Shown here: positions 1-64,000 of the stretch, in pieces
Layout of the letters: every line of letters begins with the position of its first letter
Numbering within the stretch: the first letter of the stretch is position 1
Assembly: GCA_028718185.1 (NCBI GenBank)
Contig: JAQUMH010000002.1
Coordinates: 4,088-68,087 of the forward strand
Direction of reading: 5' to 3'
Source: Elusimicrobiota bacterium
GTDB taxonomy: Bacteria > Elusimicrobiota > UBA8919
DNA length: 64,000 nt
Translations under genes and position numbers: made by a program
Notes under the pieces: generated by a model
Databases searched by the model: none
Told to the model about the DNA's origin: nothing
The model's input: only the letters and a program-made list of their open reading frames with translations

Positions 1-998
1 TTTGCTGACGGTTTTATTTCTTCTCCACATCCGCATTTCTTTATTTTAAAATATCCTGCTGAAGCAATCATAGCTGCATTATCTGTACATAAAACTATTT
101 CAGGTATAAATAATTTTATATTCTCTGCCTTGCATTTTTCAACAAAAGTTGAACGTAATTGCGAATTAGAAGAAACGCCTCCGCCTAAAACTATTTTTTT
201 AATATTGTATTTCACAGATGCCATAATTGTTTTTTTTACAAGAACATCAACACACGCCTGCTGAAATGAAGCACAAATATCAAGAATCTGCCGGTTCCGT
301 TTTTTTATGTCAATTTTATTTGCAAAAATATAATTTATAATTGCAGTCTTGAGCCCTGAAAAAGAAAAATCCCAAGAATCATGCATATATGGTCTAGGAA
401 ATTTTATTTTTTCCGGATTTCCCTGTTTTGATAATCTATCTATTATAGGTCCTCCAGGGTAACCCAACTTCATAAATTTTGCAATTTTATCAAAAACTTC
501 ACCCACAGCATCATCACGGGTCCTGCCTAAAATTTCATATTTCCCCATATCTTTAACAAGAATCAAGTCAGTATGCCCTCCGGAAACGACAAGGGCAATG
601 AACGGTGGAACAAGTGCTGATTCCTGCTTTCTATGTCTATCTGTTTTTATGAAACTGGCAAAAATATGCCCTTCAATATGATTTACACCGACAATCGGAA
701 CTTTTAATATATCTGAAACTACCTGCGCAGTTGTTGTACCAATAAGCAGTGAACCAATAAGTCCCGGACCTTTCGTAACACTAACAGCATCAATCTTTTT
801 TATTTTTCTTAAAGCTTCTTCAATTACCACATTTATATTTTCAAGATGCTGCCGTGACGCAAGTTCAGGAACAACTCCACCGTATTTCTTATGAATCTTT
901 ATCTGTGACGATACAACATTTGTCAAAATAAATCTTCCGTCTTTTACAACAGCAGCCGACGTTTCATCACAAGAAGTTTCAATCCCAAGAATATTCAT
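1..998 (-). CDS. tsaD: tRNA N6-adenosine threonylcarbamoyltransferase TsaD (Kae1 family); 3' end runs off the window
   Basis: The reverse complement of 961-998 reads MNILGIETSCDET. Further in, that of 661-700 reads PIVGVNHIEGHIF. Both are TsaD/Kae1 signatures. It is absent from the ORF track because the frame is cut by the window edge. Confidence 0.9.
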   Translation of the reverse strand, partial: MNILGIETSCDETSAAVVKDGRFILTNVVSSQIKIHKKYGGVVPELASRQHLENINVVIEEALRKIKKIDAVSVTKGPGLIGSLLIGTTTAQVVSDILKVPIVGVNHIEGHIFASFIKTDRHRKQESALVPPFIALVVSGGHTDLILVKDMGKYEILGRTRDDAVGEVFDKIAKFMKLGYPGGPIIDRLSKQGNPEKIKFPRPYMHDSWDFSFSGLKTAIINYIFANKIDIKKRNRQILDICASFQQACVDVLVKKTIMASVKYNIKKIVLGGGVSSNSQLRSTFVEKCKAENIKLFIPEIVLCTDNAAMIASAGYFKIKKCGCGEEIKPSA

Positions 999-1009
999 AA
1001 AGTAAAGTT

Positions 1010-1072
1010 TATAGAGTTTTAGAGTTATAGGGTTTTAGGGTTTTAACTCTATAACCCAATAACCCTATAACC
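1010..1072. repeat. Four tandem 8-nt units (TATAGAGT/TTTAGAGT/TATAGGGT/TTTAGGGT) followed by about 3.5 units of their complement (AACTCTAT/AACCCAAT/AACCCTAT/AACC); a long imperfect palindrome
   Basis: Read directly. Unit-by-unit antiparallel pairing gives 6-7 of 8 matches per unit. It sits between the stop of the 357-aa ORF and the tsaD start. Confidence 0.7.
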
Positions 1073-1073
1073 A

Positions 1074-2147
1074 TTATTTAACGGTTCCCTCGTTCTTAAC
1101 ATATTCCGAAACAGTTAAAAAAGAAATACCTGCTTTTTTAAATTCAGGAATAACTTTATAAAGTGCTAACGGAAGATTTTTTGTATGTATGTGTCCTATT
1201 GCTACACATCCGTCATTTTTCTCTACTTTTTTCTTTAGTAAATAAAGTTGTTTTAAAATGTATTCGAGATTGTCCTCGTTATCCAAAAAAACCTCGTTTC
1301 TTCGTGAGATTATATTCATATTAACAGCAACTTTATATGCGACAGATTTATTTGACGTACTTGAATCGACAAAAATAAGATTTTTTTGTTTTATAACGTT
1401 CAAAAATTCTGTAATTTTACTTTTATCTTGTGTAAAAGCACTTCCCATATGATTATTTACGCCTGTTACACCTTCAACATTTTTAAGATTTCTTAATACC
1501 ATATTTTCTATTTCTTTAGCAGACATATTCAGTAAAATTGCTGCCTTGCCGGGATTTACAGTTGGGTATCTTTCGGGTTCCATCGGCTGATGCAAAAAAT
1601 ATTCCTGATTGTTTTTTTTCAACTCGCTAACAAGATAAGCAGAATATCTTTCATAAGGAAGAATACTGTATGTAAGAGGAATATTCAACTTTAAAAAGCT
1701 TTCTAACTCATCTTTTTTATATCCTATATCATCAATTAAAATTGCTGCTTTTAATTTTACAGGTTTAGCCGGCAAAAATAAAATCTTATTTAAAATAATC
1801 CCGTTTTTTAAAATCAAAAGTAAATTATTTTTCCCGTCGAAATCAGTATTTACACCATAATATTCTTCAAGCCCAACTTTCACTTTTACAACTATATCAG
1901 CTATCTTTTTTGTATCAGTTTTTATATCTTTATTAACTTCAATCCACTTTGCGACTTTTGATTCTTTTTCAATACGGAGATTCCGTACTACTTCTTCGTT
2001 AGTTACCCCGGAATCTGTTAATATTTTGTTAATTTTAATGTCAATTTGGTTTGACAATGTAGAAAGATCTTCCGGTCTACTACGGAAATAGAATATAATT
2101 ATAATACATATAATTACAAGAATCAAAAGTCGCCAGAGTTTTTTCAT
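1074..2147 (-). CDS. Divergent polysaccharide deacetylase family protein (YibQ-like), N-terminal membrane anchor
   Basis: 357-aa ORF with a hydrophobic N-terminus. Motifs AAILIDDIGY, PLTYSILPY, HQPMEP and NNHMGS are typical of the family. Confidence 0.7.
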   Translation of the reverse strand: MKKLWRLLILVIICIIIIFYFRSRPEDLSTLSNQIDIKINKILTDSGVTNEEVVRNLRIEKESKVAKWIEVNKDIKTDTKKIADIVVKVKVGLEEYYGVNTDFDGKNNLLLILKNGIILNKILFLPAKPVKLKAAILIDDIGYKKDELESFLKLNIPLTYSILPYERYSAYLVSELKKNNQEYFLHQPMEPERYPTVNPGKAAILLNMSAKEIENMVLRNLKNVEGVTGVNNHMGSAFTQDKSKITEFLNVIKQKNLIFVDSSTSNKSVAYKVAVNMNIISRRNEVFLDNEDNLEYILKQLYLLKKKVEKNDGCVAIGHIHTKNLPLALYKVIPEFKKAGISFLTVSEYVKNEGTVK

Positions 2148-2150
2148 TCT

Positions 2151-3497
2151 TTATTTACCGATTAGAATATCTCTTACTTGTAAAATCTGTATCCCTCTCT
2201 CAAGAATTTCATCTTTTGCTTTTACATTTTGAACAATTGCAGTTGATGTTACAACATTGTAAGCGTCGGGCTTACCCGCTGCAGGTGAAACAGATTTTTT
2301 ATCTTTATCTTTATCCTTTTCTTTACCTTTATCTTTAGCATTTGCAATTTCATCATCTAATTCCTGTTTCTGAAGTGCAATTTCTGTCTCGCGTGTAACA
2401 TCGATAACTATATCAGGAGTTATTCCACCCGTTTTTTTCACTGGATCTCTATGAATACTTCTCCCGGATGGCGTATAATATTTTTGAGTTGTTAGTCTAA
2501 GCGATGCTCCACCTTCAAGCGGAAGAAGCGATTGGACAGAACCCTTACCGAATGACTGCATTCCTATAATAACTGCTCTCTTGTGATCTTGCATACAACC
2601 GGCAACTATTTCAGCCCCGGATGCAGAACCCTTATTAACTAAAACAACCATAGGAACATTTGCATAAGGAGCAGTTGAATCGCTGCGGTAATCCTGTCTC
2701 GGGAACTTTCTGCCCTGGGTAAAAACAATCAATTTATTTTCACCGACAAATCTTTTACAGATATCGACAGCAGTATTCAGCAACCCGCCCGGGTCATTTC
2801 TCAAATCAAAAACAATTGACTTCATACCTTGCTTCGTTAGCTCAGAAAGCGCAATGTCTAATTCTTCGGTTGTTTTTGCGTTCATTTCAGTAACCCTAAA
2901 ATAACCTATGGTATCAGTAAGCATCTTCGCTCCTACAACCGTTACAACCGGAATATCTTCTCTCGTCAATGTTAAATCAAACGGTTCTTTATCTTTACGA
3001 AATAAAGTTATCGTTACCTTGGTGCCGGGGAGACCCCGCAATTTTTCAACTGCCTTATCTGTTGAAAGATCTTTGGCATCTTCGCCGTTAATTTTTATAA
3101 TTTTATCTTCCGGTAAAATACCCATTCTCCACGCCGGTGTCCCTGGTATAGGTGTAACTACTGTAATCCAACCGTCATTTGATTCGGATATTCTGATTCC
3201 TAAACCCCCAAAATGACCTTCTGTATGAACTTTCATCTCTTTTGCTTCAGTAGGTTCCATGAACTGAGAAAAAGGGTCAAGTGTCCTCATCATTCCGTCA
3301 GCAGCACCGTAAATAAGCTTTTTCATATCCGGCTCATCTACATAACTTTCTCTTACATATACCAGTATCTGTGATAAAATCTTTATCTGGTTATAGACGT
3401 CATCAGAAGCTGCTTTGACCATGTCATACTTTAATAATGATACTCCTATTATTAAAAATAACACCAAAACTAAAAATCCTTTCTTTTTCTTAAACAT
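2151..3497 (-). CDS. ctpA: Carboxyl-terminal processing protease, peptidase S41 with PDZ domain
   Basis: 448-aa ORF with a signal-like N-terminus. It has a GGLGIRI...PGTPA PDZ region, the S41 core LVNKGSASGAEIVAG and QSFGKGSVQ. Confidence 0.85.
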   Translation of the reverse strand: MFKKKKGFLVLVLFLIIGVSLLKYDMVKAASDDVYNQIKILSQILVYVRESYVDEPDMKKLIYGAADGMMRTLDPFSQFMEPTEAKEMKVHTEGHFGGLGIRISESNDGWITVVTPIPGTPAWRMGILPEDKIIKINGEDAKDLSTDKAVEKLRGLPGTKVTITLFRKDKEPFDLTLTREDIPVVTVVGAKMLTDTIGYFRVTEMNAKTTEELDIALSELTKQGMKSIVFDLRNDPGGLLNTAVDICKRFVGENKLIVFTQGRKFPRQDYRSDSTAPYANVPMVVLVNKGSASGAEIVAGCMQDHKRAVIIGMQSFGKGSVQSLLPLEGGASLRLTTQKYYTPSGRSIHRDPVKKTGGITPDIVIDVTRETEIALQKQELDDEIANAKDKGKEKDKDKDKKSVSPAAGKPDAYNVVTSTAIVQNVKAKDEILERGIQILQVRDILIGK

Positions 3498-3588
3498 TTT
3501 ACCTCCTGTAAATTTTTACTTCAAAGCCTGTATGAAACTAATTGTCGGTCGGAGAATTTATGGGCTAATATATTTTAACCCTCATGCT

Positions 3589-3678
3589 GTCATTGCGAGC
3601 CCGCCAACGGTTCAGTGGCGGGCGTGGCAATCTCTATTTAAAAACTACGAGATTGCTTCACCTTCGGTTCGCAATGAC
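3589..3678. repeat. Palindromic mosaic element, family A (GTCATTGCGAG...GCAATCTC / GAGATTGC...TCGCAATGAC) with a nested hairpin CCCGCCAACGGTTCAGTGGCGGG
   Basis: Read directly. Outer and inner arms are mutually complementary. The nested hairpin recurs inverted at 44165-44187. Confidence 0.8.
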
Positions 3679-3751
3679 ACCAGTAATAATCTATATTTTA
3701 ACTTCAACAACAACCTCTATTCTTAACCTTTAGTTTTGTGACCGGCTATTT

Positions 3752-5056
3752 TTACTTCAACCAGCTAAGCGGGTCCTGGGGTACACCATCTCGCCTTAAT
3801 TCAAAATATAGCGATGCATCCTGCGTATAAACTGAAATCCCTACGATACCTATGACTTCACCTTTTTGTATTTCCTGTTCTTCTTTAACCATTATTTTAT
3901 CAAGATTACCGTATATGGAATAAAACCCTCCTAAATGGTCAATAATTACCATTTTCCCATATGACTTAAACTCACCGGCAAAAACTACTTTTCCTTTATC
4001 TATTGCAATTATATTCTGACCAAGTATTGATTTTATTCTTATCCCGTTGTTAATTACCCAAGTATCCAGTTCCGGATGTTTTTGTTTGCCAAAAATTGAT
4101 GAAACATTTTTTCTTAAATCAGATGTTTCACCTTCTATAGGCCAGGATATTAAACCTTTCTTTTTCGACATTTTAATCCTGGATAACCGTTCTTCTTCTT
4201 TTTGTTTTTCTGTTTCTTTAGCTTTTTTTTCTAAAAGATCTATTAATTCAGAAAGCATCGTTTCAGAGTCTCTTAAGCTGCCAATTTCCTGTTCATAAAA
4301 AATGCGTTTCTTAACAACAGTTGAAAGAAGCTGTTTTTTATCATTTTTTTGTCTTGAATATGTTTGTTCTGAAATACCTTTCTTTAATTCAAGATTTTTC
4401 AGTTCTTCCATCCCGCTTTCAAGTTTAATTTTAAGTGATTCATATTTGTTTACATTTTTTGCTGTTTGAAGATAAACGAACGATTTTTGTCTTGCTAAAA
4501 GCTGCAAGAATTTATAACGTTTTACCAAATCAGCCGATGAATTCGAAGAAAGCAATATCCTTGCCGAATATTCATCAGTAACCGGTCTTCCTACTCCCTG
4601 GATATATGCAAACCTTATCTCGTTTCTTAGCGTATCTTTCCACTTAATCATTTCTTTCTTTGTTATTTCTAACTTAATTTTTAAACCGTCTATAGATTTT
4701 TGCTGTTGAGCAATCAATATTTTTGTTTTTTGTAATTCAATTTTTGTTGATTCAAGGTTTCTTAGAATATTTTCAAGTTGTGATTCTATTGACGCTTCCT
4801 TTTTTTTTATAATTTTTACATTATCTTCTTTTTTAGAAATTTCTGTTTTAACCCCGGTCAGCTCTTTTTTACTCTTTTTTATTTTCTGTTTATATTCTTT
4901 TATCTGTTTATCATAATTATCAGCATAAGTATAACAAATACAAGAAAAAGCAATTATACTGAAATAAATAATCCCCGCTAAAACCTTCATGAATTGATTT
5001 TCAGTTTGCCGTTTTAAGCCTATTATTTTCTTTTTATTGTTTTTTTGAAAAAACAT
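3752..5056 (-). CDS. envC: EnvC-like murein hydrolase activator: coiled coil plus degenerate LytM (M23) domain
   Basis: 434 aa with a long K/E-rich coiled coil. The C-terminal LytM fold (YGKMVIIDHLGGFYSIYGNL ... LYFELR) lacks the catalytic H..D and has Tyr in place of the LHFE His, as in non-catalytic EnvC. It overlaps ftsX by 23 nt. Confidence 0.75.
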   Translation of the reverse strand: MFFQKNNKKKIIGLKRQTENQFMKVLAGIIYFSIIAFSCICYTYADNYDKQIKEYKQKIKKSKKELTGVKTEISKKEDNVKIIKKKEASIESQLENILRNLESTKIELQKTKILIAQQQKSIDGLKIKLEITKKEMIKWKDTLRNEIRFAYIQGVGRPVTDEYSARILLSSNSSADLVKRYKFLQLLARQKSFVYLQTAKNVNKYESLKIKLESGMEELKNLELKKGISEQTYSRQKNDKKQLLSTVVKKRIFYEQEIGSLRDSETMLSELIDLLEKKAKETEKQKEEERLSRIKMSKKKGLISWPIEGETSDLRKNVSSIFGKQKHPELDTWVINNGIRIKSILGQNIIAIDKGKVVFAGEFKSYGKMVIIDHLGGFYSIYGNLDKIMVKEEQEIQKGEVIGIVGISVYTQDASLYFELRRDGVPQDPLSWLK

Positions 5057-5789
5057 TTTTTGGTATTCTCAATGCTAAGCTTGCAACTATTACAATTATT
5101 AAAATTAATATAATTTCATATCTCGAAAAGAAAACCGGTGCCTTAAAATTTGGAACAAATAAATGTTTATAAATTATATTTAAGATATAAAAACCAATTC
5201 CTCCCCCGACAATTCCGTCATATATTCCGTGAATATATTCTTTTTTATTTGTCGACAAAAATACAGCAACAAATGAAATAATAATAAATAAGCTGAAAAT
5301 AAGATTTCCAAACCTGCTTAAGTTTCTAAATACTTTATTTATCGCTAGCAGATTTTCAGCTTCAACTGAAGTGTAATATATTTCTTCTATACCGTCTATT
5401 AATTTGACTTCTTCTGCTACCCTTTTAATTGTCTCGGGATCTTTTTTCGTTAAATAAATATCGACTGTTGCGGGAAGCGGGTTTTCGTCAAGAATTTTAA
5501 TTTGTTTGGCAAATTCCTGGTTTTTCTTAAACTCTTCAATCGCTTCTGCTTTGGAGGTATATTTTATTTTTTCTATTGTTTCAATATCGCTTATCTTTTT
5601 TAAAAGTTCGTCCTTTTGATTATCATTTTCTACATTATCGCTTATGAATGCAACAATTTCAACCCGTTCTTCAAGTAATGTAAGATAAGAAAACAGATTC
5701 TTTAAAACAAGTGAAAAAAATCCATAAAAAATCAAACTGACTAATATAAAAATAATTCCCAGTAACGATAGTTTTTTAATATATTTCAT
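5034..5789 (-). CDS. ftsX: Cell division permease FtsX-like
   Basis: 251 aa. The topology is TM1, a periplasmic domain, then three C-terminal TM segments. It lies immediately upstream of envC-like, the classical ftsX-envC pairing. Confidence 0.7.
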   Translation of the reverse strand: MKYIKKLSLLGIIFILVSLIFYGFFSLVLKNLFSYLTLLEERVEIVAFISDNVENDNQKDELLKKISDIETIEKIKYTSKAEAIEEFKKNQEFAKQIKILDENPLPATVDIYLTKKDPETIKRVAEEVKLIDGIEEIYYTSVEAENLLAINKVFRNLSRFGNLIFSLFIIISFVAVFLSTNKKEYIHGIYDGIVGGGIGFYILNIIYKHLFVPNFKAPVFFSRYEIILILIIVIVASLALRIPKNVFSKKQ

Positions 5790-6874
5790 GATAATTTGTT
5801 CCTTTCAAGCTCTGAAATACACAATTCGGCTGTTTTTTTTGCCTTATTTTTTAAATCTTCCAATATTTCAAACGTTTTATTTATACCATTCTTTTTGCCT
5901 GATATTTCGTTTAGCGTATATTTATAAATATCTCCGGACGTAAACTCATTTATTTTCGCGGAGTTTTCATACCCAATCAGACTAAGGAAATTTGTAATTT
6001 TCGAATATCTTGATATAGGGACAAATGGTATCCCATACTTTGATGCAAGAATTAAACCATGTAAACGCATGCTGACAATTACATCCAGCCGTGAAAACAG
6101 CTTTAATATATCATCAATTTCTTCCCAGATAAAAATTTCTGTCTTTTGAGCAATCTCATTTTGTATCATTCTAAGTATTTTCAAATCTGATGTTTTCTGA
6201 AATGGTATAAAAATAATTTTTGTCCCCGTATTTTCCATGAACAACCTTGAAAGTTCGGAAAATATTTTTATATCCTTTTTCCAATTACCGGTTTTTCTGA
6301 TAATTACACCTATTTGATTATTTTGTATATTATTGTTCTTTTTATACGGCTCTAAATCAAGCCCGAACACCGGATCTGCCGTAATAGTAATTTCTTTCCT
6401 TACCCCGAAAGATTCTAACATTTCTTTATCTTGTCGTGTACGTACTGTAATGCGGTTTACTTTATTAAAACAATTCTTAATAAAATATCTATTGAATAAA
6501 TGCCTGATTTCACCAATACCTACAGCATAAACAAAAACAGTCTTTTTGAAAATAGCTGCAATAAATATTATTAAAAGGTAATACCATAGACTTAAAGAAC
6601 CTGTCGTGTCCTGGAAAAGACCGCCGGCACCCGAAACAAGCATTTTACAATTTTTAATCTCTTTTAATATGGTAAAAAGATTCCATCTGTTAATTGAGCG
6701 CAAATTATATGTTATTGCCGTTTCTTTTGGTGTCGCTGACAATACAGTAATTTTTATCCCAGGCTTGTAAAATCTTAAATCATTTACTATTGCTTTAAGA
6801 ATAAGTTCATCGCCTGTATTTTTGAAACCATAATAACCGGAAATAACTATATCAGACATTTGCTGTTTTACCAA
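5786..6874 (-). CDS. csaB: Polysaccharide pyruvyl transferase CsaB
   Basis: N-terminal ISGYYGFKNTGDELIL and SGAGGLFQDTTGSLSLWYY match the CsaB signature. Confidence 0.8.
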   Translation of the reverse strand: MVKQQMSDIVISGYYGFKNTGDELILKAIVNDLRFYKPGIKITVLSATPKETAITYNLRSINRWNLFTILKEIKNCKMLVSGAGGLFQDTTGSLSLWYYLLIIFIAAIFKKTVFVYAVGIGEIRHLFNRYFIKNCFNKVNRITVRTRQDKEMLESFGVRKEITITADPVFGLDLEPYKKNNNIQNNQIGVIIRKTGNWKKDIKIFSELSRLFMENTGTKIIFIPFQKTSDLKILRMIQNEIAQKTEIFIWEEIDDILKLFSRLDVIVSMRLHGLILASKYGIPFVPISRYSKITNFLSLIGYENSAKINEFTSGDIYKYTLNEISGKKNGINKTFEILEDLKNKAKKTAELCISELERNKLS

Positions 6875-8309
6875 GAAAGTATGAATAAATATAAATTAAT
6901 ATTATACCTAAAATTATCCCAAAACATATTCCGTTAAAACTTCTTAAAAGTGAAATATAAAATGGAGTATGAATATGGCAAAATGTATTTATTATTGAAA
7001 TCTGCCCGATTATTCCAATAACAAAAAATGGTTTCCACATATAACTTTTTACATTATACTTAAGATAACTAGCTAACAGCATAAACGGGTGACCGATACA
7101 AAATTCCTTGAGACGAGGTCTGATATAAAATATTTTTTCCAGCAAAGAACGGAAAGTATCTTCCGTAGAAGTAATACTGCCGTAATTTCCGGTTCTCATG
7201 ATATAAAAACCTGCTGCCAAAATCAAAACACCTAAAGAAAACAATTCAATATATAACACAGGTTTTTTTAGAAACCCATTAAAATTATCTTTAAATAACA
7301 TATAACATATAAAAAGCACAGGCATAATTGAAGCTATCTTTACTCCGCTAAATAAATCAACTTCCAGCATAAAATTCTTCATTGATAAAACACCTGCAAT
7401 TATAACTCCGGATAATAAAGAAATTAGTGTTAATATAAGAAAAGCAGCAACTGTCTTTAAAACAGGGGACCTCTTGGTGAATATAAAACTGAGATTTGGC
7501 AATAACAAAAATATAAATACCGGAGATAATAATGCTACAAGCAATGAAATGATTTTTAAAAAAATAGTGTATTTCAAAAGTTTAACGTTTATATCTTTTA
7601 CCGGAGCAGGTCTTTCTATGTTAAATCCGGCTTCTTTCAGGACATTTTTTGATTGACGGATATATTCAATTGCATTCTCCAAATCAGTTTGTGCCAAATC
7701 AACAATAACTATCCTTACATTCCTTTCTAAGACTGCTCTTTTTATTCTTTCAAGATTTTTCTTATAATCCCCTTCCCATCTTGTCTTAAATACCCTGAAT
7801 CCCGTAGATGTATTTTCCAATATTTTTCTAACTTCTTTCTGCTTGGCAAATTCAACAAGCCCGAAAGTATAATCAAAATCTTTTGGAATTTCCCCGTAAA
7901 AATCGTCAGATAAAATAACAGATAATATGCCCGGCGTTTTTACGGGCACTTTAGAAATATCTCCCTGTACAGACAAAACAATATTAAGATTCAGTTTTGA
8001 AGCATTTGAAATTTTTTCCGGCGACGGTCCATAATATTTTTCCTGTGGAAGTTTCTTGTATTTTATCTCGCCGCTTTCCTCATAATATTCTTTTGCTTTT
8101 TCATCTGATATTACGACCGTATTTATTCCGGCATTCTTAAAATCAACTAATTTCTCAACTCCGAAAAAGTTAGCCGCATCATCATATTCAATCGCTAATG
8201 CCACCGAATGGTTGTCTTCGTTATGAATTCTGTTTTTCAACGGTATGATGACCATGCATGAAAGTATAATAACAAAAACAATATAAATAATAACTATTTT
8301 TTTTAACAT
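6852..8309 (-). CDS. Polytopic membrane protein, DUF5693-like (frequent csaB neighbour)
   Basis: 485 aa: an N-terminal TM, a soluble domain, then about 8 TM segments. The motif IRPRLKEFCIGHP is present. The call rests on synteny with csaB plus that motif only. Confidence 0.4.
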   Translation of the reverse strand: MLKKIVIIYIVFVIILSCMVIIPLKNRIHNEDNHSVALAIEYDDAANFFGVEKLVDFKNAGINTVVISDEKAKEYYEESGEIKYKKLPQEKYYGPSPEKISNASKLNLNIVLSVQGDISKVPVKTPGILSVILSDDFYGEIPKDFDYTFGLVEFAKQKEVRKILENTSTGFRVFKTRWEGDYKKNLERIKRAVLERNVRIVIVDLAQTDLENAIEYIRQSKNVLKEAGFNIERPAPVKDINVKLLKYTIFLKIISLLVALLSPVFIFLLLPNLSFIFTKRSPVLKTVAAFLILTLISLLSGVIIAGVLSMKNFMLEVDLFSGVKIASIMPVLFICYMLFKDNFNGFLKKPVLYIELFSLGVLILAAGFYIMRTGNYGSITSTEDTFRSLLEKIFYIRPRLKEFCIGHPFMLLASYLKYNVKSYMWKPFFVIGIIGQISIINTFCHIHTPFYISLLRSFNGICFGIILGIILIYIYSYFLGKTANV

Positions 8310-8348
8310 TTTTAAATCAAATATTCAGTATTCTTAAAATTAAAACTT

Positions 8349-9410
8349 TTAGTCAAACCTCTTTTTAAGATTATTTCTATCTCTCTCTAAATCGTCCGGG
8401 GTCTTTATCGGAATGAATCTTTTTTCTCTATCAACAACAACATATTTTGTCTTTAGCATTGCAGAAAGGTCACCGGTAAGCCGTTCAAACTGTATAACTT
8501 TTTTATCCCCGACCTTTTTTTCAACATAATAAAAAGGTAATGAAAAGGAGCTTTTTAGTGCACTTGCTTTAAAAACATAAGTTGCTGTGTTGAAAACAGA
8601 AATTGAATCCTGGTTAAAATCCGGAGGGAACTTGAACTGCTCTACAATTTCCACATGCCCGTCAACAACTGCCGGAGCACCGCCTTTATCTCCGGGATAT
8701 TTTACGGCAAGTTCAGCGGTCATTTCCGATTTTCCTTCTATGTGGTACCCCAAAATCTGCTCGTCTATTGTGGCTCCAAGATTATCTACATTAGAATACC
8801 ATAAATGTTCGCCGCCATTCTTAATAAAATCATTCAGAAAACCGCTTTTTTGAAACGCGTAAATAAAATCGCCGTGTCCCGGACCGTAATAACTGTCTTT
8901 TTCCGGCAAAAAATAACTCCCGTCAATATTCAATCGTTTTGCAATAAACTGACTAAAACACTTTATATTATTTTCAAGCCCGAAATAGCCGTTTTCTTTA
9001 AGATATTTAAGTGTCGAATTCTCTGTTGCAAAGCTATTCATTATGTAAATCGGAATTGAAACATTATATTTTAAGTTAACTTTTTTTATTTGTTCAAGTT
9101 TTATCTGTAAAAAACTCTTTTTATCATAAACTTCAACAATCCCTTTGACAACCCCGCCAAATCTTGTCGCCATCCCGCCGTTAACAACCACAATACCTAA
9201 TTTTTTACTCTTTATTGCAGCAGCCCCAACCTCAGCCAATGTTTGTTTTGTATCCAAATCTTTCTCTGAATTAAAAAATTTTGTTTCATCAGGCGATTCC
9301 ACCTTTCCCTTGATAATGTTATTTTTATCGGAAAATTCACCCGACAGAAACTTTTTTCTTAAATCCTCAAACAACTTTTCATCATAATTATATTTTTTCA
9401 AAATATCCAT
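8349..9410 (-). CDS. UDPGP-family (eukaryote-type) NDP-sugar pyrophosphorylase, putative UTP-glucose-1-phosphate uridylyltransferase
   Basis: 353 aa. The glycine-rich loop VVVNGGMATRFGG and GPGHGD are typical of PF01704-type enzymes. Confidence 0.6.
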   Translation of the reverse strand: MDILKKYNYDEKLFEDLRKKFLSGEFSDKNNIIKGKVESPDETKFFNSEKDLDTKQTLAEVGAAAIKSKKLGIVVVNGGMATRFGGVVKGIVEVYDKKSFLQIKLEQIKKVNLKYNVSIPIYIMNSFATENSTLKYLKENGYFGLENNIKCFSQFIAKRLNIDGSYFLPEKDSYYGPGHGDFIYAFQKSGFLNDFIKNGGEHLWYSNVDNLGATIDEQILGYHIEGKSEMTAELAVKYPGDKGGAPAVVDGHVEIVEQFKFPPDFNQDSISVFNTATYVFKASALKSSFSLPFYYVEKKVGDKKVIQFERLTGDLSAMLKTKYVVVDREKRFIPIKTPDDLERDRNNLKKRFD

Positions 9411-9450
9411 ATATATTTTTTTTATTCTAAAACAAAAAGGAAAATTGTTT

Positions 9451-9507
9451 TAGTTATAGAGTTATAGGGTTTTTAGAGTTTAAATCCTAAAAACACTTTC
9501 TATAACC
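9451..9507. repeat. Second copy of the TATAGAGT/TATAGGGT 8-nt unit family with a partial inverted arm (CTATAACC)
   Basis: The sequence tagTTATAGAGTTATAGGGTTTTTAGAGTT...CTATAACC was read directly. It uses the same unit vocabulary as 1010-1072. Confidence 0.6.
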
Positions 9508-9536
9508 TTGCTTAACGAAATCCTTCTGACAACAGT

Positions 9537-10670
9537 TTATTTTACAAGACTCTCATAGAGTTTTTTTGTTTTTTGAGCAATATATTCCCAGGAAAAATAT
9601 TTTTCAACACGTGCTCGCCCGTTTTCGCTGAATTTATTTCTTAATTTTTCATCTTTTAAAAGTCTATTAACAGCATCCGCTATTTGTTTTGAATTTTTCG
9701 GCTCGACCAGAATACCTGTTTCCTCCGGCATAACAACTTCTAAAATCCCGCCTGTTGCAGCAGCGACTACAGGTGTTTTACATGCCATAGCTTCAAGATT
9801 AATTATTCCAAACGGCTCATAAATTGAAGGACAAACAAAAACTTTTGCTGAACTATATAACTGAATATATTCTTCTTCTTTAAGTAATTTATGAATCCAA
9901 ACAATATTCTTTTTCTTTTCAACTTTTTTCGTCATTTGTTCTTCATAATCCTTAGTATCAGCACCATAAGCACCGAAAACAATCTGGACGGGAATGTCGT
10001 CGGCAGCATCAATTAAATATTCCATTCCTTTCTGAGGCGTAGGCCTGCCTACAAAAAGTATATAATCATCTGCTATACCATATTCTTTTTTCAATGACGG
10101 GCTCAAAGGTGTATATTTCCACTTATTCAAGTCAACCCCGTTATGAATAACCTCAATCTTGTCAGGAGAAATAGTAAAATACTTAAGTATATCCTGTTTC
10201 ATTAAACCTGAAACACCAATAATTTTATCTGCTGATTCTATACATATTTTTTCAATCCAGGCACTCAATTGATATCCTCTGCCTAACTGGTCTTCTTTCC
10301 AAGGCCTAAGGGGCTCTAACGAATGACAGGTTGCAACGAACGGAATGTTATATAATATTTTGGCAAGAAGTCCGCCAAAATGCCCATACCATGTATGTGT
10401 ATGAACAACATCGGAATTAATATCCTCTAAAACGGAAATAAGATTTGTAGACATTGTTTCAAGAGTAGGTGAGAACTTTTTACCTTTTAATTTTTCCCAA
10501 CCCTTATAGCCGATTGCTTTCAGTGTTTTTTCATCAATTTTCTGGTCTCCAAAACACCTTACTTCAACTTCCATTATTTTTGAAAGTTCCTGTGCCAAAT
10601 ACCTTAAGTGAACTCCTGCCCCTCCATAAACATATGGAGGATACTCTTTTGCCATCATTGTTACTTTCAT
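9537..10670 (-). CDS. glgM: GT4 alpha-glucosyltransferase of the actinobacterial GlgA/GlgM type (candidate maltose-1-phosphate synthase)
   Basis: 377 aa. The N-terminus is EYPPYVYGGAGVHLRYLAQEL and the C-terminus is a GT4 motif (EPFGIINLEAMACKTPVVA). It is adjacent to glgE. The symbol is inferred from family plus context, not shown. Confidence 0.6.
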   Translation of the reverse strand: MKVTMMAKEYPPYVYGGAGVHLRYLAQELSKIMEVEVRCFGDQKIDEKTLKAIGYKGWEKLKGKKFSPTLETMSTNLISVLEDINSDVVHTHTWYGHFGGLLAKILYNIPFVATCHSLEPLRPWKEDQLGRGYQLSAWIEKICIESADKIIGVSGLMKQDILKYFTISPDKIEVIHNGVDLNKWKYTPLSPSLKKEYGIADDYILFVGRPTPQKGMEYLIDAADDIPVQIVFGAYGADTKDYEEQMTKKVEKKKNIVWIHKLLKEEEYIQLYSSAKVFVCPSIYEPFGIINLEAMACKTPVVAAATGGILEVVMPEETGILVEPKNSKQIADAVNRLLKDEKLRNKFSENGRARVEKYFSWEYIAQKTKKLYESLVK

Positions 10671-10759
10671 TATTATACGCTCCTATTTTAATCAAGATAT
10701 AACTATTTTAATGAATTAAACAAAAAATATTTTTTTATCTTCAAAAAACATCATAATTC

Positions 10760-10811
10760 ACCCCTCATCTTTCATCTTCTCCCCTGTGGGGAGAAGAAAG
10801 AGTTGAGGGGT
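10760..10811. repeat. 52-nt GC-rich imperfect palindrome (ACCCCTCATCTTTCATCTTCTCCCC tgt GGGGAGAAGAAAGAGTTGAGGGGT) just after the glgE stop
   Basis: Read directly. The arms are about 24 nt. On the minus strand the nearest T-run starts about 11 nt after the stem, so terminator function is uncertain. Confidence 0.6.
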
Positions 10812-10832
10812 ATGATTTTTTTATGTTTTGAA

Positions 10833-12737
10833 TTAATGTCCAGGTGCTGTTATATAAGCATGAATAATTGACTGGAACTCATATTTTCTTGCTTCTATAT
10901 TTATCGTGTTAGCATAATTTTCATCAAAAGTTTCACCGGTATAAACTCGCCATAAAATTTCGTTATTAAAAAATTCTGCTAATTCTCTTCTCGCATAGAC
11001 ATCATTGTGTTTTGTAACCTTTTCCCGTAACTCAAAGAATTTTTTTGAATGTTGTACTGCAAGTTCGTTTTGAGGTTCATTTTTTGTGGCGCGCCAAGGG
11101 CGCGCTACTACACGAAATATATAAACAGGTTCTTTGTGGGGTTCAAGACGAACATAATTTTCTCTGCCATGCCATACATACTTCTTACCGGTAATCAATT
11201 CTTCTACAATATAATCCGTATCTGATGAAATACCAAACTCTTCAACAGGTACGGTCACTCTTGCATTCTGAATTTCAAAAGGATTAACATTTACCGCAAT
11301 TAGAATTATATTGTCTCCATATTTTTTTCCATAGAAAAATATATTGTCATTAATGGAATTGTAAATTCTTAAATTATCGTATTGTTGCAATGCAGGATTA
11401 GAGTTCCGTATTTCGTTGATTTTAGCTATATAATCTTTTATGTTTCCCTGTTTATTCCAATCCCAAACCTTATACTGGTATTTTTCCGAGTCGGCATAAG
11501 TTTCGGTTCTGGGAAAAGCATTTCCATCGCAAAGTTCATAACCGCTATAAATACCATACACTGAAGAAAGCGTGGAAGCGAGCGCGACTCTCATTTTGAA
11601 AGCAGGCTGTCCTCCCGACTGAATTATCGGCGGGCATATATCAGGAGTGTTGGTAAAATAATTTGCCCGTAAAAAATCCTTTAAATAAAAATTTGTTAAT
11701 TTTAAGACATATTCTATCAATTCATTTTTCCCGTTCCGCCAGGTAAAATATGTGTATGATTGTGAAAAACCTACTTTTGCAAGTTCTTCAAGCTTCTCAT
11801 AATTTGTGAATGCTTCCGCTAAAAATACGGTATCAGGATATTCTTTTTTTATATCACGTATGACCCACCCCCAAAACTCTGTCGGCTTTGTATGAGGATT
11901 ATCAACACGAAAATGGGTGACACCCTGTTTCCTCCAAAACACAAAAATTGATTTCATCTCCTGCCACATCATATCTTTGTTCGGCGGATAAAAATTTAAC
12001 GGATATATATCTTCATATTTTTTTGGCGGGTTTTCAGCATAGGCGATTGTTCCATCAGGTCTTTTGTGAAACCACTCAGGATGTTCTTTAACATATGGGT
12101 GGTCGGGAGAACACTGTAACGCAATATCAAGTGCGATTTCAATCCCAACTTTATTGGCTTCCTTTACGAAATGTTTAAAATCCTCAACTGTTCCAAGTTC
12201 CGGCTCCACAGACTTGTGACCACCCTGCTCGTTACCAATAGCCCACGGGCAACCGGGATCATTTGGTCCGGCATTTAACGAATTATTAGGTCCTTTGCGA
12301 TGAGACCTGCCTATAGGGTGAATAGGCGGTAAATATATAACGTCAAATCCCATTTTTTTGATATCAGTTAACCGATTTTCGCAGTCAGTGAATGTCGCAC
12401 TTTTCCCGGGTTGAATACCTTGTGAACGTGGAAACATTTCATACCAAGCTGCAAAACGTGCGTATTTTTTTTCAACCATAACTTCTAATATTTTACTGTA
12501 ACCGGCAATTGTATATTGATAAAAACCCGGTGTTATCGGAGTAAATGATGCAGTATATTTTACACCCTCTTTAAGCATTAAAATCTCTTTCCATTTTTTT
12601 TCTGATATTCTTTTGTATCTTAAAACAGGATGCTCATCGCCTTCAATTTCACAAGAAACAATAAACCCCCTGTCAACCTCAGTTTTAACAGGATACAACC
12701 CACCTTCTATTTCCGGATACACATTTTTAATAATCAT
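10833..12737 (-). CDS. glgE: Alpha-1,4-glucan:maltose-1-phosphate maltosyltransferase GlgE with an unusual ~95-aa C-terminal tail
   Basis: 634 aa. The N-terminus NVYPEIEGGLYPVK has the DUF3416-type start. The GH13 core includes FDVIYLPPIHPIG, HFRVDNPHTKP and FLAEAF. Confidence 0.85.
   Translation of the reverse strand: MIIKNVYPEIEGGLYPVKTEVDRGFIVSCEIEGDEHPVLRYKRISEKKWKEILMLKEGVKYTASFTPITPGFYQYTIAGYSKILEVMVEKKYARFAAWYEMFPRSQGIQPGKSATFTDCENRLTDIKKMGFDVIYLPPIHPIGRSHRKGPNNSLNAGPNDPGCPWAIGNEQGGHKSVEPELGTVEDFKHFVKEANKVGIEIALDIALQCSPDHPYVKEHPEWFHKRPDGTIAYAENPPKKYEDIYPLNFYPPNKDMMWQEMKSIFVFWRKQGVTHFRVDNPHTKPTEFWGWVIRDIKKEYPDTVFLAEAFTNYEKLEELAKVGFSQSYTYFTWRNGKNELIEYVLKLTNFYLKDFLRANYFTNTPDICPPIIQSGGQPAFKMRVALASTLSSVYGIYSGYELCDGNAFPRTETYADSEKYQYKVWDWNKQGNIKDYIAKINEIRNSNPALQQYDNLRIYNSINDNIFFYGKKYGDNIILIAVNVNPFEIQNARVTVPVEEFGISSDTDYIVEELITGKKYVWHGRENYVRLEPHKEPVYIFRVVARPWRATKNEPQNELAVQHSKKFFELREKVTKHNDVYARRELAEFFNNEILWRVYTGETFDENYANTINIEARKYEFQSIIHAYITAPGH
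11087..11112. repeat. Palindromic module (GTGGCGCGCCAAGGGCGCGCTACTACA) inside the glgE reading frame
   Basis: It has the same architecture (GC stem, CCAAGG loop, then ACTACA) as the intergenic copies at 19385-19407 and 44011-44035. It is translated as VVARPWRAT. Confidence 0.75.
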
Positions 12738-12796
12738 AAATATAAACCTCTTAACATTGCATTAATATCGCAAGTAAGCAAGAAATTTTCGCACAA

Positions 12797-12920
12797 CCTA
12801 ATCACAGAGCGAGGGAGTTGTTGAGCAGAACTTCACGGAGTTCCGCTTAAAACATTCAGCGGAACGAGTGAGAGTGCCAGCACAAGCTGGACACGGTTCT
12901 GCGAAACAAGCTCCCGAGCG
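12797..12920. repeat. Conserved ~125-nt structured element, copy R1 (three-helix design)
   Basis: The 63-nt stretch 12816-12878 is identical to 42799-42861. A long-range helix pairs GCAGAAC (12824-12830) with GTTCTGC (12896-12902). There is an internal hairpin GTTCCGCT/AGCGGAAC and a second hairpin CCAGC/GCTGG. Confidence 0.75.
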
Positions 12921-12953
12921 CAAATCAAGAAAATTTGCTTGCGAACGTTTTTT

Positions 12954-13952
12954 TTAAGTTTCTCTCAAAAATTTTGCTGCTTCTTCCGGCGGTGTCGGAT
13001 TTATATAAAAACCTGTTCCCCATTCAAATCCGGCAACTTTTGTTAATCGCGGCATCATCTCTAAATGCCAGTGATAGTATAGCGATTTTCCGCTACGGCA
13101 AGGTGAATTATGTATGACAAAATTATAAGGCGGGTCTTCTAACGTTCTGTTCATTCGCCCATTAATATCCCTTAAAATCATAGCAAGATTTACAACTTCG
13201 TGTTTTTGCAAATCCTCAAATACTGATGAATGAACTTTTGGAAGTATCCATGTTTCAAAAGGAAATCTTGACGCAAAAGGTGTAATACAAATAAAATCTG
13301 CGTTTTCAGATACAATTCTTACATTTGCTTCTGTCTCTTCCCTTATAATATCACAAAAAACACATCTTTCTTTATATTCATAATAGTTTCTGCTACCCAC
13401 CAATTCCTGCTTAACTCTTACCGGAACAGTCGGCATAGCAATAATCTGTGAATGTGGATGCACAAGCGAAGCACCGGCAGCAGCCCCGTGATTTTTAAAA
13501 ACTAAAATATACTCAAAACGTATGTCTTTTTTCAAATCAAGTGTCCTGTCACGCCATGCCCATATAATTTCTTCAACATCCTTATTTTCTATATCTGAAA
13601 ATGCGGCATTATGTTTAGGTGTTTCTATAACAACTTCATGAGCACCTATCCCATCCATAAAATCAAACATACCCTCACCGCGCCTGCCAAGATTTCCTTC
13701 TACCCTTAAAACAGGATATTTATTAGGAACAACCCTGACCCACCAGCCCTTTTCGTCTTTTCTGGTCCCGGGTTCTCTAAAAGATAAAATTTCGGGAGGT
13801 GTTTTACTCTCATTCCCCAAACAAAAAGGACACCCGCCGTTACTAGTCAAAGAATCTTCGTGAATTTTTTCAACATCCGGCTGAACTTTTCCCCGTTCAG
13901 TTGTAATAATTACCCACCTGCCAATAACCGGGTCTCTTCTTAATTCAGGCAT
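12954..13952 (-). CDS. GalT-family hexose-1-phosphate nucleotidyltransferase (galactose-1-phosphate uridylyltransferase-like)
   Basis: 332 aa. It has the N-terminal RRDPVIGRWVII, the zinc knuckle CPFCLGNE and the active-site motif HPHSQI. Confidence 0.75.
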   Translation of the reverse strand: MPELRRDPVIGRWVIITTERGKVQPDVEKIHEDSLTSNGGCPFCLGNESKTPPEILSFREPGTRKDEKGWWVRVVPNKYPVLRVEGNLGRRGEGMFDFMDGIGAHEVVIETPKHNAAFSDIENKDVEEIIWAWRDRTLDLKKDIRFEYILVFKNHGAAAGASLVHPHSQIIAMPTVPVRVKQELVGSRNYYEYKERCVFCDIIREETEANVRIVSENADFICITPFASRFPFETWILPKVHSSVFEDLQKHEVVNLAMILRDINGRMNRTLEDPPYNFVIHNSPCRSGKSLYYHWHLEMMPRLTKVAGFEWGTGFYINPTPPEEAAKFLRET

Positions 13953-13994
13953 CTTTTTCTCCTATTGTAATTGTTAAAAATCAAACAATTCTAA

Positions 13995-14046
13995 TCTGTG
14001 TAATCTCACTTTTAACCTGCCTACCGTCAGGCAGGTCTGTGTAATC
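13995..14046. repeat. 30-nt hairpin module (contains CCTGCCTACCGTCAGGCAGG) flanked by an 11-bp direct repeat TCTGTGTAATC
   Basis: TCTGTGTAATC occurs at 13995-14005 and again at 14036-14046. The hairpin is at 14017-14036. All read directly. Confidence 0.7.
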
Positions 14047-14063
14047 ATAGTTTTTGTGTCTCT

Positions 14064-14996
14064 TCAACAAAAACTAAGTTTTCCAGGGGTTGAATATTTA
14101 CAAAACCCGCAGTTTTCCAAATACTTCATTGAATTTTTCAGCTCGCCTTTTGTTGCTGTTGAATATACTTCAGCAACAAGAATTGTTTCTTTTTGTATAA
14201 ATTCTGATATTTCATTAAAATTAACTTCTCCGGTTCCCGGCGCTTTGTGGTCACGAACACCTGAAACATCATGCAAATGCATACCAATAAGCCGGCTAGA
14301 AAACATTCTTAGAAAATCAATGTGGTTTTTTACAATACCCTGCTTCTCGGCAACAACTGAATGTCCGACATCATACCACAAACCGAGATAATTCGTGTCA
14401 AACTTGCCGAGAATAACCGCATATTCCTCAAACGAAGGTATCTCATCCGCTATTAAACGATTTTCAATTCCTATTTTAACATTTTTTTTTACAGCATAAT
14501 TTAAAATTTCGTCAAGCGACTTCAAAACATTATCCAGGAATAATTTTGATTTTATCTTTCTTTCACGCAAAAACATTTTCAACGTTTTACTATATTCACC
14601 GCTGCCTTTTGTATCTTTATATTTTTTTGCTAAAAGCCCCCCGGATAACTCCATTTCAACTTCACCTGAATGAACAACAACTGCATTTGCACCAGTATTA
14701 CAGGCAATATCTATCGTCTTTTTTGTAAGTTCTACTGCTTTATCCCTTTCTTCTTTGTTAATTGCAGAAATATGATATGCATTGCAAAGAACCCTATCTT
14801 TTGGAACAAAATCAAGCTTGGGACAAAAGTTATGCACTGAAACGACTTTTAGATTTCCAGTTATATAATTAATAAAATCTTCAGGAACTTCTACACTTAA
14901 TTCTACAGAACAAAACCCAAGCGACTTTATTTTATTAACGAGTAGTACCGGATCTTTATATTTTGAAATGTTATATACCGTTGAAAGAGCTATCAT
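14064..14996 (-). CDS. Sugar phosphate isomerase/epimerase family (xylose isomerase-like TIM barrel)
   Basis: 310 aa. The motifs VVVHSGE, IGIEN and GMHLHD fit the metal-binding pattern of the AP-endonuclease-2/XI-like TIM barrel fold. Confidence 0.6.
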   Translation of the reverse strand: MIALSTVYNISKYKDPVLLVNKIKSLGFCSVELSVEVPEDFINYITGNLKVVSVHNFCPKLDFVPKDRVLCNAYHISAINKEERDKAVELTKKTIDIACNTGANAVVVHSGEVEMELSGGLLAKKYKDTKGSGEYSKTLKMFLRERKIKSKLFLDNVLKSLDEILNYAVKKNVKIGIENRLIADEIPSFEEYAVILGKFDTNYLGLWYDVGHSVVAEKQGIVKNHIDFLRMFSSRLIGMHLHDVSGVRDHKAPGTGEVNFNEISEFIQKETILVAEVYSTATKGELKNSMKYLENCGFCKYSTPGKLSFC

Positions 14997-15028
14997 AATG
15001 TCTCAGGTTCTGAATTCTTTTCATGCCA

Positions 15029-17020
15029 CTATCTGCCTTCCTGCTGTTGTTTCTGATAAAGTTCTATTAACGGCTGAGAAACAATAGAAGGTGCTTCTTC
15101 ATAGTGTGAAAACTTCATTTTAAAACTCCCGGCACCCTTTGTAATTGAACGCAAATCCGTAGCATAACTTGAAACTTCCGATAACGGGGCAGTTGCTATT
15201 ACTTTCTGTTTTTTACCAAGTCTATCCATACCCATAACCCTTCCTCTTCTTGCATTTAAATCACCCATAACTGCACCCATATAGTCATCAGGAATTACAA
15301 CCTCTAATTCAGCAATCGGCTCTAAAATAACAGGTTTTGCTTCCGTTACACCCTTTTTAAGCGCCATACTTCCGGCAATTTTAAAAGCCATATCTGACGA
15401 GTCAACTTCATGATAACTGCCATCGTACAACGTGACACGCATGTCGGTTACAGGATAACCGGCAACAACTCCCTGCTCCATCGATTCTTTTACGCCTTTT
15501 TCAACTGCCGGAATATAATTTCTGGGTATTCTGCCTTCACGAATGGCATTTACAAATTCAAATCCTTTTCCCCTTTCCATCGCCTCAACCTTAAGCCAGC
15601 AATCACCATATTGTCCCCGCCCGCCTGTTTGCCTTTTATATTTCCCCTGGACTTCTTTAGTCCCTTTAATTGTTTCTCTATAAGCAACTCTGGGCGGTTT
15701 AAGTTCAACATCTATTCCATATCTTTCTTTTACCCGTGCAATTGCAATTTCTATATGAAGTGCTCCCAACCCGGATAGAATCAATTCTTTAGTCTCTTTG
15801 TTATAGTATGACTTGATTGTAGGATCTTCACGCATCATTGATTGAAGTGCTGATGCAACTTTTTCTTCTTCACCTTTTGATTTAGGGAATACTGCTTTAC
15901 TGATACTCGGTTCCGGAAAAATTATAGTTTTAATCTTACTTATAGCCGATTCAGTCGCAGCAGTTACTGTTGCACGCGACTCATCACAAAGAATATCGTT
16001 TGTCTGAGTTTCCTTCAACTTTACCGAAACTATTATATCACCGGCTTCTGCTTCTGATATTTCCGTTTTCTTCTTACCCAACAATGTACATAACGTTCCC
16101 AATCTTTCTGTAGTACGGCGGTTGGCATTTTTAAGGTCCTGACCTTGTACAACTTTCCCCGAATATATTCTAAGGAAAGAAAGACTTCCCGTCTGCGGTT
16201 CAATAACACTTTTAAAAACTAGTGCTAACGCCTTGTCATAACCGGATATAATTTCCCCCTGCGGTAAAAAATCAGTTATGAAATTTGCAATCAAATCACA
16301 ACCAACATTTTTAGTTGCACTCCCGCACAAAACAGGAATTACAGTCTTTGCCTTAATACCTTTTTTTAGTCCTGAAAACAATTCATCTTTTGAAATTTCT
16401 TTACCTTCAAGGTATTTTTCAATAAGAACATCATCACTGGAAGATACAGCTTCAACATATTTTTCTTTATAGCTGTTAAATTCAGCAGGAACCGTATCGC
16501 TAATCAAAGAAATTACCTTAGAAAAACTTGAACTGGTACCATCCGGTAAAAAAACAGGTATTGTTAAGCCACTAAATTCTTTTAACTGTTTTACAGTCTT
16601 TGCAAAATCCACATTTTCTTTGTCCAATTTATTAATAAAAATTACTTTGGGTTTGTCGCAATTTTCCCAGAGATATTCAAATGTTGCATCAATATCTGTC
16701 GCGGCATCTAATACAAAAATTACCGAATCCGCTACACTAATAGCAGAAATCGCCTCACCGATAAAGTCAGAGTATCCCGGTGTATCCAGAATATTTATTT
16801 TTACACCGTTATTCTCAAACGACATTAGTGAAGTATAAATAGAGGATATTCTTGAAATTTCGTCAGGATTATAATCACTTGTAGTATTTCCTTCCTCCAC
16901 TTTCCCCAACCGGTTCGTTATCTTGGCATTAAACAAAATCGCCTCAACTAAAGATGTTTTTCCCGCTCCGCCGCTTCCTACAATCGCCACGTTCCTGATT
17001 TTTTCTTTAGCATAATTCAT
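15029..17020 (-). CDS. Elongation factor G family GTPase (short EF-G paralog)
   Basis: 663 aa. G1 is GSGGAGKTS, G3 is DTPGYSDF and NKLD is present. The C-terminal EF-G domains IV/V include GAGSFKMKFSHYEE. Confidence 0.85.
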   Translation of the reverse strand: MNYAKEKIRNVAIVGSGGAGKTSLVEAILFNAKITNRLGKVEEGNTTSDYNPDEISRISSIYTSLMSFENNGVKINILDTPGYSDFIGEAISAISVADSVIFVLDAATDIDATFEYLWENCDKPKVIFINKLDKENVDFAKTVKQLKEFSGLTIPVFLPDGTSSSFSKVISLISDTVPAEFNSYKEKYVEAVSSSDDVLIEKYLEGKEISKDELFSGLKKGIKAKTVIPVLCGSATKNVGCDLIANFITDFLPQGEIISGYDKALALVFKSVIEPQTGSLSFLRIYSGKVVQGQDLKNANRRTTERLGTLCTLLGKKKTEISEAEAGDIIVSVKLKETQTNDILCDESRATVTAATESAISKIKTIIFPEPSISKAVFPKSKGEEEKVASALQSMMREDPTIKSYYNKETKELILSGLGALHIEIAIARVKERYGIDVELKPPRVAYRETIKGTKEVQGKYKRQTGGRGQYGDCWLKVEAMERGKGFEFVNAIREGRIPRNYIPAVEKGVKESMEQGVVAGYPVTDMRVTLYDGSYHEVDSSDMAFKIAGSMALKKGVTEAKPVILEPIAELEVVIPDDYMGAVMGDLNARRGRVMGMDRLGKKQKVIATAPLSEVSSYATDLRSITKGAGSFKMKFSHYEEAPSIVSQPLIELYQKQQQEGR

Positions 17021-17544
17021 TTTTGCTCCTCTTCAACATTTAGTTCTTCAAGAGACGGAAGTTCTTCTGTTGATTTTAAACCAAAATAAATTAAAAATTG
17101 TTGGGTTGTCCCATATAGAAATGGAGTCCCTATTGTGTCCTTCTTACCGCTGATTCTAGCAAGATTTTTCTCGACAAGACTTTTTAAAACAGCACTTACT
17201 TCAACTCCCCGTATCTGTTCTATTTCCGCGCGTGTAATCGGCTGTCTATAAGCAACAATTGCAAGTGTTTCAAGTGCTGATGTAGAAAGCTTTAAGGTTA
17301 TCTCTTCTTTGTAAAGTTTTCTTATAGAAGGTGCATATTCTCTTTTAGTCGAAAATTGCCATCCTCCCGCTATTTCCACTATATAGAAAGGTGATTGCCT
17401 GGATTCATACTCTTCGGATAGCTCCTGAATTGTTTTTTTTATTTCGTCTTCAGATTTTACACCTGTTATTGAAGCAATCGTTTCAATTTTCATCGGTCCC
17501 TGTGACACAAACAAAAGCACTTCTATTGTTTTTTTTAGTTCCAT
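17017..17544 (-). CDS. scpB: Segregation and condensation protein B
   Basis: 175 aa. Motifs EVLLFVSQGPM, LETLAIVAYRQPITRAEIEQIRGV and TPFLYGTTQQFL. It overlaps the EF-G paralog gene by 4 nt. Confidence 0.85.
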   Translation of the reverse strand: MELKKTIEVLLFVSQGPMKIETIASITGVKSEDEIKKTIQELSEEYESRQSPFYIVEIAGGWQFSTKREYAPSIRKLYKEEITLKLSTSALETLAIVAYRQPITRAEIEQIRGVEVSAVLKSLVEKNLARISGKKDTIGTPFLYGTTQQFLIYFGLKSTEELPSLEELNVEEEQK

Positions 17545-17567
17545 ATTGAGATTTTTTTCAACTCCAT

Positions 17568-18293
17568 TTATAATTTTTGTGAATCACTTTGCTCGTTAAC
17601 CTTCCGATAAACCCTGATTTCGCTAAAATGATTATTCTGCCTTACATATAACTGCCCGATTTTTATCAACTCAAGCATTGCTAAAAATGTAACTATGATA
17701 GATACACGGGTTTCATCCTTTGCAAAAAGCGAATAGAACGAAACAAAACTTTTACCCTCTAAAAGTGAAAGTATCACTCTTATCTTTTGCTCAATCGTAT
17801 ATTCATCCTTTATTATTTCTTTTGATGATTTTTTTGCTTTTGCCAAAACACTTTTAAAAGCATCTATTAAATCAAAGAGCGTTACCTCTACACCGAAATC
17901 CTCATCAATAAATTCAGGCGTCACCTTGCGATAAAAAGAATCCTTTTGATTTTCAAGATTATTTCGAAGCTTATTTGCCGCTTCTTTATATTTTTTATAT
18001 TCCAACAAACGTTTAACAAGTTCATCACGCGGGTCATTGAATTCATCTTCCTCTTCATCGTCATGCGTTGGTAAAAGCATTTTTGATTTTATCCTCATAA
18101 GTGTTGAAGCCATAATCAAAAAATCGCCAACGCTATCCAGGTTTAATTGTTTTATGATATCCAAGTATAAAATATATTCGGATGTAATTTTAGATATCGG
18201 AATATCGTAGATATCTAAATTATCCTTTTGTATAAGGTGAAGCAGAAGGTCCATCGGTCCTTCGAAAATTTCTAATTTTATTCCATATTCCAT
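17568..18293 (-). CDS. scpA: Segregation and condensation protein A
   Basis: 241 aa. Motifs FEGPMDLLLHLIQK and VTFLAMLEL. It lies adjacent to scpB. Confidence 0.85.
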   Translation of the reverse strand: MEYGIKLEIFEGPMDLLLHLIQKDNLDIYDIPISKITSEYILYLDIIKQLNLDSVGDFLIMASTLMRIKSKMLLPTHDDEEEDEFNDPRDELVKRLLEYKKYKEAANKLRNNLENQKDSFYRKVTPEFIDEDFGVEVTLFDLIDAFKSVLAKAKKSSKEIIKDEYTIEQKIRVILSLLEGKSFVSFYSLFAKDETRVSIIVTFLAMLELIKIGQLYVRQNNHFSEIRVYRKVNEQSDSQKL

Positions 18294-19264
18294 AGTTTCA
18301 ACGCTTTTTTAATTTCTAAAATTGTTTGTGATGCAGCATTTTTTGCTTTAAGATTTCCATCTTTAAGTATTTGATTAATTAAATTAATATCTTTTCTAAT
18401 CTCTTTTTGTTTTTTATGAATTGGTTCTAATGATTTTATTATCTCAGTTGCAAGTGACTGTTTGCACTTAACGCATCCGATTTTTCCATTTTTGCACATT
18501 TCCTCAATTTCTTTAAGGTTTTTAGAATAAATTTCACAAAGTGCAAAAATTGGGCATATATCAGGATGTCCTTTATCGGTCGGGTGAATTCTTGCGGGGT
18601 CTGTTATATAGGTCATGACTTTTTTTGAGATTGTATCAGGAGTATCTGAAATATAAATACAATTATTCAGTGATTTTGACATCTTTCTACCGTCATTACC
18701 TGGTATTCTTGGTGTCTTGGTGAGAATCGCCTGCGGTTCAACCAATATATTTCCATAGAGTAAATTAAATTTTCTTGCGATTTCCCTTGTTAATTCCAGA
18801 TGAGGTAGTTGGTCTTCACCTACGGGAACTTTATCGGCTTTGTAAATTAAAATATCAGCCGCTTGAAGCACCGGATATCCCAAAAAACCATATGTACAAA
18901 GATCCCGAGTTTTTATTTCCTTGAGTTGTTCTTTATAGGTTGGACATCGTTCTAGCCATGGAAGCGGAGTAATCATTGATAGAATCAAATGTAATTCTGC
19001 GTGTTCTTGAATTTGGGATTGAACAAAAAACGTTGATTTTGACGGGTCAAGTCCGACAGCTAACCAGTCAACTACCATATCAACTGAATATTGTTTTATT
19101 TTATCTGTGTTTTCATATTCAGTTGTCAAAGCATGCCAGTCGGCAACAAAATAAAAACAATCATAATTTTTCTGAAGCTCAACCCAATTTGAAAGCGCAC
19201 CATGCAAATGACCAAGATGCAGTCTCCCAGAAGGTCTCATCCCCGACAATACTCTCTGTTTCAT
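18278..19264 (-). CDS. trpS: Tryptophan--tRNA ligase
   Basis: 328 aa. It has the class I HIGH-type motif (GRLHLGHLHG), KMSKS and GEDQLPHLELTR. Confidence 0.93.
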   Translation of the reverse strand: MKQRVLSGMRPSGRLHLGHLHGALSNWVELQKNYDCFYFVADWHALTTEYENTDKIKQYSVDMVVDWLAVGLDPSKSTFFVQSQIQEHAELHLILSMITPLPWLERCPTYKEQLKEIKTRDLCTYGFLGYPVLQAADILIYKADKVPVGEDQLPHLELTREIARKFNLLYGNILVEPQAILTKTPRIPGNDGRKMSKSLNNCIYISDTPDTISKKVMTYITDPARIHPTDKGHPDICPIFALCEIYSKNLKEIEEMCKNGKIGCVKCKQSLATEIIKSLEPIHKKQKEIRKDINLINQILKDGNLKAKNAASQTILEIKKALKLWNME

Positions 19265-19288
19265 ATATAATCCAGTCTGTTACAAGTT

Positions 19289-19515
19289 AGGCAAAGCTTC
19301 GCTTTGCAGCTACAAACCAATTGATATTGTAGCCGCAGAGCGTTAGCTCTGCTAAATCATTGAAATCCTTATACTCGAGTTAACGCCGACCAAGGTCGGC
19401 AACTACATCATCATTGTAGTGGCAGAGCTTGCTCTGCCTGCATCTTTAATATTCTTACAAATATTTTAAATTTTGTCCCGCTCCAGTTCCGCGCCTGCCT
19501 GCCTGCCGGCAGGTT
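19289..19515. repeat. Intergenic mosaic of at least 5 GC-rich hairpin modules arranged as hairpin-CTACA...TGTAG-hairpin units
   Basis: Modules read directly: GCAAAGCttcGCTTTGC; GCTACAA...TTGTAGC; GCAGAGCgttaGCTCTGC; GCCGACCAAGGTCGGCaACTACA...TTGTAGTGGCAGAGCttGCTCTGCC; and CCTGCCTGCCGGCAGG. Confidence 0.8.
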
Positions 19516-19520
19516 CCTTA

Positions 19521-20165
19521 TCAGACACCCGTAAAAAGAAGCCCTTGCAAAACTGATACTATTGACCACAAAAAATTAAGAAAACCAAACGAAAGTAAAA
19601 TAAATATTATAATAATTCCATATCTTTCAAGTTGGTTATATTTATAAGCAATATGTGAAGGTAAAAACGCCGAAAGTATTCTTGAACCGTCTAATGGCGG
19701 TATCGGAATAAGATTGAAAACAGCGAGCACTAAATTTATCTGAACATTAATGTATAAAAGTTTTATAATTAAATTATTAACCGATGAATAGGGGTCAGCA
19801 CCTGTAATCTTGAAAAGCCAGATAATCAAAGCGGATAATATTGCCATTGCAAAATTTGAGCCCGGACCCGCAAGTCCGACTTTCGCCATATCTTTTACCG
19901 GATTATTAAGACGGTAATAATCTATCGGAACCGGTTTAGCCCATCCGATTAAAATTGGCGCATGAATAAGAATCAATAGCAACGGAAGTATTATTGTTCC
20001 CATCATATCAATGTGCGGGATAGGATTAAGAGTAAGACGCCCTTGCATTTTTGCAGTATCATCACCGTTTAAGTATGCAACCCAGCCATGACAACACTCA
20101 TGAACAACAACCGCAAAAAACAAAAGCGGTATAGCAAGAATTAAATCAACATTAGAAATATTCAT
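19521..20165 (-). CDS. Site-2 protease family (peptidase M50) membrane metalloprotease
   Basis: 214 aa and polytopic. HExxH (HECCHGWVA) lies in TM1 and the second motif NLIPIPPLDGS is present. Confidence 0.7.
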   Translation of the reverse strand: MNISNVDLILAIPLLFFAVVVHECCHGWVAYLNGDDTAKMQGRLTLNPIPHIDMMGTIILPLLLILIHAPILIGWAKPVPIDYYRLNNPVKDMAKVGLAGPGSNFAMAILSALIIWLFKITGADPYSSVNNLIIKLLYINVQINLVLAVFNLIPIPPLDGSRILSAFLPSHIAYKYNQLERYGIIIIFILLSFGFLNFLWSIVSVLQGLLFTGV

Positions 20166-20202
20166 ATTTTTATATTATATTCATCTGTTAGAAAATGTCA
20201 AT

Positions 20203-20256
20203 AAAAAAATCCTCAATGTAGCAGTCGCATTACTATGCGACTTTAGTGAGGATTTC
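20203..20256 (-). terminator. Rho-independent terminator of the giant-gene operon
   Basis: The minus-strand RNA reads GAAAUCCUCA-cuaaa-GUCGCAU-agua-AUGCGAC-ugcuacau-UGAGGAUUU, followed by a U7 tract. It lies about 140 nt after the 4192-aa ORF stop. Confidence 0.65.
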
Positions 20257-20397
20257 TTATTAATATCACAGTTCTAATATTTTATGCTAAACGAAACCTT
20301 GCGGATTTAGTGTATGCTTTCATTTTACCACTTAAGTTAACCAAGCTAACTCCTCTAAGACCCTAAGACTTTATAATTCTGGACTTCGAACACCTTT

Positions 20398-23300
20398 TCA
20401 TTTTATCAGTCCTACCTTCCCGGTCTTCTTCCTGCCTGTAGCGTCTCTTATCTGATAAATATATACTCCTCTGGCTACTTTGTCTCCATCGTCATTCTTG
20501 CCATCCCACTCAAGCCAGCCAAGATTACCAAAGTCTGCCTCTTTGAGTTCCCTTGCCAATTCACCGGATACAGTGTATATCTTCATTTCACTGTTTATAG
20601 GCAGGTTTATTACCTTTAACTTACCACCTACCGCCATGTTAGGTTTATATGGGTTAGGATATACTTTCACATTACTCAGGTCTGTCGCAAGATAACTGCC
20701 CAATATACGATATGTTGTGAATCGTTTCACATTCGCTGTTATTGTCTTGTTTAGCTTGTCTACTATATGTACTCCAGGCACCAATTCCCACTCCCTACCG
20801 TTCCATGAATATATCCTTAATCCTTCTTCCTTTAATTCACCTATATCCACTAACGTGTATGGGATTGTTATGCTTATCGGCTTTGTAAATATATCTTCTT
20901 CCAATACCGATGTCTTATTTGTAAATGACAATCTTCCAAAATCATAACTTATGGGTTTCACGGTATCTACATATCTCGCTGCGTTTCTTACTACCGCCGG
21001 CGTCTTTGTCTTTATCACTGCCAAATTCCTGGTTTCTGTCAATACGTTTTCGCTCACTATTATCTTTAGTTTGTTTACTCCTTTTATCATTCCGCCATTG
21101 TTTCCTATTGGTTTTGCAAGATACATATCGTTGATATTTGTCAGGGTAGGCAACATGCTGTCTCCGGTAACTGATACTGTCTCTATTTCACTATTGAATG
21201 GTATTGATATCTCCCTTTCTCCTGTATCTTCTTTTGTCAGTATTGCGTCTGCAACGTTCAATATACCGGTTTTTGAGTTCTTTGTTGATAGTGTTAGTGT
21301 CCCGCTGTAATCCGTTGTGGGGTTATTGTCATTTGTATTGTATACTTGTGCTTTGAATTTCAAGCTTGATACTGTTATAGCTGGGTCTAATGACGCTGTA
21401 TCTAATGTCGGTCCGTCTTCGTAGTAATATGACTTTAAGGTGTTACTGTACTTTATAATAGGTTTTGGTGGTGTAGCGAGTCCTGTTACTGTCTCAAGAC
21501 GAACATCATCTATGTAATATGTATCGCCTGCAGTCGCATATGGCGTAAACCAGAACCGGAAACGTCCATCGGTTACCGGAGCTGTAAAGCCTGTGGTGAT
21601 AAATTCGGTAGTAAATGTCTGCCAGCTTGTGCCAAGGTTCGCTGTGTAATTCAAACCGTAGTCTGTGTATGGGGTCCCATGCTTTAACAAGTGTACTGTT
21701 ACGGCATGTCTGGTTGGCGAATAGGCTGTAAATATCAATCTATATCTGGTATTAGGGTTAAGGCAAATTCCTGTCTGGTATAATTGGATGTTACCATTGG
21801 CAGCGGTTATTGTACATTTGGCGGATTTGGCTCCTTCAAAACCTGGTGTTGTGCTAATAAATGTGCCTCCGCCACCTGCATAATATGCCCAGGAATCTGT
21901 ACCTGATTCAAAGCCGGCATTTATAACATGATTTGTGCCGGAAGAAGTGCTTAGTGTGCTGAACGTATAATTTTCGCTTGTTGCTATATTGCCGGAACCA
22001 TCTTTACTTGTTACATGGTAATAATATGTAGTACCTAACGTTAAGCCGGTTATGTTAACGCTATGGCTTGTTACTTTTGTTGTATCTGATGTCGTTGAAA
22101 TACCATATAGTGTTGTTGTACTGTACTCTACCTGTGAATCGCTTGGTTCATTGGTGAGCCAATTTATTACTGCGGAATTCCAGGTTATATTGCTGGATGT
22201 AACGCTCGTTATTATGGGCGGGGTTGTATCAGGTGGGACTGTTTCAAGGTGTATATCGTCTACGTAATACACATCACCTGCTGCTGCATATGGGGCATAC
22301 CACAACATTAAACGGGCATCAGTAACAACAGACGAAAATCCGGTTGTTACAAATTCGGTGGAATATGTCTGCCAGCTTGTGGTCAGGTTCGCCAAATAAT
22401 TATCCAAACCATAATTGGTATATGGGGTGCCGTGTTTGAACACGCGCACTGTCATATCATGTCCTGTATTGGAATAGGCTGTAAATGTTAATTTATATCT
22501 GGTATTCGGATTAAGGCAAATTCCTGTCTGGTATAACTGGATGTTACCGGTGGATTTGGTTATTGTACATCTGGCGGACTTGCTACCTTCAAAACCGGGT
22601 GATGTGGTAACAAACGAGCCTGCTTCTTCGGTATAAAAAGCCCAGGATGTTGTGCCTGATTCAAAACTATGATTACTTATGAAATTTATGTCGCTTGTAA
22701 ACGTATTGTCTTCGCTTGTTGAAAAATTACCTGATTCATCTCTGCTGCTTACCCTGTAATGATATACTGTACCAGGCATTAATCCTGTTATATTAGCACT
22801 GTGATTTGTTAACTTAACTGTACTTAACACTGTTGAGTTTCCATATGATGTTGTTAGTCCGTACTCCACCTGCGAATCGCTTGGTTCATTGGTTATCCAA
22901 TTTACTAATGCGGAATTCCAGGTTATATCGCAGGATGTAACGCTCACTATTATTGGCGGGGTTGTATCAGGTGGAACTGTCTCAAGATGTACATCGTCTA
23001 CGTAATACACATCTCCTGCTACTGCATATGGCGCATACCAGAACATTAAACGGGCATCAGTAACTACAGACGAAAATCCGGTTGTTACAAATTCGGTGGA
23101 AAATGTTTGCCAGGTTGTGGTCAGGTTCGCCAAATAATTACTTAATCCGTAGTTGGTATATGGGGTGCCGTGCTTGAACACGTGCAATGTCATATCACGG
23201 CCTGTATTGGAATATGCTGTAAATGTTAATCTATATCTGGTATTCGGATTAAGAACGATATCTTTTTGGTATAACTGGAGGTTACCGGTGGATTTGATTA

Positions 23301-26300
23301 TTGTACATCTGGCAGACTTGCTACCATCAAAACCAGGTGATGTGGTAACAAACGAGCCTGCTTCTTCCGTATAAAATGTCCAGGATGATGTGCCTAATTC
23401 AAAACTATGATTACTTATGAAATTTATGTCGCTTGTAAACGAATTATCTTCACTTGTTGCAAGATTACCTGCTGTATCTTTACTCTTTACCCTATAATGA
23501 TATACCGTACCTGATGTTAATCCGGTTATATTAACGCTATGATTTGTTACCTTAACTGTATCTAACACTGATGAGTTACCATATGATGTCGTTAGTCCGT
23601 ACTCCACCTGTGAATCACTTGGTTCATTGGTTAACCAATTTATTACTGCGGAATTCCAAGTTATATCGCTGGATGCAACATTCGTCATTATCGGCGGGGT
23701 TGTATCACTCATCACTTCAAACTCTGTTGTTGCAGATGAAGCATTACCTGCTAAATCAATAATATTTACTTTGCAAGTGTATGTACCGGAAGAAACATTT
23801 TGCCCAATTGTATTTTTGCCATCCCACTCACAACTATAATTTCCAGCAGGTACAGCCAAATTACTTATAAGGGCTCTTGTTAGTACATCATTATTGTAAA
23901 TTTCAACATTTATTACCGATTCTTTAGATAGAACAAATGAAATTTCTGATTTAATCCTTGCACCATCTGGTGATATTACTGCAGCAGATACCGATAAATT
24001 AGTTATCTGTGGTAAAGTGGTATCTCTTGTTATTGATGTTATTTTTGATTTAGGGCTATCAAACGGAATATTATTAAACCACCTCGTCGTTTTTGCAAAT
24101 ATTGGATTTGCTCCTTCTGAAAGCGAAATTTCTGCTGAAAATCTGCCATTACTATCTGCTTTTACTGTCTTCAAACTAGCACCGTCATTATATACTGTTA
24201 CATCTGCAACAGCTTCTACTACGCCTGTAATTGTTATATATTGCTGGTTTGTTATTGTTGATATATTTGCGTCAAATTCAGGTATTGGCACTTGTGGGAT
24301 TATTAAATACTGCGAAAATCCTACTACTTCACAACTTACTTCAAAAATATCGTTCTTCCCTGATGCATCTTTTTTCCACCCTAAACTTGTTAGTGTTGTT
24401 GGTTTTACTTTGCCATTACTGTCGACATGATATGCAGTGAGTTTTCCTATATCTACATTTGTAACTTCTTCAGGTAAAAATCGCACTGTTAAAACAGCAG
24501 GAGCAACTAATTTACCATTTCCATCTTTATTAAATTGTATATCTTTTGGTTCCATATCAAATAACGCACCAAGAGGCAGAGGCATACCTGTATCAACAAT
24601 AATATCTGTATCTGACAATTTTACTGGTGTTATGCTTACAGTGGTTGGTTGTAATAATGAATCAGTGTAAAATTCTAAATATGCTTTGTTCCATGGTGCT
24701 GATACATATTTATGTTCGCCAGGAAATACTTGTTTACCAACATATACTGTTTGCTCTATTTCTTTTACACCATTACCGGCAAATACATATAACTTTATTT
24801 TGTACTCTCCATTAAGTCCTGATACATCCCAAAATGATAGTGTATTATTTGAAACAGGTTGAGTGGATATTACCGGTATGGTTTTCAATATTGTATCGCC
24901 TGTCTTTTGATAGAACATTGAATATCCCTTAAAATCACTCCCAAACGCACTACCTTTTATCTCAACAAATCTTTTTGGTGCCGCTTCATCTGTTGATATT
25001 TTTACGGTAAAGTCGTCATTAATATCATTACTATCTGTGTTTGATGCTTTGGTAAGTTTCTTATCCACTACCAAATCATTACACATAGTGCCGTCTGGAT
25101 ATTGCAATTTTATGTCCCATTGTTTTTGAGTATCATAATTATCTGCATCAATCCACACATAAGGATTGTCTATAGTAGTTCCATTTTGTTTCCAAAAAGT
25201 ATATTTGTTTTTAATTTCATCGGGGTTATTCATATTTACCAAAGGATATGCTGCAGAAATCGTTATTGGTCTATATCGGTCAGCAACTGTTGGTTCAAAA
25301 GGTCCTTCTATTACAAAATCTGCTTGAAGATTATTACCACTATTATTAAATTCATTATTTTTACTAATGATCTTATGTTCTGGCAATCCTTGGTCATCTG
25401 TTGTCATATCCCATGATTCTTTCTCGTTGGTTGTCGCTTTTAATTCTAAAAGACCTCTTTCTTCTACTATTGTTTTAAGGACTTTAGGATTTGTTTGAGT
25501 CACAAATGTATAAGGAGATGATGACGGAATATAGTCATACGGTATTCTTATTTCTTCAATTGAATTGTAAGTATCGTGCCCATTATAACAAGTATTATTT
25601 ACAGTTACTGAAGGTTCGTAATTTGCATTTATTTTTACTTCACGTAAAACAGGAGTTTTACTTCCATCATTTGTAGATAAAGTTGCTTTCCATCTGATGT
25701 ATTTTCTTGGTGTTGAGTAAATTGGCTGACCAGGGGTTGCTGTTCTTTCAGATTCCCAACTATATCCATCATCACTCGTTTGAGTCGTATAAGTGATATT
25801 CGTTCCTGAAGGTTTGTATTCAGATACCTCAAAATTTCTCCAAGACGATGGTGCTGTTTTACAATCGTGTGCTTGAGAAATAAGTGTTCCAACTAAACCA
25901 AAATTCTGAGTGACATTGTATATTACTGGAGTTGTTTGTAAATCACGAGTAGCAAAATCTGCCCTCCATTTAAAATACCGTTTCTGACCAAGTGATGGCA
26001 CTACTCCATTTTCCACTATTGGGGCGGCTTCCCAGTTAATATTTTCTCCAGAACTATTGTAGCTTGCAATCCTATATGTTATGTGAGCCCCTCCTAAATA
26101 ACCTACATTATTTTCATCACTCGTTTGAAATAAGTTCCAAATTGGTGAATAAGAATATGTATCATGTTCTTGTGAAATAAACACACCTGTATTTTCATAT
26201 CGTTTTTGGTATCCCTCTATACTATTAAGAAATAAATATGCACCATGATTTGAATTGTGGGGCTGCACAAGGATCTTAAAATATGGTGCATAAAATGGTG

Positions 26301-29300
26301 TGGGAACTTCTTCATCAAATGAAATATTTATACTAGAACCATGAGAAACTACCTGACTCCAATACTTGTAAGTTGTCCATGGGCCATTTGAACTATTGCC
26401 GTATTGCAAGTAGATATTAGCACCACAATTATTTCCATCTTTATGCCATACAGCAACACTTCCTACTACCCGTAATCTATAAAATTTATAATGCCATGGA
26501 TATATAGGTGGTACACCTTGAGGAGGTCCTGAACGACCACAAACAAACGCCCAAGTGTTTCCATACCCAGCCCATGCAGGCCAGACAAGAGTACTATCAT
26601 TTCTATCATTTGCATTTGTCCAAGATGAACTAGGAGCAAGCGGATAATTACCCGAAATATCATCGTATTGTTCATGTATTGCATCCACAACATATTGACT
26701 AAACTGAACTTTATTATCAGCAATTATAAGAGTAGGTGTTTTTTGCCCATTATAAAAAGTAGAAATATCATCATATTTTTTGGTACATATCTTAACATTA
26801 CCCGACTCTGAATTTAGGTCAATATTACTTATGCCTCCTTGTCCAAAATCTTGTTGTGATGTTTGTATCCACGACTGTGCAGCATGTGTTTGCACAGTAG
26901 CAGAAAATGATTGCGGTGAATAATATTCCCCCTTTTTTACAGTTGCGGACCAGTTGAAATTAGAAGACCCTTGATTAACTGAATATGGTGCTGGTGAAGT
27001 AATTTCTGCTAACCCACTTCCTGGTCCTCCAATAACTGCAATTGAAACTGACGCGGAACCTTTTGTCTGGTCATCTACTGCAATAACATCTATCTTGCAA
27101 GTATATAACCCTTCTACAATACTACTCCAGACTGTTGTATACTCTGTCAACCCAGATGTAAATTCATTATCAACCATCTTTACAAGATTACCTACTGTAT
27201 CATAAATAGTAATATATACTGTAGCTGCTTTTGTCAGTTCATATGTAATTTGGACTGGTTCATTTAACAAGACATCTGATTTGTCTGATTCAAATTTTGT
27301 AATCTTTAGTGGTTCTGTTATGGTTACATTTACATTTACACTAACAGATTTCTTATCCATCCCGAGACCGTCTATATCTACTGCTGTTAATTGTATCCTG
27401 TAAATCCCATTTTGCACATACTGTTTTCTAAAATCCTTACCATCCCACTGTATTGTTTCACCAGCAGTTTTATTAAAATATTCTGAATGTAAAATTACCG
27501 GACCAAATGTGTTGACATCAACCATCTTAAAAATATCCAGTACCACATTTGACTTTTTGCCGGTATTCTGCATTAAAGTATATGAGATATTCAATTTATC
27601 ATTTATTGTGGTTATATTAAACACCTGGTCAGAAATAGGTGCTGTGATATTAAGTATCGGCTTGTCAGTTTCTGGAATTGTATTGTCCACTTTTACCGAT
27701 ACTGTTATTGCACTGTAGTTTGATGGCATAGCACTATCCTGTGCAACCAATAAAATTGTATAGGTACCATTTGGTAAAGATGATACATCCCAATACGCTA
27801 ATGTTGAATTTAGTATTGCTCTGTATGATGCATTAGAATTTGGATAATTTACATCATTTGGACTTTGATTTGACACAGGTACTGGTATCGATTTCCATAC
27901 ATTCATATCTGGACTTATGTAATTGTCTGGTGTCGCATTACTATAAGTAGCATACCATACTTTGTAACACAAAAAGTCAATATTATCATTTACTACTGGA
28001 TCTATTGCTATACCAACTATTTCTACTTGATTACCAACTATGCCATTAAATACTGGTGACACTATTTGGGCAGGTATCTGATTTTTTATTACATTTACCG
28101 TCTCTTCTGCTTTATTTCCTACTTCATCTGTTGTCTTTATTTTTATAACATAACTTCCATCACTTGCAAAACTGTTATCTTGTTTCTTTCCATCCCATGT
28201 ATAGGAATATAACACATCTTTTTGTTTTACCTCGGATATTGGACTTCGGACTATCTGTCCTAATATATCTTCAACAGCTACCTCTACTGTTGCATTATCA
28301 CTTATCTTATAATATGCTGTTACAGTATCATTTTTAAGTTCTGGATTAAATATTTGTATATTTGTGTAAAGTGTGGTTACAAATGACGGTGTTCTATCTA
28401 TCTTAAATGTTTGCAATATTGGAATCGTATTGCCTATATTTCCAGATTCATCTGTTGCTTTTAATCCTAATGTATACTCTCCATCAGACGCAGTATTCCC
28501 CAACGCATCTGTCCCATCCCAAGCATATAGAAGATTTTGTGTTATATTCGGTGTAACTACAAAATCTGTTACTTTTGTAAACAATCTTGTTCCTGATGTA
28601 AAAGTAAAACTCACCTTTGCTGATGGTGAAAATCTATCAAATATATCAAATGATATATCTACACTTTTATCATTTTTAGTAAAAATATTATGGGAATAAG
28701 CACCAGGATTTATATATATACTGCCATTTGATACCTGTGGTGGTGTTATGTCTACAATTATATCGCCTTCATATACCTTTAAGTTCTCTGCCTCATCAAC
28801 TGCTGTTATTTTACATTTGTAAATCCCTTCTGCTACTACTACCCCATTGGTATTTTTACCATCCCATATATCTAAATTTGCCCCTATATTCTTTGAAATA
28901 CTATCAATAAGTGTTCTTACTAAATTATTCTGTAAGTCATATATTTTTATTGTTGTTTTAATCACTGTTGAGAAATTATCCGATAAAGTATAATCTATCG
29001 TTGTTGCCTCTTTTATTCCATCACCATTAGGTGAGAATGCAAGACAGGAATAACTCGTTATATCTGGTGGAGTTATATCGTATCTCAACGTAACTGTTGC
29101 ATTTTTAGTGTAGTCAGTATTTCCAGCATTATCTTTAAGCCAGATATATAATATATTATTCCCTTCAACAACAGAGAAATTGGAAGTAAATGTTTGAGTA
29201 TTAGGAATATAATTTGCAGGTTCCGTATTTAACTTATAATATGCTCCTGCTATTCCTGATAAATCAGAAGGAGTTGACCATGATATGGTAAATTGTGTCT

Positions 29301-32300
29301 GGTTTGTCCAACCGGATGGTGAAACAGATAAAGATTGTGGTTTATCTGGCGGGGTCGTATCTACTATTATTCCATCACTGCTAACCGGGGTCTCGGAACC
29401 AGCTCCATTTTTCGCTTTCACTGTAAAATAATAAATACCGTCATCTAAAGGTGAATCAAATGTCCTAGTTATATTACTAAGTGTTCCTGTTGATGTTAAA
29501 GCGATAATATTATACCATCCAGTATTCGGATATTGTGATGTTCCTATTGCATATTGATATTCCACAATTCCAGAGATATCCTCGGTAAAACTCCAATTAC
29601 AAGAAAGTTGTGTGTTATTGTTTGTATATAACCCATCATTAATTGATACACACATTGGCGAAGTTGTATCAATCATTACACTGCCTCCTGTTAGCCATGC
29701 ACTCCATCTACCTGCCCCATTTTGAGCACGAACTTTTGCAAAATATGATTGACCATGAATAAGACCATCTACAGTATAATTTGTTTGACTATTTGGAACA
29801 TCTGCTTGTGCTATTAGGCTATCTGTGATGCTATTATAAATTGCAATATTAAAATTAGATATACCACTTTCCATATCGGTAGCAAAATCGCCTTCCCATG
29901 TAAATGTTACTGTTGTAGAAGAGGAATAGGCACCTCCTGCAAATCTTGGTGCCTTTGCAGGACCACTAGGCATTTCTGGGTCTGTTGTATCAAGATAAAT
30001 TTCATCCTTTATTTCTACTATAGAAATATTTCCTGCTTTATCTTTATATCTCGCCCATACCGTTTTATTACCTGCTCCTGCTGTCAACCACCAAGGAGAA
30101 TAAATATGTGTATACTCAATCCAATCTCCAATAAAAATTATTCCATCATAAGAAAACTGCATCCAACCAACTTCACTATTATCTGAAACTGTGGAATACA
30201 AACTAACTTGCTGACTACCTGTAAAATTTTCTAACGGTGCAAATGTATCTCTAATAAGTAAACTTCCAATCGGTGGGGTAACATCAATCATAAACTCTTT
30301 ACCAATAGTTGGTGTAACATTTGTAGCAATATTCTCTCCAATATCTTTTCCACTTATGGTAACGGAAACCATTCCTTCAACACCAGGACCAGAAACAATA
30401 TTTACTTCACCTTTATACACATTCCCTGATACAAGTATGGTTGCTACTTCTGTTTTATCATTCACAGTACCAGGAGCATCTATACTGAATGTTGGGTTGG
30501 CAGATAATTGTTCACTTGCAGTTATTTTTAGATAAATTGTTTGTGCTTTAGTTATTGGCTTTCCTGTATAAGTTGCTAATGGTTGTGTAAGATTTGAATC
30601 TGCAAAATATTCTACTGTGAAATTTGGTGGTATCATTGCTATTAAAGAGTAATCTAAATTATTAGCAAAAGCGTCTGTATTGCTTGGTATAACAATAACT
30701 TTGGAACAAGTTGTATCAAAATTGGAAATGGATACGGTATTACCAGTTTTATTTAAATCATTTTGTTCTTCTATAGTGCCATCCATTTTAACTTTCAACA
30801 CTTTGCCACCCCATAATGGTGTAACTACTGATGAATCAAAATTAAGGAGAAGCGTTTGTGGAGTTGGTTTATCAGGTGCTGGACGAAATTCAAAATAGTG
30901 ACTTGCAAGATGCATAACAGTATTAACTCCTGATGGGTATTGGTATTTAGCAGAAGTATCTAAAACTGTTATCTTCGGATAAGAATTACCTTCAATATAA
31001 TATTTAGAAGCATCATAATTCCAAACAGTAAATGTCTTAAATTCATTAGATAAACTTGTTCCATGACCTGATATTAATTCGCTATCAATTGCCGACAAAG
31101 AATCGGTAGTTTTACATATATCCCAAATCTGGCGAATTATATCTTTCTCATTAAATCTCTCGGAAAAATATTTTGCAAAAATACAGGAACCGTATTCATT
31201 CCAATCATTTATATAATCCAATGATTGAGTAGAATTTGCAAACCAAGATGGCTTTCCAGCAAATCCTTTAAGATATTGTAAATAGTCATTTACATTAGGA
31301 TAAATTTCATCTTCCATCCAGACAGATGTAGCTTCATTCCACCAATAATTATCATCTCTTGGATTATAACTACATTTAACAGCATGAAAAAACTCATGGG
31401 CGGAGGTAATCTGCATAGCATCTGTACCATGTGTATAAAATTTATCACCAATATAATCATTGTCTACCTGAATTATAGAACCTAAAATTGGATGTTTATA
31501 TGCAGTGCTTCCATATGCGCCATTTCCTAAATTTAAAATATAAACAGGTAATTTATTTTCAATTACAAAATATTCTGATGGTGGAGATTCATAACCATAT
31601 GAACCAGGTTTCACTATTTGGTTCCAACTATATTCAAAATACTGTCCAAAATTATATACATAATCGGGAATACCATTGTGTGATTGCCAACCTGCTGAAT
31701 TGACCTGATTAACATCAGGATTTGAAATTGTATATGCTCTAAAATGAAACTTAAAATTAGTGGTTTTATAAACGCCGTAAGTGTAATATACATCTTTTAT
31801 ATTGCTAACATTACCAGCAACATCCCACACTTGTATCATTATATGATTTATTCCTTGGCGAAGATTAATATTATCAAACGATTTAGTATCATTTGTGCCA
31901 TTTACGTATTGTTCTTTTGCTGGTCCTATTTCTGGTATTACCACTATTTTTTCCAATTGAATCGTATCTGACACAGTAACATTTATTGTTATTGTTTCAT
32001 TTTCTCCTTGATTTTGGTCAGGAGGATTAAATGAGACCACGGTAGGTTTAGTTTCATCAAGTATAATGGAAGTGGAAACAAAGGATGATATATTACCTGC
32101 ATAATCTTTAACTCTAAAATATATTGTTTTTGCACCTTCGCCAGTAGAATTAATATAATAAGATTTTGATATAGAATAATCTTCCCAAGTTGATGGCCAA
32201 TTATTAGAATCCTCAGTAAATTGCATTTTCGCCACACCGGAAGTTGCATCACTTGCTAATAACGCTAATGTAATAATTCTATTATTAGTAAATCCCGTAC

Positions 32301-32976
32301 CAGGAGAAGTAATTAAAACAGATAATCCACTCGGAACTGTTTTGTCTATCTTTACAGTTTGTGAATGAGTGGCTTCGCCATTACCAGTATTATCATATGA
32401 CCAATAGTAAACCGTATGCTCTCCATTAGCCCCAATTGCGAATGGCGTAGTGTAAGTTTGAGCAGACAAGTCACCATCAACCAGGTAAAGCGTTTTATTA
32501 ACTCCAGATGTTACATCATAAGCATTTAACGTTACCGTAACATCCGATTTATACCAACCATTTTCGCCGAATGTCCCTGATAAATTACAAGTTGTTGATG
32601 GCGAATATGTATCAAGGGTTATGCTATCATTTGTACTTCCTATATCAGTTGGGGAATAAGTAGTTACAAACACTTTCATATATACCGTTTTATTGCCATC
32701 TCCACTGCCTCCACCGTAAGCAGTCAAGTCCCAGCTGTATTTTATAGAACTTATTCCTTCCCAAGGGGACCATGACGAATTGTTGTTACTGAATATCATC
32801 CATTGAGCATCGGACGGTATATTACCGATGGTTAGCGTTGTGTATTTATAATTTGTATAATCAGCACCCGAGTTGATGTTCAAAGTTAAACCTATTACTC
32901 TTTGAGCGAAAGAAAATAAAAATACAAAACCTATAAAACATCTTAGTAAATAATAAAATTTAAATTTTTTATACAT
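20398..32976 (-). CDS. Giant (4192 aa) secreted multidomain surface protein: signal peptide, Ig-like/OmpL47-type domains, an HExxH metalloprotease-like domain, a series of FlgD-Ig-like domains, 3x (FN3 + CBM4/9-like) and a T9SS-type C-terminal domain
   Basis: A single uninterrupted 12.6 kb frame with a hydrophobic N-terminus. It contains HEFFHAV...NEATSVWMEDE and repeated ..SPNGDGIKE...WDGKN..G..V..G.Y motifs. Three units start TPPI(I/M)..V.S.DITWNSA.(V/I)NW.TNEPSDSQVEYG and continue N(H/A)(S/G)FE.G...W...YY(V/I)DD(V/I).LE. The C-terminus reads VYPNPYKP...GVYIYQI. Confidence 0.9.
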   Translation of the reverse strand: MYKKFKFYYLLRCFIGFVFLFSFAQRVIGLTLNINSGADYTNYKYTTLTIGNIPSDAQWMIFSNNNSSWSPWEGISSIKYSWDLTAYGGGSGDGNKTVYMKVFVTTYSPTDIGSTNDSITLDTYSPSTTCNLSGTFGENGWYKSDVTVTLNAYDVTSGVNKTLYLVDGDLSAQTYTTPFAIGANGEHTVYYWSYDNTGNGEATHSQTVKIDKTVPSGLSVLITSPGTGFTNNRIITLALLASDATSGVAKMQFTEDSNNWPSTWEDYSISKSYYINSTGEGAKTIYFRVKDYAGNISSFVSTSIILDETKPTVVSFNPPDQNQGENETITINVTVSDTIQLEKIVVIPEIGPAKEQYVNGTNDTKSFDNINLRQGINHIMIQVWDVAGNVSNIKDVYYTYGVYKTTNFKFHFRAYTISNPDVNQVNSAGWQSHNGIPDYVYNFGQYFEYSWNQIVKPGSYGYESPPSEYFVIENKLPVYILNLGNGAYGSTAYKHPILGSIIQVDNDYIGDKFYTHGTDAMQITSAHEFFHAVKCSYNPRDDNYWWNEATSVWMEDEIYPNVNDYLQYLKGFAGKPSWFANSTQSLDYINDWNEYGSCIFAKYFSERFNEKDIIRQIWDICKTTDSLSAIDSELISGHGTSLSNEFKTFTVWNYDASKYYIEGNSYPKITVLDTSAKYQYPSGVNTVMHLASHYFEFRPAPDKPTPQTLLLNFDSSVVTPLWGGKVLKVKMDGTIEEQNDLNKTGNTVSISNFDTTCSKVIVIPSNTDAFANNLDYSLIAMIPPNFTVEYFADSNLTQPLATYTGKPITKAQTIYLKITASEQLSANPTFSIDAPGTVNDKTEVATILVSGNVYKGEVNIVSGPGVEGMVSVTISGKDIGENIATNVTPTIGKEFMIDVTPPIGSLLIRDTFAPLENFTGSQQVSLYSTVSDNSEVGWMQFSYDGIIFIGDWIEYTHIYSPWWLTAGAGNKTVWARYKDKAGNISIVEIKDEIYLDTTDPEMPSGPAKAPRFAGGAYSSSTTVTFTWEGDFATDMESGISNFNIAIYNSITDSLIAQADVPNSQTNYTVDGLIHGQSYFAKVRAQNGAGRWSAWLTGGSVMIDTTSPMCVSINDGLYTNNNTQLSCNWSFTEDISGIVEYQYAIGTSQYPNTGWYNIIALTSTGTLSNITRTFDSPLDDGIYYFTVKAKNGAGSETPVSSDGIIVDTTPPDKPQSLSVSPSGWTNQTQFTISWSTPSDLSGIAGAYYKLNTEPANYIPNTQTFTSNFSVVEGNNILYIWLKDNAGNTDYTKNATVTLRYDITPPDITSYSCLAFSPNGDGIKEATTIDYTLSDNFSTVIKTTIKIYDLQNNLVRTLIDSISKNIGANLDIWDGKNTNGVVVAEGIYKCKITAVDEAENLKVYEGDIIVDITPPQVSNGSIYINPGAYSHNIFTKNDKSVDISFDIFDRFSPSAKVSFTFTSGTRLFTKVTDFVVTPNITQNLLYAWDGTDALGNTASDGEYTLGLKATDESGNIGNTIPILQTFKIDRTPSFVTTLYTNIQIFNPELKNDTVTAYYKISDNATVEVAVEDILGQIVRSPISEVKQKDVLYSYTWDGKKQDNSFASDGSYVIKIKTTDEVGNKAEETVNVIKNQIPAQIVSPVFNGIVGNQVEIVGIAIDPVVNDNIDFLCYKVWYATYSNATPDNYISPDMNVWKSIPVPVSNQSPNDVNYPNSNASYRAILNSTLAYWDVSSLPNGTYTILLVAQDSAMPSNYSAITVSVKVDNTIPETDKPILNITAPISDQVFNITTINDKLNISYTLMQNTGKKSNVVLDIFKMVDVNTFGPVILHSEYFNKTAGETIQWDGKDFRKQYVQNGIYRIQLTAVDIDGLGMDKKSVSVNVNVTITEPLKITKFESDKSDVLLNEPVQITYELTKAATVYITIYDTVGNLVKMVDNEFTSGLTEYTTVWSSIVEGLYTCKIDVIAVDDQTKGSASVSIAVIGGPGSGLAEITSPAPYSVNQGSSNFNWSATVKKGEYYSPQSFSATVQTHAAQSWIQTSQQDFGQGGISNIDLNSESGNVKICTKKYDDISTFYNGQKTPTLIIADNKVQFSQYVVDAIHEQYDDISGNYPLAPSSSWTNANDRNDSTLVWPAWAGYGNTWAFVCGRSGPPQGVPPIYPWHYKFYRLRVVGSVAVWHKDGNNCGANIYLQYGNSSNGPWTTYKYWSQVVSHGSSINISFDEEVPTPFYAPYFKILVQPHNSNHGAYLFLNSIEGYQKRYENTGVFISQEHDTYSYSPIWNLFQTSDENNVGYLGGAHITYRIASYNSSGENINWEAAPIVENGVVPSLGQKRYFKWRADFATRDLQTTPVIYNVTQNFGLVGTLISQAHDCKTAPSSWRNFEVSEYKPSGTNITYTTQTSDDGYSWESERTATPGQPIYSTPRKYIRWKATLSTNDGSKTPVLREVKINANYEPSVTVNNTCYNGHDTYNSIEEIRIPYDYIPSSSPYTFVTQTNPKVLKTIVEERGLLELKATTNEKESWDMTTDDQGLPEHKIISKNNEFNNSGNNLQADFVIEGPFEPTVADRYRPITISAAYPLVNMNNPDEIKNKYTFWKQNGTTIDNPYVWIDADNYDTQKQWDIKLQYPDGTMCNDLVVDKKLTKASNTDSNDINDDFTVKISTDEAAPKRFVEIKGSAFGSDFKGYSMFYQKTGDTILKTIPVISTQPVSNNTLSFWDVSGLNGEYKIKLYVFAGNGVKEIEQTVYVGKQVFPGEHKYVSAPWNKAYLEFYTDSLLQPTTVSITPVKLSDTDIIVDTGMPLPLGALFDMEPKDIQFNKDGNGKLVAPAVLTVRFLPEEVTNVDIGKLTAYHVDSNGKVKPTTLTSLGWKKDASGKNDIFEVSCEVVGFSQYLIIPQVPIPEFDANISTITNQQYITITGVVEAVADVTVYNDGASLKTVKADSNGRFSAEISLSEGANPIFAKTTRWFNNIPFDSPKSKITSITRDTTLPQITNLSVSAAVISPDGARIKSEISFVLSKESVINVEIYNNDVLTRALISNLAVPAGNYSCEWDGKNTIGQNVSSGTYTCKVNIIDLAGNASSATTEFEVMSDTTPPIMTNVASSDITWNSAVINWLTNEPSDSQVEYGLTTSYGNSSVLDTVKVTNHSVNITGLTSGTVYHYRVKSKDTAGNLATSEDNSFTSDINFISNHSFELGTSSWTFYTEEAGSFVTTSPGFDGSKSARCTIIKSTGNLQLYQKDIVLNPNTRYRLTFTAYSNTGRDMTLHVFKHGTPYTNYGLSNYLANLTTTWQTFSTEFVTTGFSSVVTDARLMFWYAPYAVAGDVYYVDDVHLETVPPDTTPPIIVSVTSCDITWNSALVNWITNEPSDSQVEYGLTTSYGNSTVLSTVKLTNHSANITGLMPGTVYHYRVSSRDESGNFSTSEDNTFTSDINFISNHSFESGTTSWAFYTEEAGSFVTTSPGFEGSKSARCTITKSTGNIQLYQTGICLNPNTRYKLTFTAYSNTGHDMTVRVFKHGTPYTNYGLDNYLANLTTSWQTYSTEFVTTGFSSVVTDARLMLWYAPYAAAGDVYYVDDIHLETVPPDTTPPIITSVTSSNITWNSAVINWLTNEPSDSQVEYSTTTLYGISTTSDTTKVTSHSVNITGLTLGTTYYYHVTSKDGSGNIATSENYTFSTLSTSSGTNHVINAGFESGTDSWAYYAGGGGTFISTTPGFEGAKSAKCTITAANGNIQLYQTGICLNPNTRYRLIFTAYSPTRHAVTVHLLKHGTPYTDYGLNYTANLGTSWQTFTTEFITTGFTAPVTDGRFRFWFTPYATAGDTYYIDDVRLETVTGLATPPKPIIKYSNTLKSYYYEDGPTLDTASLDPAITVSSLKFKAQVYNTNDNNPTTDYSGTLTLSTKNSKTGILNVADAILTKEDTGEREISIPFNSEIETVSVTGDSMLPTLTNINDMYLAKPIGNNGGMIKGVNKLKIIVSENVLTETRNLAVIKTKTPAVVRNAARYVDTVKPISYDFGRLSFTNKTSVLEEDIFTKPISITIPYTLVDIGELKEEGLRIYSWNGREWELVPGVHIVDKLNKTITANVKRFTTYRILGSYLATDLSNVKVYPNPYKPNMAVGGKLKVINLPINSEMKIYTVSGELARELKEADFGNLGWLEWDGKNDDGDKVARGVYIYQIRDATGRKKTGKVGLIK
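20401..20670 (-). other. T9SS-type / FlgD-Ig-like C-terminal sorting domain of the giant protein (last ~90 aa)
   Basis: The sequence is VKVYPNPYKP..KLKVINLP..MKIYTVSGELAREL....WDGKNDDGDKVARGVYIYQIRD...GKVGLIK. It fits the Por-secretion CTD pattern (YPNP at the start, G.Y near the end). Confidence 0.65.
21492..23706 (-). repeat. Intragenic tandem triplication, 3 x 738 nt (246 aa each: FN3 + CBM4/9-like module)
   Basis: The equivalent Asp codons of PPDTTPPI lie at 23704-23706, 22966-22968 and 22228-22230, an exact 738-nt period. Units 1 and 2 look about nine-tenths identical at the nucleotide level over the stretches compared by eye. Unit 3 is clearly more diverged. Confidence 0.9.
31333..31398 (-). 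other. Putative zinc-metalloprotease active site (HEFFH at residues 527-531, candidate third-ligand Glu at 548/555)
   Basis: The reverse complement of 31384-31398 encodes HEFFH. It is followed by AVKCSYNPRDDNYWWNEATSVWMEDE, which resembles the thermolysin-type HExxHAV plus downstream E arrangement. Confidence 0.55.
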
Positions 32977-32981
32977 AAAAA

Positions 32982-34172
32982 CTATTGTTTTTTCTTAATT
33001 AAAATAATATTTATTTCCTTTGTGCTGGTATTCCCATAACAATCAGTGGCAACTACTTTAACTTTATTTACTCCTTCTTTTTGAAGATATGGTTTAATAT
33101 CATCCAAAGAATATACTTTTTTTCTGAAGCTAGTAGTAAAATTATATGGGGACCCAAAACTTATACGTTTGTTATTAGAATATGTGCATAATAATGTTGG
33201 ACTACTATCTCCATATATAAACTTTATTGAACCATATATCTTGCCTTTCACATATTCTTCATATGGTATCTCATCAAACTTTTGCCCATCTTCTACACCT
33301 TCTATCTCTATTGTGGGTGGGGTAATGTCTGTTTTGGCTTTCGGTGGATAAACAATCCAAACACTATCAAAATCCTCTTGCATCGCAAACTTACTTCCTT
33401 CATTCTCTGCACCAATACTAACATTCCAGATTCCTGTTGATGGTAATACCCCCGTCTCACTGAAATTATATATATTTTGTCCAGGAGGACCATATAATTC
33501 TACAAGTCCAGGTTTATCTTTAAACTGTTCTTTAAATTCAAGATAATATTTTCTACCTCGTTCTTTTCCATACATCTTCTCTTGATATATTTCTTCCGGT
33601 AATATATGTTCCACTTTAGATAATTTTATCTTTTGTTTTTCTGTTATACTTACATCTCCAATTTTTATCCAAGCATTTGTTACATTATAAACCTCTGGCG
33701 TTTCTATTGTGCCTTTTATTACTATATTAGACGAATCTACCACTTCACTATCTTTTGGTTCAATTATCTTAACAATAGAACTTTGCTCGCTATAAAAATT
33801 TAATCTATTTTTCCATGTTATTATTTTTATTTTCTTCTTGTTCACCTCACTTAACTTATTCCATATATTTTCTAATTCTCGTTGAATATCTAATGTAGAA
33901 TTCTTTTTCTGATACAATCGCATATTAGGCTTCTTATATTTTTGAGGTAAAGAATCAGGATCATTTATGCAGTAGAACTTATACATAAATGCCGTCTCTT
34001 CATCTATAATTCCTGCATGCCGATCATCTTCCACCAAATTCCACGACCTTTTTTCACCAGGGTTAGAAACCGCTTCCCTGGCAAACATTATGCCGATTCC
34101 TCCAATCAAATCAACAAATAAACAAATTAACACCCACTTGTTAAACAATTTTCTTATCAACATTTTTTTCAC
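32982..34172 (-). CDS. Hypothetical membrane-anchored protein (396 aa), no family recognised; its stop lies 5 nt before the giant-gene start
   Basis: It has an N-terminal TM (WVLICLFVDLIGGIGIMF). The rest looks predicted beta-rich (VVATDCYGNTSTKEINI is an Ig-like-type ending). The tight spacing suggests translational coupling. Confidence 0.6.
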   Translation of the reverse strand: MKKMLIRKLFNKWVLICLFVDLIGGIGIMFAREAVSNPGEKRSWNLVEDDRHAGIIDEETAFMYKFYCINDPDSLPQKYKKPNMRLYQKKNSTLDIQRELENIWNKLSEVNKKKIKIITWKNRLNFYSEQSSIVKIIEPKDSEVVDSSNIVIKGTIETPEVYNVTNAWIKIGDVSITEKQKIKLSKVEHILPEEIYQEKMYGKERGRKYYLEFKEQFKDKPGLVELYGPPGQNIYNFSETGVLPSTGIWNVSIGAENEGSKFAMQEDFDSVWIVYPPKAKTDITPPTIEIEGVEDGQKFDEIPYEEYVKGKIYGSIKFIYGDSSPTLLCTYSNNKRISFGSPYNFTTSFRKKVYSLDDIKPYLQKEGVNKVKVVATDCYGNTSTKEINIILIKKKQ

Positions 34173-34260
34173 CTCTATTTTATCTAAAATATTATTTTAT
34201 TTTTCCTAAATCTGTTTTAGTTTTATCACCAAGTTTTACTGGTTTTGTCTCTTCAAATAA

Positions 34261-35262
34261 TCACTCGCTTCCAAAACTATAACCAATTGATACTCTTTGG
34301 TTTGGGTTAAGTGTTTCAACCAAACCAATCCCATAATCAACTTTTAATCCTTTCATTTGGAAACCTGCGCCAAGAGTAACCTTATCAATATCATATCCTA
34401 CTTTATAGCCAAATCGCAGAAATACTGTTTCTTTGAAACTATACTCAATACCAATGTTTTCCCTTATATTACTTTCATTTGGTTTAACTGTGTCAATGGC
34501 AATCAAAAAACTGTGATTTTGTAATACCGTTTTATTATATGCTATTCCTAACCTTATGTTCATAGGAAGTGCGTCTCCCTGTTCAATGTACTTCAGTTTT
34601 GTCCCTACATTTTGAACAGCAAGTCCTGTTGAAAGTCCATCAACGGTTGTATAATATAAAATACCAAAATCCACTGCATATGCAGTCCCTGAATATGTTT
34701 CTACAAGTTTGGATGAAAGATACTTTGCAGTTAACCCTAATGAAAAATTATTGAAAATTTCTTTGCCATAACCTATTGTTCCAACTATATCCTGCTGTGC
34801 TTTAACATTCCTTGAAGTACCATCAAGATTATTCCATTCAAAATTACCACCATCATAATAAAGAAAACTTGCTCCAAAACTGCCTATTCCATTTGATGGC
34901 GTTCCTACCCATCCAACTAAACCGTAATTTTCATCTACTCTGCCTTTTAAATACATACTCGCTATTTCATTACCTTCTATATTTACCAAACCTGCCGGGT
35001 TATAATAAAGTGCATTTGTGTCATCACATACAGCAACAAACGCTTCACCCATACCTACAGTTCTGGCACTTACTGTCTGATTTAAAATCCTTGCACCGGA
35101 GGTACCAGAACCAGCATAAAGACAGGAAGTAGGGAGTAGGAAGTAGGAAGTGGTAAAGGCAATAAATAAAACCAGAGATTGCCACGAGCCAATTGACATC
35201 GGCTCTCGCAATGACTTCCTTTCTAAAATTTCTCTAAACATAACACACATCCTAAACATCAA
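34261..35262 (-). CDS. PorV/PorQ-family (UPF0164-like) outer-membrane beta-barrel protein; the true start is probably Met22 at 35199
   Basis: The motif GARILNQTVSARTVGMGEAFVAVCDDTNALYYNPAGL matches the PorV/LptO N-terminal signature. Amphipathic beta strands alternate through to the C-terminal ...IGYSFGSE. Confidence 0.6.
   Translation of the reverse strand: MMFRMCVMFREILERKSLREPMSIGSWQSLVLFIAFTTSYFLLPTSCLYAGSGTSGARILNQTVSARTVGMGEAFVAVCDDTNALYYNPAGLVNIEGNEIASMYLKGRVDENYGLVGWVGTPSNGIGSFGASFLYYDGGNFEWNNLDGTSRNVKAQQDIVGTIGYGKEIFNNFSLGLTAKYLSSKLVETYSGTAYAVDFGILYYTTVDGLSTGLAVQNVGTKLKYIEQGDALPMNIRLGIAYNKTVLQNHSFLIAIDTVKPNESNIRENIGIEYSFKETVFLRFGYKVGYDIDKVTLGAGFQMKGLKVDYGIGLVETLNPNQRVSIGYSFGSE
35124..35215. 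repeat. Repeat modules forming the 5' end of the PorV-like ORF (7-nt AGGAAGT/AGGGAGT units plus a family A half-element GAGATTGCC...CTCGCAATGAC)
   Basis: AGGAAGTAGGGAGTAGGAAGTAGGAAGTGG at 35124-35153 and GAGATTGCCACGAGCCaattgacatcGGCTCTCGCAATGAC at 35175-35215 were read directly. They are translated as ...REPMSIGSWQSL...TTSYFLLPTSCL. Confidence 0.75.
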
Positions 35263-35285
35263 CGTTTATCAATTTTGCTTGGCAC

Positions 35286-38200
35286 TCATTTCACAACGCA
35301 AATCTTTTTTGTTTGTTTGAATCCTGGTCCTTCTATATGAATATAATAAATTCCTGAAGCAACTACTTCTTCTTCACTATTTTTACCATACCAATTTTCT
35401 GAATATGTTCCCGCAACCACATCCTTATCAACAAGTGTTTTTATAAATACACCGTCTATCGTGTATAGTTTTATTGTTATATGTCCTGCCTGTGGTACAC
35501 TGTAATAAACTTTACAAATATCACCTTTTATTGGATTAATCACATTATTTACAGGCAATATATGGTCTTGTTCAAGTTTTGCCTGATGCGAAGAATACAG
35601 ATTAACCAAATAAATATCACCACCATAATTACAAACCACTTTTGTACCGTCGAGTGAAAATCTTGAGTTATCATACCCAAAAACATAAGATGCAGGAGTA
35701 AGTTGCTGCCTTTCAGAACCATCAGGATTGGAAATAACAATTTTACGATTCAATAAGGATTCATCAACATATGTAATTTTTGAACCATACCAGTCAATAC
35801 CCCATTTAGTGAGTTGATAAACCATACCAGTTACTGTATCAATTACTCTATCATAATTAACAACTTTTGTAGCATCGGGAGACCATCCGATATCCCATAT
35901 GAACCATATATTACCATCTTTTGTGATTTGTGTGTTTGTTCCATTCTCGTATATCCACAAATCACCATTATAATAATAGGCAACTTTAGAACCAGAAGGT
36001 GAGTAAATCGGATAAGACCCAATCGCAATTTTTTGTTTACTTGTACCATCACTGTTTATAATGTATGTTCCTGAAACACCGCTTATTGTCCCAAAGAAAA
36101 CAACTTTTGTTCCATCTGATGAGAATGACGGTACACTATAGGAAACAAAATCAGGAAAAGAAACAAGTTTGATAAGCGAAGAAAAGTTACTAATAACAAG
36201 TTCAGTTCCTAAAATGAATGTAATTTTTTTATTATCCTGTGACCATCCGATATAATATGTTGGACTGGCGCTATCAACAGAATAAACCGAATTCCCATAA
36301 ATATCTTTCACTTTTACATAATATCTACCATTATAAAGATAAGAATACGCAACTTTAGTGCCATCGGGCGATAATACTTCAGATAAAAACGATGTTGTGC
36401 TAGTTTCAATCAGTGTCTCATTTTTCCCATTCACATCAATAGACTTTAATTCTTCTCTGTCTTCATAATTAGCATTATAAATAATTTTTTGTCCAGCATC
36501 AACCAAATTAAAGTAATAAGATAAGGTATTATTTGTAAGATTTTTCTTATTAGTAGCATCTGTTTTTATCGTATATATATTTTGTTGACTGCCACAACCT
36601 ATACGATCGTTGGTAGGTGAGAATGCAAAAAAGTCATAATCTTCAACAATTTTTATATTTCCGGTTCCATCACTGTTTATGATATAACATGAATTGGAAT
36701 CAGCGTAATAATTATAACCGAGATAGCAAACCTTTGAACCATCAGGTGACCATTTAAATTTATAGTAGTAGTATCCAGCGGTTGTTGTTAACTGTATATT
36801 TCCGGTTCCATCAGGATTAATTGTGTAAAGGTAATCACTTGGAGAGGAACCATAACAGTAAACAATTTTATTAGTAGCTGACCAATCAGGGAAACTTCCA
36901 TCACATAAATAATTTGGCGCACCACCTGTTGACGTTATAATATTTATATCACCTGAAAAATAATATACAATTTTATTACTATCAGGTGCCCATGAATAAC
37001 CCGCCCAACACTCTGCAAGATACATATACCCTGTTCCATTAATATTTATTACTGAAAGCCTATTACTATCTTTAATAAATGCTATTTTTGTGCCATCAGG
37101 TGATACTTTAATATCTTCCATTGTTGATGTAGATGTATATATTACAGTTTTTCCTGAACCGTCATTATTCATAGTACATATAGAATAATTTAAAACGGTA
37201 TCATTTGCTCTGACATATATAATTTTGCTCTGCCCGAAAATAAACTTTGCACCCAACTCAACATATTCATCATTCGTAATTTGTTTTTTATTAGAACCAT
37301 CTGCCGACATAATGTAAAGGTCAACACCATTTTCATTATTCAGTGAATAGACAATTCCTGCTGATGACCAGTCAAAAGCAGTATATTCGGCACGGCTTCC
37401 GGTTAATCTTGTTGTCCAACCTGCAGTTCCTTTTGCTGTGCTTTCAATCGCAATCCCTGTAAAATTCTGGTCTGTTTGATTCGCTGAAAGATTAGAATAA
37501 CTTTTACTTTCCGGTGAGAATGTATAATTTGTCTTTGTCGGTGTAACAGTAAAATTCCCTCCTTCAGAAATACCTGTGAATTTATAATATCCTGTTGCTG
37601 TTGTAGTCGAAAATCTTAAATCTGCACCAGTTAAACACACCAGAACACCATTGATTGCTGTCCCTGAATTATCTTTAACATAACCCGCTATTGCAAAAAG
37701 TTGAGGGGTAGAAACATCGGGTGCATCAATAGAATATGTGGCTCCAATTGCTAATGTATTCCATTTATCATATGCTTGAAAATAATATATATAATCAGTT
37801 CCGGAGGATAAATTTGTAGAATATGTAAAGAGTTTGCCATCAGAATATGAGGTATCGTTGACATCAACTTCGTTCATTATATAGGTTTTTGTTCCTTGCC
37901 AACTCGCACCTAATGCTGTGGATATTACAACTCTTGGATAATATGATTCTGGAGCATCATCATCGGCATCTGTATATTTTACTCTACATGTGAATATTGT
38001 TGAAGGACTGCCTGTTTCAGGATTTAAGCCATCAGAAGTATAATTTGTCTCACCTGTCCACGAAAGCACAGGTGCTGTATTGGTAGAACGATAATTAAGA
38101 TACCCTGACCAACTATTATAAGAAAATTTAAGTTTCAGGTAATATATCTGTGATGATGTTGCATTATAATTAAATGGATCACCAGATGAACTACTTGCTA

Positions 38201-38510
38201 CTTGATTTGTTCCTGCAGAATCGCTGTAGAGGTAAGCATTGCAATTATTGGAATAATTGGTAAAAGAAAAATAATATATTGTGCCTGCTGTCATTGATAT
38301 CTTAAACCAATCTGTTGTATCTGTTGCAGATAAATCGTGTGGTCCATCTGATTGGGTAGTTGCGGTAGGTGTTATAACTGTTCCATTTACTGCATTATCA
38401 TCTGTCGGATCCCATGCATCTGCATAAAGATAGGTAAAGAATATAAATTGAACTAAAAAAAGAAATAAAATGTATTTTATGCAACAGGGAAACTTTAATC
38501 TAATCTTCAT
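35286..38510 (-). CDS. 1074-aa secreted protein: PPC-like domain, CarboxypepD_reg-like domain, multiple TolB/PD40 beta-propeller repeats and a T9SS-type C-terminal domain
   Basis: It has a signal-like N-terminus and FAIAGYVKDNSGTAINGVLV...GYYKFTGI. There are at least 7 motifs of the S(P/S/L)(D/S)G(T/S)K(V/I) type. The C-terminus reads ..ITIKLYTIDGVFIKTLVD...GIYYIHIEG. Confidence 0.75.
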   Translation of the reverse strand: MKIRLKFPCCIKYILFLFLVQFIFFTYLYADAWDPTDDNAVNGTVITPTATTQSDGPHDLSATDTTDWFKISMTAGTIYYFSFTNYSNNCNAYLYSDSAGTNQVASSSSGDPFNYNATSSQIYYLKLKFSYNSWSGYLNYRSTNTAPVLSWTGETNYTSDGLNPETGSPSTIFTCRVKYTDADDDAPESYYPRVVISTALGASWQGTKTYIMNEVDVNDTSYSDGKLFTYSTNLSSGTDYIYYFQAYDKWNTLAIGATYSIDAPDVSTPQLFAIAGYVKDNSGTAINGVLVCLTGADLRFSTTTATGYYKFTGISEGGNFTVTPTKTNYTFSPESKSYSNLSANQTDQNFTGIAIESTAKGTAGWTTRLTGSRAEYTAFDWSSAGIVYSLNNENGVDLYIMSADGSNKKQITNDEYVELGAKFIFGQSKIIYVRANDTVLNYSICTMNNDGSGKTVIYTSTSTMEDIKVSPDGTKIAFIKDSNRLSVININGTGYMYLAECWAGYSWAPDSNKIVYYFSGDINIITSTGGAPNYLCDGSFPDWSATNKIVYCYGSSPSDYLYTINPDGTGNIQLTTTAGYYYYKFKWSPDGSKVCYLGYNYYADSNSCYIINSDGTGNIKIVEDYDFFAFSPTNDRIGCGSQQNIYTIKTDATNKKNLTNNTLSYYFNLVDAGQKIIYNANYEDREELKSIDVNGKNETLIETSTTSFLSEVLSPDGTKVAYSYLYNGRYYVKVKDIYGNSVYSVDSASPTYYIGWSQDNKKITFILGTELVISNFSSLIKLVSFPDFVSYSVPSFSSDGTKVVFFGTISGVSGTYIINSDGTSKQKIAIGSYPIYSPSGSKVAYYYNGDLWIYENGTNTQITKDGNIWFIWDIGWSPDATKVVNYDRVIDTVTGMVYQLTKWGIDWYGSKITYVDESLLNRKIVISNPDGSERQQLTPASYVFGYDNSRFSLDGTKVVCNYGGDIYLVNLYSSHQAKLEQDHILPVNNVINPIKGDICKVYYSVPQAGHITIKLYTIDGVFIKTLVDKDVVAGTYSENWYGKNSEEEVVASGIYYIHIEGPGFKQTKKICVVK

Positions 38511-38549
38511 ATTCTTTACATCCAGTTTAATAATATCTGTTTTAAAATA

Positions 38550-38577
38550 ATTATAAATATTTTAAGAACTTTGTCAA
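38550..38577 (-). promoter_or_regulatory. Near-consensus sigma70-type promoter for the four-gene operon (TTGACA-16 nt-TATAAT)
   Basis: On the minus strand, TTGACA is at 38577-38572, a 16-nt spacer follows, and TATAAT is at 38555-38550. This is about 40 nt upstream of the ATG at 38510. The call rests on the sequence match only, with no expression data. Confidence 0.5.
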
Positions 38578-38746
38578 GTATTTTCCTTATTTAGCAAATT
38601 TTTATGTGCAATTATTAACACTATTTGCCAACTACTAGTTGATTATATTATTTTATGGTTACATTCTTAAATAATTTGTCAAGAGGTTATTTGTATATAT
38701 TGTTGTGCAATTATCGATATAATTAATTAATAAATATTTATTTATT

Positions 38747-47052: not shown

Positions 47053-47165
47053 CCCCGCAGCAAACTGCGGGGTATCAAATTGCCACCCCGCACAGTTTTG
47101 TCGTAGACAAAACTAGACGTGGGGGTTCTCCTTTCCTTATCCCCGTCAAGTGAAACTTGACGGGG
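47053..47165. repeat. Three hairpin modules: CCCCGCAGcaaaCTGCGGGG; CCCCGCACAGTTTTGTCgtaGACAAAACTAGACGTGGGG; CCCCGTCAAGtgaaaCTTGACGGGG
   Basis: Read directly. The middle module has a relative inside an ORF at 57626-57664. Confidence 0.75.
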
Positions 47166-47191
47166 TATTTGCTGAAGGAGAATAAAAAAAT

Positions 47192-50100
47192 TTATTCTAT
47201 AAGCCGTTTAAAATAATCTTTTATTATTGTTTCATATTTTTGCGGATATTTTTGTCTGAGTGATTCAATTATTGATTCCCTGAATTCTTTTGGCGGCTTA
47301 TATTCGTCGATTGAAGGTATTTTTACGAAACCTTCCCTGAACCCCGTATAACCGCCTTCTTTATTACCTCTATTCCCGCGTGTTCTAAATTTACCACCCA
47401 TCCCCATTGAACCTTTGCCCCCCATACTACTCGCCTGTCCCATTTGACTTAAAGCGCCTTCTAACCCCTCTTTACCACTTAACAAATCATTGAGCGCTTT
47501 TTTTTCAAAATCAACTGCTGACGGGTCATTGGCGTTTGAAAGTTCATCACTAGCCGAACCCATCGCTTCCTGGGACGATAAAATCTTTTTGGCAGCATCT
47601 GACGGTATGGAAAGCGTCTTGCTTAATATTCCAAGGACTTTTTTGTGCAGTAATTGTGCCTGTTTTTGATTTAATTTTTGTGTTTTTGACAGTTGATTAT
47701 GCTTTTCTAAATCGTTTTCTGTAAAAATACTTGTTTTTGGCGGTGCAAATTTCTTCAATTCATTAAGAATCTCCTGTTCAATAGTTTTGCTTGATAAAAC
47801 ATATTCAGCAGATTTTTTAATATTTACATTTTTGGATATATTTTCAAGTTCCGCTATTATTGTTATTAATAATTCATTTGACTTTTCAATTTTTTCATCG
47901 GTAAATTCCTTTAAAACAATTCCCATCTGGGTTTCAGGCTGGACATAAAGATTAAAAACAGACGGATGTGTTGTTGTGCTTTTTTCAATAATTGTTTTTG
48001 AATCGTTGAGTCTGGACATTGCCAATTTCTGTTTTTCTACAAGTTTTTTAAGCAATTCTTTTTGCAATGACAATATCTTCTTTGCCCGTTGCATGTCCAA
48101 TTCCTGAGTACTATTCAAAATCTTCCGCTGTTCTTCTACTATCTTGTCCAGGTCATTAAGCGATTCTTCTGTTTCCTTTTGAAGTTTCTGCTGTGCACTG
48201 CTTGTTGTTGAATTTGAAGAATTTTCCATTGTATTAAGGATATCGGATATTTGCTTGCTGAGTTTTTCAGCAAGCTCTATCGCTTTATCAATATTACCGG
48301 ATTGAAGAGACCACTTCATTTCATCTGCTGCCGATCTCATTTCAGTAAGATCTATTTTTTTCACATTCTCATCGTTTGCAAAATCTTCCGGTAATTTTTG
48401 CGGCATTTCTGAAACTTTTTTTGATAATTCTTCCATCAGCTTGGAAAGTTTTTCATTTGCTTCCTGAAGTTTTTTCATCTTTTCCGGATCTGAAAAATTT
48501 TTCATATCTTTAAGATTTTGTTCTATATCTGACGAAGTATCCGCCATATCTCTTACAGTGGAAAGCATATCTTCCATTTTTTGTTTTTTAGCAATATCTT
48601 CTGAAAATACACCCAGTCTTTTAAGTTCTTCTATTATTTCATCCTGTACCCGTTCCGCATTATCATATTGTTTATTAGAAAGCGAATCCTCAGCTTCGTT
48701 CATTTTCTGTTCCCCGATTGTCTTTGCCGCTTCAAGTAAATTTTTATACTCTGAATATGCATTATAATCAGTTAACGGATCGTTTGCCATTTTTTCCACT
48801 GTCTTACTGAATTCATCTGTTGCTTTATTCATTAACTCCTGTGCATTTTTCTGCATATTAGCAGCATTTTCAATATCACGTTTAGCAAGTGATGTTCTGC
48901 TCTGAAGCTGTCTGGATAATATTTCCTGCAATTTCCTATTGAAATCAGATATTTCATCTTCTATAATTTTGTGTTCCATTTCATATGACATAACCTCAAT
49001 ACTATATGTTTTTGAATTTCCGGTTAAATGAGCAGGATAAATATTATTATCTGCAACTTCAAGACGATATTGGATTACATCGCCCGGTTTCAACCCCAAA
49101 TCAGCTACTGATATTTCATAATCATCTAATATTTTCTGTGTAGGTTTTATAAATGATTTTATTTTCACCTGTTTTTTAAGCGTTAAATAGTCTATATTGA
49201 TTTCTGATATCCCGAAATCATCTTCTGCGGAATAGATAATTTTTAATTTTTCATTTTCCGAAACTATAATATCGCAGGCAGGAGCAACTATTTCAATAAC
49301 AGGCGGACTGTTTTTAGTTACGCTAACCTTGTACTTCACGGGTTGCCTGTAGATATCCCCGTCAATAGAAACTGCTTCTATCCAGTATTCAGTTTGATTT
49401 TGTATTACAAATTGGGAAGTAATTAGATTTTTAGAAATATCCATTTTATTTTTTTCATTCATATCGGTTATCAAAAATGCTTCTTTGGCTTTTTTATTTG
49501 TCTGTGCAGTGATTTTAACCGTAGTACCTACCGGCGCTTCTATATCGCTTTCTTCAACAATTTTGTCCGGTAATCCTATGTATGAAGGATATATATATTC
49601 AAGTTTTATATCAGCGATTGTAAACGGCGAAGTTATTTTCACATCATACTTATGTGATTTATTGTCCAATACTACGACATAATATTCTGTATTATCTGTT
49701 ATTTTTTCAATAGCCTCCGCATATTCGCCTTTACCTGTTTTTTTCATTTTCTTTTTATGCCATTCACTGTTAGCTTCTCTAAAATAAAGATATGGCGTTG
49801 ATTTGTCAGGTTTAACAACTGCACGAATATTCACATCACTACCAAGATTAACTGAAATATCTCCTGGCAAAACTGCAATTTCCATCGCCGAAAGAAAAGG
49901 TATTAAATATCTTTTTAATTGAAGTGAATTGAAAAATAAAGCAAAATTCACCAGGAAAATTAAAAATACAATGATAATATTTTTCAATGGTTTGAAATCT
50001 GTGAATTTTTTTAATAAATCCTTAGAAATTTTTGATGATGTGATTCTTACGAATTCTTCGGCAAATAACGATGATGTTTCGGAATATTTATTATTTTTAA

Positions 50101-50413
50101 GTTGAATTGCATTTATCAAGTCATCTTTCAATGTGCTGTTTTTTTTCTGAATCAAAATCGCTATATCTTCATTTGCTGTTTTTAAATAAATTATTTTTAG
50201 TATTATCTTCATAATAAATACTATTGAAAACACAATCATTACCAGCCATAGAGAGACTCTTAATGCATATGACGATAAATTAAAAATATCGGCAAAATAA
50301 TTTATAAACACAATAAAAAACAAGAATATGAAGATTTTTGTAATATTTTCAACAATATACAAAAACATTATCCTCTTCTTTGTCTTTGATATTAAATTAT
50401 TTATATTATCCAT
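47192..50413 (-). CDS. DUF4175-family membrane protein with a very long coiled-coil/low-complexity region (terminal member of the Bat-associated cluster)
   Basis: 1073 aa. Two N-terminal TM segments are followed by DIAILIQKKNSTLKDDLINAIQL, a K/E/Q-rich centre and the C-terminal ...YETIIKDYFKRLIE. Confidence 0.6.
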   Translation of the reverse strand: MDNINNLISKTKKRIMFLYIVENITKIFIFLFFIVFINYFADIFNLSSYALRVSLWLVMIVFSIVFIMKIILKIIYLKTANEDIAILIQKKNSTLKDDLINAIQLKNNKYSETSSLFAEEFVRITSSKISKDLLKKFTDFKPLKNIIIVFLIFLVNFALFFNSLQLKRYLIPFLSAMEIAVLPGDISVNLGSDVNIRAVVKPDKSTPYLYFREANSEWHKKKMKKTGKGEYAEAIEKITDNTEYYVVVLDNKSHKYDVKITSPFTIADIKLEYIYPSYIGLPDKIVEESDIEAPVGTTVKITAQTNKKAKEAFLITDMNEKNKMDISKNLITSQFVIQNQTEYWIEAVSIDGDIYRQPVKYKVSVTKNSPPVIEIVAPACDIIVSENEKLKIIYSAEDDFGISEINIDYLTLKKQVKIKSFIKPTQKILDDYEISVADLGLKPGDVIQYRLEVADNNIYPAHLTGNSKTYSIEVMSYEMEHKIIEDEISDFNRKLQEILSRQLQSRTSLAKRDIENAANMQKNAQELMNKATDEFSKTVEKMANDPLTDYNAYSEYKNLLEAAKTIGEQKMNEAEDSLSNKQYDNAERVQDEIIEELKRLGVFSEDIAKKQKMEDMLSTVRDMADTSSDIEQNLKDMKNFSDPEKMKKLQEANEKLSKLMEELSKKVSEMPQKLPEDFANDENVKKIDLTEMRSAADEMKWSLQSGNIDKAIELAEKLSKQISDILNTMENSSNSTTSSAQQKLQKETEESLNDLDKIVEEQRKILNSTQELDMQRAKKILSLQKELLKKLVEKQKLAMSRLNDSKTIIEKSTTTHPSVFNLYVQPETQMGIVLKEFTDEKIEKSNELLITIIAELENISKNVNIKKSAEYVLSSKTIEQEILNELKKFAPPKTSIFTENDLEKHNQLSKTQKLNQKQAQLLHKKVLGILSKTLSIPSDAAKKILSSQEAMGSASDELSNANDPSAVDFEKKALNDLLSGKEGLEGALSQMGQASSMGGKGSMGMGGKFRTRGNRGNKEGGYTGFREGFVKIPSIDEYKPPKEFRESIIESLRQKYPQKYETIIKDYFKRLIE

Positions 50414-50447
50414 AATTATTAAATATTATGTGGCTATTGAAAAATTT

Positions 50448-52292
50448 CTATTTTATTAATTTCCCCTTTGCTATTTCAAGATACTTTTTTGCTTCACTGT
50501 TATTTGGATTATTTTTAATTACAGTTTGTAATTCAACAATAACTTTCTTCCAATCGCTTTTTTGCCAATATAAAATTGCGAGCTCATAATGTACATCTGT
50601 ATAATTTGGATTTAAACGTAAAGCCTCTTTGAATTCTTTTATTGCAGCATCAGTGTTGTTAACGCGGGGGAACATTCTGCCTAGATTAAAATGAATATCA
50701 GCATTATTTGTCATATCATAAACAAATATAGAATACCCTATTTTATCTACAGGTTCGTATTTTTTTAACCAATCGAAAGCATGAATATCACCTAAATATA
50801 AACCTTGCAGATAAGTGGCACTTACAGCTAAAAGATTCTGTCCCTTTTTATTTACATAATCAACTTCCGGAGAACAGACAGGCGTTAGTATATGCTGTCC
50901 CTTTAGTCCATAGTACATTGAGTCACCTTGTCCAAAATAACACTCTACTAAATTTGCCGGTTTTACTTTATCAATATATTTTTTAAGACCCTTTAAATCC
51001 TGCCCCCAGTCAAGATTTGATTCTACAACATATTTCCACCCGTTCTTTGGTCCGCCGATAAACTCATTAAAATATGCCAGATGATGAGGGAATATACGTA
51101 CAGCCGAATAAAGATACCACAGACAAAGAAATAACACTGCCATTTTTTTTACTATCTTGCTATTTGCATTAACTGCGTTAAAAACATTAACCACACTTCC
51201 TGCCAATACAAAAAGGAACGGGTAAACAGGCAGTATATATCTTAATCCTAATTGTGTTTGACTTTTAGATGCACTAACAAAAAATATAAATGCCGGAAGA
51301 AAAACAAATATTTCATCATTATTCCACAAGCATTTCATATGCTTGTGGCTTATTTTTATCAAACTCCAAAACAACAATATTATAAATGGAACCGGCGTTT
51401 TTATTAAAAATGCTATTATAAAATAATACCACCAACCGCCTGACGAATAGCTTCCCATTAGAAAATTAGGATTTCCTGCTTCTTTTGTTTTAACAATTAT
51501 AGATGAAAAAACGATACTTATTCCTTTAAAATATGAACCTATACCTGTCACCCTGTAGGATAATAAAATAACACAACATGCAATAATAACAGAACTTATC
51601 AATCTCCACCATTTTTTGTTTAATTTATTATATTCAAAACCTGCTAAAAGCATAAATACAGGAACAAGCACTATACTCGAGACTTTTGATACCTGAGCCA
51701 AACCAAAACAAAACCCTACTAATAAAGCATTTAACCAAGTTTGTTTTTTAGAAAATTTCCAGAAAAAATATACACTTAAAAATATAAAAACCGTTACCCC
51801 AAAATCCGTTGTTGCAATTCCAGAATGCGATATAATGTCAGCTGAGAAAGAATAAAGAAATAATGTCAATAACCCCGCCTTCACCCCATATAACCGGCTT
51901 GAAAATTTGAAAACAAAAAAACCCAGCAAAAGAGCCAGAATAAATATCGGTATTCTGCCAAGAAAAAGTATTTTATCAGCACTTGTTGTATTTTCATATA
52001 GGAACTTTTTTCCGTAAGCAAATAGTTCTCCGGCATTGTCTTTTAAATTTTCCGGAGGAAGAGGCGGAAGTTTTAATTTAAGCGGTAATAGAAAACTTGC
52101 AGATAACATTCTCAAAAAAGGCGGATTATTCGGTGCAAAACTAAAATCCCCTGTTTTTAAATTATAATACCCTACAGCTAAATAATGCGGTTCGTCATAA
52201 ACCGGGCATTTCGTCCATGGACCAAATGCAACCTGGAGTCCAAAAACAATAAAAAGAAACATAATAATCAGCAATTCAATCTTTCTATTCAT
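50448..52292 (-). CDS. GT-C fold glycosyltransferase, family 39 (ArnT/PMT-like) with C-terminal TPR repeats
   Basis: 614 aa. A first-loop acidic motif (YDEPHY) is followed by about 11 TM segments. The C-terminal TPR region includes AIKEFKEALRLNPNY..HYELAILYW. Confidence 0.65.
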   Translation of the reverse strand: MNRKIELLIIMFLFIVFGLQVAFGPWTKCPVYDEPHYLAVGYYNLKTGDFSFAPNNPPFLRMLSASFLLPLKLKLPPLPPENLKDNAGELFAYGKKFLYENTTSADKILFLGRIPIFILALLLGFFVFKFSSRLYGVKAGLLTLFLYSFSADIISHSGIATTDFGVTVFIFLSVYFFWKFSKKQTWLNALLVGFCFGLAQVSKVSSIVLVPVFMLLAGFEYNKLNKKWWRLISSVIIACCVILLSYRVTGIGSYFKGISIVFSSIIVKTKEAGNPNFLMGSYSSGGWWYYFIIAFLIKTPVPFIILLFWSLIKISHKHMKCLWNNDEIFVFLPAFIFFVSASKSQTQLGLRYILPVYPFLFVLAGSVVNVFNAVNANSKIVKKMAVLFLCLWYLYSAVRIFPHHLAYFNEFIGGPKNGWKYVVESNLDWGQDLKGLKKYIDKVKPANLVECYFGQGDSMYYGLKGQHILTPVCSPEVDYVNKKGQNLLAVSATYLQGLYLGDIHAFDWLKKYEPVDKIGYSIFVYDMTNNADIHFNLGRMFPRVNNTDAAIKEFKEALRLNPNYTDVHYELAILYWQKSDWKKVIVELQTVIKNNPNNSEAKKYLEIAKGKLIK

Positions 52293-52303
52293 ATATTAAG
52301 AAA

Positions 52304-52396
52304 CACGAATTATCACGAATGTTATGACACATCACGAATTTATCACGAATATTCGTATCCTATTCGTGATTTTTTGGTTATTCGTGTTCATTCGTG
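52304..52396. repeat. ~93-nt imperfect palindrome built from 4 direct CACGAAT units and 4 inverted ATTCGTG units, symmetric about 52350/52351
   Basis: CACGAAT is at 52304, 52314, 52333 and 52344. ATTCGT(G) is at 52351, 52362, 52380 and 52390. The central ACGAATATTCGT is a perfect 12-nt palindrome. The last unit supplies the final codons (IHE-stop) of the 726-aa ORF. Confidence 0.8.
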
Positions 52397-54568
52397 TATT
52401 TGAGCGTTTTTCCTTGCCATGTAAAGATATTTCTGGGCATCGATATTGTTTGGATTGATTTTTAGAGTTTTTTCAAGTTCTTCAATAACTTTATCCCATT
52501 TATTAAGACGCCAATATGCCACTGCCATATTATAGTGTGCATCCATATAATCGGATTTAATTTTGACTGCTTCGTTATATTCGGAAATAGCTTCATTAGT
52601 TTTGTTTTGTTTTTCATAAATAGTCCCAAGATTATTATAAACAATTGCCCAATCGTAAAGAATTGAATCAACCACTTCCGGAAAAGACTTATATTCAATT
52701 GCATCATTGTACATTTTTGTATAATATTTTATTGATTCCTTATAGTAATACTCGGTTTTTTCTAAATCATTTTTTTGATAATAAAGCCAGCCGAGATTAT
52801 AATATATAGAAGGATAATCTTCTTTTATTGATATTGCTTCATTAAATTTTATTATTGCATCTTTTTCTTTATCTTCCCTCATAAAGAAAAGACCTGCTTT
52901 GAACAAAGAATCGGCATATTGTGAGATAATTTTCTGTGTAAAAAAATCCGGATATGCAGATGCATTGAGAACGCTTCTCTTTATGTAAAATTCCACAAAA
53001 TTAACCGGCTTATCAAATACTGTTTTTATATCTTTTACCTGAAAAACCAGCCCATAAGGATAAACATAATATTTCTGACCAAGCATTTCGTAATCTTCAA
53101 CATCACTTGTAAAACAGACATTCCTGTTTTTATTGAATATATAAAACTGGGAAAATGTATCCGGATTATTTAATGAAAAAACATCCGTATTTTTATATTT
53201 TTTTAACGTTTCCTGATACCATTTACTTCCCGAAAGTCCTTTTGCTATAACTGTAATATCATTACGTTTATTTTCCACATACTGTAAATACCATTCTGAA
53301 AAAACCTGAATATCTTCTCTTGATATAATTATTGAATTGGCCGGAAGAGACCTGAAAACGTTCCTTGCAAAATCGTATGCAGTAAAATTATTACGCATAT
53401 TTTGTTTACCTATATTTAATGTAAATAACCATATTGGAATTATTAAAAAAATAATAGAAACCGTTTTTAACTTTCGGGACACAAAATATATCCCGAAACC
53501 AAACCACAAAGCAAGCATTAAATCAGAAATTAAATAGTGCGGTTCCACAATTGCAAGTGCATACGGGTTAGGCGGCATTTTAGCAATTGTAATGAAAAAA
53601 GGTCCTGTGATAATGTAAATCATTAATGTTGATATCAAAAAATCCTTTTTTGCTTTATACAAATATAAAAATCCAAAAAATACTATCGGAATACCAATAA
53701 TGGTAAATAGATTAAAAGTTCTTTCTAAATAGACCTTCATTCCCGAGTAAAAAACATCACTGATTTTATATCTTGTGGAGATTAAATCCAATGTTTTCCC
53801 GTGCGTTTTACGGGTAATTGTATCCATTACTGTCTGTATATTATCGGGTTTATTCCAATTTAGATATGGCTGAGTTTTTGACCTTGCAGGCAAAAATGCA
53901 AATATAGAAAAACCAAGAAAAAACAGAATTACATAAGTAATTATATTTTTAATTGAAAAAAGGTTTTGTATTTTACTCTTTACAACCCAATATAAAATCC
54001 CGGGAACAATTAAAATTATCTCAATACGGTTGCCTGTCGCTAGCCCTAACAGGAAAGAAACGAGTAACAAGTAACGAGTAGTGAGTAATAAATAAATTAT
54101 CAATACAATAAAAAAGATGTTTAGAGTATACATTTCCGCGACTACTGAAACAGACCATAAGGTCTTGGAAAAAGCAAAAATAAGAACAGGTAAGCAGGCG
54201 GATAATAAGAAAGCGGGATTGTGCGATTGTGGGATTGTGGAATAGAGAGAGTGCGGGATTGCGGGATTGTGGGATTGCGGGATAGAAAAAGAACAGGTCA
54301 ACTGCTTTATAATCAAATATATGATACTACAAGTTAAAGCGCCAAAAACAGCACTCATGCAGTTTACACGATAGGCTATATTTCCGAATGGAATTAAAAT
54401 TGTAAAGATTTTTCCAAGAACCACATATAACGGATACCCGGGCGGGTGAGCTATTCCATACTTGTAACAAACAGATACCATCTCTCCTGCATCACGATAG
54501 ATTGCAACCGACGGGAACAATGTATAAACAAACACCCAAAATGTTAATAAAAACAAGAAATAAATCAT
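52388..54568 (-). CDS. DUF2723 (TMEM260-like GT-C) membrane protein with C-terminal TPR repeats, paralog 1
   Basis: 726 aa. The N-terminus is YRDAGEM....GIAHPPGYPLYVVLGKIF...PFGNIAYRVNCMSAVFGALTC, followed by many TM segments and a TPR tail. Confidence 0.65.
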   Translation of the reverse strand: MIYFLFLLTFWVFVYTLFPSVAIYRDAGEMVSVCYKYGIAHPPGYPLYVVLGKIFTILIPFGNIAYRVNCMSAVFGALTCSIIYLIIKQLTCSFSIPQSHNPAIPHSLYSTIPQSHNPAFLLSACLPVLIFAFSKTLWSVSVVAEMYTLNIFFIVLIIYLLLTTRYLLLVSFLLGLATGNRIEIILIVPGILYWVVKSKIQNLFSIKNIITYVILFFLGFSIFAFLPARSKTQPYLNWNKPDNIQTVMDTITRKTHGKTLDLISTRYKISDVFYSGMKVYLERTFNLFTIIGIPIVFFGFLYLYKAKKDFLISTLMIYIITGPFFITIAKMPPNPYALAIVEPHYLISDLMLALWFGFGIYFVSRKLKTVSIIFLIIPIWLFTLNIGKQNMRNNFTAYDFARNVFRSLPANSIIISREDIQVFSEWYLQYVENKRNDITVIAKGLSGSKWYQETLKKYKNTDVFSLNNPDTFSQFYIFNKNRNVCFTSDVEDYEMLGQKYYVYPYGLVFQVKDIKTVFDKPVNFVEFYIKRSVLNASAYPDFFTQKIISQYADSLFKAGLFFMREDKEKDAIIKFNEAISIKEDYPSIYYNLGWLYYQKNDLEKTEYYYKESIKYYTKMYNDAIEYKSFPEVVDSILYDWAIVYNNLGTIYEKQNKTNEAISEYNEAVKIKSDYMDAHYNMAVAYWRLNKWDKVIEELEKTLKINPNNIDAQKYLYMARKNAQIHE
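54061..54095. repeat. 7-nt tandem units (CGAGTAA/CAAGTAA/CGAGTAG/TGAGTAA/TAAATAA) inside paralog 1, encoding part of a TM helix
   Basis: Read directly. A related array is at 56012-56053 in paralog 2. Confidence 0.6.
54213..54284. repeat. Nine consecutive 8-nt units (GCGGGATT/GTGCGATT/GTGGGATT...) in frame in paralog 1 (72 nt)
   Basis: The 8-nt register is kept over 54213-54284. It is translated as SIPQSHNPAIPHSLYSTIPQSHNPAF. Confidence 0.8.
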
Positions 54569-56529
54569 AATCTTTTTTTAGCTATTTCCAGATAATTTTT
54601 CACATCAGCTCTTTCCGGATTTATCTGTAAAACTTTTTCAAATTCTTCCACCACACCCTGCCAGTTTTTCATATCCCAGTATAAAGCTGCTAAACTATAA
54701 TGTGCATCTTCATAATTTGGGAATATTTCAATGGCATTTTTAAACATTAATATCGCCGTATTTTTTTGATTAGTTTCAATATAATACTTTGATAATGTAA
54801 GATAATAAAAATAAGCTAAAATAGCATCACGAAACCTCGAATACTTTCCTCTTAATGCATAAATATAAGAAAAATCATGTTGAGGCATTTCCTTGTTAAG
54901 TGAATATAAAAGCCCTGCATTATAAAATTTCATATCACTGAAATAATCAGGATTTTCAGCTAAATAATAAGTGCTTTTCCCGCTATCTAAAATCATTTTT
55001 CTTTCAATCGGCAACCTAACCATCCGCCTTTCACTACCCTTAATCCAATAATACCTATCACCATATATGTTGGGAAAAACACTTGCATTACAGTCAAAAA
55101 CATCTACTGTCGGCCTTCTTTTTTCAACTATTTTCTGATATGCAAGAATAAATACAGATTCATCTGCTTTATCCAGAAAAAGCAATGAGTTATTTGAAAC
55201 AGTTTTCAAAATATTTTTGCCGAGGTCAAACGGGAAGAAATTGTATCTTAAATTGTTTCTTTGAAAGTTTGCCGAAAACTGGAAAACCAAAAATCCTGTT
55301 ATAAAAATATAAGCCACGAACGTGCAAACCGCTTTATGGTAAACCCAGGTTGTTTTATCGACTATATACTTTACCCCCATACCAATCCATATTGCGAATA
55401 TTATTACTGAAGGTATGTGAAAGGGTTCGAGCAGGTCTCTCGTAGAATCATCTACAGGTTTATTAGCCAAAAACATAAAAATTGGTCCAGAAAAAAAGAA
55501 GATTAAAAATAGAAACCAAAAATATTTCTTTTCTTTTTTATAATTATAAATAAAACCGGTAATTCCTAAAATAGATCCAAAGACAGTAAATGAATCTACG
55601 ATATTTTTAATATATTCCCAAAGCTGCTGCATCAGCAGAGGCAGGGGTCTAAATAAATATCCCCCTTTCTCTTCAATATGCATTACACCGCCGTATCCTA
55701 TCCTGAAAACTACTCTTAAAAAATTTATAAACTTACCGGGATTGTCCCAATTGGCTATCGGATTTTGGCGGGAACGAATAAACAAATATAAATATAGTGA
55801 AAAACCAAGTAAAAAAAATAGCGTCCAATGTCCGATGTCCCTGCCCCGTGGCAAGGCGGGCGATGTCCAATGTCTTAAAGGTTTATTTTGAACTGAGTTT
55901 GCTCCGCTCAAAACAGGATACTTAGGACTTTGGAGTATTAAATATAACATACCGGGAAATAAAAGTACTAGTGTATGGTGGTTACAAAGCCCTAAACCGA
56001 ATAAGAAAGAAATGAGTAACGAGTAACGATTAACGAGTAATAAATAAATAATCAATATGACAAAAAACGCGTTTAATGTGTATATCCCGCCTTTTGTCTG
56101 GACACATTGAGACCAAAATATATTAGAAAAAGCTAAGAAAAAGGCGGATAAGAAAGCGGGAAAGCGGGAAAGTGGGAAAGCGGGATTGTGCGATTGAGAG
56201 ATAGCGGAATCGTGGGATTGTGCGATTGTGGGATTGTGGGATAGAGGGTCAGCGGACGAGCTGGTAAGATGCTTCATTAACAAATACATTATACCGCAGG
56301 TTAATGCTCCGAAAAAGACGCTCATGCAATTTACACGATATGCTATGTTTCCATAAGGGATTAAAATTGTAAATATCTTCCCAAGCAACACATACAACGG
56401 ATATCCCGGCGGGTGACTAATACCCAAAACGTACGAAGAAGTTATAAGTTCGCCACTATCGCCTGTACATACAGTAGGTGAAGAAGTGAATAGTAATATT
56501 CCTAAGTTTATCAAAAATACTATTATCAT
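54565..56529 (-). CDS. DUF2723 (TMEM260-like GT-C) membrane protein with a short C-terminal TPR region, paralog 2
   Basis: 654 aa. The N-terminus is TGDSGELITSSYVLGISHPPGYPLYVLLGKIF..PYGNIAYRVNCMS. There are 4-nt overlaps with both neighbours. Confidence 0.65.
   Translation of the reverse strand: MIIVFLINLGILLFTSSPTVCTGDSGELITSSYVLGISHPPGYPLYVLLGKIFTILIPYGNIAYRVNCMSVFFGALTCGIMYLLMKHLTSSSADPLSHNPTIAQSHDSAISQSHNPAFPLSRFPAFLSAFFLAFSNIFWSQCVQTKGGIYTLNAFFVILIIYLLLVNRYSLLISFLFGLGLCNHHTLVLLFPGMLYLILQSPKYPVLSGANSVQNKPLRHWTSPALPRGRDIGHWTLFFLLGFSLYLYLFIRSRQNPIANWDNPGKFINFLRVVFRIGYGGVMHIEEKGGYLFRPLPLLMQQLWEYIKNIVDSFTVFGSILGITGFIYNYKKEKKYFWFLFLIFFFSGPIFMFLANKPVDDSTRDLLEPFHIPSVIIFAIWIGMGVKYIVDKTTWVYHKAVCTFVAYIFITGFLVFQFSANFQRNNLRYNFFPFDLGKNILKTVSNNSLLFLDKADESVFILAYQKIVEKRRPTVDVFDCNASVFPNIYGDRYYWIKGSERRMVRLPIERKMILDSGKSTYYLAENPDYFSDMKFYNAGLLYSLNKEMPQHDFSYIYALRGKYSRFRDAILAYFYYLTLSKYYIETNQKNTAILMFKNAIEIFPNYEDAHYSLAALYWDMKNWQGVVEEFEKVLQINPERADVKNYLEIAKKRL
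55821..55874. repeat. GTCCAAT/GTCCGAT 7-nt units flanking a GC segment, in frame in paralog 2
   Basis: GCGTCCAATGTCCGATGTCCCTGCCCCGTGGCAAGGCGGGCGATGTCCAATGTC was read directly. It is the reverse-complement vocabulary of the GACATTG array at 62100-62134. Confidence 0.65.
56152..56247. repeat. Twelve consecutive 8-nt units (4x GAAAGCGG-type, then GATTGTGC/GATTGTGG-type) in frame in paralog 2 (96 nt)
   Basis: The register is kept over 56152-56247. It is translated as ADPLSHNPTIAQSHDSAISQSHNPAFPLSRFPAF. Confidence 0.8.
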
Positions 56530-58787
56530 TTTTTTAGTATTGCCAGATACTTTTTTGCTTCGGAATGAGCAGGATTAAGCTGTAATACAGTTTCAAATTC
56601 TTCAACAACACCTTTCCAGTATTTTATTTTCCAATAAGCAACACCCAGATTATAGTGTGCATCAACATAATAGTATTTTAGCGATATTGCTTTTTTATAT
56701 TCGGATAATGCTGCTTCATTTTGATTTGTCTTCTCATACAAAACACCAAGATAACAATGCGGTTCCGCAAGCTCCGGACTTGCTTCCGAAGATTTCATAT
56801 AATCGTCTTTTGCTTCTTCATATTTATTTATTTGGAATTTTTCATACCCCCTTGTCAAATAAATAAATGCAAGATTATTCCTGATGTTTTCATCGTAGGG
56901 ATTTATTTCAATACCTTTTCTATATCTTACAATTGCCTCTTCAATAAATCCTTTTTCTTTGAGTGAAATTCCGATATTATTATAAACCCATTCTACATCT
57001 CCGCCGTTTTGTCCGGCTTTATCATATTCTTTTAACATTTCATCATTTTTCTTGTCTTTATAATATTTTTCAGCAAGAAAATAGTGGTATTGCGAAGAAA
57101 CATCTCTCAAAAGGTATTCACTTAAATAATTTTTATTATCTATACCACGAGTTACATATACCTGCCACAAATCATAATTAACGTTCAGCGGTTTTGCTTT
57201 ATATATTATTCCTGAAATATCAGATTTGACATCCCTTAAATTTGAAAAACTACTACCTAACGAAAAACATATAGGTCTTGCTTGTTTTAATAGTTCTCTT
57301 TGAACATACTCCCTTCTTTCCTGCTTTTGTTCTTTTGTAAGTTGAAAGAAATCATCACCATAAACATTCTTAAATAAAAGTCCGGTATCGGTATAAAAAG
57401 AAACATCTAACCGTTTTTTTAGGCACCATTGCTGGTAAGACAGAAGAAACATCTGATTATCACCTGAAGAGAAAAAATGTGAATTTTTGGGAAGAGACTT
57501 TATAATATTTGAAGAATAATCATATGCTACAAAATTATTTCTTTTGCTATTATAATTAAAATTCATAATGACAGGTAAAATCAAAAGGCAGGAAAATAAA
57601 GAAAGTTTTAAATATTCAGAAGGTTCCCCCCTAGTTTTGTCTAACGATAAAACTGGCAGGGGGGTACTTTTTTTGAATTTATTAAAGGTAAAAATGCGAA
57701 AAAAGTAAAAAAAGCCAATCCCTAGCCAAATAGCCATAACGGTATAGGCAGGTAGATAATAAACTTCTACAACGGATGTTTGCTGCGGATTGAATTGAAA
57801 TCTTAAAATAAAGATTAGACCTAAACCGTTTAATAAAAATAATCCTACAGTAAGAATACATATTTTTTTACACGATTTATAAAATTTTATTAAACCAAAC
57901 AATACAAAAGGTAACATATAATATGTGAATTGTTCACCTGCAAGTTTAAAATAATGTTTTATAAACAACAACTTTGTCGAAAATGTAACTTTTTGTCCGA
58001 ATTCATATGATTTATATTGAACACGCCTGATATGTGCTATAAAATTATGCAATGTTCCTGTATTTCCCTGATTCATTAGAGGATTTTCCAAAGACCGGAC
58101 AGGCATAGATACCAGAATCGTCAAAGCCAGCAATATAAAAAATATACAAATAATAATATTAGCAAAAGGTTTATTTTTCCCAAAGAGATTCTTCCAGTAA
58201 AAAACTAAAAATGCAATTAGCAATAATCCGGAAATATAATGTCCTGCTATGCTTAATCCCGCAATAAAAGAAAACAAATAAATATTTTTATTTTTCAATA
58301 CTGATATATAGATAAGTAATACAATAAAAAACGAAGTTAGGGTATATATACCGCCTTTAGCTATAACACTTTGCGACCAGAAAGTTTTAGAAAAAGCTAA
58401 AAATAACGCAGGAAGACAGGCGAATAAGAAAGTGGGATTGTGGGATTGTGGGATTGTGGGATAGCGGAATAGCGAAGCAGAAGATGAGGAGATAAGCTGT
58501 TTCATAACCAAATACACAATTCCGCATGTTAATGCGCCGAAAACGGCGCTCATTATGTTTAATCTATATGCAATATTTCCGTAAGGTATTATGAATGTAA
58601 ATATTTTTCCAAGCAATACATACAATGGATACCCGGGCGGATGAGTAATACCCAAAGTATATGCCGCAGTTGCAAATTCTCCGCTATCACCCACATAAAC
58701 TGTAGGGCATAATGTTATTAGATATATCCCTAATGATAATAAATACACTAAAATCATTGCAGACCGCTTCTCCTTCGTAAAAACCAT
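56526..58787 (-). CDS. DUF2723 (TMEM260-like GT-C) membrane protein with extended C-terminal TPR repeats, paralog 3
   Basis: 753 aa. The N-terminus is VGDSGEFATAAYTLGITHPPGYPLYVLLGKIF..PYGNIAYRLNIMSAVFGALTC, with a long TPR tail. Confidence 0.65.
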   Translation of the reverse strand: MVFTKEKRSAMILVYLLSLGIYLITLCPTVYVGDSGEFATAAYTLGITHPPGYPLYVLLGKIFTFIIPYGNIAYRLNIMSAVFGALTCGIVYLVMKQLISSSSASLFRYPTIPQSHNPTFLFACLPALFLAFSKTFWSQSVIAKGGIYTLTSFFIVLLIYISVLKNKNIYLFSFIAGLSIAGHYISGLLLIAFLVFYWKNLFGKNKPFANIIICIFFILLALTILVSMPVRSLENPLMNQGNTGTLHNFIAHIRRVQYKSYEFGQKVTFSTKLLFIKHYFKLAGEQFTYYMLPFVLFGLIKFYKSCKKICILTVGLFLLNGLGLIFILRFQFNPQQTSVVEVYYLPAYTVMAIWLGIGFFYFFRIFTFNKFKKSTPLPVLSLDKTRGEPSEYLKLSLFSCLLILPVIMNFNYNSKRNNFVAYDYSSNIIKSLPKNSHFFSSGDNQMFLLSYQQWCLKKRLDVSFYTDTGLLFKNVYGDDFFQLTKEQKQERREYVQRELLKQARPICFSLGSSFSNLRDVKSDISGIIYKAKPLNVNYDLWQVYVTRGIDNKNYLSEYLLRDVSSQYHYFLAEKYYKDKKNDEMLKEYDKAGQNGGDVEWVYNNIGISLKEKGFIEEAIVRYRKGIEINPYDENIRNNLAFIYLTRGYEKFQINKYEEAKDDYMKSSEASPELAEPHCYLGVLYEKTNQNEAALSEYKKAISLKYYYVDAHYNLGVAYWKIKYWKGVVEEFETVLQLNPAHSEAKKYLAILKK
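57626..57664. repeat. Hairpin module CCCCCCTAGTTTTGTCtaacGATAAAACTGGCAGGGGGG in frame in paralog 3
   Basis: It has the same design as the intergenic module at 47083-47125. It is translated as TPLPVLSLDKTRGEP. Confidence 0.7.
58432..58475. repeat. GTGGGATT x3 perfect plus 2-3 degenerate 8-nt units, in frame in paralog 3
   Basis: Units begin at 58432, 58440, 58448, 58456 and 58464. It is translated as ..RYPTIPQSHNPTF. Confidence 0.8.
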
Positions 58788-60808
58788 TCAATTGAAAGTA
58801 ATATAATTAGAAGAATATAGATTATAGGCTTATTCCAAATATTTATTTCATATAAAAGATCTGACTGTGTTGTCCGTGGCTTAATCTCTAGTTTATTAAA
58901 ATTAAACTCTTCAATTGACATAAATTTGCCATTAGTCAAATCTGCTACTTCTTTCATAAACGGTTCATTAACAAAATTTGATTCTAATTCTTTTGAGACG
59001 TCAAAAACATTTAAGGATATGTTATCATTTCCCAAAAATTTCTTATTATAATACGCCTGCGCTTCTAACTTATACTCGCCTGCTAAATTAATTTCAGTGC
59101 TAAACTCATACTCGCCATTCTCAATTCCCGGAGGGACAGCAATAGATTCTTTTTTACCGTCAGGTGTTTGTATTCTTACACTTACAATTGCATTATCTAC
59201 GGGTTTAAAGTATTCATCCTTTACTCGCATTTTTATCTTTGCAATATCGCCTATATTATAGTTATTTTTTGCTATTATAGCCACCTGTTTCATTGATGCG
59301 GCATTCGTCAACCATTTTATTGACTGTCCGAAAAACTTTACGTAATTATATGAGTTATCGCTACCAAGCGCCAAGCGCCACATAGATGGAGTAAGAATAC
59401 ACATAACCCTGCCTTTATCTTTTTCTTTAATTGTAATAACCGGATATTTTGATTTTTCGGTTTCAGCAAGAACAATGGTTTTTTCTCTGACTGCAGCAAT
59501 ATTTACACTATCCAGTTCCGGCATGTTTTTCCAGATAGCATCATTAGAAACCGGGTCATCTACGAGTCTCATTATGCCATGTTCGGGGTGCAAAACGTTT
59601 AATCCATATTTAGCCGATGAAATATCAGAAGACGGGGTTATCGGTAAAATTTCATTAATCGGCGTGTTTTGATATATGTCCAATGGCACTTCCCCGCCGA
59701 TTATTAAAAGTGCTTTGCCGTATTCAGTAACAAAATTTTTAATATTCATAAGATACTGTGTGCTGATAGGAAATTTAAAAAAATTAAAATTATCAAATAT
59801 AAGCAAATCAAAGTTAAAGATTTCCCTTGAAAATATTTCTTCAACAGGAAAAGGAATAAGCGAAAGCTCGTTATCTGATACAGCAACAACATTTTCAGGA
59901 TTTCGCAATATTACAAACGATACAAGTTCAACATTGGGATTATTTTTAAGAGTGTTCCTCAGGAAAGAATAATTAAATGACGGCTGCCCGCAAAGATATA
60001 AAATACGTATTTTTTCCGGTTCAACATTCAGGACAAACTTTTTCTTATTATCCGAAAAATCTTTTTCCCCCTCATAAGTAGGTATTTCAATTACATAAGA
60101 AACCGAACCAGCTTCTTCAGGTATAACTTCAAAAGGGACTTCGAATACACCGTTGTTTTCAATATCCAATATTTTAGTTTGCAAAACGATTTTATTGCTG
60201 GTTTTAAGAAAAATTGATATTTTTTTACCTATAAAACCGGTGCTGTTTATATTCGCGACAATTGTAGTGTTAACATTTCTAAAAACAATATCCGGTACTT
60301 CAACATTACCAATTGAGATATTTTTCTGTAGATTAGAAATTTCCGGAATAACAGCAAAAACAGGTATTTTCAAATCACCCAGCTCGCTTAACACTTCTTT
60401 TGAATCTTTATTGATATTTTGATTCCCATCTGAAAATAAAATTATACTATCAATATCTTTGCCTATAAAATCAGTTTTTATCTTTTCTAATGCTCCGGTT
60501 ATATCCGTTTTCTTCCCTTTAGATTTCAATGATTCTACTTCTTTTTCAGAAACATTCCTTATATTATCTGAAAATGCAAAGAAGAACGGTTTAACTTTGT
60601 TATTTTTAACAAGTTGCAAATTTACCTTACTTTTTATTTGTTCAAAACCTTTTTGACTTATATATCCCATGCTTTGAGAATCATCGATTAAAGCAATAAC
60701 CGTAGGAATATTTCTTTTTTTATATACCTTTTTAACCGGCTGAAAAACAAGCAGAATTATAACTATAAATATCAGTATCCTTAAAATCAAAAGTATTTTC
60801 TTTATCAT
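58754..60808 (-). CDS. Membrane-anchored vWA-like / GATase1-like protein of the Bat-associated cluster
   Basis: 684 aa. An N-terminal TM is followed by VIALIDDSQSMGY (a DxSxS MIDAS-like motif). The central RILYLCGQPSFNYSFLRNTL resembles the DUF1355/GATase1-like block. There is a C-terminal TM. Confidence 0.5.
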   Translation of the reverse strand: MIKKILLILRILIFIVIILLVFQPVKKVYKKRNIPTVIALIDDSQSMGYISQKGFEQIKSKVNLQLVKNNKVKPFFFAFSDNIRNVSEKEVESLKSKGKKTDITGALEKIKTDFIGKDIDSIILFSDGNQNINKDSKEVLSELGDLKIPVFAVIPEISNLQKNISIGNVEVPDIVFRNVNTTIVANINSTGFIGKKISIFLKTSNKIVLQTKILDIENNGVFEVPFEVIPEEAGSVSYVIEIPTYEGEKDFSDNKKKFVLNVEPEKIRILYLCGQPSFNYSFLRNTLKNNPNVELVSFVILRNPENVVAVSDNELSLIPFPVEEIFSREIFNFDLLIFDNFNFFKFPISTQYLMNIKNFVTEYGKALLIIGGEVPLDIYQNTPINEILPITPSSDISSAKYGLNVLHPEHGIMRLVDDPVSNDAIWKNMPELDSVNIAAVREKTIVLAETEKSKYPVITIKEKDKGRVMCILTPSMWRLALGSDNSYNYVKFFGQSIKWLTNAASMKQVAIIAKNNYNIGDIAKIKMRVKDEYFKPVDNAIVSVRIQTPDGKKESIAVPPGIENGEYEFSTEINLAGEYKLEAQAYYNKKFLGNDNISLNVFDVSKELESNFVNEPFMKEVADLTNGKFMSIEEFNFNKLEIKPRTTQSDLLYEINIWNKPIIYILLIILLSIEWFLRRRSGLQ

Positions 60809-60857
60809 ATATTTCCACTAAAAATACAATAGTTTTTTGTCGGGTACATTTTCGTTC

Positions 60858-60950
60858 GAGATTGCTTCGCTAACGCCTACCTACCGTCATGCAGGCTCAC
60901 AATGACAAATCTGCCTGTCATTGCGAACTGACTCATCGTGAAGCAATCTC
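60858..60950. repeat. Family A palindromic element (with nested CCTACCTACCGTCATGCAGG hairpin) abutting and overlapping the GIY-YIG stop codon
   Basis: GAGATTGCTTCGC...CACAATGAC is at 60858-60905 and GTCATTGCGAAC...GAAGCAATCTC at 60917-60950. Both were read directly. Confidence 0.8.
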
Positions 60951-61251
60951 ATAAGTTATTATACAAATCAGTCCACCTTGAATTCATAATTTCAACTAAC
61001 TTAATTTTCTTATTTCTTGAACCCGCTTTTATTTGTTTTTCTCTGCTTATTGCATCTACTGGATTTTCAAAAACTTCATAATAAACAAGTTTATTAATGT
61101 TGTATTTTTCAGTGAAACCTTTTACAATTTTATTTTTATGTTCATAAACTCGCTTTTTTAAGTTGCTTGTTATTCCCGTATAAAGAACTGTATTGTTCTT
61201 GTTTGTTAAAATATAAATTGAATAATACTTTTTCATTTGAGATTGCCCCAT
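60949..61251 (-). CDS. GIY-YIG nuclease superfamily protein (small UPF0213/COG2827 type)
   Basis: 100 aa. Motifs YSIYILTNKNNTVLYTGITSNLKKRVYEH, NKLVYYE and REKQIK. Confidence 0.8.
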   Translation of the reverse strand: MGQSQMKKYYSIYILTNKNNTVLYTGITSNLKKRVYEHKNKIVKGFTEKYNINKLVYYEVFENPVDAISREKQIKAGSRNKKIKLVEIMNSRWTDLYNNL

Positions 61252-61285
61252 AAAAGGGATTTACAACTTCGTCATCCCAAACATT

Positions 61286-61313
61286 GAGATTGCTTCGCTA
61301 CGCTCGCAATGAC
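61286..61313. repeat. Family A half-element GAGATTGCTTCGCTACGCTCGCAATGAC upstream of the GIY-YIG gene
   Basis: Read directly. It lies about 35 nt upstream of the GIY-YIG start codon. Confidence 0.8.
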
Positions 61314-61353
61314 TTCATGTTTAACAAACATTTTAAACAACACTTGTGTCTAT

Positions 61354-62148
61354 TCATCTTAGTTTGTTTTGTATAAATGATTTGTGTATGCTGTCGGACT
61401 TGTATGTACCGGTTAAAGCATACATTATAATATTAAGTGTTAATTTCTTGGCTTCCCACCTCTGCTGTTCTTCGCAAGGATAAATATAATTACCAAGATT
61501 GTCTTTTTCCCATGCACCTAATAAATCATTCTGTGAGTATATAATGCTATAGCGTTCACCTATTTTGCAGCCTTCCAAATATCTATTTACAACAATTCTT
61601 CCTGATGTATTTTTTAACAAGTAAAAAGATTTAAATATTGCATCGTTCATAGGTATTTTTTCAAGCGGATTTTCAGAAAGCAGTTTTGCAATAGTAGTCC
61701 TAATTAACTTGTCAAACCCAAAACCTTTTTTACCTGATGAATCATCAATAAAAATCATTCCACCACCTTGTATATACTTTTTAAGCATCTTTAACTCATT
61801 ATCCGTCAATTGCGGAAAATCAGAGTCACCTGTAATTACAATAAAGGGCGACCAGAAAAGTTCCTCTTCTGTTATCCTGATAATCCGCCTCTGCGGCACA
61901 ACCTTCACGCTTGTTGTCATGACCAGGTATTCCGAAATTCTATCCCATGCTGTTTGCCGCATATCCCATTTACCCGCATATTGCAGCTGGCTAAAAACAA
62001 ATTTGCCCCCTTGCTGGCAGTAAAGATTGTCCGAAGTCCAAAGTCCGAAGTCCGAAGTCAATAAAACCATAACAAAAATAAATATGAACCATTTAGCATG
62101 ACATTGGACATTGGACATCGGACGTTGGACATTTTTTTTATTTATCAT
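61354..62148 (-). CDS. DUF4159 domain protein (Bat-associated cluster)
   Basis: 264 aa. After the signal region, FVFSQLQYAGKWDMRQTAW and GGMIFIDD fit the DUF4159 pattern. It overlaps the upstream vWA gene by 4 nt. Confidence 0.55.
   Translation of the reverse strand: MINKKNVQRPMSNVQCHAKWFIFIFVMVLLTSDFGLWTSDNLYCQQGGKFVFSQLQYAGKWDMRQTAWDRISEYLVMTTSVKVVPQRRIIRITEEELFWSPFIVITGDSDFPQLTDNELKMLKKYIQGGGMIFIDDSSGKKGFGFDKLIRTTIAKLLSENPLEKIPMNDAIFKSFYLLKNTSGRIVVNRYLEGCKIGERYSIIYSQNDLLGAWEKDNLGNYIYPCEEQQRWEAKKLTLNIIMYALTGTYKSDSIHKSFIQNKLR
62038..62134. repeat. Two 7-nt tandem arrays in the 5' end of the DUF4159 ORF: GTCCGAA-type x5 (62038-62072) and GACATTG-type x5 (62100-62134)
   Basis: Read directly. 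They are translated as ..LTSDFGLWTSD.. and ..NVQRPMSNVQC... Confidence 0.8.

Positions 62149-64000: not shown

Follow-up and report, generated by a model that had tools for sequence, protein, structure and literature searches.

Introduction

Repetitive DNA placed inside or beside bacterial genes is represented by several described systems. Glycosyltransferase genes such as lic2A, lgtC, and the lgt genes of Neisseria are examples of simple-sequence contingency loci, which feature long perfect tracts and a documented polymorphism in unit number. The STRR are heptamer tandem repeats of cyanobacteria and are overwhelmingly intergenic. Rickettsia palindromic elements (RPE), reportedly a selfish DNA that enters protein-coding genes without breaking their reading frame, measure 100–150 bp, lack a tandem-unit structure, and are scattered over many unrelated genes.

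In the LOS genes of Haemophilus influenzae, tetranucleotide tracts, whose unit length is not divisible by three, lie in the 5' part of the glycosyltransferase ORF (PMC2651432). The GGGNATC simple-sequence repeats (SSR) of Xanthomonas and Nostoc are heptameric, mainly intergenic and close to the starts or stops of ORFs, and under-represented in coding regions (Rehm et al. 2015, PMC4692102). The TAACTGA heptamers of Beggiatoaceae form lineage-specific, dispersed 7-nt arrays, overwhelmingly intergenic but sometimes tolerated in ORFs at the protein periphery (MacGregor 2015, PMC4679880). As for the host proteins considered here, human TMEM260 belongs to the TMEM260/DUF2723 GT-C protein O-mannosyltransferases (PMC10214176). 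It has 11 TM helices and a luminal C-terminal domain, with D52 and H67 as donor-site residues and D441 as the catalytic residue of a Rossmann-like domain (preprint 10.64898/2026.03.17.711096).

Here, we describe octamer arrays within three tandem DUF2723 genes of an uncultured Elusimicrobia bacterium, found in a stretch of 64 kb that was analysed as a whole and is called the window below. On balance, they are probably fast-evolving simple-sequence insertions tolerated by a permissive cytoplasmic loop, rather than a demonstrated on/off switch.

Host genes

The three host genes are consecutive on the minus strand, each overlapping the next by 4 nt:

52388–54568, minus strand: paralogue 1, putative TMEM260-like/DUF2723 GT-C glycosyltransferase with C-terminal TPR, 726 aa, PF11028 E=3e-33
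54565–56529, minus strand: paralogue 2 (P0040), TMEM260-like/DUF2723, 654 aa, PF11028 E=1e-34
56526–58757, minus strand: paralogue 3 (P0001, annotated in an NCBI Elusimicrobia MAG), 743 aa, PF11028

The three are old paralogues of the TMEM260-like/DUF2723 GT-C family, 31–39% identical to one another. Their PF11028 scores of 113–120 bits stand far above the gathering threshold of 24.2, TMEM260 is matched in sequence through PDB entry 9rql (E=1.3e-24), and D24, H39, and D433 (paralogue 3 numbering) are invariant in 33 homologues, all three paralogues included. Going by numbering offsets and not by a residue alignment, these residues are likely the counterparts of D52, H67, and D441 in TMEM260. 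The order of a TM core followed by C-terminal TPR repeats is also common to TMEM260 and the window genes, and the secondary structure of an AF2 model of paralogue 3 (mean pLDDT 88.9) suggests a Rossmann-like domain between the two. In contrast to TMEM260, the window genes are bacterial and stand as three tandem paralogues within a Bat/MoxR-type cluster, where their glycosyltransferase role is putative.

Octamer arrays

The arrays lie about 270–380 nt inside the ORFs, at codons ~95–125 of 654–743:

54213–54284, minus strand: paralogue 1 loop array, about nine CACAATCC-type octamers, encoding IPQSHNPAIPHSLYSTIPQSHNPA
56182–56246, minus strand: paralogue 2 loop array A, about eight degenerate units of CACAATCC type
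56152–56185, minus strand: paralogue 2 loop array B, sense unit CCGCTTTC, encoding PAFPLSRFPAF
58432–58462, minus strand: paralogue 3 loop array, 3.9 perfect AATCCCAC units, with degenerate units on to about 58475

An earlier note on this DNA had delimited 8-nt arrays by eye in all three paralogues. Tandem Repeats Finder (TRF), the formal check that it had proposed, confirms a period of 8 at each site and gives boundaries for each array, and the unit sequences and peptide variants match the earlier description. The sense-strand unit (minus strand), CACAATCC, encodes (I/T)PQSHNP(T/A). In paralogue 1, TRF detects 8.6 copies at 54215–54283 with 77% matches, and also scores the array as period 16 starting at 54213. 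Array A of paralogue 2 has 7.6 copies at 56182–56242 with 75% matches, its top-scoring description being a 24-nt super-period at 56179–56246, and array B has 4.2 copies of GAAAGCGG with 92% matches. The 3.9 copies of paralogue 3 match at 100%. Array lengths had further been described as multiples of 24; this relies on the by-eye boundaries and is no test. Paralogues 1 and 3 differ by a gap of 8 codons, which equals three units.

A two-unit pattern with up to two mismatches matches 16 times in the window as compared with 1.9 expected, a count reached in 0 of 100 shuffles; 14 of the 16 matches fall in the three arrays, and the octamer pattern within the 64 kb is confined to the three paralogues. 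Outside the window, (CACAATCC)x3 was found in 61 stretches from many phyla, the window's own genome not being among the matches. The idea that the octamer is specific to the genome of the window was therefore rejected.

Loop position and reading frame

In the AF2 model of paralogue 3, the array-encoded residues fall in a coil at 96–108, with pLDDT below 50–58, between helices 62–96 and 109–121. The arrays are thus predicted to encode a coil of low model confidence in the TM2–TM3 loop. The earlier note had left open whether this loop is periplasmic or cytoplasmic. Since TMEM260 has 11 TM helices and a luminal C-terminal domain, homology to the human topology places the loop on the cytoplasmic side. 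A Foldseek search against the PDB returned mostly TPR matches, with PglB at a TM-score of 0.41, and the TMEM260 entry was reached by sequence only; the topology accordingly rests on homology and on the preprint.

Changes in unit number were simulated. Changes of three units give full-length proteins, whereas changes of one or two units lead to stops at residues 115–188, in agreement with the earlier statements that only three-unit changes keep the frame and that slippage by one unit truncates the protein. Such frame arithmetic invites an interpretation as contingency loci, in which slipped-strand mispairing by one or two units would truncate the enzyme around TM3 and three glycosyltransferases would switch independently, diversifying envelope glycosylation, for example against phage. 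Two features fit this interpretation: a unit length not divisible by three, within the first (5') quarter of the glycosyltransferase ORFs, and a near-perfect four-unit block in each paralogue. Moreover, an SSR enrichment near N-termini is consistent with phase variation (Lin and Kussell, PMC3315296, as conveyed by PMC4692102).

However, the perfect tracts extend over only about four units and the remainder matches at 75–77%. A search of other assemblies with paralogue 2 for allelic variants gave one contig (Logan SRR22315506), which is 100% identical to the window over 52464–57353 (4.9 kb), the arrays of paralogues 1 and 2 included. Likewise, no variant or truncated allele appears among the matches listed in a search of the protein collection, and all 12 orthologous and paralogous genes examined are intact and in frame. 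Close relatives differ by replacement of whole modules and not by unit number. Two N-terminally truncated relatives, P0123 and P0124, were considered as frameshifted OFF alleles and rejected, as both begin at contig ends. Furthermore, similar arrays occur in neighbouring genes of other families and in several loops per gene, which would call for implausibly many independent switches. Given the 4-nt overlaps and a possible translational coupling, an OFF state could also be polar on downstream genes. Thus, of the contingency locus proposed earlier, the frame arithmetic stands in simulation, but the tracts are short or degenerate and the assemblies compared hold neither variants nor frameshifted alleles. 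We regard this explanation as unlikely, while the near-perfect four-unit blocks may mean that the tracts are still dynamic and that some switching is possible.

Turnover of loop modules in related genomes

The orthologous clusters of three related genomes (L001, L003, and L004) were compared, amounting to nine genes, or 12 with the three of the window. The third DUF2723 gene of each of these genomes is orthologous to paralogue 1 (64–69% identity), and the orthologues of paralogue 2 are 59–62% identical to it. The TM2–TM3 loop is repetitive in 9/9 orthologous genes, with units of 7, 8 or 10 nt that are unrelated to the window octamer, including GTCCGAA/GACATTG, GAGGACA/TCTACGC, 10-mers, GATATGA, and GGTAGAC. 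Different modules occupy the loop even within one 90%-identity cluster (P0003 vs P0121; P0053 vs P0125), and the length differences within such clusters reflect alternative start codons or module replacement. The contigs of relatives break exactly at the loop module.

Outgroup orthologues at about 60% identity have a non-repetitive loop, and in many distant homologues the loop is non-repetitive or very short. A metagenome scan with paralogue 3 yielded two loci only, both from an array-free outgroup at ~61% identity. Within the clade, array density is far above that of codon-shuffled controls, in which no 7-, 8- or 10-nt arrays were found, and most arrays of the sampled loci are intragenic and at conserved loop positions.

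These comparisons bear on a possible protein-level role, in which PQSHNP(T/A)(I/F) would be a selected functional peptide, e.g. a Pro-rich binding site on the cytoplasmic face. The presence of one peptide period in all three paralogues might suggest as much, but the loop peptides of orthologues at 59–87% identity are unrelated, even within 90% clusters. Codon use in the arrays is more uniform than a protein constraint needs, and the region is predicted to be disordered. As the orthologue units are unrelated and the outgroup loop is non-repetitive, the loop peptide is not conserved. The functional-peptide hypothesis was rejected on the orthologue comparison and is considered extremely unlikely. 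The period of eight residues in PQSHNPTI arises because 8-nt units taken three at a time are read in all three phases. The other possibility raised earlier, a hypervariable loop generated by simple-sequence expansion, is well supported by a low-confidence coil, cytoplasmic by homology, that is unrelated among orthologues and non-repetitive in distant homologues.

Further repeats occur in and near the host genes:

54055–54080, minus strand: second hotspot (loop TM4–TM5) of paralogue 1, heptamers GTTACTT/GTTACTC detected by TRF, encoding TTRYLLLVSF
56014–56040, minus strand: second hotspot of paralogue 2, heptamer GTTACTC, 3.9 copies with 90% matches in TRF
55823–55874, minus strand: third hotspot (loop TM6–TM7) of paralogue 2, GACATYG heptamers flanking a GC-rich spacer, encoding ..RHWTSPALPRGRDIGHWT.., read by eye
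62029–62133, minus strand: arrays (CAATGTC)n and (CTTCGGA)n of a neighbouring gene, flanking its N-terminal membrane anchor, detected by TRF

The GACATYG heptamer of the third hotspot recurs at 62100–62133 and in the L003 loops. The gene that carries the arrays at 62029–62133 spans 61354–62148, a position held by a DUF4159 gene in relatives; its arrays give a hairpin z of -4.9. Octamer arrays at 1006–1072 of the window are also hairpin-forming.

A further rival explanation is an in-frame selfish module: the arrays would derive from a small element, mobile or copied ectopically, that spreads among permissive coding sites in the manner of RPE. In one L004 gene, two non-homologous loops contain a module of ~110 nt that consists of an array, the spacer GCAAAAAACT and an inverted array, the two copies being ~85% identical by count, and a second module is common to the TM2–TM3 loop of p3 and the TM6–TM7 loop of p2. 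The GTCCGAA/GACATTG pair fills the TM2–TM3 loop of all three L003 DUF2723 genes and in the window flanks the N-terminal anchor of a different gene; the contig breaks noted above are also those that multi-copy DNA would cause. On the other hand, the window octamer is not palindromic in its arrays and does not leave the three paralogues within 64 kb. Descent with gene conversion suffices to explain its three copies, because these are homologous in position, in one codon phase, and alike in derived variants. Similar flanks (..VYLI.. / ..L[AG]FS) at the two loop types could drive ordinary ectopic conversion. A selfish module is thus quite unlikely as the source of the window arrays.

Gene conversion among paralogues

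Gene conversion of the 5' regions appears to have spread modules among the paralogues of a genome. In L003, p1 and p2 are 96–100% identical in DNA over roughly alignment columns 40–140, although their proteins are 37% identical, and the p1 and p3 loops of L001 are ~93% identical as counted by eye. In the window, the three arrays occupy homologous positions in identical codon phase with derived variants in common. Paralogues 1 and 2 have the derived variant CAATCGCACAATCCCGCTTTC in common, which in paralogue 2 stands at the 3' end of array A. Third-position identity between the window paralogues is 15/18 to 18/23 in the array region as compared with 18/35 in the conserved motif region. With 72–80% DNA identity, conversion in the window itself is less strongly supported than in L003 and L001.

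G-quadruplex and hairpin potential

A regex scan for canonical (G3N1-7)x4 motifs found three in the 64 kb, all in these arrays, one per paralogue:

54255–54281, plus strand: canonical G-quadruplex motif (G3N5)x3-G3 in the template strand of paralogue 1
56158–56184, plus strand: canonical G-quadruplex motif in the template strand of paralogue 2, within array B
58434–58460, plus strand: canonical G-quadruplex motif in the template strand of paralogue 3

The G-rich octamers read GGGATTGY / GGGAAAGY, and their four-unit forms d(GGGATTGT)4 and d(GGGAAAGC)4 are candidate G-quadruplexes (G4). A hairpin hypothesis for the TM2–TM3 arrays of the window was rejected, as sense-strand folding gives z from -1.1 to +1.2. 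The loops of the nine orthologous genes, by contrast, fold as hairpins with z from -2 to -9. A search of 52000–62500 for Rfam matches with E up to 1 returned none.

It is conceivable that the arrays are kept as nucleic-acid structures, template-strand G4 here and hairpins in relatives, that would tune transcription, the stability of the mRNA or the pace of translation once TM2 has just been made. Each of the window's sole G4 motifs is exactly G3N5G3N5G3N5G3, and that of paralogue 2 sits in a different unit family from the other two. In other phyla, (CACAATCC)n most often has 4–5 units by a crude extension rule, and the few such arrays inspected include ones that immediately precede a start codon and have their C-rich strand in the sense orientation; this four-unit preference and placement agree with the G4-forming GGGNATC repeats (PMC4692102). 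However, four intact GGG-containing units give a G4 motif automatically, and the hairpin potential in all nine relatives' loops is possibly a by-product of how inverted arrays arise. Outgroup orthologues do without any arrays and, additionally, the Rfam search gave no match. Because the window loops are free of sense-strand structure, the clade as a whole conserves no one type of structure. Maintenance for structure is, in our view, improbable.

Origin and significance of the arrays

The explanation favoured here treats the arrays as in-frame simple-sequence repeats whose unit length is not divisible by three; the cytoplasmic TM2–TM3 loop in which they lie would be free of structural constraint. 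The Elusimicrobia lineage would generate 7–10-nt tandem arrays at an unusually high rate, and these would survive where insertions are harmless, as in cytoplasmic loops and N-terminal anchors of membrane proteins, with selection passing only those length changes that keep the frame. Turnover would be fast, whole modules being swapped between close relatives, while tandem paralogues within a genome would be homogenised by gene conversion of the conserved 5' region. Such homogenisation would account for one octamer being common to paralogues that have otherwise diverged so far, and the PQSHNPTI peptide would be a by-product of the DNA and not a selected motif. The repeats, their placement in a disordered loop, the lack of conservation among orthologues and the conversion tracts of relatives are direct results; from these we infer a neutral or permissive loop, an origin of the arrays by slippage and conversion, and the lack of a dedicated switching function. 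The interpretation of the earlier note as a whole is partly supported.

Two observations count against neutrality. One block of four G3 units is kept in each paralogue, and these blocks make up every G4 motif of the 64 kb, which may point to selection on DNA structure. The strong hairpins of the relatives keep structure without keeping sequence, which can indicate function. A broader proposal would unite these features in an undescribed class of structure-forming in-frame SSR modules, made of paired inverted 7–10-nt arrays or G4-capable, that colonise cytoplasmic loops and N-terminal anchors of envelope-protein genes, move by conversion or transposition to homologous as well as non-homologous sites, and act as frameshift switches or as transcription or translation brakes in three glycosyltransferase paralogues. 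We hold it to be unlikely.

If the ordinary reading as tolerated insertions holds, the locus shows that conserved enzymes can retain repeats whose unit length is not divisible by three when these lie in a permissive cytoplasmic loop, that gene conversion maintains identity between old paralogues over one short tract, and that repeat tracts are swapped wholesale between near-identical proteins. This is relevant to SSR evolution outside pathogens. It is also useful for annotation, since low-complexity loops encoded by repeats, and contig breaks, are not to be taken for errors in these genes. If the arrays instead switch or act through G4 or hairpins, they would constitute an undescribed contingency or regulatory system of 7–10-nt units in envelope glycosylation genes of uncultured Elusimicrobia.

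Comparison with known repeat systems

As regards the TMEM260/DUF2723 family, which the window genes resemble in PF11028, in the 9rql match and in the invariant Asp/His/Asp, repeat-filled cytoplasmic loops are not a family feature. The contingency loci of H. influenzae have in common with the present arrays a non-multiple-of-three tandem unit in the 5' part of a glycosyltransferase ORF and a frame that shifts with the gain or loss of units, as simulated here. They differ from them in tract quality and polymorphism, the window having ~4 perfect units or degenerate tracts with no variation in unit number seen. Moreover, the unit is 8 nt long, the loop is filled with repeats of other units in relatives, and the organism is an uncultured bacterium, known only from a metagenome assembly, and not a host-adapted pathogen.

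The GGGNATC SSR are similar in having a 7–8-nt unit with G3, four-unit blocks, a G-rich strand antisense to the adjacent or host gene, and recurrence of the repeat family in many genomes. At least four G3 tracts with short loops, the mark of a G4-forming SSR, are present in each paralogue. However, the window arrays, a candidate G4, are octameric and in frame inside ORFs, and so fall outside a heptameric, mainly intergenic class. With the TAACTGA repeats of Beggiatoaceae, they share the character of lineage-specific short arrays tolerated in ORFs. In contrast to STRR and TAACTGA repeats, the arrays of the Elusimicrobia clade are mostly intragenic in the sampled loci, and their units differ between close genomes.

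RPE resemble the arrays as repetitive DNA of non-coding type that persists in frame at permissive sites of conserved proteins, and the likeness extends in the relatives to hairpin modules copied to non-homologous sites. Unlike RPE, the window loops are not palindromic and their octamer is not dispersed in many copies within 64 kb, whereas heptamer modules in relatives are common to non-homologous sites.

Host genes and genomic context

The arrays lie in three neighbouring genes (paralogues 1, 2 and 3; hereafter p1, p2 and p3), with a 4-nt overlap between successive ORFs.

52388-54568, minus strand: ORF of p1
54565-56529, minus strand: ORF of p2
56526-58757, minus strand: ORF of p3

All three products match Pfam PF11028 (TMEM260-like, formerly DUF2723; 113-120 bits) and contain C-terminal TPR repeats. 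The p3 protein is identical to an annotated protein of an NCBI Elusimicrobia MAG, encoded on a 301-kb contig, and its residues 5-456 match the solved structure of human TMEM260 (9rql, E=1.3e-24). Across 33 aligned homologues, D24, H39 and D433 never vary. In TMEM260, D52 and H67 form the donor site and D441 is the catalytic base (preprint 10.64898/2026.03.17.711096), and the numbering offsets make the three invariant residues their likely counterparts. The window paralogues are 31-39% identical to one another, and each is 59-87% identical to its own orthologue in three related genomes (loci L001, L003 and L004); they are old duplicates.

The cluster is syntenic in these three genomes, comprising MoxR, DUF58, BatA, DUF4159, a GATase1-like gene, three DUF2723 genes, PMT_2 and DUF4175. 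Window 47192-63845 represents a Bat/MoxR-type cluster kept in four genomes, including BatA, DUF4159, GATase1-like, the three DUF2723, PMT_2 and DUF4175, which places four GT-C glycosyltransferase genes within an 'aerotolerance-operon'-like cluster. Elsewhere, window 20398-32976 (minus strand) holds a giant ORF of 4192 aa.

Tandem arrays and their position in the protein

The earlier note had described 8-nt arrays at one loop of each paralogue, and Tandem Repeats Finder (TRF) recovers period 8 at all three sites.

54215-54283, minus-strand gene: p1 loop array; 8.6 copies, 77% matches
56152-56185, minus-strand gene: p2 loop array, GAAAGCGG block; 4.2 copies, 92%
56182-56242, minus-strand gene: p2 loop array, second block; 7.6 copies, 75%
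58432-58462, minus-strand gene: p3 loop array; 3.9 perfect copies

For the second p2 block, the top-scoring description is a 24-nt period (56179-56246). Allowing up to 2 mismatches, the window contains 16 matches to a two-unit pattern versus 1.9 expected, a count reached by 0/100 shuffles, and 14 of these matches fall inside the three arrays. Codon-shuffled versions of the window yielded no 7-, 8- or 10-nt arrays. The units are present as noted, except that they had been written on the plus strand whereas the genes are on the minus strand; the coding-strand unit is CACAATCC, replaced by CCGCTTTC in part of p2. Translation gives (I/T)PQSHNP(T/A), the type of peptide that had been proposed. The frame argument also holds in simulation, as gain or loss of 1 or 2 units leads to stop codons at residues 115-188 while a change of three units keeps the full-length protein. 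Array lengths in multiples of 24 had been drawn from boundaries set by eye; nevertheless, p1 is longer than p3 by an 8-codon gap (three units) in the alignment, and p2 has its 24-nt super-period.

In the AlphaFold2 model of p3 (mean pLDDT 88.9), the array-encoded residues lie in a coil (97-108) between helices 62-96 and 109-121. Residues 96-103 have pLDDT below 50; averaged over 10-residue blocks, the values in this stretch are 53 and 58. TMEM260 has 11 TM helices, with D52 and H67 in the first luminal loop and luminal C-terminal domains (preprint 10.64898/2026.03.17.711096). Since these parts are luminal, the TM2-TM3 loop would by homology be cytoplasmic, on the opposite membrane side from the active site. 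Going by the helix order of the model, another two repeat sites probably correspond to the next two cytoplasmic loops.

54055-54080 (p1) and 56014-56040 (p2), minus-strand genes: TM4-TM5 loop repeats, GTTACTC-type heptamers (TRF)
55823-55874 (p2), minus-strand gene: TM6-TM7 loop repeats, GACATYG units

Orthologue comparison

Comparison with orthologues is decisive for reading the arrays. Tandem arrays stand at exactly the TM2-TM3 loop in 9/9 DUF2723 genes of L001, L003 and L004, with unrelated units: GTCCGAA then GACATTG in all three L003 genes; GAGGACA then TCTACGC in two L001 genes, the third having two 10-nt units; and GATATGA-, GGTAGAC- and GGGACAG-type units in L004. Orthologues keeping the peptide in non-repetitive codons, named in the earlier note as counter-evidence, were not what was found, as these loop peptides bear no resemblance to PQSHNP. 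Modules can differ wholly even within one 90%-identity protein cluster, as in P0003 (..EDRGQRTEDRNLRSTLC..) versus P0121 (..GDGRRETGDGKPFTFYLLP..), and likewise in P0053 versus P0125. Loops are non-repetitive in an outgroup about 60% identical to window p3 (P0005, P0039, P0061; loci L067, L068), and non-repetitive or very short in many more distant homologues. Because orthologue units are unrelated, modules differ within clusters and outgroup loops lack repeats, the PQSHNP peptide is not conserved, the loop seems to tolerate almost any sequence, and its turnover proceeds by replacement of whole modules. A selected peptide motif is thus a scarcely credible explanation of the arrays.

The alternative raised in the earlier note, a hypervariable loop generated by simple-sequence expansion, fits the low-pLDDT coil, the unrelated orthologue units and the non-repetitive outgroup loops. 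With slightly better than even confidence, we favour an explanation along these lines: lineage-typical simple-sequence arrays, with a unit that is not a multiple of three, would colonise a permissive cytoplasmic loop, be kept in frame by purifying selection, be homogenised among tandem paralogues by gene conversion and be quickly replaced between genomes.

Gene conversion among paralogues

The 5' regions of the paralogues undergo gene conversion within genomes. Between L003 p1 and p2, DNA identity is 96-100% over approximately columns 40-140 of the alignment, and synonymous third positions agree at 35/39, 30/33 and 21/21, against an overall protein identity of 37%. Loops and flanks of L001 p1 and p3 are about 93% identical (read by eye from the alignment), and in a further genome a GDGRRET module is common to three paralogues (P0121, P0125, P0037). 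The window shows this signal too, in an older form. DNA identity across the region is 72-80%, third-position identity is 15/18 to 18/23 in the arrays versus 18/35 in a more conserved motif region, the 3' ends of all three arrays share one codon phase, and p1 and p2 have the derived variant CAATCGCACAATCCCGCTTTC in common. Together, these features mark the three window arrays as homologous copies and not independent insertions.

Arrays across the lineage

At a threshold of at least 3 copies and a TRF score of at least 40, 7/8/10-nt arrays reach 1.6-8.6 per 10 kb in the sampled loci of the clade, against 0.8 per 10 kb in the outgroup and none in shuffled controls. With looser settings (period 7-11, score at least 30), 14/17 window arrays are within ORFs and in frame, although a few low-scoring AT-rich ones may be chance; 9 of the 14 fall in the 52-62 kb cluster, and L001, L003 and L004 give a similar picture. 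Arrays of the cluster genes occupy membrane-protein loops and N-terminal anchors, and orthologues carry different units at the same positions. One gene (61354-62148), labelled from position alone, holds the place of the DUF4159 gene in relatives.

62029-62133, minus strand: two heptamer arrays, (CAATGTC)n and (CTTCGGA)n, on either side of this gene's N-terminal membrane anchor

These two arrays pair into a hairpin (z=-4.9), and this heptamer pair also occupies the TM2-TM3 loop in each of the three L003 DUF2723 genes. In the relatives, a purine-rich array and then an approximate reverse complement of it usually make up the module, which folds as a hairpin (z from -2 to -9). Charged residues are encoded by its first arm, and the beginning of the following TM helix by its second. 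One L004 module, about 110 nt long and built of an array, the spacer GCAAAAAACT and an inverted array, occurs in two non-homologous loops of one gene (11835-11945 and 12140-12270; roughly 85% identical by our own count), and another is common to different loops of two paralogues (7805-7915 and 10220-10330). Modules thus also spread to non-homologous sites, a pattern that points to in-frame modules being ectopically copied or mobile. For the window arrays, an RPE-like in-frame selfish module is considered quite improbable.

Additionally, in-frame 7-8-nt arrays at window 34107-34132, 35124-35151 and 47024-47049 occupy codons 13-37 of three other ORFs, apparently within N-terminal hydrophobic segments; one of them, ACTTCCT x4, encodes TSYFLLPTSC. 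At window 1006-1072, directly 3' of the minus-strand ORF 1074-2147, two octamer arrays, (AGGGTTTT/AGTTTTAG)n and (TAACCCTA)n, lie side by side in mutually inverted orientation and fold into a hairpin (z=-3.8). Their units resemble telomere-type repeats, and the element looks like a terminator made of tandem repeats.

Proposed phase variation

The earlier note had also proposed contingency loci switching by phase variation. Its frame arithmetic is correct, and in their position the arrays resemble known switches in glycosyltransferase genes. However, the tracts are short or degenerate by TRF, a second assembly (a Logan contig) is identical over 4.9 kb (window 52464-57353), including the p1 and p2 arrays, no variant or truncated allele was seen among the listed matches of the protein search, and 12/12 DUF2723 genes of the window, L001, L003 and L004 are intact. 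Moreover, close relatives differ in module and not in unit number, and the many similar arrays in neighbouring genes are hard to square with dedicated switches. None of these comparisons showed switching, so true contingency loci are unsupported, though not refuted, and considered unlikely. Two truncated homologues (P0123, P0124) were ruled out as frameshift alleles, both being contig ends; their N-terminal truncations are assembly breaks at a multi-copy module. In related MAGs, the TM2-TM3 loop module immediately precedes the point where these contigs start (L069 1-26, L070 1-67).

G-quadruplex motifs and known repeat families

Only three canonical G-quadruplex motifs are predicted in the 64 kb (34% G+C), and all are the DUF2723 arrays, one per paralogue, each exactly G3N5G3N5G3N5G3.

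54255-54281, template strand: G-quadruplex motif, p1
56158-56184, template strand: G-quadruplex motif, p2, in the GAAAGCGG block and not the GGGATTGT block
58434-58460, template strand: G-quadruplex motif, p3

Unlike the modules of the relatives, the window arrays lack an inverted partner, and their sense strand folds into no structure (z from -1.1 to +1.2). An element acting through DNA or RNA structure, G-quadruplex here and hairpin in relatives, is an improbable explanation. Such a motif arises automatically because four intact GGG-containing units suffice, and the coincidence is treated as an unexplained regularity of a predicted motif.

In searched genome contigs, at least three units of (CACAATCC) occur in 61 stretches from many phyla (L006-L066); two Gemmatimonadota MAGs and one Bacteroidetes MAG each contain a dozen or more. 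By a crude extension rule, arrays of 4-5 units are the most frequent, and at least 2 of 14 arrays inspected lie directly upstream of an evident start codon, the C-rich strand being sense. Targeted literature searches returned no description of combined conserved loop hotspots, unit turnover, concerted evolution of paralogues and structure-forming modules in Elusimicrobia envelope genes. The separate kinds are already known: SSRs in coding regions, G-rich SSR families and in-frame selfish DNA. The GGGNATC repeats of Xanthomonas and Nostoc form G-quadruplexes, favour arrays of four units and are located on the antisense strand upstream of ORFs (PMC4692102); the octamer arrays resemble them in having G3-containing units, often 4-5 of them, and in some cases a place upstream of ORFs. 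In contrast, the published unit is a heptamer under-represented in coding regions (PMC4692102), whereas the window unit is an octamer inside ORFs.

What the first reader, a model, noticed from the sequence alone, without database searches (positions are those of the whole stretch)
60858..61313. GIY-YIG nuclease gene flanked on both sides by family A palindromes, inserted inside an operon
The 100-aa GIY-YIG (UPF0213-type) ORF interrupts the otherwise overlapping Bat-type gene chain. It is bracketed by GAGATTGCTTCGC...TCGCAATGAC-type elements. A full inverted pair lies at 60858-60950, overlapping its stop codon. A half-element lies at 61286-61313, ~35 nt before its start. The same element family is found at 3589-3678, 35175-35215 and 39704-39778.

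Established knowledge: GIY-YIG domains are the catalytic modules of homing endonucleases and some mobile-element nucleases.

Inference: the gene plus its palindromic flanks may be a small mobile cassette. The nuclease could be the trans-acting factor that cuts at or mobilises family A palindromes, analogous to the RAYT-REP relationship. This is speculative.
Basis: inference. Interest (0 to 1): 0.5.

Follow-up and report, generated by a model that had tools for sequence, protein, structure and literature searches.

The report
Ssn nuclease with its hairpin repeats
A 95-residue GIY-YIG nuclease gene, flanked by copies of a short hairpin repeat, was inserted into an operon of an Elusimicrobia genome; it belongs to the Ssn family of single-stranded-DNA nucleases described in 2025, so it is a real but already explained kind of system.

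Summary
A GIY-YIG ORF (60949-61236, minus strand; 95 aa from the likely start) lies between three complete "family A" hairpins. Five more copies occur elsewhere in the window, against none expected by chance.

It is not a UPF0213 protein. It is 40% identical over 90 of 94 residues (E=2e-28) to Neisseria SsnA. That enzyme was shown in 2025 (Chenal et al., PMC11893778) to be a site-specific ssDNA endonuclease that binds the NTS/dRS3 hairpin repeats flanking its own gene.

Family A has the same frame as NTS: GTC, palindrome, C. GTC is present in 99% and the trailing C in 100% of 293 distinct elements. These are the positions reported as critical for cleavage and binding. The inner stem covaries.

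In 80 homologous loci from more than 10 phyla, family A lies within 150 nt of the gene in 74. Its density there is 45 times that of the distal flanks.

Seven orthologous operons have DUF4159 and the 684-aa gene adjacent (overlapping or within about 21 nt) with no nuclease between them. The 545-nt segment is therefore a lineage-specific insertion.

Whether the nuclease mobilises the cassette remains untested.

The parts
60949..61236 (-). ssn gene: a 95-aa single-domain GIY-YIG nuclease (stop TGA at 60949-60951).
   Evidence: Pfam PF01541, E=3.4e-16. 100% identical to the 95-aa NCBI protein P0001 from an Elusimicrobia MAG. 40% identity and E=2e-28 to N. gonorrhoeae SsnA. Y8, Y19, R29 and E66 are invariant in alignment A1.
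61286..61313 (-). Upstream family A hairpin, the minimal 28-nt form GTCATTGCGAGCGTAGCGAAGCAATCTC. It has the same orientation as the gene, with the GTC end pointing outward.
   Evidence: A forward copy lies within 150 nt upstream of the gene in 47 of 80 homologous loci.
61239..61246 (-). An isolated GCAATCTC motif 2 nt before the likely start codon; possibly the 3' end of a degenerate element.
   Evidence: and family D3. No significant fold.
60917..60950 (+). Downstream family A hairpin in inverted orientation. It reads GTCATTGCGAACTGACTCATCGTGAAGCAATCTC on the + strand, and its terminal GAGATTGC overlaps the ssn stop codon.
   Evidence: A reverse copy lies within 150 nt downstream in 59 of 80 loci. 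The stop codon is fused to the hairpin (TGAGATTGC, TAAGATTGC or TAGATTGC) in 20 of 80.
60858..60906 (-). Second downstream family A hairpin (49 nt). It forms a GTC-to-GTC inverted pair with 60917-60950 across a 10-nt spacer.
   Evidence: The pair folds as ssDNA at -20.7 kcal/mol, z=-3.6.
60809..61353 (.). The 545-nt inserted segment between the stop of the DUF4159 gene and the start of the 684-aa gene.
   Evidence: In orthologous loci L083-L089 the two genes overlap (ATGA) or lie no more than 21 nt apart, and there is no ssn.
3589..3634 (+). Dispersed family A copy with a long, stable inner stem. It is intergenic, between a Peptidase_S41 gene and a Peptidase_M23 gene.
   Evidence: ssDNA fold -13.6 kcal/mol, z=-3.5.
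3649..3678 (-). Dispersed family A copy that forms a tail-to-tail pair with 3589-3634.
35175..35215 (-). Dispersed family A copy between a PorV-like gene and a 1074-aa gene. It lies inside the mechanically called TTG-start ORF 34261..35262, and the PorV match begins only at residue 62 of that ORF.
   Evidence: Fold z=-2.0.
39703..39736 (-). Family A copy inside a PolyA_pol/CCA-type nucleotidyltransferase ORF, read through in frame.
39749..39778 (+). Family A copy that forms a GTC-to-GTC pair with 39703-39736, inside the same ORF.

Best explanation
**What it is.** The ORF encodes an Ssn-family enzyme: an SsnA-like, single-domain GIY-YIG, site-specific single-stranded-DNA endonuclease. The 'family A palindromes' are its cognate Ssn-related hairpin repeats. 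The element is directional: GTC, then ATTGC, then a GA internal loop, then a variable covarying stem-loop, then GAA, then GCAAT, then C(TC).

**How it works (inferred).** By homology with the characterised Neisseria enzyme, the protein would act only when the DNA is single-stranded, for example during replication, recombination or uptake of incoming DNA. It would bind the folded hairpin, read the stem and the C that follows it, and hydrolyse the strand a few nucleotides 5' of the GTC.

**Arrangement.** The gene sits between inverted copies of its own target, with the GTC ends pointing outward. This hairpin-ssn-hairpin segment of 545 nt was inserted, in this Elusimicrobia lineage only, into the translationally coupled junction between a DUF4159 gene and the next gene of a VWA/DUF4159 operon. 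The other copies in the window are dispersed targets of the same enzyme.

**Shown here:** homology, conserved catalytic residues, the hairpin frame and its covariation, the gene-repeat association, and the insertion.

**Inferred:** the ssDNA cleavage itself and any physiological role.
For: **The protein**
- Single GIY-YIG domain, 95 aa.
- BLASTP to the 94-aa N. gonorrhoeae SsnA ortholog gives 40% identity over 90 residues, E=2e-28. That ortholog (L001 1513-1797) is itself flanked by canonical NTS repeats.
- The three residues whose mutation abolishes SsnA cleavage (Y6, Y17, E64; PMC11893778) correspond to Y8, Y19 and E66 here. They are invariant in alignment A1.

**The hairpin**
- NTS is CGTC-ATTCCCGCG-MAV-GCGGGAAT-C. 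Family A is GTC-ATTGCGAG..CGAAGCAAT-C.
- Anchoring only on ATTGCGA..GCAAT, the three upstream nucleotides are GTC in 99% and the next nucleotide is C in 100% of 293 distinct elements. The paper reports these positions as decisive for cleavage and binding.
- The first inner base pair is paired in 93% of 217 distinct elements: G-C 157, A-T 23, C-G 12, T-A 6.

**The association**
- The strict element lies within 150 nt of the gene in 74 of 80 homologous loci from more than 10 phyla.
- Density is 7.25 per kb within 150 nt, against 0.16 per kb beyond 500 nt.
- The stop codon is fused to the hairpin in 20 of 80 loci.
- NTS-type hairpins are essentially absent from these loci, so this subclade pairs specifically with family A.

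**The insertion**
- 7 of 7 orthologous operons lack the segment.
Against: - The degenerate SRM search string published for the family (HGTCWYN(0-2)YYVSBRHN(0-5)WNVSBRGN(0-2)RNCYNB) gives 0 hits in the window and 0 within 500 nt of the 80 homologous genes. Family A is therefore not an SRM by that operational definition.
- CDD cd10448 membership could not be computed here.
- I compared the protein with the N. gonorrhoeae ortholog, not with the N. meningitidis protein that was assayed.
- The short units flanking the gene are not thermodynamically distinctive on their own (z about 0). Support for the structure comes from covariation and from the longer copies.
- The paper shows that changing the stem sequence abolishes activity of the Neisseria enzyme. 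Cleavage of family A by this enzyme is therefore an inference from co-occurrence, not from assay.
- Family A-like 34-mers occur on 8 plasmid records that carry no ssn on the same replicon.
Confidence: 0.85

Rival explanations
1. **Autonomous mobile element.** The hairpin-ssn-hairpin unit is a self-mobilising element, and Ssn is its 'transposase'. The enzyme would cut ssDNA at the outward-facing GTC ends, so that the cassette and solo hairpins are excised and re-inserted or copied. This would be analogous to RAYT/REP or IS200/IS605. It is compatible with the best explanation, but it adds a mobilisation role.
For: - The segment is absent from 7 of 7 orthologous operons.
- The hairpins are arranged as terminal inverted copies with GTC outermost in 35 of 80 loci.
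- ssn lies between accB and accC in an alphaproteobacterial MAG (L036) and a Bacteroidetes MAG (L042), which look like independent insertions. L049, a second alphaproteobacterial MAG, has accC downstream.
- Flanking genes are otherwise unrelated across loci.
- Identity is 57-74% across more than 10 phyla without following taxonomy.
- L093 and L101 are 99.6% identical starting exactly at the outer edge of a hairpin, and unrelated beyond it.
- Hairpins have entered a coding sequence in frame.
- The authors of PMC11893778 raise the same hypothesis.
Against: - GIY-YIG enzymes are hydrolytic nucleases with no known strand-transfer chemistry (established knowledge).
- Exact protein P0038 is in the same context in 9 of 10 places shown, and P0060 is consistently next to the same T2SSF (pilC) and pilin genes wherever the contig reaches them.
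- Loci are almost always single-copy: only 3 of 80 have a second hit.
- I found no target-site duplication or defined cassette end at the window junction. About 40 and 49 nt of unexplained extra sequence lie outside the hairpins.
- The gene is almost absent from phages (1 weak hit among 50,697 records) and rare on plasmids.
Confidence: 0.3
2. **Passive cargo.** The hairpins are recombination or rearrangement hot spots, and ssn moved here by homologous or illegitimate recombination between dispersed hairpins, or by transformation. This would resemble the 'minimal mobile elements' bounded by dRS3/Correia repeats in Neisseria. Ssn would only restrict or modulate ssDNA, as shown for transformation in N. 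meningitidis.
For: - A rearrangement breakpoint lies exactly at a hairpin edge.
- Context is stable within lineages.
- The demonstrated in vivo role in Neisseria is modulation of transformation, not transposition.
- Recombination at dRS3 is discussed. The minimal-mobile-element concept is from my own knowledge.
Against: - It does not explain why the stop codon is fused to the hairpin in a quarter of loci.
- It does not explain why hairpins are 45-fold denser next to the gene.
- Nothing is known about competence in this Elusimicrobia lineage.
Confidence: 0.3
3. **Unrelated neighbours.** The ORF is a UPF0213/YhbQ- or Slx1-like structure-specific repair nuclease, or a classical GIY-YIG homing endonuclease. 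The palindromes are unrelated REP-like transcription terminators or mRNA stabilisers that happen to lie nearby.
For: - Weak similarity to the UPF0213 protein BH0048 (E=0.003).
- Weak similarity to the group I intron endonuclease model TIGR01453 (18 bits against a cut-off of 56).
- The hairpins are mostly intergenic and co-oriented with operons.
Against: - Similarity to SsnA is far stronger.
- There is no DNA-binding domain, intron or phage context.
- No terminator-like T-runs were found.
- The hairpins occur in both orientations.
- The gene-hairpin association recurs in 74 of 80 loci across phyla.
Confidence: 0.04

Closest known systems
SsnA / NTS (Ssn-related motif) system of Neisseria meningitidis and the Ssn family (CDD cd10448). 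Chenal et al., Nat Commun 2025, PMC11893778.
   Same: - A single-domain GIY-YIG protein of about 95 aa, 40% identical, with the same catalytic Tyr, Tyr and Glu.
- The gene is flanked on both sides by a directional hairpin repeat of about 28 nt or more, framed by GTC on the 5' side and C on the 3' side of an AT-initiated palindrome.
- The repeats are dispersed, mostly intergenic and often paired.
- The architecture is IS-like.
   Different: - The stem is ATTGC-GA..GAA-GCAAT with a conserved internal loop and a variable distal stem-loop of 4 to about 45 nt. NTS has a continuous ATTCCCGCG stem instead.
- Family A does not match the published degenerate SRM search string.
- The host is an uncultivated Elusimicrobia bacterium.
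- No biochemistry exists, and the physiological role is unknown.
- Three NTS/dRS3-like copies also occur in the window (39809-39833, 44063-44087, 44103-44132), but they are not next to this gene.
CGTC-tagged REP superfamily: dRS3 of Neisseria, Rickettsia palindromic elements, Wolbachia repeats. Di Nocera et al., BMC Genomics 2013, PMC3733652.
   Same: - Short palindromic repeats tagged at one end by (C/T)GTC.
- Stems begin with A-T pairs, and there is a short unpaired tail.
- They are commonly organised as dimers.
- Some copies lie inside genes.
- No associated tyrosine transposase.
   Different: - That paper found no dedicated protein partner and did not report Elusimicrobia, Cyanobacteria or candidate phyla among the CGTC hosts.
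- It describes stems of 8-9 bp with loops of 4-5 nt. Family A has a bipartite stem with a variable insert.
RAYT / REP (REPtron) and IS200/IS605
   Same: - A small gene flanked by copies of the dispersed hairpin repeat that its product recognises as ssDNA.
- The hairpins form inverted pairs (REPIN-like).
   Different: - RAYT is an HUH/Y1 transposase that makes covalent intermediates; this protein is a hydrolytic GIY-YIG nuclease.
- REPs are GTAG-tagged.
- Mobilisation by Ssn has not been shown.
UPF0213 proteins (E. coli YhbQ, B. halodurans BH0048, PDB 1zg2)
   Same: Single-domain GIY-YIG proteins of about 100 aa.
   Different: - Only marginal sequence similarity (E=0.003, 21 bits).
- BH0048 lacks the GFTxxYN motif shared by this protein and SsnA.
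- No repeat association is known (own knowledge).

Membership tests
Ssn nuclease family (PMC11893778) | Single-domain GIY-YIG protein shorter than 150 aa (SsnA is 94 aa). | tested here: met
   95 aa. The only Pfam domain is PF01541, covering residues 10-82 of the 100-aa ORF.
Ssn nuclease family (PMC11893778) | blastp hit to Neisseria SsnA with E<1e-10 and at least 75% coverage (the paper's criterion). | tested here: met
   E=2e-28, 40% identity, 90 of 94 residues. tblastn E=1e-18 against a 7.3-Gb database. Caveat: the subject is the N. gonorrhoeae ortholog. I recognised it by its length of 94 aa, by Y6/Y17/E64 at the published positions, by flanking NTS repeats and by being the single hit in that genome. 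It is not the N. meningitidis protein CAX49033.1 itself.
Ssn nuclease family (PMC11893778) | Top CDD assignment is cd10448 (GIY-YIG_unchar_3). | not testable with these tools
   No CDD/rpsblast is available. Indirect evidence: the UPF0213 structure matches only at E=0.003, and no NCBIfam model passes its cut-off.
Ssn nuclease family (PMC11893778) | Catalytic residues equivalent to Y6, Y17 and E64 of SsnA. | tested here: met
   Y8, Y19 and E66 align with them and are invariant in 10 sequences, together with R29.
Ssn nuclease family (PMC11893778) | Gene flanked within 500 bp, on both the 5' and 3' sides, by matches to the published degenerate SRM string. | tested here: not met
   0 matches in the whole window and 0 within 500 nt of 80 homologous genes. 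The string requires pyrimidine-rich, CCCGCG-like stems.
Ssn nuclease family (PMC11893778) | Gene flanked on both sides by a directional hairpin repeat with GTC immediately 5' and C immediately 3' of the palindrome (the functional determinants mapped for NTS). | tested here: met
   Elements at 61286-61313, 60917-60950 and 60858-60906. GTC in 99% and C in 100% of 293 elements. Covariation of the stem.
Ssn nuclease family (PMC11893778) | Sequence-specific cleavage of ssDNA only, on the hairpin-bearing strand only. | not testable with these tools
   Requires biochemistry.
RAYT/REP (REPtron) | The protein is an HUH/Y1 tyrosine transposase of the IS200/IS605 type. | tested here: not met
   The only domain is GIY-YIG.
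RAYT/REP (REPtron) | GTAG-tagged palindromes. | tested here: not met
   The elements are (T/C)GTC-tagged.
UPF0213 (YhbQ/BH0048) | Significant sequence similarity to UPF0213 members. | tested here: not met
   21 bits and E=0.003 to 1zg2, against 85 bits to SsnA.
GIY-YIG homing endonucleases (I-TevI type) | A GIY-YIG domain plus a C-terminal DNA-binding module, located in an intron or free-standing in a phage. | tested here: not met
   95 aa with no further domain. TIGR01453 scores 18 bits against a cut-off of 56. No Rfam intron was found. One weak hit among 50,697 phage records.
CGTC-tagged REP superfamily (PMC3733652) | A short palindrome tagged by CGTC/TGTC at one end, with the stem starting with A-T pairs and a short unpaired tail. 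| tested here: met
   Position -1 before GTC is T in 57% and C in 29%. The stem starts ATT..AAT. The tail is C(T)C.

The most novel reading that the evidence does not exclude
This Ssn subclade, together with family A hairpins, may be a pan-bacterial, self-propagating ssDNA-dependent element. It would be a GIY-YIG counterpart of RAYT/REP.

On this reading it has spread horizontally through more than 10 phyla, including candidate phyla and cyanobacteria. It inserts into operon junctions: here it broke an ATGA translational coupling, and elsewhere it lies between accB and accC. Its hairpins can even enter coding sequences in frame.

Its published relative in Neisseria would then be a domesticated case of a much larger mobile family that the published motif does not capture.
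Probability: 0.3. Interest if true: 0.6.

Novelty: new member of a known kind. Interest (0 to 1): 0.3.

Why it matters
The link between a tiny GIY-YIG nuclease and the hairpin repeats around it is real. It has an experimentally characterised precedent, so this locus can be annotated with confidence as ssn plus its cognate repeats rather than as 'UPF0213' or 'excinuclease ABC subunit C'.

This analysis adds three modest points:
- **A distinct hairpin class.** A class with a bipartite stem (GTCATTGCGAG..CGAAGCAATCTC) is not captured by the published search string. It is nevertheless the partner of a very large, highly conserved Ssn subclade found in Elusimicrobia, Cyanobacteria, Patescibacteria, Chloroflexota, Desulfobacterota and other phyla.
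- **A clean filled-site versus empty-site comparison.** It shows the cassette as an insertion into a translationally coupled operon junction.
- **An in-frame intragenic insertion.** Three hairpins are read through inside a nucleotidyltransferase gene.

Each new Ssn-hairpin pair is also a candidate reagent for site-specific ssDNA cutting, which is the application argued for in the 2025 paper.

Tried and rejected
**Negative scans**
- Rfam at gathering thresholds on the whole window: no family.
- tRNA/tmRNA scan: none.
- Intrinsic terminator scan at 60600-61600: none. Promoter-like sites were at chance level.
- PADLOC: no defence-system model. PHROGs: only marginal hits.
- NCBIfam: nothing above its cut-off.
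- A second ssn paralog in the window: none.

**Tests that did not support a link**
- The published SRM degenerate string: 0 hits. I therefore rejected it as a membership test for this hairpin class, and used the functional frame (GTC, palindrome, C) and covariation instead.
- ssDNA folding of the individual short units next to the gene gave z-scores near 0. I rejected thermodynamic stability as evidence for these copies.
- A test for recent transposition looked for one exact protein in several contexts. Both P0038 and P0060 were in essentially one context.
- A conserved functional partner gene among the flanks of 80 loci: none, apart from lineage-internal synteny in Nostocales and the accC recurrence.

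**Look-ups that failed or could not decide**
- Look-up of the exact 95-aa protein in the contig index: not on record. The 100-aa version gave only the same locus on a 1.1-kb contig.
- Full-text search for the element's sequence strings returned only unrelated primer sequences among the 20 of 70 papers listed.
- A genome-level co-occurrence test used the 34-mer against plasmids and E. coli genomes. It found 8 plasmid records with the element and no ssn on the same replicon, and none in E. coli. This is uninformative without the chromosomes.
- The supplementary data of the Ssn paper are not held.
Full report
**1. What is in the sequence**

On the minus strand, ORF 60949..61251 matches Pfam GIY-YIG (PF01541, E=3.4e-16). 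The identical NCBI protein from an Elusimicrobia MAG (P0001, on a 301-kb contig) and nearly all homologs are 95 aa. The real start is therefore most likely the second ATG, at 61236.

Read on its own strand it is GTCAT(T/C)G(C/T)GA, then a variable stem-loop, then CAATCT(C/A). A regex for the whole unit finds eight copies in the 64-kb window, at 3589-3634, 3649-3678, 35175-35215, 39703-39736, 39749-39778, 60858-60906, 60917-60950 and 61286-61313. It finds none in 200 Markov-1 simulated windows. The 13-mer GAGATTGCTTCGC with up to 2 mismatches gives 8 hits against 0.58 expected.

Three copies bracket the gene:
- A complete 28-nt unit lies upstream, in the orientation of the gene (61286-61313). 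It is not a half-element.
- An inverted unit has its terminal GAGATTGC overlapping the TGA stop codon (60917-60950).
- A third unit (60858-60906) faces the second across 10 nt.

The elements are 47-65% G+C in a 34% G+C window. The gene itself is 24% G+C.

All neighbouring genes are on the same strand and overlap one another by 4 or 34 nt. The only gap is the 545 nt that holds the nuclease.

**2. What the protein is**

It is not UPF0213. The UPF0213 structure 1zg2 matches only at E=0.003, 21 bits.

A full-text search led to Chenal et al. 2025 (PMC11893778). SsnA of Neisseria meningitidis is a 94-aa single-domain GIY-YIG protein (CDD cd10448). The paper reports that it:
- binds the hairpin repeat NTS (CGTCATTCCCGCGMAVGCGGGAATCYRG, a longer form of dRS3) only as ssDNA;
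- cuts a few nucleotides upstream of the repeat;
- does not act on dsDNA, RNA or the complementary strand;
- lowers transformation by NTS-bearing DNA.

By the paper's degenerate motif, 71% of homologous genes have an Ssn-related motif (SRM) nearby and 42% have one on both sides.

A tblastn search of the plasmid collection happened to hit a N. gonorrhoeae chromosome filed as a plasmid. The single hit there is a 94-aa ORF flanked by canonical NTS copies, one directly after its stop codon. It has Y6, Y17 and E64 at the published positions.

The window protein aligns to that ORF over 90 residues at 40% identity, E=2e-28. This passes the paper's family criterion. Y8, Y19, R29 and E66, and a GFTxxYN motif, are invariant in an alignment that includes the Neisseria protein.

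**3. What the element is**

Family A and NTS share one frame: GTC, a palindrome that begins ATT and ends AAT, then C.

I anchored a search only on the palindrome core (ATTGCGA..GCAAT) in the window and in 80 homologous loci. The three upstream nucleotides are GTC in 99% and the next nucleotide is C in 100% of 293 distinct elements. [quoted passage not shown]

Inside the ATTGC/GCAAT stem there is a conserved GA / GAA internal loop, followed by a variable stem-loop. The first variable pair is paired in 93% of 217 distinct elements and uses all four Watson-Crick combinations: G-C 157, A-T 23, C-G 12, T-A 6. Pairs 2, 4, 5 and 6 are paired in 70-76%, against 35-39% expected from the column composition. 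A hairpin is therefore under selection.

The short copies next to the gene are not thermodynamically remarkable on their own (z about 0). The long copies fold well (z=-3.5 and -2.0), and so does the inverted pair (-20.7 kcal/mol, z=-3.6).

The published degenerate SRM string does not match family A anywhere. Family A is thus a different sequence class of the same kind of element.

An older description fits as well. Di Nocera et al. 2013 (PMC3733652) defined a superfamily of "CGTC-tagged" REPs. It includes dRS3, the Rickettsia palindromic elements and Wolbachia repeats. Its tag is often TGTC, its stems start with A-T pairs, some copies lie inside genes, and no dedicated transposase was found.

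**4. The association is general**

A scan of one genome per species for relatives of the protein found more than 550. The best 80 (57-74% identity) come from many phyla:
- Elusimicrobia, Cyanobacteria and Desulfobacterota;
- Chloroflexota, Patescibacteria and Bacteroidota;
- Ignavibacteria, Zixibacteria and Atribacterota;
- Omnitrophota, Planctomycetota, Proteobacteria and others.

The strict element GTCATTGCGA..GCAATC lies within 150 nt of the gene in 74 of 80 loci. Further counts:
- A forward copy lies upstream in 47 loci.
- A reverse copy lies downstream in 59 loci.
- Both are present in 35 loci.

Density is 7.25 per kb within 150 nt, 1.9 per kb at 150-500 nt and 0.16 per kb further away. 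In 20 loci the stop codon is fused to the hairpin, as here.

NTS-type hairpins are nearly absent from these loci: 3 in about 640 kb, none near the gene. This subclade therefore pairs with family A specifically.

A Planktothrix plasmid homolog (60% identical) uses a third variant, GTCATTCTGAG..CGAAGAATCTC.

The protein family is very large.

**5. The insertion**

Nine metagenomic loci encode orthologs of the DUF4159 protein (63-72% identity). Seven of them cover the whole junction. In those seven the order VWA gene, DUF4159 gene, 684-aa gene is conserved, and the last two genes overlap (ATGA) or lie no more than 21 nt apart, with no ssn. In one shorter locus the two genes are separated by an unrelated 126-nt spacer.

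None of the 80 ssn loci has DUF4159 or the 684-aa gene beside it. The 545-nt segment is thus a lineage-specific insertion that broke a translational coupling.

The flanking genes of ssn are unrelated from one lineage to another. There are two exceptions: internal synteny in Nostocales, and a recurrence next to accC. The gene lies between accB and accC in an alphaproteobacterial and a Bacteroidetes MAG (L036, L042), and accC is also downstream in L049.

**6. How it most likely works**

Shown here: homology to a characterised ssDNA endonuclease, intact catalytic residues, a selected hairpin with the functionally mapped flanking nucleotides, a tight and conserved gene-repeat association, and an insertion.

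Inferred: the enzyme binds family A hairpins that fold out of single-stranded DNA, and cuts a few nucleotides 5' of GTC on that strand.

With the GTC ends pointing outward, the predicted cuts would fall just outside the cassette on opposite strands. For the inverted pair 60858-60950, both would fall in the 10-nt spacer.

The physiological role in this organism is unknown. In Neisseria the enzyme acts as an ssDNA restriction that modulates transformation.

**7. Is it mobile by itself?**

The comparative data favour insertion and horizontal spread. One breakpoint is exact: L093 and L101 are 99.6% identical from the outer GAGATTGC edge of a hairpin onward, and unrelated before it.

Against frequent transposition:
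- Two exact protein sequences, each seen on 24 or more contigs, are each found in essentially one context.
- Loci are nearly always single-copy.
- I found no target duplication.
- GIY-YIG nucleases have no known strand-transfer chemistry.
- The gene is almost absent from phage records and rare on plasmids.

I therefore keep "self-mobilising element" and [quoted passage not shown] as open rivals for how the cassette arrived. Neither changes what the parts are.

**8. Verdict**

It corresponds to a system published in 2025, with the repeat superfamily described in 2013.

It is a new member of a known kind, with a hairpin class that the published motif does not capture. Interest is low to moderate.

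Noticed in passing
window 39686-39841 (ORF 39245..40285, minus strand): A PolyA_pol/CCA-type nucleotidyltransferase ORF carries an in-frame insert of about 46 aa between its head domain and the rest of the protein. T. maritima 3H37 has only 6 residues at this point. The insert is encoded by three hairpin repeats: two family A units (39703-39736, 39749-39778) and one dRS3/NTS-like unit (39809-39833). The reading frame stays open. This resembles the in-frame palindromic elements of Rickettsia.
   Followed up: partly
window 43976-44230: An intergenic cluster of hairpins with three members:
- two NTS/dRS3-like units with the Neisseria-type stem, GTCATTCCCACGAAAGTGGGAATCT (44063-44087, minus strand) and GTCATTCCCGAGTGTCTCAATCGGGAATCC (44103-44132, plus strand);
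- a degenerate family A unit whose 23-nt inner stem-loop (44165-44187) is identical to that of the copy at 3589-3634.
No second ssn gene is present in the window.
   Followed up: partly
window 54213-54283, 56152-56246, 58432-58462, 62029-62059, 62100-62133, 35124-35151: Short tandem arrays of 7-8-nt units (GGGATTGT, GAAAGCGG, GTGGGATT, GTCCGAA, GACATTG, AGGAAGT). Several lie inside coding regions, for example in the N-terminal part of the DUF4159 gene and in the large TPR-containing membrane proteins.
   Followed up: no
L093 2867 / L101 2097: Two metagenomic contigs encode the identical Ssn protein. They are 99.6% identical from exactly the outer edge of the upstream family A hairpin onward, over more than 3.4 kb. 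Before that point they are unrelated: an ACR_tran efflux gene in one and a radical SAM gene in the other. A hairpin edge thus coincides with a rearrangement breakpoint.
   Followed up: partly
L103-L112 (protein P0060, Parcubacteria): The same Ssn protein sits in a type IV pilus / type II secretion cluster in many groundwater samples. It lies between a T2SSF (pilC-like) gene and an N_methyl pilin-like gene (for example L108), and all ten places shown are consistent with this where the contig reaches. This is notable because SsnA modulates transformation in Neisseria, but it may be coincidence.
   Followed up: no
L036, L042, L049: In L036 (Alphaproteobacteria) and L042 (Bacteroidetes), ssn with its hairpins lies between accB and accC. 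In L049 (a second alphaproteobacterial MAG) accC is again immediately downstream of ssn. This is a recurrent operon-junction site.
   Followed up: partly
L002 (Planktothrix agardhii plasmid NZ_LR882964.1, 18.5-19.5 kb): A 60%-identical Ssn gene is surrounded by many copies of a third hairpin variant (GTCATTCTGAGTGAAACGAAGAATCTC). It lies between an MmeI-type restriction-modification gene and DISARM drmA.
   Followed up: no
window 60845-60865 vs 61226-61246: The sequence after the last hairpin (GCAATCTCGAACGAAAATGTA) resembles the junction of the GCAATCTC motif and the ssn start (GCAATCTCAAATGAAAAAGTA); 18 of 21 nt match. It could be a remnant of a second cassette, or chance.
   Followed up: no
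L034 4547-4831 and 5586-5870: Two ssn copies lie about 1 kb apart in a gammaproteobacterial MAG. This is the only tandem pair among the 80 loci.
   Followed up: no
window 20398-32976 (minus strand): A single 4192-aa ORF. I did not examine it.
   Followed up: no
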